Assembly: GCF_000150275.1 (NCBI RefSeq)
Contig: NW_002060975.1
Coordinates: 338,130 to 402,129, forward strand
Source: Trichoplax adhaerens
Taxonomy: Eukaryota > Animalia > Placozoa
Length of the DNA: 64,000 nucleotides
Reading direction: 5' to 3'
Part shown: positions 1 through 64,000 of the stretch, piece by piece
How positions within the stretch are numbered: position 1 is the stretch's first letter
Layout: each line of letters opens with the position of its first letter
Made by a program: the position numbers and the translations under genes
Notes under the pieces: model-generated
Databases searched by the model: none
The model's input: only the letters and a program-made list of their open reading frames with translations
What the model was told of the DNA's origin: nothing

Positions 1-465
1 AAACAATAAACGACAAATTAGACCGGTTGAAAGTGTAAAGATTTGCATCATTGGCATCATCTTGTCGATGGTATCCTATCGACTAGGATAAATCCAAACT
101 AGCCTGCAATAAGATAAATGACTGAGTTGAAGAGAGTCTTTCTGTTAATGTTGCTGTTTATTTCATGATCGAGTTGCATCGGTAACTTGGCTATCTGTAA
201 AGATCAATAAACAAGATTAAATTGATCAACGAGGATCAAGTAGACGGGCTGAATTGAAGGTTGGTGAGCAAAAGTAAGTTATTAGTATGCTTCTGGGGGT
301 ATTTTATCAAGAGCTAAACCTGATCCTATTGGAATTGGAGGATAGATGATTAAGTTAGTGTTTTAATTTTGCCTTTCTTTCCGTAGTTACCACTGTCGAT
401 ACTGGAAACCTTGCTCGAGAAGAGTTTGATAATAATAACAAACCATAGAGAAAGGTATTATTAAC

Positions 466-2744
466 ATGGATTTTGATCAAATCAATAAATTGGAAGAAGG
501 ACAAATCTTATGCTGTTGTGAATATTTCAACAGTCGTGGACAACGCAGCCATTTATTAGAAGCCCTTTGCGATTGCCAAGTATTAGATGATATTTGCGAA
601 GGATTTATCCATTGTAAATGGGCTGGGAAAGATCAGTTCCTTCAATTGTTAGAAGTCATGCATGATCGTATACGAATTCCCTGGTTAGACGGACGTGGAG
701 CTCGACGATTTCCACTATCAACAATATTACCCATGATTATTTTACCTTGTATGCTAAAAGTAGCCTCTTCTGGCTTTTATACGACCGTAGGCATGATAAC
801 GTCCCTTTTTCCTTTGATGATGTTTATCTATTATAGCGCTATCATTAGCGGTCGTAAAAGGACGCCATTTTTTCTAAGCTGGACGTTAACATCCAGTAAG
901 TAAAATGTACTATTCAGTCAAACCTGTTTCTGTACCAATGGCATCATTTCATTAAAATGCCTAATACGTACATCGTATTCTAGTAGTAAGTTTGATTAAA
1001 ATCAACTTTAAACCACGTAGTAGATATAATATACTACAACAATTAAACTATCTTGATTACAACATTTTACCTGTTCATATTGTAATGATACGAAAGTTGG
1101 AAATGAATGTTGACGATGAAAAATAAGAAAACTCAAAGTATCGTCATTATCGTGAAACTTGTATAATGTATGTTGAACTTCTTTTTTCTCTTAAATTATA
1201 GTATTGGGAATGCTATTTGCCTACTTGCGCTATATTACTCCAAATTGTAGTCTTGACAAGACTGCTGAAGTCTCCCTTGGCTTAGTGATGACGTTAATTA
1301 TTTTTATCTTATGCTTACGTAATCCTGGTAGAATTAAACCCAAACGTAAAGGGGCCAAGCTTGGCAATTATGTCGATCATAATAATCAGGATACGTACGA
1401 TAATAATTTATTGAAAGTTTGTCAAGAATGTCATGTTCAGATGCCTCGGCGATCGCACCACTGTGGGTAAGAAAATTTTGCTAGACGTTAATATTAGATA
1501 AAATTCTGTATTGTGCGTATAGAACATTTAAATTGGAATCTTTCTACTTGAGCTGCAAGTAGTTTTTACAGCCCCTAAAACTGCCATAGTAGATCATCCT
1601 ATTTTGTTACATTCCTATGATAAATTTTTTAACAATAAATATTTCATAGTAAGGCTACGGTACAAATCACGATTTCTGGATAGAACAGCACAAGAGCCCA
1701 GTCACGGTACTTTCCTGTCATTAAACTCACTCATCACCTTTACAAATGATGACCACTAGTTTCCATGATATAATAATATCCAATGTAATTTAGTTAAAAC
1801 ATACAAACTATTTGAGAGTACACGATATAAAATTGGCCTTTACTTGAGCGAATAATAATCATAGTTATTGCTGACGTAGGATTCAAATTATTCGTCATCT
1901 AGTTGTAATACAGCAAATCTTGGATAAGTTAACACAATATAATTGATTGCTTTCTATTTTGTAGAATTTGCCACAAATGTGTAAAACATTTTGATCATCA
2001 CTGCGTCTGGTAAGTGCAATAGTGCGCATTTTTGAAGTGAAAAATTGTAACTTAAAATCAATATTTATAAGTATTCAACATCAAATGTACCAAATTCAAA
2101 CTATCGCATTAGATAACACTTGTTTTTTACATTTCAGGATTAATAATTGTGTTGGGCAAGGCAATCGAAGGCTCTTTGTTTTACTTTTACTTGTATTTCT
2201 TTATACAGCTTCACGTGGCATCTATTTTAGTTTGGATACTGTCTGTGTCTGGGATAAAATGCTTCCAAATTGTCAGTATGCTTACGAAGAAGATTGGTAA
2301 GATTATTGATGTCTACAGTAAATACGTAGTTTGTATCTCGTAAAATCAATTTAAACAATTTCAGTAAATGATTATCATGGTAACGTCTATAACTCCTTGA
2401 AGTGGTTCCGTATTACCCTAAAATCGATTAACTATTACTCGGCTAGAAATAATATCATGCGTGTTTTGGTGAGTAATAAATTTCTTATCAAAAATTTCGT
2501 ACATATCCTTAGGTCTGCTATTGTAATGGCTTCAGTTATATATAGTTGTGTGGCTACAACAAGTGTTGGATCTCTTCTCTGCTATCAAATATTACTGATA
2601 AGTACCAATGTCACAAGTTATGAATGGCGTTGTGCGCGACGTATTGGTCATTATCTTGATAAATTTGGTCAACCAACAAAAGAAAACATATATGATCTAG
2701 GATTAATTAAAAATTGGATTGCTTTCTTTAAAGGGTATAAATGA
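466..2744 (+). CDS. ZDHHC23: DHHC palmitoyltransferase, ZDHHC23 orthologue; exons 466-895, 1202-1466, 1965-2009, 2138-2296, 2513-2744
   Basis: GT-AG joins keep the frame and assemble [37 protein letters not shown]; the DHHC motif lies in the 45-nt exon 1965-2009. The N-terminal LCCCEY...LCDCQxLD...DRIRIPWL is characteristic of ZDHHC23. Confidence 0.92.
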
Positions 2745-4623
2745 GATCATTTTCTTAGAATTATTGTTTCAAGTGTAAAATTGTAGTAGTTAGTCTTATA
2801 TCGATCTGGAATTATTGCTTTAAAATTTTTATCTCAATGATTTTATTATTATGCCTATACCTGCTCCTTTAACTATACAAAAGGTAAAAGTCACGATTTT
2901 GATGTAGCAATGTTAAATTTTCGCTGTCAGATTGCTTATTATACTTACTCATGCAAGTACAGTCTTTATCATATTCAATATGATTTTCCAATTAAATATG
3001 CTTACTAACCGGCTGAATTACATTCACAAGATCTTACAGTATTACAATTACTATGAACCATTATGCCGATACTGATGATTAAATTTATTTTATTAATCTG
3101 TTTCATTTGTAATGTGGATGGTGTAAAATTAATCTACTGTAGGTGTTTTATACCATAATCCAATGAAAAGTAATGGATAAAATATCGGCTGTTGTGTTGT
3201 TAAGCTATTATAATTGGTTGCGTATGAGGATGTATAAGTGATGGCTAGTAATAATTTCATAGATTGCAATCAAAAATTTTCTAATTACAACCAATTTAAG
3301 GATCTAGAACTTATTGGAGTATAATTAAAAGTCGCAACTTTGTATTCTGCTATTTAAAACTTTGACACCTGGTACCATGGCGATGGATAAAAATATCAGT
3401 TATACTCGTATCAGTTTATTACATTTAAAGGCTATATATCCGAAATACTTTTAAAAATTTATTTATTATAAAAATGACTTTTCATGATATTTTCCCAAGA
3501 CTACTGAAATAAACTGCTTTCCTTTGTGATTTTATTTAATTGATCTTTGAAATATTTACCAACTTTCCATAGGGTCTGATGGTCTGATTTATACAGTTTA
3601 GTACGCTATGCTCGTAAGTCTCATACGCCGAAATAGTTTGAATATACCGTGGTAGTATTGTGCATGATTTCTTAAGCACCATAAACTAGTAGTTATAGTG
3701 GGACTTATTCTATACGTATATTGCCTTTTGTGAATGGCAAGTATTTGTAAGGCCAATGGTGGCTATTGCGTCCTCACTTTGCGCCTACAGTTAGCGTGGG
3801 CAGTTTACAGGACATTTATTGAAAGAATTTAATGTAAATGTTTTACTAAGGTATATAAGGAATACACATCCCATGGTTTCATCCCTATGGGTAACCATTA
3901 CAAAATTCTATCATGGTCTAAATGGGATTAATATACTGTAAATATGCGTATCCTAATAGCACAAGCATACATAAATAATATACGGATAGTTCCAGTTTGC
4001 GCTAGTTCACCATTTCATTTACAGTTCATGATTACTATGGGGGTCACAAATGTATCATTCATGTACATAGGAGAGAGCTAAGTAGCCAAATCGTGTTAAA
4101 AAATATAATGGCTATCGTTTATTTCACTGAACTAGATTCTAAGCTTACGCTCTGTTCTAGATATATTCGATAACAACAAAAGTAGTTTTATCTTAAAGAA
4201 ATCTATTCGAGTTAACTGGTGCAATACAATTTTAGCATTTTGCATTAAAGACGTAATAACACTGTGTTTGCTACGTTAGTTGTACTTTGTACCTTGTCAA
4301 GATATAAAGAGCTAAGAATATAATCGTAAACGGAGATTTGGCGACTGTGGTTTTACTACATTATTAATCTATTGTTACGTCGTAAATTATCAAATTGAGC
4401 ACAATATATTCAACTACTTTTACAACATTCAAAAATAAAGCATGTTAAGCATCAAAAACGCTATAGTCACATCTCCAATATAAAAAAAAGATGAGAAGCA
4501 TATCACATTGTACAGTTAGATCATGTAGAATATCGACTATACTATTAAAAATTACATTTCCTTTCCATAGTAAGTGAGCTATGTTATGCATCTACTTGAA
4601 ACTTTTTAAATGTAAATCAACTT

Positions 4624-7600
4624 CTAAGCTCTTATTAATCCATCGTCGTCACTCGTCGGATCATTTGCAGAAAGGCCGTCATCTACATAGAGAAAGCATG
4701 TAGAAAATGATTTGAAAGTTGTAATTACTATCGCCAGGCATCAAATAAAGTACTTAAAAAACATTAAGTCAATACGCAGATTTGATTTAAACTTAAAGTT
4801 TACTATCACCAACTGTGGATACAAATGCTTGTAGTAGGTCATGTAACAACAGATACAGATACAAGCTTACCGTTCAATACGTCATCGTCATCATCTCCAG
4901 ACATTAAGAATGTTGCTTCGTCAGTATCTCGTCTAAAATGGCTACCAACAAATGTTTGCAATCGATTTCTTAATCTACGGGAACTATTGAAGTAATAGCA
5001 AGCTCCTATCAATACTAAGACAGCAACCGCGGCTATTGGTAAGGATATCTCCAAAATTGTTGTCAAGGACTGCGGTGCGGCTATACAATAGGAAATGATC
5101 CATTAAATAGATATTCATTTGAGTTATCACGACTAATTTATACCTATATTAGGATGTTTAGTACACAAATATCATGATCAGTAACAAATATGCTCATCCT
5201 GATACCTGTTGGTACGGGGTAGTAATTATATGTTAGAAATTTAGAACAAGGTCCTGAACCAAAATTTGTGTTGGCGCTAACTCGATACAGGTAGGTTGTA
5301 TTCGTTAACGGCCGGGAAAAGGTTGTCTTAGTAGTCGTGTAATCCTTTGATCCAGAATTTTCTGAAACACTCTCATGAACATAATAATTCTAAGGAATAA
5401 AAAATCTATTAGAGGTACGATACAAAGCCAGTAATAACTTTAGCATATGAAAACGTACAAGTATTTTCATTCCTTGTGCTAAGACAGGCTCTTTCCAATT
5501 CAAATAAATAGCGTTAGTTGTCGCTGATATGGAGAGATCACGTGGAATAGGCTTAACTACAGTTAAATATATAAAATTTAGGTTATTAAAGTTTAATTAG
5601 CATTAGCAGCGAAAGCAAATATTAGACAGCGAAAGATATGCATTGGTTATTTTCTATCTAGTAATATGATAGCTAATTACTAACCCCCTTTGGACACAAA
5701 AATTTCCGAATTGCCTGAATACTTTTGCCCACCGTCTGCTACCGCCGCTATACTAAAAATATACTCCATACCCGGGATTAGGTGTTTGATATTCGCTGTG
5801 TGAACAGATGCATCAACGATAACGTATCTGATAGGTACACAAGATGAAGGATCGTTCGCCCTCACAGTTAAGTCATAGGACTGAAATAAATAATCATAGT
5901 TCAAAACTGGTCATTTGCAGTATGACTACAAGTGAAGTTTTCGTAACACATCCGACATATTTACTATGTGTATAGATCAGTAAATATATAACCATAACGA
6001 TGAATGCCATTAGGGCTTATCCACGCATTAAGCTAAAATTACCTGGATTTTAACTGATGATGCTGCTGGTTTCCACGTAACGACAACTTTCAGTGTGGAA
6101 GGATCCATACTAATGTTCAAACGGCTAGGCGCTTCAAAGACAGCTAAATTGTGATGAAAGATAGGTATCTTTATTATAAAGCGTTGATTTATTAGCAATA
6201 AATAATGATCTATAATTGTCTATTAGGAAGCCATATGCAATATTTTGCTGGTCCTTACAAGTTTTCACTTGAATTTGTGGCGACTTAGGCCCGTATCCTT
6301 GCGTTGAAGAATATGCAGCGACCTAAAGCAATATTTAGACCTTAATTTTTAGATATATTAAGTAAGTGAAATTATCAAGTCATAAATTATTACCTGAATG
6401 TAATAGTTAGTATTGGCTCGCAGGTTATCAATAATATATCGGAGTCCTGGACCATTAGGATTTGTCAGACCAGAAGTCTTTATTACTTTGGACATAATTG
6501 ACCCACCATGAATGAAAATCTAAAATGGAAATATTATAGATAATTAACGACAGTGAATTATAATACAAAATCTAACTGTAATTAATTTATTTACGCCATA
6601 AAAAAGGATATTCCCATTAGATTGCTTCGGTGCCATCCAAATAACAGCAATGCTACTGCTATGAATTGATGAAGCTTTAACGTTTAACGGCGAACCAGGC
6701 TCTATATTATCATAAAATCGTATATTTATAAAATATGATGTACTTCTTAAAATATACGCGGTCACATAAAGTGTACTATCTTTATTTAAAGGTAATGAAA
6801 TCATCAAATTTAATAGTAAATTTACGTACTTCCAGCTAATGTTCTTATCGAAATCGGTGTTGCCTTTAGACCATTACGATTGGGCTCAATTACCGAAACA
6901 GTAAAAGAATATTGAGTAAAAGGAGAGAGATTTTTGACGACATAGGTAAAGTTAGATGTTTGTCCTTCCATCTTCCAAGATTTACCACTGTGCGTTTGCC
7001 TTTAATTAGACATATTGACTGTTAAATTATCTACATAAATATTTTTAATAACACCATCACTTACCTTGAATAAACCTTGAACGAATATTGTTGAGGCGTT
7101 CTAGTTAGCGTCCATCCTAAGGTAACTTGGTAACTTGCAATCTTGATAGCTGCCAGTTGACTTACAAAGTAGAGAGGATCTAAATATCAGAAAGTAAGGC
7201 ATCATTTAATAAGCCATAAATTAAAATTAAATGAATTAGGTATAAAAAGTGCTTACGTTTGCAATTGTGTTCATCAGATCCATCGGTACAATCGTTTATT
7301 CCATTGCATAATGCTTCATTGGGTATGCAAGTTTTAGAGAATTGACACCTAAATTGTGTATCTGAGCAACCTGGGGAAGGAGTTGGACCCAAGCCTGTGA
7401 TGATACCGCAAATTTAAAATTTTATAAAATTAGGTTTAATTAGATGAGGCTTGTTCTAGATTATCTAGGAATCATATACGCTATTCTATCTAGCTAATTA
7501 TTGTATATTTTTGGATTAAAAGCTATTTTACACTTACTGAAACCGCAATTCAATTCGTCTGATCCGTCAGCGCAATCGGCTCGCTTATTACATACGTATG

Positions 7601-10600
7601 TCGAATTTATGCACTGGCCGTTATGACACTTGAAACGGCCATGCCCACACTGACCCGTTGTAGTTGTTCCTGTAGGTTGAACAGTAGTTGAACCTAACAC
7701 CACAGGTGATAAAAATAATATTTACTAAAATGAAGAAAATGTAAAAGTAGCAGAAATATAGCATTAAAATGCAATCATAGATAACTTGAAACGTACCGCC
7801 ACAGTTTGCTTCATCCGATCCGTCCTGACAATCAGTTACATTATCACATAGATCAAAGAACCAAATGCACTTCTGATTATTATCGCAAGCAAATTGCCAA
7901 TGATGACATGGGCCACTAGGTGTAGGTGTTACGGGTACGGCTAAAATAGCGATAAGAAACGTATTACGAAGTAGCTTATAAATTGCAGGAATCAAATACT
8001 TAAGGCGTTAATTCTATTGAAAAAATAAAAACATACCAGTACCACTAGCACATATAACCCCGGCATCTTCCGTATGATCGCAATTATGGACGCCAAATTG
8101 GCTATGTTGACAATTTCTTATATCGGTCTCATTGCCCTTACACAAAACGTTATCCAACCAGATAGGTTGATTTGCGCTTCCTTGGCCACCTTGACCCATA
8201 ACCAAAGGTTGTAGAGCTCCTTTAAAGCCTAACTGACGACAGAGAACAATAGCGTCCGGAAGATTCCAGAAGTCATCACATACTGTACCCCAAAGGCCTC
8301 GATGATTAATTTCAACCATTCCCGTGTAATTATTGGTGGTTGTTTTTAATCGTACTAATACATAATCAATTAATTCGTGGTCAGTTTCTTTGACAACAGA
8401 TTTCCGACATACAATATTTATTAGTACCATCAACAATGGCATGATTCTACTTACAACAATTTTTCTCATCTGCTCCATTACTACACTGCGAAATACCGTC
8501 ACATCGTCCAAACATAGGTATGCATTCATTGGGTTTACAGGTAAAAACTTTCTGATTGCTGCTACATTGAATTGGTTTAACCGTCGGTAAAGGCATGGTA
8601 GCTAAGATATTAACGAAATATTAACACTTATTGAATCAAGAACAGGCATAGACGTGCTACCTATAGTATACAATAAATTGGCTGACGTTTACTAACGTTT
8701 CATTCCACAAACAACACCAGCATCTTCTTTATGGATACAGTTATGCGATTGCCAAGCAGACGTATTGCATTGATTAATATAAGTCTCAGAACCGGTACAT
8801 TTGACATCATCTAGCCAGATAGGGCCAGTACCAGCTCCAAAGAAAGCATTCTTAGGCGCTGCAGAAGCTGGTGGAAGTTTTAATTGGCGGCAGATTACGT
8901 TAGCATCATTAAGATCCCAGTAATCGTCACATATTGTACCCCACTTTTGGCGGTGAAAGATTTCTACTCTTCCTTCAGCATAATTGGTACCGTTGCTACC
9001 GCCGGCTAAGCGGACTGTTGACAATGATAACATATAAGATTTAATCTTATTTGAGTCGCTATGTCGACGTATACTGTATTATAAGTAGTACTTCGGTTCT
9101 GTAATGCACGAGATGACCTAACTAAACGCTACGACACAATCAAATACTGGAGCATTATATCAATGGAATTTTAAAATTCTAGTTACCAGGTGGAATAGAA
9201 CAGATGATTCCAACATCGTTTGTATGTGCACAATTGCTATTTCCCCAACCGCTAAAATGGCATTCCTTCAGATGTTTTTCGCTACCCTTACAAGCAACAC
9301 CTTGCATCCATACAGGTCCAGTTCCAGAACCGAAATGACTGGTACTGGTGACTGAATCGGCTTGGCTAAAACCTAAGGTCATTTTAAGATAATTTCATTA
9401 ATTATATTATTGTAATTTTTGTCAATTTTATTGGCAATGAATGTAATTGTCGAATTTATAGAATGCAGAATTAACTTTAGAGATATGAATATATATGATA
9501 TAAACATCATAGTCCGCAAAAAGCACACTGGAGTCTTTACCTAATTCACGACAAGCAACATCAGCATCAACTTTAGTAAAGCCATTGCTGCAGATTGTAC
9601 CCCATCGTCCGTTGTGAATAATCTCCAGTCTTCCCTCCCTTGTTGAATTACCACCAACTAGTCGCACTTTATATTTTATAAGGAAATTATAAGTGGGATT
9701 AAATTACTTTTAATTTTAATTAAAATATATTACCGAAGGTGCAGTGTAACATATCAATTCAATAATATAAGAGGTTCTTAAGGTAATATTATACATGCAT
9801 GTCCTGTACCTTCTGAAGTGTCACAAACGATACCAACATCTTCGTTGTGTCCACAGTTATGGTCATTCCAATTATTATGAGCGCAGTCTCCTATACTTTG
9901 TTCAGTTCCATTGCACTGCACCTCATCAAGCCATATTGGACCATTGCCTTGACCAAATGGAGCTCTCCCTAGAGCTGCTGCGGCTCCAATAAAGCCAAGC
10001 TGTTTACATACAACATTTGCATCAGTAATATCGAATCGATCATCGCATACGGTACCCCAAACACCGTTAAAATTTATTTCCAATCGACCCTGATTGGGTT
10101 GATTACCACCAACAAGGCGAACTGTATTTAAATTTATTGAATGCGACGTTAATGGGTGATATATTGAAACAGTATACTGGAAACACAATATATCAAAATA
10201 TTTAATATGGATATTTGCTAATCATACCCATTGGATAACTACATACGACACCGGCATCATGCGTATGTTTGCATTTGTTGTTACCCCAACCAGAGCTTGG
10301 ACATTGATGCAAATTTAATTCATTTCCTTTACATTGAACATCTGTTAACCAAACCGTACCATTGCCTTGACCAAATTCAGCCATTTTAGCGACCCTGATG
10401 GCCCCAGTATATCCTAATTGCTTACAAATAACTACTGCATCGTTCTGATCCCATTTATGATCACAAATTGTTCCCCATTTTCCTTTATGAGATACTTCAA
10501 TTGTTCCCTGTTTATAGACATTGACTTGATTGGCAGTAACAAGGCGAACTAGAAATCACATAAATAATAAATAAATAAATGGAATATATCACTTCAAATA

Positions 10601-13600
10601 TGAATAGTACAAATCGATAACAAATACTGTACGCTTACCAGGTTTAGTCAGACAAGAAACGCCAACATCATATCTATGCGAATTACAAGCTGAGCTACTA
10701 ATACCCCAACCCGAATACGGACATTCGGTTATGAAAGATTCATTGCCTTGGCATCTAACATTCGACAACCAAACTGTTCCATTACCAGGCCCAAAATTGT
10801 TAGTTTGACCAAAAACAAGATTAACTGGTTTTGCACCAGGGAACCCTAGACTGCGGCACACAACATTAGAAGTAGCTATTCTCCAACCAAAATTGCATAT
10901 TGTTCCCCAAAAACCGTTATGCTTTATTTCAACACGACCTTCGGCAGATGATAGACCTCCAACAAGTCTCACTTAAATTTAAGTAAAATGATATATATAC
11001 AACATTAAAAGTGCAATGTTATTCCTTAATTAAAGTAATTGAAGATAGTTAGACATTTAAAAACTTGCTTCATCGGCTGCTACAATATACCTGGGGCTTG
11101 ACTACAAACAACACCAGCATCGTTTGCATGAGTACAAGTTGTATTACTCCAACCGGAGTGAGTGCAATCCAATAGTGATGATTCACTACCACTGCAATGA
11201 ACATTATTTAGCCAGATTTTGCCTTGACTACCGCCAAATTGACCAAAGTAAACAGCTTGCACTGCTTCATAATAACCAAGTTGTTTGCATACAACAGTTG
11301 CTGCTTTAATGTTCCAATTGCCATCGCAGACCGTCCCCCATTCATTGTTGTGAAAGACTTCCACACGACCTTCAAATTCGTATTTGCCGTTGGTAATTCT
11401 CACTGGAACCAAAAAGTTAATGTTGTTAGATCTCACATGATAAGTTATTTAATGGCTGCTACTCACCAGCTGGCGCAGTATGTACCACATACTCATTGGT
11501 ATAATCACTAAAAACGTTGTCATAAGTACCAGCAGCAACCTGAAAGACGATTTAGCCCAAAAATTAGCTATAAGAATTTCCTATACCGTCATAATTGTGG
11601 AGTAGTTGCTCAATCGTATGTAAAATGGCATACCCTGACATAATATGTTGTAAACGGTATAAGATTCGAGATGATAACAAAGGAATTTCTGGTTGTAATT
11701 GTTGTATCTAAAAATCCAAATCTATAGGCGACCTAGTTTGAACGAGTTATCATGAGATAAATTTGCGTATGAGGATCATTTTAAATTCAGGAGTCCTACT
11801 TTATAATTTTTGATCACAACTCCAGGCGCCGACGAAGCCTCCCAGGTTACTTTAATTTTGTTGGCAGCAAGTACAAACGCTTTCAAATTTTTCGGTGGTA
11901 ACGGTTCTATAGATATGAAATCACCAAAATCATATTTTATATCAATTCTAGTGGTCACATTTTTACCATATTCAAACGAGTAAATCCAAAAATCGAGCTA
12001 TGCTTAATAGATTAGAGCATAATAAGAAATCATTTTGTTTTCATGGCTTACTCGACGCATATGTTGAAGTAGTGACAAATGGTGCTTTACGTAACACTGC
12101 AGCCGATTTCGTTATAATGGTAACGGTTGCATCATAAGTTGTTTGTGGCTGTAAGTTGGATATAATTTTCGAATGGTAAAACTTTGGCACATCTACGTAG
12201 CTTGGCCAATAGTTAGCATCGAGATTATGACCAGAAATTCTAAAATGAAATAAATTTATGATTAAATGAGTTGATAACGTATAGCTCGTACGCTAGGTTG
12301 AACATGCAAGATATTAAATTAAGTCGTGGAAAAAAACTATCTTTATTTTTATTTACCTGTAATAGATACGATAATGATCTACTTGATATTTACTATTCTG
12401 TACATATTTCCATGATATCCTTAAAGAATGAGCCGAAAAGGGTGCTGCTACTAAAGATGAAACAACTAAGAAAAAGCGAGGAAAGAATTAGTAAATTACT
12501 AGATTATTTATTAATCTTTGAAACTGTGAAAACTATTCATTTATTAATTAACTTACTATCACATGACTTTTCGTCCGATCCATCACTGCACTGGTTAAAT
12601 CCGTCACAGCGCCCACTTTTTACAATACACTGACCACTAGTGCAACGAAATTCAGAATTGCTACATTGATGTGAAGCTACGAGTAGAAAATTGCATCGTT
12701 TATTAACGAAAATACTGCTATAAGATATCAACTGACTAATATATGAAAATTTCCATCTACTTACCACAGTGCTTTTCATCGGAATTGTCACCACATTCAT
12801 TGATGCCATTGCATACTTGACTATTCTTTTTTAAGCAGACGCCATTGGCGCACTTAAAACCACTGCATGCTACAGTATATAAAGTTAGAGTCATATCTTT
12901 TTAGGTGCTGTACTTTATAAACATGATTGAATGACGCGAAAGATATTGCAGAGAGTCACAGTGACTGTTGTTAGAATCAGACACTACTGACTATATATAC
13001 ATATAATTATTTACGAATGAGTTACAACTCACTAATATTGCAGATATTTCACTCATAATATGATAAAATTTAAGGAAAGTAAAAAATCTTGGGATGTAAT
13101 TCTTGTAGGAAAAAATAGGTTCTCGAAAATGCTAACCTTGGCAATGACGCTCATCCGCGTCATTACTACAGTCTTGCTCGTTATCGCATCTGAATGAAGC
13201 TGGTATACAACGTGGAAGTGAACCTGCACCGCAATCGAATTGCTGGGAACTACAGTTTGTAGGTGTTGTAGGCATTATAGTGGTTTTTGTCGGTGCAGCT
13301 GTTAGATAATTGATAGATTATTAACTGTTTGTAATGCCTATTGCAGCCGATATGAGCACTAAACAGATCAACTGACTACCTGTAAAACCACAGTCGAGTT
13401 CATCACTACCATCGGAACAATCTGTAACATGATTACAAACCGATGCCTTAGGAATGCATCCACCACTCAGACAAGCAAAACTGTTAGAACCGCACGATGA
13501 TGGAGTACTCGTTCCAGACGGTTGAGTTGTAGCTTAAATTCAAATATACATATTGACCACATTACATAAGTGTAATTTACTCAAAATTGAAATAATAATA

Positions 13601-16600
13601 CAAAATCTTGGTAGCTGTAATACAGTTCACGCTTACGACAATTAGCTTCATCTGAAGAATCTGGAATAAAAAATCCTTGGCAGTCTACTACCCCATCACA
13701 AACATACGACAACGGAATACAAAATTTAGTAACTTTGCATTTAAACTGGTTACTTCCACATTGGCTGGATTGAGTAGTAGGAGCTGCTGTTGTTGTGGTG
13801 GCTAGAAACAATTTATAATATCGTTCATTATCGAAATTATAAGAAACAAACGGCAGTAATTTCATTGTCTATGCAACAAGAGCATAGTGAAACTTACTGT
13901 TGCAATTCTTTTCATCACTGCTATCCCCACAATCCGCGATTCCGTCACACCGCCAAATATTCGGAATGCATTCGCCATTATTACATACGAATTGGTTTAT
14001 TGTACATGGTTTTGGAGCTAAACAGGTTTTATATTAAAGGAATCAGTTCATCAATCAACATTGCTACCAAGCTATTGATAATGATAGCTATAACTATAGC
14101 CATCTTAAATACTTCTTTAACGTTGTGCATCAATGATTAATCGGCGATTATTTTAGATTGGTACTTACTGCATTTCTTGGGTTCATCCGAATTATCTCCA
14201 CAATCATTAAATTTATCGCAAAAAAATGTCTTGGGAATACAAGCGCCATTCTTACAACGAAATTCACTTGACTTACAAGAATCTTAGTAGCAAAAAAATA
14301 AATTCCAGAGTATTAATTTCAGTGTCATGATGATAATACATGTAATTACATGCTAGAGACGATTGTAGTTACGAATGATGATAACTTACGAGAACTAACG
14401 CAATACTTTTCATCACTATTGTCGTAGCAATCATTATCTCCATCGCAAACGTAAGACTTCCTAATACAACGCTTATTATTGCATCTAAATTCATCACTGG
14501 TACAATTCGGACGAACTGAAATAGAAATGAAAATTGCCATCAGAAAGCCATTCATAAGATAGAAAAGAAGTTCCAGCTAATCCTGGGCTTTGACGGTTTC
14601 TATTAATATAGGAGTGAGGAAATTAAATACCGCAATTTAATTCATCGGATCCATCACGACAGTCCTTTATAAAATCGCACTTCCTGAAATTACTTATGCA
14701 ACGTCCATCAGAGCAAGTAAATTGCCACGACGCACACGTTTGGAAAGAACACCCTAACATTTACAATCAGATTCATAAACTAAATTAGGTAATTTGATAA
14801 AGTAAACGCAATTTGGCAAACGTAATAAAGGTATCCTGCAGTAAAAAGGGTCATTATTAATTAACCGAAATTTCAGAATTCTTGACAATGACATTTTCGT
14901 TAATTACAAATAGTATCAAAGTACAGCATATGAGGATGTTCTTTATACTGATCAATTGCAGAGCATGCACTACTAAAATGTAGTATTTATAGCTTATCGT
15001 AAATTCGAAAAGACATGAATATTTCAGTAAATCAGGCAAGTAAAGAGAACTCTTTCTCTAATGAAATAAAATTACCTAATTCGTCTGAATTATCACCACA
15101 ATCGTTATCATGATCGCAATGCCAAGACTTTGGTATACATTTGTGATTGTTACAGGTAAATTGATTAGATTTGCAGCTACTTGAATTAGCTGTAAAAGTT
15201 AAAATGAAAAGATTGTTACTTAATGGTATTACTGTATACAGTGTAGGTAAGGCATACTTGCAGAACAGAATCCACCAGGTTGCAAGACTTCTCCGCTTTC
15301 ACATACGCAAGTCATTTTACCATTACTAGTTATAGTTTTAGCGTTGTCAGGACACAGACATACGTGACCATTATTTGGTAACGGTGCACATAAGTGGGAA
15401 CATCCACCGTTGTTGTTAGCACAACCATTAGTCCCTGATTAACAATAAAAAACTTAAATATACCATTCTAAATAATGACATTTCCATAAAACTTCAAAAT
15501 TTTAAATTCCAATAGATACAATAAACTTAATATACATCATATGTTTTAACAGCATACGTTTTAACATTCTGTTAAACTATTGCAACTTTCAATCTAAGGG
15601 TATCGATTTACTATTACAGTAACAACTCGCCTATATTTGCATTTTGTAGCAATATTTCTTTTGCCTATACCTGTTTGAGAAGCTTGCCGAAAAGCCTTAA
15701 CATCGGTTAAGTAAGTCAAAGAACTAGCAATAACTTTCACATTTCCTCCGTTATTATTTGCTTGGAAAATTTTCTTTAATTCTGAATCCGCCCAATAAAT
15801 GCTATCCTTAAACACAGCTATGGCAGTAGGGTATGTAACATTGGAAGTTATTATTGTTCGTCTACTGTGTCCTTGCGATGTTGCCGTTTCAATAATATGG
15901 CGAGTTTTGTCAGTCCAATAAAGCTGCTGTCGCGCAATATCAAGAGCCAAACCAGAAGGATAACCGAGATTTGACTGAACTATAGTAGTAATCCCAGTGC
16001 CATCCATGTTAGCTCGCATTATAGAAGGCTTATTGTTTACATTGGTCCAGTATAGATATCTGTTTAGTTTACAATATAAACGTTAAAACATGCTACATAT
16101 TCATTTGTACTATTTACAAGCAGCATCTGAAAGGCTATGAAAAGTATTCAAATAGTTATAATTTATTCTTAAGGCGTAGTATTAAAATCTTCAAAGTTAT
16201 ATTATTCACCCTCTAGCTGGATCTAAAATCAATGATTCAGCGTTATCCATGTTAGTTGTAAGCAGAGTGCGACGATTTGTACCATCTTTCTTTGCTACTG
16301 ATAACTCTTTTCGCTTCTGGTCTATCCAGTAAATATTATTCGATATCCAATCTAAAGCCATACCACCGACCTATCCGGAAAGATTTCGATAGTAAGTTAA
16401 TCCTTCGATTTACATGGGCTTATTAAAATGTGTTTATGCTTAATTTTATATTTTTGTCACTAGCTGCAGCTTTTACGATTTTAAATCTAACCTGCGCAAT
16501 TTTAGTGGAAACAATTACTTCTGGCCAACCAGTACCATTCAAGTACATTCGCCTAATTGAAGGTGTTTGACCATTTTCGCCCCAATATAAACAGTTTTGG

Positions 16601-19600
16601 CTAAAGTCGTAATCAATGAAACTTACACCAATTAAATTAATTGGTAAGGTTTCGGCAATACTGGCACCAAATCGGAAACGTCCGATGCTAAACCTCTGAG
16701 AAAATAAGAGAAACTCGGACAATTCTGTCGAATTTCAAGAGAAAAATATTGGTTTAAAATTGTAACGTAATACTAATAGGTATAATATTAAAGTAGCTCC
16801 TAGCGTTTTACTTGCAACCGGGCATAAAGTCTTTTGTGGTCCGATAGTATTTTCTACACCTCCAAAACAAGTATCGTCCGCAATTTTTCGATATCTAATC
16901 ATAACCAGATGTAGTTAACTTGTAGTAATTAGTGCATTAATATGAGAAATAACAATGTATGGCTGTATGTAGCAAACATACCCTCTTGTTCTGTAGTAAA
17001 ACGAGCCCTCTGGGCAAGAAACTGGTATTTGAGGTGGTTGCGCCAGCGAAGCAGATAAAAAGCAATTTCCAGTGAAGAACGAATGGTAATAGCCTTCATC
17101 GCTAAAAAAAATAGTAATGAATGTAAGAAACTAATAATTACAGTCAAAAATATTTGGCAAATATAATAAATAATAAATTTTATAAAGAACCCGATCCGTA
17201 TTACCATTCAAAGTCATCGCGTATACACGTGCAATTTTGAACACTGATTGGTCTGTCATAGTTTCGTCCATTGTAACATCGGCTTTTAGTTTTACGACGC
17301 TCATATGTCATTTTCCTGCCAAGTACACACTTCGTACCTGGAGCACCATCTAATTTATCAGATGGTACCCATTTCTTATAATCGTTTAATGTACATGATC
17401 TTCCTAGCACATTTTTCATATCTATCTGAACTATAGTCCATTCATGATGTCCAACCGGTGATCCAACAATGGTAAAAACTGTTGTTTGCTCACCAGGCTC
17501 GGTGGTTAAACCATATGGCAACATTGCAGTACTATTAAAGATGTAAGTTGACCAAGATTCTCCTTCATCCCAACTATAGCTAATTATTTAAATAACGGAA
17601 ATCATCAATTAAAGTATTTAATAAGCAGGATTAGCTATAAGCAAAAATTAGAGAAGATTTAATCACAAGAAATAGATATTTAATTACTTACTAGATAACA
17701 TTCGTGATATAATACCGTCTTACTGCCGCAATAAGTCCGCCATGGTCAGCTACAGCGAACATAAATTGCCCTTTCATAGCCTGTAAAGTAAAACCAAACA
17801 GACAATATTATGGCGGTGCTTATTACATGGGGTATGTATATAAACAGACCTCTCTCCAATCGAATCCTCCATCTGTTGAAATATACATGCTTATGTTTCT
17901 CGATGTTAAATTTGCACCGACACTTCCGTGTCCAAGTATAAAACCAGGAGCTGAGGCTGAAGTATAAACTGCGCTCGGAAATGGAGATTGATAGTACGCA
18001 GTGTAGCGCAGTCCTAGATGTAACGAGCAACTCTAAAACGATACGTTTTAAAACATGAGACAAAATGATCGCAATAAGGATAAACTATGAATCAAGAAAG
18101 ACATATATTCTACCAACTATGTTGCTAAATCATTACTCTAGAAAGTCACAAATTTCATGCATTTGTAATTACAGACATGATATAAGAAAGTACGTAGCAT
18201 TAATATTACATTTAATTATTATAGTTAGACTGTATTCAATGAAATACTAAAACACCATTGTTTATAGTAACATGAATTTAGGTACAGATAATACCTCACA
18301 GTATACTCTATAACAGAAGAAATTAAATACTACCGTACTTTAGATGAATTTGAAATGCAAGCTGGATATGAATTGCCGTTAGAATCGGTAGCTGGAGGTT
18401 TAATGGATTTCCATTTAGCCCCATTATTATAAGTAATTAATGTGGTAATGTAGATAAAATTTTGGGAATCGGGCTTCGTGAGCTGCGTTGCAACGTAGAC
18501 TCCTAATAAACCCTTCAATTTGGTTATATCGGCAAATAAGGGACTTCTCCTGTTTAAATATAAAGATTCTTGCTAAGATCATATGTACTCGTATTCAATA
18601 TGCGATATTAAGTTATCGATCATATATTACTGTAGATAACGCTATTTTGATATTAAGTAAACTTACAAATCATATTTATGAACAGGTGGGGTGGCATGTA
18701 AGAAAGGATTAAAATATAATACGCGCTGCAGTGATAACGTATACTGTAAGCCTGAAGCATCGGAAATATATAAATCCATCCCTTTATGATTGTTATCAAC
18801 AACAACAAGCACTTGATCCGTAGTAGAATCAACAATGAAATAATCCTAATAATATCGAGAAAAAATAGCACGTTCAGAAAAATTGATATTTTCAGATTGA
18901 TATTTACAACTTTTACATACCTGGTTCTTATGATTTTTTAAGGGAAAGTTTGCAATCTGGAGTGCACCACGATTCTTAGATACCAAAAGATCGAGAAATC
19001 CACGTTTCTAAATAGTATAAACGGGATAGATTATTAGCTAGAATAACATGAACTTTGATAAATTAATTGATATATGCAAAATTATAGAAAGTACCGCTAT
19101 CATCAAAACTTACGTTAGATTTAACCACAAAAATGTAAGAACCTTGCATATATAATTCTGTGCCATTTGTCGCTAGTACCGTTCGCTTAATTCCAGTTTG
19201 AAATATGAAATCAAGTTTAATCATTGTCGCTAGGCCACCTTAAAAACATACAATTTCATACAATTACGGCATGTCATAACAAGTACTGAATGGAATAGCA
19301 ACGTTTTAGCATGAAAGCAAAATGTTCTATTTTTGATTACGTTCGCAATGAGATGCTTTATAAACGGTTAAGATACAGTATATTATATTATTCGAGGAGA
19401 TTGTTGTGGTTGTACTGTGGATAATATTACTGAAAATGCTTAATCTTGACATGTGTAACATTCTAGAATTAGTTATTGGACACTGACTTAATTACGATAT
19501 AATTAAGCTCGAATACACTACCTATATCTTGACGCTCTAAAAATACAGTTTGAGATGGATCCATATTTGGTTTGCCCCTATTAGTATTAAAGTAATCAGT

Positions 19601-22600
19601 CAAACTTTAGCACTAAAGAATAATGAACAAGTACAATAGCAAGTAGAGCAAGAACAGTTTAAATTCGCATTTTTTTAAGCTAAAGTAAATTAATTAAAGG
19701 TGCACTACTATTCTTACTATTATGTCATGCGAGGCTACTGTTGTACGGTCATAGCTATTACCGTATACAGCATATGTAGTAAGACTTGATTACCATGAAA
19801 TATAATTAAAAAATGAAGAACTCACCAATAAAAGGCTTTAATGTTGACGTCAAGTAACTTCCATGTAGTTCCAAAGTCATTTGAAGCATAAAGCTATAAA
19901 AAATGCATGAAATAACAATTATCAACACCGTCAAAAGCATTATTGATTAGAAACATTTCCGAAATGGAACTCCGATCGACTGATTTTAGTTGCTAATGTT
20001 ATATTTCGTTCTTTACCTTATTGTTATCACTGGTGTCAAGAGCTAAGACGTAATCCGCAACAGATGGATGGGGTACAATTCTATACGCTTTGAAAGTAAT
20101 CTTAATCGGTAAGACTGATTGACCTTCATCAAAGGTAACGAATAGGTATTTATGGGCGACATCAGCAAAAATTTTCTAATAATAGCAAATTAATGATAAT
20201 ATTAGTCAATCACATTTAGAATATAAATACACGAAATGATAAAGTAAAGTCAGTTATTCTTTCTTTTTATCTTTAATATCACTTTGTATCCCTTTTAGCT
20301 GTTAAAATGACTGCAAATGATTTGATTAAATACTGAATTGATACTTTACAGACGTGGATCAAAGTGACGATTCACAAATTATAAACTTGTTACACTAACA
20401 ATCTTATTTCATTCATTACGTAGTGATGACAATACCGCATATCGTCTATCTGCTATACGTACGAGTACATGTACTTACGCGTCTGAAATCAATAGGGCTG
20501 GTGTAAAAATTGTCTACCGAAGACGGATTGCCATTCAGCAAGCGAAAGTCAGTAGTACGATTAACAAAGGTCTTTCCATAATTAGTAGAAATATAGATTC
20601 GACTATAGCTCGTATTGCTGAAAAAATTGTCACCAGTTACCACAATAATGGTACCACTTCCCTGACCGGACCAGTGAATAATCAATCGATGCGTTGAATC
20701 TTTCAAATTGGCCTGGAAAGATGTAAGTAATCCAATTAGGTTTAGATACATTGCAAGAGTAGTTTTCTAACTTTTCACAATCCAGTATGTTCATGATCTT
20801 ATCATTATCTATCATATCAGTAGGTAAAACTATGATATAATCTATATTATAATATTAAAGTTATGATCTTGTAATCTATACAAGATTTAACTCATAGATC
20901 AAAGAGGTTTATTAATCAGAAGTAGCCTTTACCGACATTCTTGCATAATATGGACTATACATATTGTTAAAATTGAATATTACGCGTATATTTGAATATG
21001 ACATGATCTATCAGGTCATCTGTGAAGGACCGTTAGCTAATCAAAGCTTCTACTAATTTGATACACTGCATGTACAGTGGTATTCTCTCTTACTTTGTCT
21101 GCAGCTATCAATGTTAACATTGTCTGGCATTATAATTAGTAATATTGTATAACGTGGATGAAAATTTTAAAACAGTCCATAGTGTTGAAGCCTTACATAC
21201 ACATAACAGTCAACTTGTATACAGTCTATGTCAAGTTTATCTTCTATTCAGAGTCTTGTAACTTAATGATATTGTTTTTTCTTCTTGTAAACTAGCCACT
21301 ACGTGATTGACAACTCTATTCTTTATTCACTTCCTGTGGTGGCGTAGTCTCGTTAACCTTGCCTGGTGTGTACAGTCATGGTACAGCGCAAGGAAGCAGT
21401 CTTTTATGATCAATTTTTGAGTTTCAACAAGCTGTATAAATAAATATTAAGTATCTGTAAAGCTACCTTACTGAATGTATCGATCGATTTGTTCTACATA
21501 CTAGAAACTACCTGTTCAGTTCAACATTAAACGAGCAATTGATAACTATGTACAGTAGAGTCTACAGTCGTTGCCAATCGATGAAGGCACACGAGTGCAA
21601 ACAGCTATCGTAGATATCGAACTGTACTGTCCTGATCATGAACAACACTTTCCATCGGTATCAATTAATGGCAAGAAGATGATCCAAACAGCATATCGAT
21701 TGCATGATTTCACGCCTTTGATCCAACATACTATCGACTCCATCTTTCAGTGTAGTGCTATCGATTTTTGTTTATTTATATCGACTTTTGTTTAGAAAAG
21801 GAGGTTCGTCTATCTATTCCCTTCGTTACTGGAAAATTTCTTTTTAGCTAGTAACTCTTGTTTTGACTACAGTAAATACTCGATCAAGTTGATACGATTG
21901 CTATTAACGTTATAGTCTCTGCCGTACACCATGATCAAGGCATGCTACTGATCGTTGTAGTTAGTGCAAAGCTCCGCAGATCTTCATAACAGTTCACACC
22001 TTGCTTGTATCAATAAATTAATCATGAATACTTTACTGGTAATGGATGGTCTTCACCTTAACAGTAAATTGACTCTTGCTTACTTTCAAGCCAAATGTGG
22101 ACTAACTCGACAGTAACAGACAGCTATTACAAACAAGTATTCCATGCAGATACTTTTCTATTACGTAGAAGGAATTATTTGCTCATCTCTACCTGGTTTG
22201 CCTCCATTATTGACTGCTATACAGCCTTCAAAAATTCCCACATCGGGCAAAATAATTGTGCTACAGTACAAATCACTCTGGGAGGATCCGCCCAATACGC
22301 CATACTATCCAGCACTTTACAGTGTAGAGTACTGCATTTCAGCCACAGTATCATGCACGGTGATGTCATGACTTGCGCAGCACAGTACTAACTACTGACT
22401 GCAATCGTGCAATGGTGCGCTTATCGTGATGGAGAGAACTGAAAGTTTACTGTCATCATGCAATTATTGGTGCATCATCAACAGTGCAAATAGAAACAAA
22501 TTTGAGCTAAGGTATATGGGTTGGGGTACTACTATGTTTTCGTCTTGTATTTGGGAATTGAAAAATATTTCATCACCATCGTCTAACACAGTAGCACCAA

Positions 22601-23353
22601 TTCAATTTATCCATGGATAATAATTATTGAACTGTGGGTAGAGAGGACATGGAAATCAATTCGATACAGAAAGGGCTTCTTGTGATTGAGAATAGAAGGA
22701 AAGAGGCCTTGAAAGCGATCATCAACACGATCCACTACTATTACAAAATAACTCAGCGATTTCGCGTTACTATAGTGTAAAACTGTTGTTCGATCTCTCA
22801 CTACAACGATGTTGAAGAAAAATAGCATCATAGTTCAGCAAGAATAAAGTGTATTGATTACAGCAGACAACAACGAGACATGTATACTTATTGCTACTTC
22901 ACGAGCCGTTACAGTAGATAAACAGTCAGTGATGATGATCATTTTTGCTGACATCAAGTGCAACGCTTAAAAGACTCATCATGGCACATATTCGATAACA
23001 GCATAGTACAGTACTGTCATTTCATGGTGGTATCATAAAGACTTTGATCGCGTTTGATGATTTCATCATGCATTAAGGTTAAGTGAACTTACCACCGATG
23101 TACCATTGGGGGCAGGAGGCGGTGCAGTATTGGCTCTTTTAATCCGCTCTTTGGAATGGAAAACTTGCTTTACAGCTTCCTTTATTGGAATCTTCTTGGG
23201 CAGGGTGATTTGGTAAAAGTTCTGCCGTTCAGTCACCACTGTATGAGCAGGTAACTGTTGGTTATTTTCTGCGTTGAAGACGAACGAATCGTCCTTCGCA
23301 AAGGCTAGCAGGATAAAAGCGGAAAATATCAGAAACAGCTTCATTAGTGCCAT
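4624..23353 (-). CDS. SORL1: Sortilin-related receptor SorLA-like: SP-propeptide-VPS10/10CC-YWTD-EGF-10xLDLa-2xFN3-6xSRCR-LDLa-SRCR-3xLDLa-4xFN3-TM-tail
   Basis: ATG at 23353 with a signal peptide and a furin-type RIKR site (23135-23146). VPS10 exons resemble SORL1 (e.g. [22 protein letters not shown]; [19 protein letters not shown]...W), followed by YWTD repeats, LDLa and FN3 domains and a TM exon (4871-~5080). The tail has FVGSHF, an acidic cluster and SDDDGLIRA*; stop TAG at 4624-4626. Confidence 0.92.
7257..11402 (-). other. SRCR/LDLa cassette: SRCR1-6 (11402-8698), LDLa (~8601-8454), SRCR7 (~8353-8037), three LDLa (~7940-7257)
   Basis: Seven group-A SRCR motifs (VRL..G...GR.EI.H.G.WGT.C...VC..LG...WL..V.C.G.E...C......C.H..D.GV.C). 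SRCR5 is split over two exons; the others are single exons. Confidence 0.9.
12558..15189 (-). other. Ten single-exon LDLa (complement-type) repeats
   Basis: Ten short exons, each of the form C-x-F-x-C...CI...C-D/N...C-x-D-x-S/A-DE-x-x-C, counted by manual translation. Confidence 0.8.
15259..16724 (-). other. YWTD propeller + EGF domain exons of SORL1
   Basis: LYWGE, IYWID, LYWTN, LYWTD and IYWAD repeats, then the EGF sequence [14 protein letters not shown]...CLC. Confidence 0.85.
16813..20712 (-). other. VPS10 beta-propeller + 10CC domain exons of SORL1
   Basis: BNR/Asp-box motifs ([24 protein letters not shown]) and 10CC cysteines ([24 protein letters not shown]...CTCIRDDFE). Boundaries approximate. 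Confidence 0.85.
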
Positions 23354-23440
23354 TACTTAATTTCCTAGCTTGATTATTATAATTTTGAAAGGCTGAACGA
23401 ATGATGTCAACTTCAATAGTTAGTACGTGATATACGCGAA

Positions 23441-23790
23441 CTGTACTGTACGTCCATACAGTCCGGTATACACTACTGCAGTAGTGTACATACAGTACAT
23501 ACAGTAGCACTGTACTGTATGATGAACACGACAGTAAATGTACAATTGTACACTAAAATGTACAGCACAGGGTTAGGGTTCGGATTTTGTACAGTACACA
23601 GGCAGACTACTAAGTACTGTACACTGTACAAATCGAAAACAAGACACGGTACTGGGCAGACCTGAGTATCGAAAATGACATAGTGTTCCTCATCAAATAC
23701 AGTATTGTACGCGTGTGTAGTGTACGAGTGTGCGTACGGGTAGCGAGTTCTCCAGTACAGTACCCGGTACCAGGTACCAGCAGACGTCTG
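23441..23790. promoter_or_regulatory. TACAGT/ACTGTA motif cluster upstream of the SORL1 start
   Basis: Dense actgta/tacagt/gtacag words about 90-440 bp upstream of ATG 23353. The regulatory role is inferred from position only. Confidence 0.45.
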
Positions 23791-24144
23791 ACGGTCCAGG
23801 TTTAAAGTTTACCCTCATTGACTTTAGCGCGTGACCTTTCAAACAGAGTCTGCGTACACGTAGCATTTTTGCCGCTACGACTGTCATAGGAATAAACAGA
23901 TACAGTCTATTTGTACAATATGATATAATACAAATACAGTACATAGGTGGATCGGAAGGATACAGTAGTAATTTTTTACAGCTACTTCTGACAAAGTAGT
24001 ATTGTAATAGCAATTGATAACATACTCTTTAGCTAACCGACAATTAAGTTAAACCGAAGTGGAGATCCTCCAGAAGATCGAGACTTTATCAATAGTGAAG
24101 TTAAAGTTTTATAATAGAAATTTTTGTTGAAGCACTCGATGATT

Positions 24145-24234
24145 GTCCCCGTGGCGCAATGGATTAGCGCATTGGACTTCTAACGTACTATGGTAGCGAT
24201 TCAAAGGTTGCGGGTTCGAGTCCCGCCGGGGATG
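24145..24234 (+). tRNA. tRNA-Arg(TCT) with a 16-nt intron (24183-24198)
   Basis: Acceptor stem GTCCCCG/CGGGGAT, A box TGGCGCAATGG, anticodon stem TTGGA/TTCAA with TCT at 24179-24181, intron at the canonical 37/38 site, B box GGTTCGAGTCC. Confidence 0.96.
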
Positions 24235-24239
24235 ATTAA

Positions 24240-24247
24240 TTTTTTTT
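24240..24247 (+). terminator. Pol III oligo-T terminator of tRNA-Arg
   Basis: T8 run beginning 6 nt after the discriminator base. Confidence 0.75.
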
Positions 24248-26623
24248 CATAGTTACTATAGCTACTTTGCTTTTCACAGTTTCCATTCCTTTACTCATCG
24301 GAGTCTCATCCTCTCAACATTGAATTACAGTCTTTCATTTGTATCAGGGACTGCAAACGTTCAAAATTTTGGGGGCACTAATTTGCATGCAGTACTGTAT
24401 GCAGTAGCGTTATTATTGCTACTACTGTGAGATGACACGTAAGTTACAGATGAGAAGGGGTGAAAGAAAGCTAGCGATCACTATGTGAGTAATCACGTAC
24501 AGTACTCATATAATACCAGCGTGACAATAAAGAGAAAACGATTTAGTAGTGTATGTCATAATCGAATTAATAATTATAATTATCGACAATATGGTTACAA
24601 CATTCTCCTTGCTACACAGTCCTGTACACTGGGCTACTAGCTGCATTTACAGTACTGTAATTTAGTAATCCATAACTGTCCATACTGTATTGAATATACG
24701 ATACAGCTGCAGTGTACTCACTACATATGACAGTATCGTCCCTTCTGACCTTAATCGTAGAATCTGTACGATATTGACAAGATTCTATGTTAGAAACAGG
24801 TAATGTATAAATCGTTTAATGCCAAAAAACGAAGGAACGTTCAATTGCAATAATACAGTAGGTTAATGACCTTCAAGGGATTACTTGGATTGATCCCGTA
24901 AAGATCCAGCAGCAATAAAATGACGTTGACCGATGTCAAGACAAATGCAAGTCAAAACACCTCCAAATCTTCCCTGAAATTAAACATTTAAAAGCTAATA
25001 AATTGGATGATACATCGTTGTAAATAACTTATACTGAAGATAATTGACTGGCTGTGGCTATCATCGATAGTACACGAATATGCAACGCAAACTACGAGCA
25101 CATGGATTTTACAGAGTGCTCGAATCCTGCATTCTTTACTGATACTTTTGATTTCGGGCGTCTTCGCTTGAAAATTTAGTATCTTCTGTATGTGGTGTTA
25201 CCATGCACGTTATTGCTTATTTCATTAATAGAATAAAATGATTAACTATTTAAGCCACAGTTTATTGCTAGGACGGCAATTAGACACTCGATAATGTGCT
25301 ACAGTGCCATAGCTCAGTTGTTAATGTTGTAATTTTTTATTCATCGTTTTATTTTCTCCGAAATACTTTGAGTTGGTCTAACAATTTGTAAAGATAATAA
25401 ATGTGCAAGTCTACCGGACTATAAATTGACCAATACGATAAACCCTTCGCCTTTTTAAGTCATCTATCTGTGAATTTCAGCCAGTCAATCAATTTCACTA
25501 GATAGGTCCTATATATCATGCTTACCGACATGTAATATAGTGCTAATACGAGTATTAATAGGGTCTATAAGAATACAAAAGGTTACCCTGTTAACTGAAA
25601 TATGATGCAGAATACATTAAGCATCGCATTGTTCACAGTTCAAGTAGACAAGTATGCAGCACTTTAAGGAATTCATCTTTTCTTAAGCGGATATATATCA
25701 AAAATATTATGAAAGTAAAGATACATACGACGAACGGCAATTAAGGTCTTGCAGCGACTGAGTAAAGGGTATAAACATATAAACCATACTATAGATATTG
25801 TATCGTAAAAGATGACAGATATTCGCTAGGTGTCGTACTATTTTATAAAATAGCTACTAAGGCACAATTATCACTCTACGTATTATTCCTTAATAGTCTT
25901 CTACTATGTAATATGTAGACAGTTGCACATAGGTTGAAAGCATATTTATTCATAATGATTTGAGGTTATCTATAAAATGAGATCAATTAGTAACTACGTC
26001 TACAACACATACAGTATACTAGTATACTATATACCTTACCGGTCAGTCACGAACAATACACCAAATTGGAATCATGAACTACGAATACCGCCAGTATGAG
26101 TTCTCCTCAAACTATAAGGACAACGAACTAAATCAAGTTGAACAATTTACGATATACAGCAATCAATAGATGGAGTATAGTAAACACAACGATACCGTGA
26201 ATACATATTGAATGTGCAATGTAGCATATTGCATCTTGATGCAAAAGTTCGCCATATGCGTACGAAAAGTTAAAATGTATTGGCAAGATACAGTTTTAGG
26301 TAGGAAGGCAATAGGTTGCAGGCAAGCAGTTAATGCTTCATACTTTATCGTAAAACGCATTACTAAATATTTTATGCATTTACAGCTAGCTATTGGGCTA
26401 AATTGCTTTGTTATTCGGGTCATAGACAACAAAACGCGAACTTTGCTTACACTGTACATTGAATATAAGCTCTTCATGACGCATTCGCTATATGACATAG
26501 CACATCTGCGGGATTCATTATGTATAGTTAGCAGTAACTCCAACTTGTAAGGATTCTAACCGTACCATCACTAATCTACAATTATAGCACATTTAAATTA
26601 ACAACTTATCAGGGGAATGTACT

Positions 26624-29600
26624 CTATTCGTAGTCTCTATCTCTTTCGCGACGACGATGTCTGTCCCTATCGCGATCCCTATTTCTTTCTCGGTCACGAT
26701 CTACCGGGACATCTCTATCTTCTTCTCTTGCATTTTTAAGATGGGTCGGCGATCGTGAACTGCAATTACAAGAAGTATCATCTTATAAGTAAAGAAGTCT
26801 TATAGTATTTTATGCTGCATGAGTATAGCAAACAATATTCCGGAAAAGGATTATTATATAGTAGGTCTCAAATTTTTAAAGCCAATTAAAAACAATTCGA
26901 AGGCTATATCAATTATACCTGGTGATATGTCTATGGCCATACAATTTTTTTCTAAAACATCAGAAATTGCATTAGATTGTGCCAAAACTTACGTTCAAAA
27001 ATATATTAGTACGTACTGTATATATAGAATGTTGACGATTGCAGATCGTATTTACCTTAAACTACGCGATATCGGCTTTAAATGCATAAAATTACAGAAT
27101 CCCCCACGAGTACATTCCCTACGAAAATGTAACAACAAAAAAATGGATACTATATTATGCTCGGCAGATTTTTGGATCGACGGCATTTACATCATGTAAC
27201 GCAAATGACAATTTACCCCATCTCATATTGTCTACAACAGGCTTCCCTGAAAGATTAAACATGTATCATCTCGGTGAGAATGAATCAAATATAAAATCAC
27301 TCAGTGAACAATAATACCTGAAATCCGTTACTGGTGATAGCTCAGCAAAGATAGGATTACCTGGTAGATATATGCACATAAATCACGAACATTTACTGCT
27401 TATGCAATTAAATTAAAATTGTTGCTATTTCAAATTTAGTGAATTAAAGAAACCCACCATTGAACCATCGATTGTTCAAACTATTGACAGCTGCGCTCGC
27501 ATGTTCTTCAGATCGAAACTATAAAAAAGTTTAGAAGAGGTCTTGAGGCGACATCACAATGCTACAATCAGTTTCAATCAAGTAGATACAGTACTCTAGA
27601 AAGACCTACCTTAACGTATACATTTCCAACAAGATGGTCTCCAAGATTGTCACAGACGTTCATTTCTTCGATTTCTCCATACTAAATATCGTATTTAAAT
27701 CAAATTACAAGCGAATTTTAGATCTTAATTCCGGATGTCAGACAAAGGGTTAAATCATAGCTGCATAATACTGTCGTAACAGATAAGTTTGCTATCTGAA
27801 CGTAACGTAATGCAACAACAAGTATTTTACTCTGACCTTTTCTTCCAGTTCGACGAAAATATCCTAAACATTTTGAAGGCAAGGAGATAGAACTTGTTTA
27901 TTTCCATCACGACATAGTAAACATTGTTAACGTCTTTACTCACCTCATAATAATGATCGAAATGCTTTTGAGCATCTTCATCTGACATATTCGACTCTGT
28001 TAAAGGAACATATAAAATAATCAGTGCTAAACATTTGACTAATCGCACGAGCTGGTAATTGTAATCGGTCAACAGTGCCATAGGACAGTCCGCCTTGTGA
28101 AATCGCAACAGACTTAATGAATAATAATTCCAGAAATGGATTGCATGTTTACAACTATAAGGCGTCATTGGATACGAAGAATACAAATATAGTTCACGAA
28201 TTTGTAGTTGATAGAAGCCGACGAAAGATAAGCAGAGATCTATAGTGCTCTTGGTATAATACAATAAACTAGAAATAAATAATCTGCAGTCAAGGAAGTA
28301 ATATCTGTCTCAAATGTTTACCGTCAACTGTGCTAATATGAGTTTCAAATGCATAATAATACCTTAACAATTTTCTCTACTGGATTAATCTAAAGATTAA
28401 AACTCTTGAAAATGAATTACTCAAACGTAAAGCGTGTATTTGGCATAATGAAAGGTAATACAATTACCGCACTAAATTACCTGATCATGTAATCTTGTAT
28501 AATTAATATACAGTATCTTGCTTATTAGACAAACAGTAACCGTTCGCTATTAACTTAACAACGTCAAATGTGGTGATATCACTGAGTGTGCAAGTACCAT
28601 TAACCTATCAATGATACTAATTTACGAATTATTTCATAAACTATAATGTAAAAATTCGTTAACAATTTATGAAATTGCAATCCTATTTCATAACAAGCGA
28701 TGCTGCATCTGATAAGAGTATAAATCATGAAGGCAAAAATAAGACTGCAACACGTTCAATAAGGCGAAACCACGTTTTTCTTACGTGCTTTGCGTGTTTT
28801 AGGAAAGTTAGCTACAACCCTCAAAGTTAAATTTTATTAGTATATATAGATTATATATTGATTCGATTCTTAGTTACTATTATAACAATCACGCAAATAA
28901 TCGTCTTTAGCTTCGTCTAAACATGTATAAGCTGTAAAATAAGCAGGTTTAAGTGATGGGTAGCTAAAGAAAGAACAAGGGAAGTTAGTGTCGAAATTGA
29001 CATCAAATATGCGTATAGTTACACTCTGGCAGTACGGCAGATTGCATTCTTAGTCTAAATATAATTTCACTTTGACCCATAGCTTTCGAGCGTAATATGA
29101 AGAAAAATAGTAATAGAACCTAGAGAAAGATATTTTGGACTTTCCCCTATCTGTTATAGGACATATAGCAAAATTATTGAAATTTTAATGTTTACAGAAT
29201 CCAAGTGTGTACAAAAATAACGCGAAATAACGTATTTATGATACTGATGTAGACGATTTCGAACGTAACGATATCACGATATATCAAGCATAGCAAAGAG
29301 GGTCGTCTATTACCCACAAGTGATGGTAGACTTACTGTACGAGCCATCCGCTAACTGAACGGTATGTTGTGGATTTTGAAAGATATTTTGCATAACAATT
29401 GTCTAAAATCAATTGAGAAAAGGCATTACAAATAGGAAGGAAAGATATTAACGATAAGCTACAATGGTTACATGTTATTACTGTAGCACAGCCTGTACGC
29501 TGCAATGGCAACTTTATATCACGAATTTTAATTTTTGATGCATTAACTATATACCTTAATACGTGCTACATCACCGTATAGAGTAAATACAATTTGAATT

Positions 29601-31470
29601 GGCTAAATAGCAACTACTTCAATAAGTTGCTTAAATTTAACTTTAATTTATAATGTTGATATCGTAAAATAGTATTACAAACGAACTATAATTTTTAAGC
29701 GTAGGAGTGTTCTGCCTTCACTCTCGCGAAGGTAAGTATAAATAAACGATACACTTTGGTACTATCGCAAGATGGCTAATTTCAACTGGATTAGCTAATA
29801 GTAAGACGAGCACATATTTCTAAGATAAATTTAACCGAGTTCATCATTACAGCATAATACAGTATTAAGTTTGATAGATGATAAAACAGATACTGAAAGT
29901 TATATTTTTTACCTGACTAAACGTAGGTTTATTATGAAGTCTTGAGCATCTTTCTCCGTGGCGACAGGCACCAATTTTAAAATAGAACGAGCAATTTACT
30001 CTAAAATAAAGTGAAAAAGCATAAGATGGATAGTACCATTTTAAGTTAAGACATACGAGTACAGAAAAATACTGTATTTTACTATAAGCATTATCTCGTA
30101 CTTGCAATGCATCTATCATCACAACTGTTTGATGCCTACTAAACTATCAAGTGTATACTGCATCGCCTGGGTGTAAAAATAATACTGCAGTAAATCTACT
30201 ACTGTAGGTATGACATATATAGTGTAGACGATTAAAGATGAAATTTGAAACCACTATACTGTCAATACTATATAAGCTTAACTAGTAAACTGGCTTCGAA
30301 CTCTGCTTACTAATGTACACTATCTTCATTTCAAGGATCATTAGCTTATCTAAATCCTAATTTACATTACTGTACATGGTATTGTGTTAGAATAGCGAAG
30401 CAGCTAATCAACAGTTGCTCAGGCAAGAGGATACACGGATGAAATTCTGGAATAAGATAATGGATCCGCTTGGAATGCGTACGCTCACGCTTACGCTTAT
30501 GCTAAATTTTAGAATATTTCAGCTGAGACCCTAAGATTAAGTACGCTTGCATAGCCGTATATCTATCTATTCGTCTCTAATTCATTGATATGATATAAAT
30601 CGCATGTACGATCATTCAGATGATACATTTTGAGCCTACCAATTTCACAAATGTTTTAGTGTGTACGTGTACAGTATATATATATATAGACGCGTGTAAT
30701 TGATCGTATACGTGTACAACTATTAGCGAAAAGGAGCGAAAAGAAGTAAGATGTGGAGACAGTAAGAAATTACTTTTGCTACTTATTCCGTCAAGTTACA
30801 CCATTTCTTGATGATGCCAGTTTAACAATCTATTGTCTCCTATCAAGACGAATCGACTGTCTAAATTACACCTACACGACTTCTCAAAAGTTCGCTGGCC
30901 ATTTGAGTACTGTACAGAGTACAACTGTACATGCTGAGAAGCTTTCTCATCACTACCTGCCCGATCTTCATTATTACTCAAGCATCTACATCAGAATGAG
31001 TTTCACTGTGATCGTCCTTTAACGTGGTTTGTATAGCAATCCGCTGACACTACTGCCTGTGTTTATTAGACTCGAAAAAATAGTATCCTCGATGAATGTG
31101 ATTGATGACTGCTGTTGGGAGTCAATTACGCTATCTTCATCGTTTAACTTTGAAAGCTTGGAAGTGATACAGAATCAATTGTCAATTTCCACTTTATACC
31201 AGTGATATCTACTTTCGAAGGCCAATGTATTCATAGTAAAACTTCACAACAACGCAAAATTAAGGATTTTAAAATGGTCAAGGAAATTTCTCAACTATGT
31301 CCTGTACGAATCTCCTCTACCATTCCGATGGTATTGGGAGTCAAATTTAGCCCATCAGATTGTATTTAAATGCCATTTTCTTGAATTTACGCCTACTATT
31401 TTCCCTCTATCTATACATCTGCTTACTTGTCCTTTTCTGTGCCAAAGATGGAAGCTAAATACTCCGCCAT
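26624..31470 (-). CDS. U2AF1: Splicing factor U2AF small subunit (U2AF35), 12 exons: 31470-31427, 30000-29913, 29402-29336, 27996-27944, 27863-27837, 27681-27610, 27518-27458, 27360-27318, 27246-27217, 27118-27056, 26951-26919, 26759-26624
   Basis: Spliced translation [45 protein letters not shown]...[25 protein letters not shown]...[36 protein letters not shown]. All introns are GT-AG, and the first coding exons (44/88/67 nt) match vertebrate U2AF1. Confidence 0.97.
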
Positions 31471-32123
31471 GTCTTTGAAAGTTCAGTGAATCAGCAAAGG
31501 CTTTCAAAACTGTCTATGAAAAACGGCACGATGACGATTCACACACCATCTACGCGACCCGTCGCGTTGGAGAAGATCGAAAAGCAGCGGTAAAGTGACA
31601 ATCTTTACAGCTTTTTGTACTGAAATGCTATACCATGACTGTTACTGGACTCCACTGTTACCACTACTGTACTGAACAGTAGAAAGTAAAGTGAAAGATA
31701 CTGCTTTGGTACAGTACACTGTACACTGTACACTGTATTCGCTGACATGGCTGAGTCTAGACCTGAGAAAGGTTCGGTTCAATACCTTTATGGTCTCTAT
31801 GGCTGACTCATAACTGTGAAAAATTGGACTCCAAATCCAATACTGTTAAGTCACTGCACTACCGTACAGTGTACAGTACTTACAGTACAGTACTGTGCAC
31901 TGTAGACTATTGTAGTCATCGCGATTGTACTGTACTGTACTGTTTGCGCATGATTAACATACTGTACTGTACACTGAGTACAGTAGTAATGGTGTACACT
32001 CACAGTACTGTACTGTACTGTACACTATCATTGAGCGAGCGACTGCAGTAAAAGTACGTCACTACTTGGATGAGTTCAGAAAACTGGACGAGTGATCCGC
32101 GGTGAAGGAATTCAAAACTAATC
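31471..32123. promoter_or_regulatory. Putative bidirectional promoter between U2AF35 and PEN-2
   Basis: 653 bp between divergent ATGs (31470 on -, 32124 on +), packed with tacagt/actgta words (~31665-32030). Confidence 0.7.
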
Positions 32124-33946
32124 ATGAATCTGGAAAAAACTACTGATGAAGAAAAAGTCAACGTCTGTAGACTATATACCAATCCGTTTTCGTTAAAGTT
32201 TAAAATGCTATAGGTTCAAGCATTAACTGTGTTGCTGTCTTGCATCATCGATGGTAGTATGCTGTCGGAGTAAATAAGAATACTACGGTAGTTAGGATTC
32301 GTTGATAACCGGTACACAAGATGAATTTCGTGATTATACAATAGAATTATTATATATTGTAAAAGCCAATCTTTGGACACTGTTTGTAAAAGTGCATTAA
32401 CAAGTGTAGGGTATAGTTAGATATACTATTACTGTAAGGTAAGGTAGTGTATAGAATTCCAGACGGATGCGTTATCCAATGGTACAGTAGTTGCGAAAGA
32501 TGTTATGCACTTCGGCCACTATATGATTATGTTATACAGTATGTTGTATGTAATTATTAACTGTTCAATGACGTACTTTGTGTTTACGTTTGAAGCTGTG
32601 CAAGTGATGATATATTGTAGACATATACGTTAAAGCTTAAAGGGAAGCTTTTTAGTCTACGCTTAGCGATCAGTATGGCAGTAACGACAGTACTGGAATT
32701 AAATTCTCGATTTACGTAGATGATGATTACACTAGATTTTATCAAAATTGATCTTGCAGATAAGTTGCATCATACGCGTACGTAGGCAAACCGTAAACGT
32801 AAGTAGTACTTACTGTGCAGTAAGGATGTACTTACGGTACTCTAATGTATGGTGTACTTTACATTATATGTGTCAGTAGTTTACTGGACGTAATCATCTA
32901 CTGTATACAGTACGCGTATACTATATAGATGTACAGTTACTTAGAAGATTAATGGCAACTACTTGCAATGTTGTGCAGCAGTTTCGGATGTAAGAATCGA
33001 CTTTTAGGAATGTAATCCCTTTCCAAAGTCGGGTGAAACGTAGTTAAATACTGTTATTAGTCTAGTATGAGTTGACTGGGCACATAAAAATGTCTCTTAC
33101 AACGCTAAACTTTTCCATGGAATATACGTAGTATGGTATTTCATCCTCTGGCTGCAACGAAGAACGTTACTATAACTACATATGCACAGAGTGTAACATA
33201 GGCTAAAATTCAACTGAGTTTTAGTTTACATTATTGAACGCCTTTGCTGCTAAAGTATACATAAATTAATTGCTCTATTTTGGCAATCACTTCTTTACTT
33301 CGAGTCACTGGAAGAATTAATATATGAGTTTTCCTACGCATACTTAAGAATAAAAGAACAGATACCATAGTCATTCATCTAGATAATGATTATACTTTGA
33401 TCGCTATTTTTCATAAATTGTGATAATGCCTTGCTCATGTTGTCAAGAATCAATAACGATTTGAATGACTTATCTTCACTTTTTGTCTACATTGTTTTCT
33501 GCCTTCTTGTTCTTGTTATCGTGATTACATTATAGGGTTGGATTCTTGTTTCTACCATTTGCATGGGTAATTAATATTGTATGGTTTTATAAATATGCTT
33601 TTACAACACCACCTTTCCAAGGCCAAGCCGAAATTAAAAAGTGTAAGCTGACTACAACAAAACCGGCATATTTCTAAATAGCTTTGCTTCATAGTTAACG
33701 CAATAAATTTGAATCCTACTGCTACTGAGTCTGCACTTAAGGGACATTCTAGTTTATTGAAACTTAATAAATCATAGACTATAATTTAATTTAATTATTA
33801 TATTTACAGATGTTATTAGGTCAGCTATCGGAACTATCATCTTTCTGATAGCGTTCATCATTTGGAATGTTGAATTTCAGCGAAATCGTCAAAGTTGGGG
33901 AGCGATTGGAGATACCTTATCTTTTGTCATACCGAAAGGAGCGTAA
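32124..33946 (+). CDS. PSENEN: Gamma-secretase subunit PEN-2; exons 32124-~32185 (donor uncertain), 33536-33642, 33810-33946
   Basis: MNLEKTTDEEKVNVCRLY.. / VGFLFLPFAWVINIVWFYKYAFTTPPFQGQAEIKK / YVIRSAIGTIIFLIAFIIWNVEFQRNRQSWGAIGDTLSFVIPKGA* aligns end to end with human PEN-2 (MNLERVSNEEKLNLCRKYY..GFAFLPFLWLVNIFWF..YVWRSAVG..WGALGDYLSFTIPLG). Not captured by the ORF track. Confidence 0.93.
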
Positions 33947-35094
33947 TCCCAATGGGTTAATTTATAATTTTTCCTACTTAATACAGCAATTGATTGAGTT
34001 ACCAAAATCGAATTCTCATTATTTACGCATATCTATGCTAGCGATTTGCTGCAACCTTATTTGTTAATGTCGTATCAACTACGTTACAGTATATAGTACA
34101 TGCAGCGATCAAGGTATATTTCATTATTGCTGACTTAAAAATGATGGTCTGTTTGCCTACAATAACGATATAACAACGATAGAGCTGTAAAAAAATTGAC
34201 GAATTTTAATCGTTCCATTTACTGAACGTACTAGTCTCTCTTTTCGACCACAAAGACTATGCATGATGTTATGTTAAAATTGTTCTGCGTTGTTTCTAAT
34301 TTTATTGTACATAAATTATCCATGTATCGTTTATCAATAACTTGATGTATATGATCCGAATACAAAAGAGTGAATATTAAAAATTGAGCAAGCGTTGAAA
34401 ATGACATCGTTAATGATTAATGTGATTGATTAATATGGCGTAAATAGTTCCTTTCATTTTATGAATTCATTAGCGTTCGTTGATCATTCCTTCATAGCAG
34501 ATGTAAGGTATGACAAATGCATTCGTTGTAGTCCTGTCATCACTAAAAAAAAATGATATACAATACTTTAACATTCTTTTGAAGGAAGGAAAAAATTCAC
34601 TTCAAGTTCCGAGGATATACTCGTACATAGCTAATCAATCAATCAATCAATATCCAGCTTACTACACGTGTGTCATCTGCACTGCAAATGACTGCCGTTC
34701 TAGTGGTGTTGTACAATTAGTTTCAATATTATATTATCTACTGTAGTATTCATATTTTGCACACTTGAGAGCGTATGCATTGTGCAACCAATTTACTGTA
34801 TATGTGATAAGTTGGAGTGGTTAACCATTGACCGATGTCATTAATGTTGTGCTTGTCCGTATTTTTTTTGAATGATCAACTTAGTACAGTTATATTGTAT
34901 ACTTTCTACAGTATGTATACATTACACTAGCACCAACACCTACAGTCCACATGATACCGACTGTACAATGTACATGATGTACATTGCACAGTATCCAAGT
35001 GCTAAAGCAGAGACTTGTGAAGAGGAAACCGATTTCCTCTTCAAGGTCCTTACAAATAAGCAAGGTCAAGCTTGTAGCCCGTACTTGATCTACC

Positions 35095-35570
35095 GTGGTG
35101 TACAGTGTACAGTACAGTAGAGTAGTACAGGGCTGTATTGTACACTGTACACTGTACAGTACAGTACTGTACTGTACAGTACGCTGAGTATCTGAGTAAT
35201 CGGGGTTATTATGGCTGGGCCTACTGTACAGTCAGCACTCAGCAGTACTACCGTATGTTGCACAGTGCATACTGAGCACTAGTGAGCAGTCTACAGTACA
35301 GTACTGAACATGGCGTTTGAGCGTCTGATCTTGGATTGAACAAAACACTATACCGCTTTGTATGGTACACAAGCACAGTACTGTATGCAGTTGGCAAAGG
35401 CTTTACTGTAGACTGTAGAGTATGTACTGTAAAAGCAAAATGAAACAGTGTTGCTGTGTTTCGTATCGCCTCAGCCCACAATGCAGTGCAAACTGTACAG
35501 TACACTGTACTGTACAGTAATGGATACCAGTACAGCAGCACAGTACAGTTTGCTGTGCGAGTACAGTATA
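35095..35570. promoter_or_regulatory. TACAGT/ACTGTA motif cluster, probable RhoGEF promoter
   Basis: For example tgtacactgtacactgtacagtacagtactgtactgtacagtac (~35139-35182), followed by a candidate non-coding exon ending at a GTAAGT donor (35874). Confidence 0.4.
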
Positions 35571-36644
35571 TTCAAAGTGAGGACGGTAAACTAAAGGTCA
35601 TTTATGAAGTTCGCTTATCCTTCGCATCACCGTTACAACTTGGCAGTCGTGTAGTCGTGTACAATATTGCAGCCCTTCCCTTGACTTGATTCTTCTGCCT
35701 TCACTAAATCATCAACAACGAAGGAGATAAAGCCAACTTGGATCATTCACTGTGTATAGTTTACTGAATTCCCGACAAATTGAAGAGCACTTATGTCGAT
35801 TTAGTTGAACGATACGGACTGGATTGACAGTACCTCATTGGGCCTTGTGCGTATATCAACAAAACTGCGATATGTAAGTATCATGCAATCAATCATTTCC
35901 TAATTTTGTTTGCAGTATTGTGCTGTACTTGAATGATCGCGTCGAAAATTCACTATGGATGGATATTCTCGTATTTGCCAAATCGATACGATCTTGTATC
36001 ATTGATAGACAGCGCTAGCACTGTACTACTACACCTACCTTGACCGTTCTTCATCCTTGCTGACCGCCGGCCTAAATGTTGACTGCATCATCATGCTCGA
36101 TGTGATGACGTTACTTACTGTATCTAGTAATCTAGTATGATCGATATTGCTAAGATAGTCAAAACTAGTCATGATCTCGTCGACCGAGTTGTAGGCTATG
36201 GTTAACGATAATTAATTTAGCAAATACTTGAACGTGCATCAATGTGTCCAGTGTATGGTGACAGTGCCTATTTTAGCATGCCACAATGTAGTACTTGTTG
36301 TACAGTAGACTAAAAGTGTTGCCTACTGTGCTGGATACTGCTCTACACGTACAGTACTGTATAGTACAGTCTACAGTACGTGATTGTGTTTTAGCACAAC
36401 ATCAACGGTATACTGTACACTATAATATCGCACCGGTGACGAGATTCGCTGTACTTTATATGTACACAGTATGAACGATCTTATATATATACAGTAGTAT
36501 GATATTTACTGGACACTTCCACAGTTTGCATACTGAATCCCTGCACTAATGACATTGCAACATCAACAATTGCTGTTCAACAGATCCGATCATCAATTGA
36601 TAGTATTCCGTTATCGGCTGAATAAAAGCTAAATATATTGGAGT

Positions 36645-37214
36645 CATCCGTGAACAAGTCTTATGTAGGCAACATTTCACGATCATTTCCCTATACAGCG
36701 GCGTAAAAATAAGCCATGTTTGAATATTACTAGAACCCGTACAGTAGGCTGTATGCTAATCGATGCTAAGCTACTTATGCATACAGAACGACTCCTAAAA
36801 ACGACCACTGTCGTAAATTAGAAACTTTTCCATCATCCGTGAACAAGTCTTATGTAGGCAACATTTCACGATCATCTCCCTTTTCAGCGGTGTAAAAATA
36901 AGCCATGTTTGAATATTACTGGAACCCGTACAGTAGACTGTATGCTAATCGATGCTAAGCTACTTATGCATACAGAACGACTCCTAAAAACGACCACTGT
37001 CGTAAATTAGAAACTTTTCCATCATCCGTGAACAAGTCTTATGTAGGCAACATTTCACGATCATCTCCCTTTTCAGCGGTGTAAAAATAAGCCATGTTTG
37101 AATATTACTGGAACCCGTACAGTAGACTGTATGCTAATCGATGCTAAGCTACTTATGCATACAGAACGACTCCTAAAAACGACCACTGTCGTAAATTAAA
37201 AACTTTTCCATCAT
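36645..37214. repeat. Tandem repeat, 3 x 189 bp, near-identical
   Basis: catccgtgaacaagtcttatgtaggc starts at 36645, 36834 and 37023. Confidence 0.95.
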
Positions 37215-40200
37215 TGCTGTCATTGCTACTGTATCTCATGTTGGATTTGTTGAACAAGCGTTATGTCAAGTTTGGTCATTTTCCTACTGCTAAAAGAACC
37301 TTAGACATGTTCATTTGACTTGTCAAGTGGTTCAAACGATGAAATTCATGACAGCACTGTCGATTATTAATAGGGCGGAAACTGTTATGCATATATCGAT
37401 GTGGAGAGGAAAAAAACTTCATAGCACACAGCTGTACAGTACTCTACTCTACTGCTCGGTACAACTGTGACGTAGTTATGCGCTTCACCCTCTTCCTTCC
37501 AGCCGGCCTCGGTACTCTGGTCGAGGGGGAGTTGACAATGCTTCACCTGTGTCATGACGGCCGTGACGCATAGCGGTGTTTTTTTTGTCATACCTTGATG
37601 GGTATGACGCGTCTTGAACACTGACTCGACAGTAAGCTTCATAATCCCTAGAGTACGCTCGCATCTATTCACCCTGATTGGAAACTATGGATACGCGACC
37701 ATTGCTGTCGGGGCGGATAGAAAGAAGAAGCAAGGCCTTCTACAGCAATGGACTAGAGTAAATGCTAATCCATGACTTGCTGCTTTCTTCCAAAAATAGA
37801 CAATAATAATAAATCATGATGCCACCAATTGACGGATGCATGTCTCGTGTTGTCGTCTAAAAGTAGAAAGTTGGACAAACACCATTTGATCCAACATGTT
37901 ACGGTAGTGGTTAAGCCTTGTCGTCGTTCAATCGACTTGAGCGATTTGACAGCATTGCATGATAACGATATCAAGGTATAGTTGACAAATGACCAAATTT
38001 GATCAAGAAAATATGGCAATTTTATGCTTCTCATCTTAGGGTCATCACGGCATCTCCACTTCATTGATTTATTTATTTATTCAATTAAATTTCACGCAAG
38101 CAAAAGCGAACCATCAGCAATCGACACAGTCGTTCAATCGTTATTAAAGTAGCCATATCTATTTTCGTACTCATGACTATTTAATGCAATATCGCATAAG
38201 TGATCGCAAATCGTTCAATCAGTGACATAAGTTAATACTCTTTGGCCCCTTTTTTGCTACCGTGCTATCTCGGATAATTCAATTGGATACTGTATTGACA
38301 TTGGCGTTACTTGAATTAGTTATAACAACAAATGATACTGAAAATATTGTAACCTATTCTAGTAGCCTTTGAGAAACTGTATAGGTCATCGCCTTACAGT
38401 ACAGTATATTAAAAAAAATAGATGAGTCAACGTGCAAAGTAGTTATGCTTGTTGTTTGTGTAATGAAATCAGGCAAACTTGATTTCTTTCTCTCCTGGCT
38501 CATAGCCTGTTGTATTACGATTAGTGTTGTCGATATGATACACTTTGCATTTTCTAGCTATCATAAATGAAACACTGACAACGTTCTCATCGAGCACTCG
38601 TATCTCCAATTCTGTTGTTTTTATACCAGTTTTATGGACGCTATTAGCGTCTACAATCGAATCTTGTCTACCATTAAAAAATTAAACCTACAGAGTGTTG
38701 CCGTGGCTGGGTAATGGAATTGTACATCATTGACATGGCATACAATAGGTCTAAATACCGTTGTAAGTACTAATTGCTCTATGAGATGAGTCAACAAAGC
38801 TTTCATTTTAACTTTTGAATCCCTGTCTGTTTTCATAATTCGCTCACCTTGAGATTGGATGATAAAGTCATATTCGCAAAACATTCTTTTGACTATAAAT
38901 CTGTAAAATTTGTAAACTAGTTGTACAGTACACATATGGATTGTGTTGCACTGGATGCATATCCACCTATGAAGCCATTACTTCACTATCCGTAACGCTA
39001 CTTGACTACGACTATATTGAATGTTGGCGGATTAATCCGTAAAGTAAACGTAAATAAAATAATAACTAAAACAAATAACGATGCCAAAATAAACTTAGCA
39101 TCGAAGGTTATTAAATAGCGGACTAGAGTATACCGAATGTCTACGCTGATTCAAATAAAGTTATACAACCACATAGCCAGATATTTCTATGTAATGACTA
39201 CTATTACTAAGCAGACAGTAGACTACAAGATCAAGAAATGAAGTACTTGATAGCTATCATCTTGCAAGCTTGCCAACGTTATGTTATATCAAACTCTTAT
39301 AAAGAGAGCGAATGAAAGAAGTCTTCTATTACCTACAATTGTTGGAGGTTGTGGCTGGTGAAACGACGATAGTAAACTCTTCTAATATTCAGATATAGTA
39401 GTCCTTAATTCAAGCTTCTAAACTATTCCAACAGTAGACTGCCGCTCCCAAATGATATCAAATGGATAGCTAATGATTGAACGACGCTATCATAAATCGA
39501 TAATATAAGACTGGTAAATGAGTATGAAGTCAATGAGAAATCATACTATTTGTTTGGAGACTCCATAGCCTTCTCTGTACCAATTCATTATTAACGACTC
39601 TCATGAGTCACAATGGGCATAGTCTTTATAATGACTTCAGGACTATGTTTATAATTTTCGATAGTTCTTTAGAGGCTAAGTGAAGCTACTGTTAAAATTT
39701 AAAATAATTATTTGCGTGTTGAAATCTACAGCTCTAGAACAATTTCTACAACAATTATGAATTATTCAGAAAGAGAATAAACTATGTTTATTGGCACGTT
39801 TCGACCATTTTAAACTCATCGCCTAAACTTTAGCCCCTAAAATGTAACCAACGTTTATTGTTGTATTCTACCACACAAGCATATGAAAATATTCGTAGCA
39901 GTAATGAATTTCTAATTTACGGTGTTACTACAGCATTTGTAGCATTATAAACTGACAACATAATTTAATCCTTGGGATTACGGAACTCTCAATGATACAC
40001 TCTTCTCGTGGCCGGATCCTGTTGACGGATTGCATTTGATGAAGTCAACTTTCCATACTACTTGTACAGTACAAACTTCAAAATTGATCACTGACAACTG
40101 TGACTTGCTCGCCCATTACGGTACTATTTAATATTTTGAACTTATTGTCGACATAACTGAATCCTGGAGAATACTGTATAGTCAAGTACACAGTTGTCGT

Positions 40201-43200
40201 TGTACTTGATTATTTTTCAAATTTCTACTAATAATGAAACTACTACTCAATACTAGAATATAAGCCGATAATACAGTGTATAATATTGGTAAACAACTAG
40301 ACATCGTATAAGAACTATACTAAATACTATGTTAGCCCTTTTATATTATTATTTTCTTAACTGGATGACAAAAAACATTAAAGCGATCATTGTCTACGGC
40401 GTTGAGTGACCAACCGCTGTGCTGCAGGATCAGAGTAATATTTATCACTTGAACGGCCAGGACATAAATAGTTACTTGTATGAATAAAAAAAATAATAAA
40501 ATATCAAAAGAATCTGGGATCGTTAAGGATTCAAGTTAAATCGCAGCATTGTATTTTAGCACAGTGAAATCTGTAGTCAATGATATGTAATATCATAATC
40601 AAAGCTTACCTTCTTTAATCTTTATCGTTATTTAACTGACACATTTCTTTCAAGTAAAATAGACGGATTATTCTGAAATCAAAAGTACACTTCAGAGGTA
40701 ATGACTTTACGAGTTGGAGAGCTCCTATTATTCCCTTATTTACTTATTAGCATGCTATGAGTATGTTGTTGTATAGCATCGCATCAAAGATACTAAATTA
40801 CTGCTAAGAGTAGTATTTTCAACTCGCCTCATGTCAGAAACGATCATTGATCACGCCGAGACAGTTTAAGTTTGTAGCTCATTTATAGCATCCTTCAGTC
40901 AAAAATATGATCAATATTTAATAAAATTCCTTACAATTAACTCTAGATCATGGGATGATACAGCTTTGTTGATGATGCTGGAATAATTTTAAAATGTGAT
41001 TACACGATCAAGCGATAATGAGAAAACAACATCTTTGTTTATTTTATAAGAAAAAGGAGTTATTGTTACCATTTTCTTAAAATTATCTATTGTACATTAA
41101 CAAGGATAATTTGCAATAACTATAGCTAAAATTATTATAGCATTGTAACTGGCATACGCCTACAGTCGATGCTGCAACTAGAAATGCACTTTCGATAAAA
41201 TTTCATTTTGCAATCTTAGCAACAATCGTTACAGCTCTTGTTGTCAATTATTTGGTATGTTATCACCATTATTTCGACAAGCAAGTACTTCTCTATGACA
41301 TAACGATAAACTATAACTATACAAGTATGTGATGACCGCTTGTCTGACTAACTTTCATATGACAGTATCTGTTCCCGGCTAAAGCTATAAAATGAGTAAC
41401 CATCATAATTAAGCAAAATATAAGAAAAAGTTACAACACCAACTGACGCAACTATGATGTTTACTTTCAACAAGTTACTATCGAATTCATTGGTCTAAAT
41501 GATGATAATTACTAAACTACTTTAGAATTTCAAACTCGCATTAGAGGTCATGGTCAGCTAATTAACATATCGGGGAATCATCATAGCATGTGAATATTAT
41601 TTGACATAAAACCTTCCTGTGTGTTGTAAGGTAATTGATAATTCGCTAATAGTACTAATAATTAATTCTGTCGTGTTTCCCATGTTGAATGCATGGTTCA
41701 CTGTAGTACGCGATAGTTAGAGTTTACTACAATACTTTGGCATCTCATGTAACCTTCTGATCGATGGAACTTTAACTCGACCTTGGCCTTTAATTCTTAA
41801 TCAGTTAAGAATACAGCAGTAACGTTATTACGTCATCGTTTTATCGGAAACTAATGCCAGTCCATCATTTGAATTTTTAACACTGATTTCAAATGAAACT
41901 AAAAAATATTAATTCCAGTAACGTTCGTCCCAGATCTAATAATATCTACACAATCCGTACCTTTGCTATATAGTATTCGATAGCATAGATGACATGGCAA
42001 ATGGTTAGCCAGTAAATACAAATTAAACTACAGTACTTATGTATTCTTTAATTAAATTAATTCACTATAGTGCAAATAGAATTTATCCTTTTCCAGTTAT
42101 TAATATAATACGATGTTTTACAAGTGCACTATATTTTCTTAATTATGACTTATACTTAAACTTTCACAATTTCATTGTTAAATATTTTACTTACTACATG
42201 CTTGACAGTTAGTATTTTCCAAAGGTAGTGATTTTCTTCCCATCTTTTAACCTTCGTTATACATGGTTTACAAATAAACTATCGAAGCTTTAAACTATTT
42301 CTACTACTACAGTACAATTTGCAATAATCTCTTGTCACTAGGTAATATTACATACCATTATTAGCTGAGATCCAACGTAGCTTTTTTAAATGATATTTTA
42401 TTACTTCTTGCAATACACAGTACGTGTAAAGTAACATGTCTGTAGCAGTAAAAATTAATGCTGATGGGTTGCCAATACTTGCCATATAATTACTATGTAG
42501 CTAAAGCATACTACGAATAAGAATCGTATGCAATTATTAAACTTGAAATACTGATAAGTCGATTAATCTGATTTATTACATTTTTAATTGAACTTATCTT
42601 CAAAGTTCGCCATTAATTACATTGAATACCTTGCTGATCTCTAAATTTAGACGTTGTACGATGCTTAAGGTCATAATCTGTTTGTCCAATGTACAAACTG
42701 ATAAAATGTATTGCTATACTATACTTTGGTAATTTTAATTTTAATATATAGTATAACATATATTGATAAAAAATTATCCGTTACATATACGGATTTCAAG
42801 GTCAAATATACTCCATTATTCATAAAATCACAATTAAAGTACTATATTTTTACCGTCCTTTTAATGTACTGATAGAGCTCCAAAGCTTTTTCACTTAATA
42901 TACAACAAGTGCATAAACTGTACGATTATACACCCGATTGACTGATGTATCATAACGAGGAAACAGATTTTTGCAATACCTGAGTATTCTGTATCGATTG
43001 TATTATAACTTGTGACTGTAATATTAAAACCTTATAGGTTATCTCACTTTTATGTATAATATTCTTATAAATATTACACACCATGTCTACCTTAAATAAA
43101 TTAAATATCACCATGTTTTAACTGATTAATTATTAAATGTTGCTTGGTGATATAATGCACTAATGATACTTCTGTTTGATTTTTATGTCAACATTATAGA

Positions 43201-43264
43201 GCAGTACCATTGAATAACTTATTGATTACGGAAGTCAATAAGAACGATTTATTAGAAACAAAGT

Positions 43265-46200
43265 ATGGAAGATTTGTCTACTTTATCTGGACAAGATGAG
43301 AGCAGTGCACTTATACAAAGGATTGTCACAATATTTCGGGACCAACAAAATAGCTATGGTTTTACTGTTAGTGGGGACAATCCTGTATTTGTTCAATCAG
43401 TGCGAGAAGGTAAGCATAACTATGGATATGCTCTGTAATACCTGCATTCGTTATCGAATACTGCTTAAAATTTAGTGTTATAGATTATTGTTTGTCTACA
43501 GTATAACTTACATTTATAAGTCATTCTTTAGCCAATATTATTAGATTACTTACATTAATTTATCGTTGAAATAAACTAATTAATTGCTTTAATGCATTAG
43601 GAGTAATAAACTATTATATTATTGGTAAATATCATCATAAATATCTGTTCATGAACAACTTTATTACATTTATATCTTTATCGGAACTTAAAATCTTGCG
43701 AAATATTATGCTACTATGATGTGTTTACGGAAAGAGTCCCATTGTAGATAAATAATATCTCCGAATTTTATTAGGTGGTCCAGCGTATAATGCCGGTATT
43801 CAACGTGGAGATAGAATTGTTAAGGTACAATAACAGTATAAGGCTACGAATATTTTGTATTATGTTTATATGATTTACAATGTTGATTTTGATGAGATTT
43901 TACTTAATAAAGCATTTACGTTGTTTGCTATATGTTATCTAATAAGAAACGTAGCTATACAATTATGGCAGTGTACAATTGAGGGAGTCCTCTTATATTT
44001 TTATATAGCACTTGATTTTGATGTTATTTGGGCGTATTAACATTTAATTGCTTACTACCTTTATATTGTATTACACATCTGAAACAGAATGAGATATTTC
44101 TCAATAGATATAGGATATCGTTAACATCTGCCCATATATATATATATATATTTGAATAGATTTACAGTAATCTATTGTGTCTAAACATTTTTTCGTTGTG
44201 TAGGTCAATAAGAAATTAGTCACTCATGCACATCACCAAGATGTTGTTCAAATGATTAAAGGTATCAAGTTAAAATCTAGGTCAATCTATGATTAGTTCT
44301 TTTATCATTTAAGACTAGTATAGCTAAATATAGATTCAATCTTCTATATGATGTGATAGTAAAATATGAATATAGCTCGACAGGGTTACACAAACTAGCT
44401 CAGTTGTTGAATGTAGATAAAATTAGCATGATCGGTTGTAGTCAATTGTTATTCGATATACGATAATATTTATAGTTATTCACTTTCACATGGACTTACC
44501 TAAACGTTTGAATATCGTACATATGATATCTCCCGGTAAAACTCAGGAAATTGCTACATTCAATTTATACAGCATTGCGTTTATGATATTTTTTACCATA
44601 TACCGATAGTCATCCGTTTACACCACATCTTATCTTATAGGTGTTGAAAGCGTGACTCTAACACTATTTGGCAAGCCTTCAGCGAATCCAATCGTAGGTA
44701 CGGTTACACAAACAATTAAATCCATGACTGTTGGAATGCGTGTGTATAAAATCTATCTCTGTGAAGCTTTATATTCTGTAGATGTAACATATATTACCGC
44801 GACTTGTTAAATTACTTTTACTCGATTATGAAAAGAGGTTAGCGGAAACAATTAACATAATCTTTTGAAGATTTCAGTTACAACTTTAGTATAGCTAATA
44901 CACTTTACTGAAACAAGATCTAAAATCAAATTCTATTGATTCAAGTAGTCATAACGAAAATCTCTATTAAAAGCTGCTTTACTACATTTTATTACCTTCC
45001 ATGAATCATTATAAGTTTTCATGAAAAAGCAATACGATATTAATTTATTTATATAGTTTAATACTCGTATTGTTAAGGTTAACTTTCACTTCAGTAATGT
45101 CGCTTGTGAGTTATTACGCTTACGCTTACTTAAACACTGTTAAAAAAGATTGCTTCACAAAAAGATATTACCTATGCCTAGAGACTATGTCATTCAGGTT
45201 ATATATTATCTCGCTGATAATTCCGAAGGCTACAATATGTACCTGCGATATAAACTGGAAAGTATAGCCTTGTAGTTAGCTGTTGTATGCCAGAGTACAA
45301 ATTCCTGTATCATACTATCTATTGCGATACGGGGTCCGACCTCTGGTATATTAATTCTATGGCAATCAAATGCATTTTAGTTATTGAAGTAGCATGAAAT
45401 ATACAAATGCATATGATTTGACCACATAATTCTATTACGTCTTTTAATTGCTAAATTATTTCATCAAATTTCTAAATAATCTAATCTATAGATCTTGGAT
45501 TAGTCCGTCCCCAGCCTCCCAGCGTACCGCAGGTTAATATACGCTATTAAATTTTTAAAACCTGATATATTCAATCTTACAATTAAAATTATTGTAATCT
45601 TTCATAAAAAATCTTTAGTTTGACTGTAAAGATGACTCTATACCGGAACAAATTGCCAAACTTGAAAGCATGCTTGTGAACGATGAACGATATCTTACGG
45701 TAAAAATGTTTTAAAAATCTCTTTATTCATTTTATTCCGGTTCCGAAACAATTCTTGACAATAACAATATCAATCACTATGCAACATCGAGAAAATAATG
45801 TAACAGTTTTAATAAAATTGTAACTGATTCTAGGAAATGCAACGAGAATACGATAAAACTCAATCTCGTGATCTACGGCCATTGGTAAGAGTTAATTGCT
45901 TGTAAATAGGCGATCGCAGAATAAGAAACAAAATTTACAATTTTCGAACTGTGTGTTTTTGTGCTTAGCTTCACGATCTATTAGGAAGAAAAACTGCTTT
46001 AGAAAAACGGTTAAAATCGCTGAGAGCCTCATTAAATCAAGAAAAAACCACTACAGAGGTAAATGCAGTCATTTATTATAGATTCTATTATGATACAACA
46101 TTTTAAGGTGTAGAATCTACTTGATTTTTAAGCAATTTTTATCATTTTATCTCGTATTGATAACTGTACTGATTGGATCGTAATCTATTAATTTACTAAC

Positions 46201-49200
46201 ACAGACTCAAGCTGATGCTACTTCCACAGAAAAGAGAGTAAGTAGTGAAGATGTATCATCAACTACAACGAAATTAAAGACGGAAGAAGCAAGTCCAAAT
46301 AGTAATCATGTAGCTCATCAAATTTCTGAGCCGGTATGTCTGGATATTATAGGCGTGGCATTTTATATTTTTATCTAAATTGTATTATTCGCTCGTGTTT
46401 GTGTTTACTCTAAACAGACAGTTAATCCATCACGTCTGACACCTCCCGACAGTCCTAAAGGTATTTCTCTCTGATATCGGACGTAACCGTACAAAATCTA
46501 AAATAATTCATTCTTAATTTAATTTTAATGTGAATATATTACTGTCTACACCTTAAGTTTTGTGTTATTCTACATCATTATAATTAATTTGTCTTGTACA
46601 TAGTACCACCTGCGTATGGCACTGCGAATGGTACTGGCAAGCAAACCTATTTAAACATAATAACTGCTGAAGATGACGAATTTGACACCGATTCTGATGA
46701 GGTTTAACATGCCCATAATACAGATTAATTAAATTTTATTATCAGTAACCTATCTATAAATATGTCTTTATGTAGCCTGTGGAAGATATTGGTCCATTCT
46801 GTGATTTCAATGTTTTAAGAACTAAGCCGGGTATGATTATTGTGATTCTAGTAGCAATTCAAGTAATATGTAAATTTATCTTATGAGTTGTTTATCGCCT
46901 TACCGAATTATACCTGAGCTTGTAAAGATCAAATTTATAACATAAATATACAATAGATTAGTATGTTACAGTTTTAATTCATTAATATTCATTATTAAAT
47001 TAAATTAAATACTATCTACTCGAACAATGCAGTATTTGCTTGTTACATTACTAACGAACTGTTATTCCTTTACAGCACATATTGCGGTCTTTCTGCATTA
47101 TTTAATTTCCAATAGTGACCCTAATAGCTTGGTGAGTTTGAGTTATTCATTATAAATGGCGCCAAACTGCATTATATTGAAGCATATTCAGTTATTCTTT
47201 CGGCAATTTTTTCTTGCAATAGCTATTTTATCTCGTATCAGAAGTATACGAGAATAAATCTGGTCATTATAAAGACGTTAAAAAGTGGATTAGTGAAATT
47301 TGTACCGCATTTCTTACTCCAACCGCTGTTAGTAAATATTTATACTTGAATTTCATGATTATTACTGCGAATTACTAAACATCTACCTTTTCATAAAAAG
47401 CCTCTGCAAATTCCAATCAAAGATGGAATTGCTCAAAGTATCGGTACGATTACATAGCATTTATTAAATTTTATCATTTATGAATGGTGTACGGATATAG
47501 AATACACGACCATACATGTATCCTATTTGTGGACAATGTATGAAACGATCATAATTAAGATGAATGCAGACTTTATAACGTAGTACATGTATGATGTAAT
47601 GTTATTTCCCCTTTGACAAATCGTTATTATTTAGAACATGTAAATTTTGATTTTCTGATAGATGATACGTTAAAAAATAAAAACATCAGCGATGAAGGAT
47701 TGCGTACTATATTCTCTCCAGCACGGTAAGAATACTTTATCTTGAGACATCAATATTCTAAAATTGCTTCCAAGCTATAAGCTTTTGATTTTTGTAGGCA
47801 AATCGCGACAGATCACATTAAAGAGCAGCTACTGGATTTTAGACAAAAACGAACATTAGGGCTTGGAAGTTTATTTGGTGATTCCGAACTTAAAAGTGCG
47901 CAATCTGTTTAACGTATTGGTAACTGGTGCATCATAGAATTTCATTTATTTTATGTATTTATGAGTTATTTATTTCGTAGACGATATGAATAGAGATACT
48001 GAACTAAAGATCACGGAAAATACCCTTATTAATCCATTAGAATCAATACTGTGAGTATTTAGCGGCGTCTTTTATCAATCAATTTGTATAAAAAATTTGC
48101 TAGTTCATTACTAACGATAGATGTTACTTTGGACTGGACTAGGAAAGAGATTGATTCGACACCGCAAATTTCGCAAAGAGAACAAGATAGGAAGTAAATA
48201 TCTTCTGTGTATAATCTAATATCTTTAATACTTACTTAATTACTGCTGTCCCATTATTAGTATGGCTATAGCAAGTTCAATTGTCACCTTCATGAAGTTT
48301 GTTGGCGTCCGAGCATCGGTAAGCTAACCTTATCTCAAGTCGATATAATATAGCACCTAAGATGATGCTGAAGCCATTTTAACTCTACTGTACACGTAGT
48401 CACCTTCGAGCCCATTGGAGAAATGTCATATGTTCGCTCAAAAAGAAAGTAAATTTAAGATAAAAACTTTACCGAAATTATCTAAGAAGGTAAGATTATG
48501 TAATTACGTTTACCCTTTATAGCTCTACCTATGTGCAGTATTTAATTCTAATTTCGAAATAATTTAAACATTTTTAACGTTAATTTGGCAAATCCCCTAA
48601 TTCAGATCCAAGTTAAAGGCCATCAGTTATGTCTTACAGCGTTTGCAAATACTACCTTTTGTGCTAACTGTAAGACTGTGATTTGGGGTATCAGTTCAAA
48701 CGGATATCAATGCCAACGTAAGTTTGCTACAGTCACTGTCTTGACTGTTACGAAATTCTACTGCCATTGAGTACACCATCGAATTTAAATGGTCACTACT
48801 TCTTAAATTCCATGTTGTATGCGTGCTAATTCATTGGAACATTCTTATAATTCTATCAATACTAATTTAAGATTGTAATTATACTTATTTGTATGATCAT
48901 AGTTTGCCATTGCAACTTTCACAAAGGACCATGCCTAGAGAGTTTAATTATAGCATGTGAAGGACCTCGGACTAAACGTAAATTTGATCATTCTCGGGCT
49001 CCTAATATAGGCAAACGCGCAAGTCGAGAAGATCACTATGGAAGTACGCTGTTAATTTTAATATTAACTTTAAATATTTCGCAATATCGATTATAGAATT
49101 TTAATTTAAAGACAATTAACTCAACTTAAAGATCGTTCTTATAGATCTGAATTCTACTATATCGTTTATTCGCATTGATAATATCACTAATTAGTTTCAT

Positions 49201-52200
49201 GTAACTAATTGTTTTGCTTCCTAATGTGTTTTGTCATACACAGTACCCGAAATAGGTAAAAATCTTGCTGAAGGTAGAAAATTGGATCTTTTAGCTGAAA
49301 ACTCTGTTGGCGGTAATAATATTATCATTGAAGACGAGGAGTACACAGGGGAAAACGATGGTTAGTAGTTTACGATTTCGCTCAAGCATCAATCTACCAT
49401 CAATGCTATAACATTCTTATTGAAATGTATTTTTTTATATTACAAAGATACAACGGAAGGCTTATCTGTAGATACTTTACATACTAACAATTCTGGAAAC
49501 TTGGTAAGTTATTGATGGCCGTTACGTTTATAGTGTTATATATTACATTAATACCTTGTATCTATATTTTGCAATTAAGGCTGCTCCTGTCAATACACAC
49601 TCAAGATTGTAAGCCTCTTATCGTCATAATATTCTAATCTTCTTATTATGTTAAAAAGGCAATAGAATACCTAGTTATACTATACGTAAAGAATAAGAAA
49701 TTTAAGCTACATTTAAACTTTAAGAACAATACTTTGTTAAATGCCAATCAATGTGCTATTTTAATAATGCATTATTAACCTTTTAGTGGTACCATCAGCG
49801 AAGGAATGGAAGCAAGGGATTTGTCTAGCTTGAGCTTTAGGTAAGTCTGAAATCTTTTCACTAACAGAAATTTTTGCTTGCGTTATCGTAGTATCAATAG
49901 ATAATTTTTCTGTTACTCTAGTTCTCCAACCATAAGAAGAGTAAACATTGGGCGTTCAGAAAGTTGTAGAACTACTAGGGTAATTTAAATTGACTTGCGT
50001 ACCTTATTTTCTACATAATAACATTTCATTTCAATTATACAGTCGGAGATTCAAAAAAGCAGAAGAAGTATAGAGGGACTAGGCTTCCATCAAAGGCATG
50101 ATTTTGATTTTGATTTTATGTTACTTTGCTTCATTTAGAAAATGTATTATAATTTTTTTTAATATTAATTTACAGAGAGGATTCAGACTGGTCGATGTCA
50201 TCCGTCGACGTGTAAGTAGTTATTACTAAGTTAAATGGATAACTTAGTTGCTAGTCTGTAACTAATTCAAAATTTTATTCAACATTCTATTCATAGCCTC
50301 TCTGAAAAATCAGAGATACTAGAATACGTTGAAGTGTCAAGCGACGGTACCTAAAATAATTAAAAATGAATGAAGAAATTGGCTGTCTTAAAATTAAATG
50401 TGTATACCCTATCATTTAATGTATTAGATGATAATGAATCCGATTTGGATGTAAAAGCTGAAACTCCAAGTTGGCAAGACACTGTCAACAGATCGGTATA
50501 CGACTAAATCTGAAATCATTTTTGAGATGAATAGGTAGTCTATCGCGCCAATCTTTTCTTTACGAAATACCTTATCTTTACGCATAGACTATTGCAAAGC
50601 TTAGTCAAAATAAGAAAGAAGTTAAAAGACAAGCTGTGATTAATGGTATGTTTATGTAACATTAAAATTGAATCGTTAAATTATATCGACCATTATTTAA
50701 CAAATAAATATACTTTTTTCTTGATGGCAATAGAGCTTATACACACTGAAAAAGTGCATGTTAGAAATTTGAAAGTTTTAAAGAGGGTATGAATAAAGCC
50801 TAATAATTATATTTTATTGCAAAGCTCTCTACAATAACGGTACTATTATCCTATCCACTAGGTGTATTACAAACCCATGCTACGTAGCAGGCTATTTACA
50901 TCTGGTTTTATCTCTCTAATGTTTCCAAATTTGATCGAACTCTTAGACTTACATAGTAGGCTCAAACATATTTCATACTAATTTCCAGTGACTCTTTCTA
51001 CTGTATTCGCGCACATTTATATTTCTTACTAAATTCTACAGAATCACTATTAAGGAAAATGAAGGAACGACGAGCGAAATCTGAAATTGTGGAATTTATA
51101 GGCGATGTGATGCTGGATTCGGTATACGAATTTTACTTTTGAAATGTAGTACGGAATGCGTCAGGGAATGTTAATGCCAGTAAGTAATAATTGTCCTTTC
51201 CTCTTTATGCAATTGCAACAGTTTGATAAAAGTCCTGGTGATACCATGAAAGAAGCTTGTGCTAAATTTTGTAGCAATCAATCTACTGCTTTAGAAAAAT
51301 TGAAGGTATGAAATATAGCATTAGTTGCGTTATAATCACTGAAAATGACGAAATATTTGGTATATCTGTAGCATAATTCAAATATTTACCGTTTACTGGT
51401 AATCACATAGGTGATGCAGAGGAAAGATCAAAATATTCTATCTTTCGTTAGTGTAAGTATCCTCCGACACTATACTAATTTTTATATTTTTTTACTATAG
51501 AGCCATTAGCAATTTTGTTTCTTATTTAATATTGTATGATGCAAATATTCATAATACTACGCACTCAATAAATCTTACATGCGCGTGTTGCTATTTCAAA
51601 AGGAATGTGAAAATCACCCATTGTGTCGTCGTTTACGTTTGCAAGATTTAATTTCAACCGGATATAGGCGGTTGACGAAATATCCGTTATTACTAGAACA
51701 AGTTGCTAAGTACACCGCAGGTAAGGTGGTCACATATCCGATTTTGTTTGACTATTCTAATTTATTTTCCTTGCTTAGATTTAAAAAAAAATATGTAATC
51801 CCTAAATAGGTGATAAACCAGATTATAAAAACGTGCTGAAAGCAATTGAATGTACAAAGGTAAATAAAGTAATTTTTAGCATCTTACTCTTTTATGTACT
51901 TTATGAGTTATACATTATATATACGTATGAGAGCGAGCCTTTTACTATTTTATGAACTTGTTAAATCCTTTCACATAAGTACCTCGTGAAATTTATATTC
52001 ATTTCACATATGTATTATTGTAGGAAACGTTAGCATTTGTGAATCAAAGTATTAAGGATACGGAACAGGCTCAAAAATTATTGGATATACATAAAAAATT
52101 AGATCGCCGATCACTCGATCATTCAAACAATCCTGCTATAGCTGAATTTAAGGTAATTAGTAACTTTTGCAGCGCATAAAACGAATTTATTACACGTATC

Positions 52201-55200
52201 GTTTCAAAGTCTTATTGCTTTGTTGTAACACATCGATTGTTAGGGCTTTGATCTAACGCACCATACGCTACTGCACGATGGTAATCTAACCTGGAAAATT
52301 ACTAGCAAAAAGCCAATCGGTTTGAGCAAATTGCACATTATTTTAGCTCGTGCTAGGAGCATGTAAATTAGGAGCCGTTACCTGTTTTAATTGTTGATAA
52401 ATATATGCAATTTGTATTGTTATTGACCAGAATTAAAGGTATTACTTTTGGAAGAATACCTAGTCCTACTCCAAAAGCAAGATGAGAAGTACTGTCTAAA
52501 ATGTGAAAATGTTCAATCCGGACAAAACAGAGACGATAGCAGGGTATTTAATATAATCTATGTTGGATACTTACAAAATGACATTATGTCGTGCCGTATA
52601 TTCAACTAATAGTTTTTATCAATGTTATTCAGACTTTTCCCCCGCGCGAAAGTACCAGAAGCCCGATAATCAAGCTTGGCAATGTTATTGCTCGAGGAAA
52701 TGCTGCTGGTAAGATTAGACGATCATAGATTATGATTTAGGAATGACGTACTATGTCTTAACGCATTACTTTATGAAATATGTAGAGAAGACTGGTTTCT
52801 TTCTAGTCAATACATCACCAGTTGGTCCCCAAATTTATGAGTTAATTGCTGCTACGAAAAATGATAGAAATATGTAGGTTTAGAAATCATTTCATTGCAA
52901 GCATGTACAGTAATTGTAATTCTAGTTTTGATGCGAATTTTTATAATTCAAGATGGCTTGAGCAGATAAGTAAAACGAAAACTGAAATGGAGGCAAGACG
53001 AGGTTATTATCATTGAGCTTTTCTGTCTATGTAATTAAATTTACGCAGGTGTAACTTTTGGAATATAATTTACAGGGAGATCTCGACGTCCTGGATTGCT
53101 TGCTACTAGGACAAGTTTGACTACCGAGCTGGAAAAAAATGAGGATGATTCGTCTCCTATCAGTGAAACGAAACCGGATATTAAAAGCGAATTTTCGATA
53201 AACAGCACCGATGACGTTAAGAAATCTACAAACTCTGACGATGAAAATTTATCTTTAAGTGGTGATGAAGGTTAAATAATAGAATGAAAGGCAAAGTTTT
53301 TATAATTGGTTTGTTATATAATTTTTGTATTTTAAGTACAATTATACCTTATGGTGTAGCTACTGAACCGGAGCAAAATGCGAAATTAAGCGAAATATCT
53401 GATAAAGAAATCAATTTAAGTGTAACAGATACTAATAGTTTAACGGATTCAATAAACGTAAGTTTTAAGATTAAGTACTTAGACAGAATTTAACGCTTCT
53501 GCACAGATTCGATACAATGATTTGAAAATATTGCGTCATGTTTTTTTAAGAGCCAACATTTTAGCGAAGGGACTGGAATAATATTTTTATCATATTACTA
53601 TATTTAGAATTCTACTGTTACCACAGATGACCACATCTCTAACAAGGATAATTTTACAAACGTCCAGATTATAGGTATAAATACTGTTATATGCATATGC
53701 TACTAGCATTGCATATGTTGTTCATTGACAATGAAGTAAAGTACGAGTCTTCAAAAAATTTTTCTTCTTAATACTTTCTTAACTTGACACAGAAAAAATC
53801 AAGGAAAAAGATCGGCAAATTACGGCGTTGATGAGAGATAGATCGAAACTCTTGAATGAACTCAAAGTTAGTTAAAAGCTAATATTACTTGTCTATAATA
53901 TTGGTAGTCATTATTACCACGTGTAAAGAATATTTCATTAACATGGAATGTAATTATTGATAGGGCCTATCTCCTGCAATACCGACTGTAACTGATAATG
54001 ATATCCCCGTAGAGTGTAACGTAAGTTATTAAAAACGATGTGAATATGTACAATCACTCTCCGTAGGGATAATTGCTTATTGATGTATCTTGACATATCC
54101 TATTTACTGTAGAAAACTAATATTTGGAAAAGCATTGCGGTTCGGTAAGAAGTTTTACGTTGATAATATTTATAGCAAATGGTTGCTCGTATGAATATAG
54201 ACCTTATTACTTGCTCTTGTGTTATCAGTTGTAATTCAGATATTATTGACTGATACTACATTATAGTGAGATGAATTGATTTAACGTTGAATTTGTATCA
54301 TTTTCATTCGCAGAGACTTAGTGATTGATGCAAAATCCAACGGTTAGTTTGGCAAGATATAAAATAAATTGCTTAAATTCAGTACTAGAATAAGTCATGT
54401 ACCTTTTCTAATATTGAAAAATATATTTCTAGCTGGACAATTGAGAAGTTTAACCAGTGAATTAATAAGGCTTAATATAGATAATTTAAACTCAGGTAAA
54501 TATTGTATATAATTTATTTGTAACGTACATACATACATGATGTGAATTAGGCAATCATAAGGTAGATTATCCCGTTTTGTTAACATGTTGCTTTTTTGTT
54601 GATATTAAAATATATTTGATGTAAATCAATCAATTAGATGGGGCATATAGTGAAAAATTTTTAGAAGATCGGCAGTCTTCTTTGCAGGTATAGTAATAAG
54701 TTTGTTTGAAAAAAAATGATAAGAGTATCAATAAATCATCCTTACCGGTTATTATTGATATGGTATGGCAAAGTATTATAATGTACAATTATATTTTGAT
54801 TTTACTTTACTTGATACTAATTGTAGGAAAATGTCATTTCAATTTCGTCTGCAATTGATAATAAGCTGACACGATTATTGGTAAGAAATTGTTGACCTCA
54901 TTTTATGCTAGGAATTGTATAACATATAACCGATATTATAAATGGAGTTACCAATTCTTAATGTTTTATCTAAATAGGAAATAGTTCAAACTCCAAGTAC
55001 AATTGTTGAAAGGTAGGTATACTTTGTGATCTCATTAGTGGTCAATATTTGGACGTTAGCAGCAGTAGTTGTAAAGATTGTATTTTTTTTGCAATACCAA
55101 TTGAATAGAGAGGATGAACCCTGTAATGATGTAAAACGTAGTAATAGTGGTGGTCATGTGTCTGAACTAAGAAAGCAATTTGAAAGTCAAAGATCACCAG

Positions 55201-55566
55201 TATTACATAATTCTTCAAAAGCCGGTAAGTATACTGTACTAGTGAAATAATTGAATACATTGTAATTGATCTATTTCCTAATGATTGAAAATTGGCTTAG
55301 ATATTCCATTTTTGCAACAACGTGCGCGATTAAATAAGCAAGATAGATCTGATCATGTAAACAGTAACGAAACATTTACGATGGTAAGTATCATAAAGTG
55401 AGAAAATATTATTTCATCATGTTAAGTATGTCATCAAATTGATTGGTTTGTGATTGTATCTACATAATTTTAGCCGATAGCTACAGATCGTCAAACTCCT
55501 GATGTGGAAAATAATGACAACTTTACCATTGGATCTCCTGATAGTGAAGGCGTATTCACTATCTAG
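43265..55566 (+). CDS. RGS-RhoGEF (PDZ-rgRGS-C1-DH-PH), RhoGEF2/ARHGEF11/ARHGEF12 pro-orthologue, many short exons
   Basis: ATG 43265 is preceded by an in-frame stop. PDZ (IQRIVTIFRDQQNSYGFTVSGDNPVFVQSVREGGPAYNAGIQRGDRIVKVN), rgRGS (HIAVFLHYLISNSDPNSLLFYL; DFRQKRTLGLGSLFG), C1 (48606-~48960), DH (KRQAVINELIHTEKVHVRNLKVL; ECENHPLCRRLRLQDLI..RLTKYPLLL) and PH (LLHDGNLTWK; PQIYELIA). The last exon ends DSEGVFTI*; C-terminal exons are less certain. Confidence 0.9.
44134..44151. repeat. (AT)n microsatellite in a RhoGEF intron
   Basis: atatatatatatatatat. Confidence 0.85.
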
Positions 55567-55677
55567 AAGTTACACTATTTTCGTATTGCAAGTGGTTGAT
55601 TACAGATTGAAATGTAGTGATGATCCATTGGACAGTGCTACAGAAGTATCTATATGTTTGTGTATGCGTGTGCTATT

Positions 55678-55700
55678 TGTGTGTGTGTGTGTGTGTGTGT
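55678..55700. repeat. (TG)n microsatellite 3' of the RhoGEF stop
   Basis: About 11 TG units. Confidence 0.9.
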
Positions 55701-57618
55701 ATGTGATACGTATACGTATCATCAAATATTTGATATTTCAATGTTGCGAGCAATGTACATCATCGGCCACTACTAATTACTGTTTTTAATATATTTTTCG
55801 GGTTAATTTTAAAAAAAATTATCTATTGTACATGATAAATTTACTAAGCGACAAAGGGAAATTGTGGGTTATAGCTATAAGATGATGACATCAGTTTTTT
55901 TCATTGTCGTTGTATTTTATTGATCCACTTTTATTATTGTAAAGAAAGCTAGCGTCTGGAGAGAAGCTTAGCTTAGATGGATGTAGAAGTAATTATGTAA
56001 CGGTTTTAATGCCTAGTTTGTTTTTACCTAGCTGTAGGTTACAGAACATATTTTGTACTATATCGAATTTGTCTTGTACGATATAGAGTGTATTGGATAT
56101 CATTTTTGAGGCGAATTATGGATATATTTGTAGTGTATTATTACCTATTAGGATATCGATCTAGATAGGAAAGATATTAATCAGCGTTTAGTTAATGATG
56201 AAATTGCCATGTATGGAGATTGGCCTTACTGTTATTGAATAGTATAGATTGATAGCAATCCATTTTAAATTTTTTAAATTCGATACCGTATTTTACGTGT
56301 TATTAGTGGACATACTATTCTAACCATGATACCTATTGGTTTGTTGGAAATGGACATGTATGGAATTTTAAATATCCAGCATTGACATTGTTTTATCATT
56401 CTTTATTAACCATGTGTAATATCTAAGTCAAAGGAATATATCATCTATGACTGCAGTCATTCAAGGTAATTGTGTTACCATAATGTAAAAACAACACAGT
56501 GATGTGTTTTAAATCTTTCCTTGGGCATGACAATTGATAAGCAATCTAGCCTATAAGTGTAAGTACGACAGCATACCACTACGTACTAACAATCAATAAA
56601 GCTTTAAACGCCTTTCGATAGAAATATCGATGTTATGGACATTGTATAGTATTGATAGAGTTTTTGTGCATATACATTTATTATACAGTACAGCGAGTAG
56701 AGAGCATAGAGCTACTGCAACCTTGGTCATGTTAACAGTATTGCTGTCGACAGTGTCTTTTTTTTTTTAGTGCGAGTAGTCCATGGTATTATCAACAGGC
56801 CAAGTCTATGTCAATACGATACTGCTCCACCTCCGCCATGTTTGCAACATTCCTTCGTTGCTATCAGGCAGTAGGATACAGTGCTGTTGCAACCTCTATC
56901 ATCATGTTTGCCACATCTCATCGTCATCGTTGTTGAGCTTCTTGAAAGCCTAGAGGTTGTATAATTTTTCCCTTTACCTGTACCTGTATGATTCAAACCA
57001 ACCAACGTTTTTCTTCTTCTTGGAATAGGATGCATATTAGCCTATTCGGTATGCGCCGTTAGATTCTCCACTAGCTCCAAAAGTCGACAGACTACAGGAC
57101 AGAGCGAGAGCGGCTAATTTACTGCATTAAATTCATAAATTTTACGCTCTATGGGATTGAACGCTGCAAAAAATATTGGGATCATATGTAATCTACTGTG
57201 CTACTACATTGCATAGAGTTAAATTGTCCTAGACCCGGACCCATTGCAGCAGCCACATGACCAACTCGTCAACGCTGTAGAGATCATATATAATATTTTC
57301 CCTATCATATTCTATCATCGTATCCTATAACATTAGCCAGTTATCCAGACCAATCCGAACGTACGATGTACGATGGCGTAAAGTATTTACTTACGAGCCA
57401 ATGAAGCCGACATAGACGGATAGACCAATTTCAATACCATCATACACTCTGACCATGACTATTTTGGCTAGCAAAGTCGGCGGATTCAATCTCGTATTCT
57501 ATAATTGTATTTTGAATTGAAATGTGTAACATTTGAATAGCAATATTATATACTGTATGACAATATACGCTTTCACTTCATGATCAGTAGCATCAAAATA
57601 GTGCAAACATACTGTAGT

Positions 57619-58160
57619 GTCCAGTCCAGTCCGTCCTCTCTAGTCCTGTCCAGTCAATGTCACCCTTTTAGCGAGCACCCCTACCATGGGAAAGGATCAC
57701 CATCCATGTCAAATCATTTCTTCAGTCCAGTCTAGTCCAGTCCGTCCTATCTAGTCCTGTCCAGTCAATGCCACCCCTAGCGAGTAAGCCTACCATGGGA
57801 AAGGATCACCATCCATGTCAAATCCTATCTTCAGTCCAGTCCAGTCCTTCCACTCCATTCCAGTCCGTCCTATCCCGTCCGGTCCACCCCACCCCTAGCG
57901 AGTAAGTCTACCATAGGAAAGGATCACCATCCATGTGAAATCCTATCTTCAGTCCAGTCCTGTCCGCTCTAGTCAAGTCCGTCCTATCCCGTCCGGTCCA
58001 CCCCACCCCTAGCGAGTAAGATAACCATAGGAAAGGATCACCATCCATGTGAAATCCTATCTTCAGTCCAGTCCCGTCCTGTCCTGTCCTGTCCAGTCCC
58101 GTCCACTCCAGTCCTGTCCACTCGAGTCCAGTCCGTCCTATCCCGTCCAGTCCACCCTGT
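57619..58160. repeat. Composite minisatellite, ~4.5 units of ~106-118 bp: variable (GTCCA/GTCCT)n tract + conserved core
   Basis: The core tagcgag...accat(g/a)ggaaaggatcaccatccatgt(c/g)aaatc...tcttcagtccag recurs at ~57668, ~57777, ~57895 and ~58009. Confidence 0.92.
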
Positions 58161-60632
58161 CAGGAAGAGAAAAAAAAGTGTGACTGGCGCAATGCCGTGA
58201 CGGCCACCCGCATACGGACATGCAGACACTGGACAATGGTCCCCATTGAGACCGTTTCAATGCAAGACCTCGTGTAAAAGCATGAGACGGTAGTAGAGTG
58301 GGTTTTGCGTCGACTATGACTAGGCTGGCGTGACGGAAGAGCTTGACTATAGCGTATGAAGTATGTTTTTAGTGGTGGTTGGAAAACGATTGTCCGCTAG
58401 CTTGGCTTAGTGGAGGAGAGAAAGACCAACAATATTTGCAATTCTTGCTTGCAAGACGCTGCCCAATTTCTCATCGCTTTTGCAAATTGAAGTGGAATAG
58501 AATGAACAGCCATCGACCAGGAATGAATGGACCACCACCGTCTTACCATCAGGTTTGTAGACTAGAGTAAAGGATGATGCAAGTCAAATAGGTCATACAC
58601 AGGGTTGACAAGGGAGGAAAAGAGGGGAAAAGTGCGCCATCAAGCGGAGAAACCATTGCAATCCTTCCAAGCGCGATCGGGAAAGATCATTTCTCCACCA
58701 TCGAATGGCGATCCATCGCTGTTTTCTTCTTCACTTTCATGCGGTAGACGATCACATTGGAAAAGGGGATACAGCATGCTATTCCATGTATTGGCTAATC
58801 CGATAGAGAAAGTCATTGATAGCGACATGCTATGGGACAAGAAGGAAACAACAGCCAAACCACTGCATCATGCCGATCGATCCTTTTTTAGCCATTTCAA
58901 GCATGATTCAACCAACGGTGCAATCATGGTAGCAATATACGATGAAGGCGAGAGGGAAAGACCTTTATTTTCATCAAGTCCATTACAAAGAAGAGATGGA
59001 CAGCAAACTAGTTCATTCTTTCACTTTGGACTTTTCGTCGATAGGCCGTCATCATTGCAACGTCTAATTGACGACATTGCTGACATACTTGTTCACCAGT
59101 AGGGAGAGGGCCACTTTTCTGCACATGCCAACACTGCTTTCCAATCCTATTCTTAGTGAGGATAGGAGCGATTTCAACCTTCCTTAGTATCATACAGTCA
59201 ATAATTAGGCATGGAGAAAAAAAAAAGGGGAATAGCTTATCCGTTCTTCATTGGAAACCCATCATCGACATGCCGCGCTTATAGGACATTGACTACCACC
59301 AAAAATAGTTTCCATCAAGAATGGAAAAAAGATTCATTTTTCCCATCATCCAATGGCTCCTTTTTTTTTTTCAATCATGCGATGATGGACGACATTCAAT
59401 CAGTGAACCTCAAGGACAAGCGATCAACATAGAGAAAAATAGGCAAGACTCCAATACAGAGTCTATTCTTCACTCATTTCATTCCTAAAGCTATCCTCTT
59501 TTTACCTTGGCTTCTACCGACAGGACAAGGCCGATATTTTCCCGTCGGTAGTACAGTAAAATAACCCCTTTTTCCTATCCTCTAATCACTCCTTTTCAAT
59601 CGTACAACAAATCCAGGATATTCAACGTTTGAATTTCATCATCATCATCATGCAATCCATGGACAGTGATCGAGGGAAAGCGTTAGATAGGTAATCTTCC
59701 CTTCTTTCCAAGCCATCATCGACATGGCTTTGCCTCTAGTTCAACGACGTCACTGATATTTTCCATCGCTAGTAAAATCGTTAACATAGACTACCAGCGG
59801 AACGCTCTTTTAATCCATCCTACCACGATACAAGCACTAGGCAAGCAAGATTATACCCTCGTCCTCTTGGGTGGAAGGAAATGCAAAACGTTAGTCAGCA
59901 TTCAGTTTTTCATCCCTTCACGATCGGCATCGTCTTCAAAGTTTGAAGTAAATGAAGACTGGTTGACATTTTGACTGTCCATCGGTAGTCCACTTCAATT
60001 GTAGTGTTGTTTGTTCTTTCCTAAACAGTCCGATTTCGGCCTTGAACAACATCCTATTCAAGGATCATTTGAATCTGGTTGTATTTTTCTATTCTACGGG
60101 ATGATCATTCGCTTGATTCTGTACTCAGCCATAACCCTATCCAGTCAAAAGAGTAGACACAGACCCTACGCACTAAATCGACTTCTCGTTGGTGTCTATC
60201 CATCCCTTTTTTTCCCACCTTTAACTCTGGATATGGACATCCAATTTGAAATGATTTATTCATTTTTTACAACACATTGATACGTTCAAGTTGTTTTGAC
60301 TTCCAATATTAATAGCGATCGCCATGATGACTCATAGTATGCGATAATAACTAGATCAATGCCAACAGTATTAAAAATTCATCAGTCTTCCTTTCTGTCG
60401 CCGTTGTTGTCCATCAAACGACAACTAAATCACAAGCAAAAAGTTCTCTTAGCGTAAAATAGGGACAATCCTTACTTCCAGTCAATTCAAAACTTGGACA
60501 TTCTCAACTACATTGACCGTGACATTCATTCCATCATATCCTTAAAAATGGGCACAGTCAACGAATCATTCTGCTTGGTAATGCTTCCCTTTCTGACAAC
60601 ATAATGATGTCAATGAATTCGATCACAGAGTG

Positions 60633-61270
60633 GAATACATCTTGTATCCATCAACGTGTAGTTTACAATCGAGATTGATCATCTTAACCAGGCTAAACAT
60701 GAATGACATGGTATCCATGTGCACTATTCCATCATAGACGATAGGATGATGCCGATGATTAGCTAGACTAGGCAGTAGAATACATCGAGTGTCCATCAAG
60801 TTATACAAACATATCCATGTTCTTAACTAGTGTAAAAATGACATTTGTCCATGTCCGATAGTCGATACAATAATGGCGATGATGAGCTAGACCACGGACT
60901 AGAGAATGCATCTTGTATCCATAAAGTATACAACATATCGATCTTATGAACTAGTCTAAAAATGACATGAACGATAGGATGTTGTAGTACTTTAACTTGG
61001 CTCATAAGAACAATCGTAGATGTACGATAGCCTATTCCCTAGTCGACAACATGATGATGAGCTAGAAGTACATCTTGTTCACTAGTTTACAATAAAATTT
61101 AGAAATAGGCTATGCCATCATAAGCTAGACTAGAAATACATCTTGTATCCCATAAAGTATACAACTTTGCGATCTTGTTAACTAAGCTAAAAAAATGAGA
61201 AGAAGAATGATACTTGTGCGATAGCCATCACATACAGCATCATGATGGTAATTAGACTAGAAGGTAGAAT
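60633..61270. repeat. Degenerate tandem repeat, ~5 units of ~70-160 bp
   Basis: Recurring gaatacatcttgtatccat...aactag...aaaaatga...gatag...atgatgagctagac at ~60633, 60778, 60904, 61065 and 61133. Confidence 0.7.
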
Positions 61271-64000
61271 AGGTCGAATTATTTATTCGGGTATTTCCAT
61301 CAGGTTGACAATACATCAATTTCCTTAATAAGGCTACCAATGAAATTGGTACATCGACGTAGGATAGCCTTTCTCATCCTACGGGTAGACTACACAATCC
61401 TATTGGAACTGGTTTGATGCTTCTTCCAACCAAGATACGAATCTCCCACATAACTGTATCCTAGACTAAATTAAAAGTGGATACCAGTTACCATCCTCTG
61501 TCATCAAGGACGAACGATTCATTTTCGACACTATACCTTATTTTGTTTGTCTAATCGAAAGCATAATCCACTCTCAATTACTTGGACTGTATGGAAAAGT
61601 ATCCCTTCAATATCCATCTTGCTATACTTTAAAAAAAGCATAGAATGGAAGCAATATCCCTCAATTGCTTCCAATTGTGATCGTAGCACAAAACATGATG
61701 GAGAGAAAAGTGATCATGAAGAATTGACGATCAACCTCTCGTCGTTTTTTCAACCCTGATTTTTCACTCTCATTTTTACATCCTTCCTATCTCTTGTCAT
61801 CGGCAATTAAAATCGTATTCAACTAGACCTATCATTTCCAGCTTCATGCCGTCCAATTTGCCTCGAATAAGCCATGACTTTCGTCATGTATCACCATGAA
61901 CCTGCCCAAGTGTGATGTTATTACAATTGGATATCCATTCAAAAATCAAAGATTATTCAACTGTTAAATACTCCAGTACTGTAGAAACGGGATTACCCCT
62001 AAATTATCTACAACAATCTTTCCTACTGGAATCCAATTTTCAAATAGCTTGACATAGTTTCATAAAGGAACGAACAGTCATGTCTATACTTGGACTATAC
62101 GCCTAACTTCGATGTCGTTGTGATCTCAGCAAGGAATAATTTACATGTAATATTGTGATGACTGCCATGGAAAATGGAATTACGGCAATGCGAGAAGATA
62201 GAATTGCAAGCTGTTTGCTATGGCTATAGCTTCCATGTTACGAGTAGATGCAAAGTTTCCTATCGAGTACAACCTTGTTGTAATCGATGGAAACGCATCC
62301 TCAAATTAAACTAGTAAACGCCAACATGAAATAGTTCAATGATTGCATCGGAAAATAGAATCAATGTCGACGTAGCGATCGGGTTAACCAACTACTGTAC
62401 TATGCTAATTCTGTATGCAGTGTTGGGATATGGATAAAGGGGGGTAGCTACTTGTACATGCTGTCTAAAATAACTGTAGAATAGAATAGAATAAATGATG
62501 GCAATCAATTAAATTGATTCCTTTCTCATAATCCATCTGTTTTTCTCTCTATCAATCATTCAGGGTGAACCAGAACAAATAGGAAGAAATCGTAAGTCCG
62601 TAAAGTGAATCTTGCTAATCAATTCATTTCCATCTTTTTCAGCCTTTTTTGGGGGATTTGATAGTGAATAAAATTTGCAATAGCAACAGTCCTCTTTTTC
62701 ATTTTTATGCTCTATCCTTGGCGGTGTAGATAGATGCATGCCGGCACTTTAATTTAGACTGATAAAAATAGTATAGATGCCATTTCGTTTTTAGATTCAA
62801 TTGGATATTGTAACTAAAACAAGTACAACATAGAGTAGAGACATTGAGCCAGTCTGTCAACATTACTGTAGATGTTTGCAGCTTGTGATTGAAAAAGGAT
62901 TGCTGTACAAAAGCTGTTAATAAGGATGATTAGTGATTATCGATATTCCTATTACCCATTTGGATGGCTTATTAAAGGATTAAGTTATTGTAAAGTGCTA
63001 ACGGCATGAAATTAGAGCTTTAGTAACATGGATTTGTATACTCGCTTAGCCTAATTCATTACACCTATTTTAACCAGAGTTTGATTAATTAGAGGACACC
63101 ATTTTAAATTACCTATTTTATTGATTTATTCTCCATCGTTCAATAATTTAGCTTCCAAATATGTCCCACCCCATATGCGTGGACGTCGGCAAGGCTCTCG
63201 AAGTTTAGCTGAATTAGAAACACAAATATCCACCAAATCTCCTGGTAGCAGTCGAGGTTAGCACTTTCTCCCCGCCATTTTTTTTCATCCAACATTGATC
63301 TTGGTGTAATCTCCCTCGATCCTACGTCGAAACTTTTCAATCATGCAGAGTAGAACTATTCAGCATGTGTTCCTAGCGATAGCGATCGTAGAAATGATCG
63401 ATCGATCATGTTATTTTCTATCCGAACTCTTTTACTCCATTTCATAATCAAGCTTTGTAATCTCTTTCCATTGCATGATGAAAAGTGAAATTGACTTTCG
63501 TATTGCTTTCTTACACCCTGCAAACATTGCTTGCTCTCTTCTGAAATGGGTGTTTGTTCAAACGAATTCTCCCTTCACAGTATAATCAACTACTGTATGA
63601 TTCTAGACTGGAAAGTCATGTAAAAAGGCATCCATCCATCGATCTTCTTTCTAGTCGAAGTCATAATGTAGTAGATGATCGATTGATTGATTTATGCTAC
63701 CATAACCAGTTGTTATTTGTACAGTCATAAACTGGCTTTTCTTGTAGTAATCTAGGACACAGTAAAGTGTACTCTACAATGCCTTTTCATCGTCAATATT
63801 ATTTTATTGATCGCTAGCTATAGTGTGCCAATCCATCAATTGTTTTCAAGGTGATGAAAATCAATTTTGCCCCGACCTTTTCCCCTGACACACTTTCTCA
63901 CCTTTGAAATCAGTTTCTGACGTAGTGAGGAAAAGAAAAAAAATCAAACTCGTTTGGCAAATGTTATAGTAGTATACCGGCAAAGCGGAACGATTGACGA

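What the first reader, a model, noticed from the sequence alone, without database searches (positions are those of the whole stretch)
7257..11402. SorLA receptor with a 7xSRCR + 4xLDLa cassette inserted into its FN3 stalk: a candidate scavenger/pattern-recognition sorting receptor
Seen: a continuous, phase-compatible exon chain runs VPS10-YWTD-EGF-10 LDLa-2 FN3-[6 SRCR-LDLa-SRCR-3 LDLa]-4 FN3-TM-tail. Known: vertebrate SORL1 has 11 LDLa plus 6 contiguous FN3 and no SRCR; group-A SRCR arrays (DMBT1/MARCO type) often bind microbes or lipids. The FN3 total here (2+4=6) equals the canonical count, so the cassette looks inserted between FN3-2 and FN3-3. Inference: a microbe- or particle-binding module coupled to retromer/GGA endosomal sorting, possibly for feeding or innate immunity. 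I do not know this architecture from described SorLA proteins.
Basis: partly seen in the sequence, partly recalled or inferred. Interest (0 to 1): 0.85.

Follow-up and report, generated by a model that had tools for sequence, protein, structure and literature searches.

The report
Placozoan SorLA receptor carrying SRCR domains
The single SorLA-type sorting receptor gene of this placozoan really does carry seven scavenger-receptor (SRCR) and four LDL-receptor class A modules spliced into its stalk, but a 2019 placozoan immunity survey already listed what is almost certainly this gene, and what it binds is untested.

Summary
On the minus strand, 7257-11402 holds 12 exons encoding 7 SRCR and 4 LDLa domains (Pfam E 1e-7 to 1e-35). 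All 12 are canonical GT-AG, phase 1-1 exons with lengths that are multiples of three.

RNA contigs from four studies splice these exons to FN3 exons on both sides. One 9,849-nt contig matches the summed length of the whole model (about 9.2 kb CDS, about 3,070 aa).

The rest of the gene is a recognisable SorLA:
- signal peptide and furin-type propeptide;
- VPS10 and 10CC;
- YWTD and EGF;
- 10 LDLa and 6 FN3 (2 before the cassette, 4 after);
- transmembrane segment and a tail with diverged FANSHY-like, acidic-cluster and C-terminal motifs.

Metagenome contigs from a diverged relative keep both cassette borders, exon lengths and splice sites. SRCR dN/dS is 0.04-0.17.

None of 225 long VPS10 proteins fetched carries SRCR, including two cnidarian SorLAs and many bilaterian ones.

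Kamm et al. 2019 (Dataset S3A) list one "Sortillin-like" SRCR receptor in Trichoplax sp. H2, without discussing it.

Microbe or particle binding is inference only; three of the seven SRCRs keep the full cation/ligand site. This is a real, lineage-specific variant of moderate interest.

The parts
23093..23353 (-). Predicted exon 1: start codon, signal peptide, and a propeptide ending in a furin-type RIKR site. It is followed by an intron of about 2.4 kb.
   Evidence: Open frame read. No RNA was laid here.
17204..20718 (-). VPS10 beta-propeller and 10CC exons. There are at least nine exons, and the exon model in 19100-20020 is incomplete.
   Evidence: PF15902 and PF15901 hits exon by exon. The exons map in order on the SorLA profile at human-like residues 94-683. 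The stretch is collinear with relative contig L001.
15654..17100 (-). End of 10CC and the YWTD (LDL-receptor class B) beta-propeller exons.
   Evidence: PF00058, E 4e-27 and 1e-8; profile mapping to residues 685-1022.
15258..15434 (-). EGF-like exon.
   Evidence: PF14670, E 1e-10; splice model.
12555..15190 (-). Ten LDLa (complement-type repeat) exons, mostly phase 1-1.
   Evidence: PF00057 in ten separate open frames; phase-compatible GT-AG chain.
12052..12450 (-). FN3-1, in two exons: 12357-12450 and 12052-12239 (282 nt in all).
   Evidence: Sequence read. The depth bins fit these exon ends exactly. There are a weak fn3 hit and a weak profile match. Lengths and splice sites are conserved in L002 for 12052-12239.
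11467..11906 (-). FN3-2, in three exons: 11800-11906, 11634-11732 and 11467-11539 (279 nt in all). It ends in phase 1.
   Evidence: joint 11402/11467 and depth bins; identical exon lengths and AG/GT in L002.
11091..11402 (-). SRCR1 exon (312 nt, phase 1-1, six Cys). The cation-site residues are not kept.
   Evidence: PF00530, E 8e-35; RNA joints; 87% amino-acid identity and dN/dS 0.04 against L002.
10639..10971 (-). SRCR2 exon (333 nt, phase 1-1).
   Evidence: PF00530, E 1e-26; adjacent contig pieces, table 8; dN/dS 0.10.
10228..10548 (-). SRCR3 exon (321 nt, phase 1-1).
   Evidence: PF00530, E 1e-31; dN/dS 0.17.
9810..10121 (-). SRCR4 exon (312 nt, phase 1-1). Cation site 2 is complete (D, D, E). 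Site 3 has E in place of the second D.
   Evidence: PF00530, E 3e-34; dN/dS 0.10. Residues read against SALSA numbering.
9187..9666 (-). SRCR5, split into exons 9541-9666 and 9187-9372 (126 + 186 nt).
   Evidence: Each half matches one half of PF00530. Joints 9666/9810, 9370/9539 (+2) and 9014/9187 are.
8697..9014 (-). SRCR6 exon (318 nt). All six SALSA-type cation-site residues are kept.
   Evidence: PF00530, E 8e-34. Best solved-structure matches are CD163 domain 7 and DMBT1; residues.
8455..8601 (-). LDLa-a exon (147 nt, phase 1-1).
   Evidence: PF00057, E 2e-8; 90% amino-acid identity in L012.
8037..8354 (-). SRCR7 exon (318 nt). Site 2 is complete. Site 3 has N in place of one D here, while the relative has D.
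   Evidence: PF00530, E 5e-29; 79% amino-acid identity in L012.
7257..7940 (-). LDLa-b (7797-7940), LDLa-c (7538-7693) and LDLa-d (7257-7394) exons. Each has a Pro/Thr-rich linker and each is phase 1-1.
   Evidence: PF00057, E 3e-7, 1e-13 and 2e-11; joints; conserved in L012, with one 6-nt in-frame length difference.
6830..7179 (-). FN3-3, in two exons: 7065-7179 and 6830-6999 (285 nt in all). It starts in phase 1.
   Evidence: Joints 7179/7257, 6998/7064 (+1) and 6701/6830; weak fn3 hit; conserved in L012, where the first exon is 112 rather than 115 nt.
6259..6701 (-). FN3-4, in three exons: 6595-6701, 6394-6519 and 6259-6322. The last two ends are predicted.
   Evidence: Joints 6701/6830 and 6519/6595; splice model; weak fn3 hits.
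5206..6131 (-). FN3-5 (6043-6131 and 5685-5880) and FN3-6 (5459-5556, and 5206-5389 or 5206-5371). Both are predicted.
   Evidence: Phase-compatible GT-AG chain; fn3, E 4e-5, for 5683-5910.
4624..5080 (-). Transmembrane and cytoplasmic tail exons: 4871-5080 (or 4871-5032) and 4624-4682, including the stop codon. Tail motifs are FVGSHF, SGDDDDD and C-terminal DDDGLIRA.
   Evidence: Profile match to the SorLA transmembrane and tail region, E 4e-7; tails compared; splice model.

Best explanation
This is the single SorLA/SORL1-type gene of a placozoan. The assembly has 105.6 Mb in 1,414 contigs, which fits Trichoplax adhaerens.

Shown:
- It is transcribed as one mRNA of about 9.8 kb. Exon lengths sum to a type-I membrane protein of about 3,070 residues.
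- The domain order is: signal peptide, furin-type propeptide, VPS10/10CC, YWTD propeller, EGF, 10 LDLa, 2 FN3, then [6 SRCR, LDLa, SRCR, 3 LDLa], then 4 FN3, a transmembrane segment and a tail.
- The 937-residue cassette is built only of phase 1-1 exons sitting at a phase-1 domain boundary.
- The cassette is under strong purifying selection and is present with the same borders in a diverged relative.

Inferred:
- The cassette arose by exon shuffling into the inter-FN3 intron in the placozoan lineage.
- The protein still works as an endocytic and endosome-to-Golgi sorting receptor. Its tail keeps diverged versions of the retromer-binding (FANSHY-like), acidic-cluster and C-terminal GGA-type motifs.
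- The cassette adds a second ligand-binding arm placed between the distal VPS10-LDLa block and the membrane-proximal FN3-3 to FN3-6. In this arm SRCR4, SRCR6 and SRCR7 keep the acidic cation-binding cluster that mediates Ca2+-dependent binding of polyanionic ligands in SALSA/DMBT1, MARCO, CD6 and CD163. The four LDLa repeats also keep their calcium-cage DxSDE-type motifs.
- The likeliest role is capture of extracellular polyanionic or particulate ligands (microbial surfaces, debris, food macromolecules) and their delivery into the endosomal system.
For: Architecture and transcript:
- Pfam hits exon by exon.
- GT-AG joints in RNA contigs of four runs from four studies, with single contigs crossing the whole cassette and both borders.
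- Phase and length of every cassette exon.
- Summed exon lengths of about 4,470 + 3,714 + 1,026 nt, against a contig of 9,849 nt that has 4,583 nt upstream and 1,552 nt downstream of the laid stretch.

SorLA identity:
- Collinear mapping on a profile of 40 SorLA proteins, including the transmembrane and tail region at E 4e-7.
- Tail motifs compared with eight SorLA tails.
- This is the only Sortilin_C locus in the genome that lies beside LDLa or SRCR.

Conservation:
- L002 and L012 keep exon lengths, AG/GT sites and both cassette borders.
- Exons are 65-83% identical against 35-53% for introns.
- dN/dS is 0.04-0.17, with dS about 1-1.4.

Lineage specificity:
- None of 225 VPS10 proteins of 1,200 aa or more has SRCR. 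The set includes Hydra and Sanderia SorLA.

Ligand site:
- Residues equivalent to SALSA D1019, D1020, E1086, D1058, D1059 and N1081 are all kept in SRCR6 and nearly all in SRCR4 and SRCR7 (sequences; residue roles from PMC7043408).
Against: - No ligand, localisation or cell-type datum was obtained, so function is inference from domain families.
- Four of the seven SRCRs lack the cation-site residues.
- The tail motifs are diverged (FVGSHF for FANSHY; DDDGLIRA for DD-x-P-x-V-x-A), and binding to retromer or GGA is untested.
- RNA was laid only on 6500-12400. The link to the VPS10 and transmembrane exons rests on contig-length arithmetic and on a splice model that is incomplete in 19100-20020.
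- Contigs drop rare isoforms, so an isoform that skips the cassette cannot be excluded.
- No anthozoan, ctenophore or demosponge SorLA was identified among the proteins whose source I looked up.
Confidence: 0.6

Rival explanations
1. The architecture is the same, but the SRCR/LDLa cassette does not recognise microbes or particles. Instead it binds endogenous proteins, such as secreted enzymes, matrix or signalling ligands, or other cargo to be sorted. Alternatively it acts mainly as a long, glycosylated spacer that changes the reach or oligomerisation of the receptor.
For: Vertebrate SRCR domains often bind endogenous proteins: CD163 binds haemoglobin-haptoglobin and CD6 binds CD166, both cited in PMC7043408. 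Four of the seven SRCRs lack the cation site. Pro/Thr-rich linkers precede the LDLa modules. SorLA itself is a cargo-sorting receptor, and its FN3 region mediates dimerisation: human s3Fn1-4 dimerises while s3Fn1-2 does not (PMC9942828). A module inserted after FN3-2 could therefore tune geometry without breaking that segment.
Against: Strong purifying selection on each SRCR exon argues for specific binding surfaces rather than a plain spacer; it is as strong as, or stronger than, on three of the four neighbouring FN3 exons compared. Three domains keep the complete polyanion and cation site.
Confidence: 0.3
2. The cassette is an optional, alternatively spliced module. Because all 12 exons are phase 1-1, skipping from 11467 to 7179 would give an in-frame canonical SorLA with six contiguous FN3 domains. 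On this reading that canonical form is the main functional form.
For: Exon phases allow in-frame skipping of any or all cassette exons. Four joints were not displayed. Contigs drop rare variants. In run X11 the transcript was assembled as two contigs with different depth, breaking inside SRCR7.
Against: In all four runs the assembled path includes every cassette exon, and no skipping joint was listed. The four joints not displayed are about as many as the five ordinary joints expected in the stretch but missing from the table (one is confirmed in table 8, the other four fit the depth bins). Cassette exons are under strong purifying selection and are conserved in a relative.
Confidence: 0.1
3. 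The chain is an artefact: two neighbouring genes, a misassembly, or read-through transcription joining a separate SRCR gene to SorLA.
For: None found.
Against: Spliced RNA contigs from four studies cross both borders with canonical splice sites and an open frame. Independent metagenome contigs of a diverged relative have the same order across both borders. The RNA contigs show no insertions or deletions against the genome.
Confidence: 0.01

Closest known systems
SorLA / SORL1 / LR11 (vertebrates; 'sortilin-related receptor' of Branchiostoma, Lingula and Hydra, the last known as head-activator binding protein)
   Same: It shares the signal peptide and furin-type propeptide, VPS10 with 10CC, YWTD propeller, EGF, a cluster of LDLa repeats, FN3 repeats and a single transmembrane segment. 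It also shares a short tail with an F-x-x-S-H-[YF] motif, an acidic cluster after SG, and an acidic-hydrophobic C-terminus.
   Different: It has a 937-residue block of 7 SRCR and 4 LDLa between FN3-2 and FN3-3. It has 10 rather than 11 LDLa upstream, and diverged tail motifs. No SorLA fetched here has SRCR.
TrispH2_007580, the single 'Sortillin-like' entry among SRCR transmembrane proteins of Trichoplax sp. H2 (Kamm et al. 2019, BMC Genomics 20:5, Dataset S3A)
   Same: It is very probably the orthologue, or the same gene in a near-identical species. It is an SRCR-containing, sortilin-like transmembrane protein. In this genome only one Sortilin_C locus lies beside SRCR. RNA contigs labelled with a second organism differ at only 3 positions across the laid stretch.
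   Different: The paper gives only a locus tag in a supplementary table. The words sortilin and VPS10 do not occur in its main text. It does not describe SorLA orthology, the insertion site, exon phases, conservation or tail motifs. Identity with this gene was not checked by sequence, because the protein could not be retrieved.
Multi-SRCR endocytic and scavenger proteins: CD163, DMBT1/SALSA, MARCO, SR-AI, SCARA5
   Same: It has tandem SRCR domains on the ectodomain of an internalising receptor. SRCR6 matches CD163 domain 7 at 118 bits and DMBT1 at 131 bits. The acidic cation and ligand site is kept in three domains.
   Different: It has six cysteines per domain (the group-A pattern), although the best sequence matches are group-B proteins. 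There is no collagenous or coiled-coil stalk. The SRCRs are embedded in a SorLA backbone, and four domains lack the cation site.
Mosaic proteins that combine SRCR with LDLa (complement factor I, enteropeptidase and other TMPRSS proteases, corin). This entry rests on my own knowledge and was not tested here.
   Same: SRCR and LDLa modules lie adjacent and are encoded by symmetric phase-1 exons, the classic substrate of exon shuffling.
   Different: Those proteins end in a serine protease domain and have no VPS10, YWTD or sorting tail.

Membership tests
SorLA / SORL1 (VPS10p-domain receptor with LDLR-type and FN3 modules) | N-terminal VPS10 beta-propeller followed by the 10CC module | tested here: met
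   PF15902 matches on five exons (E 0.005 to 4e-17) plus one marginal match (E 0.07). PF15901 matches at E 3e-26. Mapping on the SorLA profile is collinear.
SorLA / SORL1 (VPS10p-domain receptor with LDLR-type and FN3 modules) | YWTD (class B) beta-propeller plus an EGF-like module after VPS10 | tested here: met
   PF00058, E 4e-27 and 1e-8; PF14670, E 1e-10.
SorLA / SORL1 (VPS10p-domain receptor with LDLR-type and FN3 modules) | Cluster of LDLa (complement-type) repeats: 11 in vertebrates, 7-8 in the two cnidarians scanned | tested here: met
   Ten separate PF00057 exons lie upstream of FN3-1. Hydra has 7, Sanderia 8 and Branchiostoma 10 stretches.
SorLA / SORL1 (VPS10p-domain receptor with LDLR-type and FN3 modules) | Six contiguous FN3 domains before the membrane | tested here: not met
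   Six FN3-sized units of 93-99 aa are present, but they are not contiguous: 2 + cassette + 4. The per-exon fn3 evidence is weak (E 4e-5 to 0.1), because each domain is split over 2-3 exons and the exons were not joined.
SorLA / SORL1 (VPS10p-domain receptor with LDLR-type and FN3 modules) | Single transmembrane segment and a short tail with a FANSHY (retromer) motif, an acidic cluster and a C-terminal GGA-binding motif | tested here: inconclusive
   The transmembrane and tail exon matches the SorLA profile at E 4e-7. The tail reads FVGSHF, SGDDDDD and [12 protein letters not shown], against FANSHY, an acidic cluster and DD(E/V)P(L/M)V(I/V)A in bilaterian tails. Binding to retromer or GGA cannot be tested here.
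SorLA / SORL1 (VPS10p-domain receptor with LDLR-type and FN3 modules) | Propeptide removed at a furin site | tested here: inconclusive
   An RIKR site lies about 50 residues after the predicted signal peptide in the open frame 23069-23356. Exon 1 is predicted only, and cleavage is untested.
SRCR superfamily, group A versus group B | SRCR fold of about 100-110 residues; six Cys in group A, eight in group B | tested here: met
   PF00530 matches seven times. All seven domains have exactly six Cys. In the alignment to CD163 the two extra group-B cysteine positions are not Cys. By cysteine count this is group A, although the best sequence matches are group-B proteins.
SRCR superfamily, group A versus group B | Cation-dependent ligand site (SALSA D1019, D1020, E1086; D1058, D1059, N1081) | tested here: inconclusive
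   The site is complete in SRCR6. It is complete for site 2 in SRCR4 and SRCR7. It is absent in SRCR1, 2, 3 and 5 (sequences; residue roles). Binding itself was not tested.

The most novel reading that the evidence does not exclude
Placozoans fused a pattern-recognition arm to the retromer/GGA sorting receptor SorLA. One protein would then capture bacteria, debris or food polyanions through Ca2+-dependent SRCR sites and route them through endosomes, serving as a single-molecule link between scavenging or feeding and endosomal sorting. It could have a role in managing intracellular symbionts or in nutrient uptake by an animal that has no gut. In-frame skipping of the phase 1-1 cassette could switch the receptor between the canonical and scavenger forms.
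Probability: 0.25. Interest if true: 0.65.

Novelty: new variant of a known kind. Interest (0 to 1): 0.42.

Why it matters
SorLA is a deeply conserved sorting receptor and a causal Alzheimer gene, and the function of its FN3 stalk is still being worked out. Here a natural variant carries a 937-residue ligand-binding block after FN3-2. That leaves FN3-3 to FN3-6 next to the membrane. In humans an FN3 1-4 fragment dimerises while an FN3 1-2 fragment does not. So the boundary after FN3-2 tolerates a large insertion over long evolutionary time, which bears on models of SorLA dimers and minireceptors.

For placozoan biology, the gene is a concrete, expressed and conserved candidate linking the expanded SRCR repertoire to a defined trafficking route. 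It is also a clean textbook example of exon shuffling with symmetric phase-1 exons.

The value is limited for two reasons. The gene was already catalogued in 2019, and lineage-specific SRCR domain combinations are reported to be common in placozoans.

Tried and rejected
- Retrieving the public full-length protein of this gene failed. The representative search with the 10CC exon returned only an 87%-identical 107-aa fragment from a relative and no protein longer than 2,366 aa. The word-index search is bounded by query length, and its 120 listed hits for a Branchiostoma SorLA query were almost all deuterostome, mostly vertebrate.
- An alignment of Branchiostoma SorLA with single window exons, meant as a profile query, scattered the fragments and was dropped.
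No whole-protein domain scan or structure prediction of the model was therefore made, and the protein length is a sum of exon lengths.
- One-to-one orthology of FN3 domains could not be resolved. Exons after the cassette hit the profile weakly and at inconsistent positions.
- The search for a donor of the cassette was inconclusive. The best SRCR6 paralogue (59% identity) lies in an SRCR cluster on contig C1413, but the two 10-kb stretches examined there hold no LDLa.
- The other five Sortilin_C loci (C1407) showed only VPS10-region matches in 10-kb looks. I take them as sortilin-like rather than SorLA, but wider flanks were not read.
- Literature searches for SRCR with VPS10, for the locus tag, and for placozoa with sortilin gave nothing that describes this architecture beyond the 2019 table.
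- Earlier notes of this scan held only the same finding and an unrelated one.
- The Sycon 'sortilin-related' protein has PKD and FN3 domains but no LDLa. It is not a SorLA and is a weak outgroup.

Full report
**What is there**

The window is AT-rich (about 34% G+C) and intron-dense. It lies at C1382:338130-402129 of an assembly of 105.6 Mb in 1,414 contigs. By my own knowledge that fits the first Trichoplax adhaerens assembly.

A stop-to-stop scan of the minus strand shows a long row of short open frames. They read as a signal peptide, VPS10, YWTD, EGF, LDLa, FN3, SRCR, LDLa, FN3, a hydrophobic segment and an acidic tail.

Pfam scans were made one open frame at a time, each given by reference. 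Within 7183-11448 they find seven SRCR domains. E-values are 1e-26 to 1e-35 for six of them. The fifth is split by an intron into two halves that match the two halves of the model. The same scans find four LDLa repeats, in the order 6 SRCR - LDLa - SRCR - 3 LDLa.

Upstream lie ten LDLa exons, an EGF-like exon, YWTD repeats, and the VPS10 and Sortilin_C exons.

**One transcript**

Twenty public runs hold the stretch or part of it. Many of them hold about half of its sampled words, as expected if they carry exons only.

I laid contigs from four runs of four different studies on 6500-12400; one run is on record as RNA-seq. All four show the same set of joints with CT..AC ends on the plus strand, which is GT..AG for a minus-strand gene. 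There are no insertions or deletions and at most three base differences.

Single contigs of 4,378, 5,736 and 9,849 nt run through the whole laid stretch and beyond its ends. In the fourth run two contigs meet inside SRCR7.

After the tool's stated cut shifts are applied, every cassette exon has an AG acceptor and a GT donor, has a length that is a multiple of three, and opens in frame 2. Every flanking intron is therefore phase 1.

The exons of FN3-1 and FN3-2 were read from the sequence. Their ends reproduce the depth of every 197-base bin to within two bases, and that difference is explained by an ambiguous 'GT' at one joint.

Lengths are sums of exon lengths:
- A GT-AG, phase-compatible chain exists between all successive coding pieces upstream and downstream. 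It is incomplete in 19100-20020, where contig L001 shows two further conserved blocks.
- The sums are about 4,470 nt from the start codon to 12401, 3,714 nt inside the laid stretch, and about 1,026 nt down to the stop at 4624.
- The 9,849-nt contig has 4,583 nt upstream and 1,552 nt downstream of the laid part.

The contig therefore fits a full-length mRNA with about 110 nt of 5'UTR and about 530 nt of 3'UTR, encoding about 3,070 residues. This last step is arithmetic, not a direct observation of the VPS10 and transmembrane exons in the contig.

**It is a SorLA**

A profile built from 40 full-length sortilin-related receptors maps the window's exon frames in order. The set runs from a mammal to amphioxus, echinoderms, molluscs, annelids and arthropods. 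The mapping runs from human-like residue 94 to 1688, and the transmembrane and tail exon maps to 2131-2197 at E 4e-7.

The tail reads R-R-L...FVGSHF...SGDDDDD...[12 protein letters not shown]. The bilaterian tails read HRRLQ..F.FANSHY...SGDD/acidic...FSDDEPLVIA-COOH. All three classical sorting elements are therefore recognisable but diverged.

The first exon has a signal peptide and an RIKR site.

The genome has six Sortilin_C loci. The other five lie on another contig in long uninterrupted frames and show only VPS10-region similarity in the 10-kb stretches I read. This is therefore the only SorLA-type gene found.

**Conservation**

The searches turned up ENA metagenome contigs of an unnamed relative; two separate assemblies (ERZ23499115, ERZ27263980) supplied the three contigs used here. 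Its exons are 65-83% identical in DNA and 63-90% in protein.

- L002 is collinear with window 13289-9807. It covers LDLa8-10, FN3-1, FN3-2 and SRCR1-4.
- L012 is collinear with window 8807-5666. It covers the end of SRCR6, LDLa-a, SRCR7, LDLa-b, -c and -d, FN3-3, FN3-4 and part of FN3-5.

Most exon lengths are identical, and the three that differ do so by 3 or 6 nt, in frame: FN3-1a, LDLa-c and FN3-3a. AG and GT are kept at every RNA-supported exon compared except the FN3-1a acceptor, which I did not resolve. Introns are only 35-53% identical and full of gaps.

For SRCR1-4, dN/dS is 0.04-0.17 with synonymous sites near saturation. This is as low as, or lower than, in three of the four neighbouring FN3 exons compared.

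Both borders of the cassette are therefore old and under selection. SRCR5 and most of SRCR6 are not covered by these contigs.

**Lineage specificity and prior knowledge**

A local SRCR profile finds no SRCR in any of the 150 best VPS10 representatives.

That set includes Hydra vulgaris and Sanderia malayensis SorLA, which have VPS10, YWTD and 7-8 LDLa; an fn3 match was found in Hydra only. It also includes many bilaterian SorLAs. The Sycon protein in the set is not a SorLA.

None of the 120 listed homologues of amphioxus SorLA carries PF00530.

The full-text search finds a single paper holding both SRCR and VPS10, and it does not concern this architecture.

However, Kamm et al. 2019 catalogued 45 SRCR transmembrane proteins of Trichoplax sp. 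H2. Their Dataset S3A has a column 'Sortillin-like' with one locus tag, TrispH2_007580. Only one sortilin locus here lies beside SRCRs. RNA contigs under a second organism label are almost identical to the window. I therefore take that entry to be this gene's counterpart.

The paper also states that placozoan scavenger receptors use more than 20 domain types, in combinations mostly restricted to the phylum. The combination has thus been noticed and is one of many. What is added here:
- the SorLA orthology;
- the exact insertion site and exon phases;
- the transcript proof;
- the conservation and the selection;
- the state of the ligand and sorting motifs.

**How it probably works**

All seven SRCRs have six cysteines and are 43-51% identical to each other, so they are old copies rather than a recent tandem burst.

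SRCR6 scores best against CD163 domain 7 and DMBT1 among solved structures.

Reichhardt et al. 2020 showed that SALSA SRCR8 binds its ligands through cations held by D1019, D1020 and E1086 (site 2) and by D1020, D1058, D1059 and N1081 (site 3). The equivalent surface serves MARCO, CD6 and CD163. Counting from the Asp-Asp after the second cysteine gives the following:
- SRCR6 has all six residues at the same spacing.
- SRCR4 has D, D, E for site 2 and D, D, E, N for site 3.
- SRCR7 has site 2 complete.
- SRCR1, 2, 3 and 5 have lost most of these residues.
- The relative shows the same pattern in the domains covered.

Three of the four cassette LDLa repeats keep the D-G-S-D-E calcium-cage motif, and all four exons begin with a Pro/Thr-rich linker.

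In human SORLA an FN3 1-4 fragment dimerises while an FN3 1-2 fragment does not (PMC9942828). The cassette sits just after FN3-2, so the membrane-proximal FN3-3 to FN3-6 stay together.

My best reading is therefore a SorLA that still cycles between surface, endosome and TGN, and that has gained a second, Ca2+-dependent, polyanion-binding arm. Whether its ligands are microbes, food macromolecules, debris or endogenous cargo cannot be decided from sequence.

Because every cassette exon is phase 1-1, in-frame skipping is possible. No skipping joint was among those displayed.

**Verdict**

The feature is real, expressed, conserved and lineage-specific. It is a clear variant of a well-known receptor, made by exon shuffling.

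It is not categorically new, and its bare existence is already in the literature. Its function is open. Interest is moderate.

Noticed in passing
window 24145-24234 (+): A 90-nt tRNA gene lies about 800 bp upstream of the SorLA start codon (Rfam RF00005, 56.6 bits). ARAGORN, run with bacterial settings, calls it 'tRNA-Pyl, anticodon CTA'. More probably it is an intron-containing or long-arm eukaryotic tRNA, and its identity is not resolved.
   Followed up: partly
window 20713-23092 (-), intron 1 of the model: The first intron is about 2.4 kb, while the RNA-verified introns further down are 64-172 nt. It holds a G+C-richer patch around 22000-24000 with plus-strand open frames (for example 22095-22391) that have no Pfam match. 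No RNA was laid here, so exon 1 and this intron are prediction only.
   Followed up: partly
window 2397-2744 (+): An open frame has a weak match to the DHHC palmitoyltransferase domain (E 1e-4, below the cut-off). It is probably an exon of a neighbouring plus-strand gene downstream of the SorLA 3' end.
   Followed up: no
G000:C1407:1383789-1428999 and 1138920-1139408: Five further Sortilin_C matches lie in long uninterrupted open frames of 396-483 aa. Four of them fall within 45 kb. They may be tandem sortilin-like genes or one multi-VPS10 protein. The 10-kb stretches read hold no LDLa or SRCR.
   Followed up: partly
G000:C1413:3182212-3256177 and C1414:10945697-10996594: There are large clusters of SRCR exons. 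One domain, at C1413:3182212-3182490, is 59% identical to SRCR6, closer than any other SRCR of the cassette (43-51%). It could share ancestry with the cassette, but no LDLa was found in the two stretches read.
   Followed up: partly
window 8037-8100, run X11: In one run the transcript is assembled as two contigs that meet inside SRCR7, with mean word depths of 233 on the 3' side and 41 on the 5' side. This may be 3' bias or a shorter 3' transcript. Contig depth cannot decide.
   Followed up: no
P0002 (2,057 aa, Logan) and about 20 other hits: About 20 proteins of 979-2,278 aa match the 10CC exon in three or four separate stretches each. These are multi-VPS10 proteins of unknown source, distinct from SorLA.
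   Followed up: no
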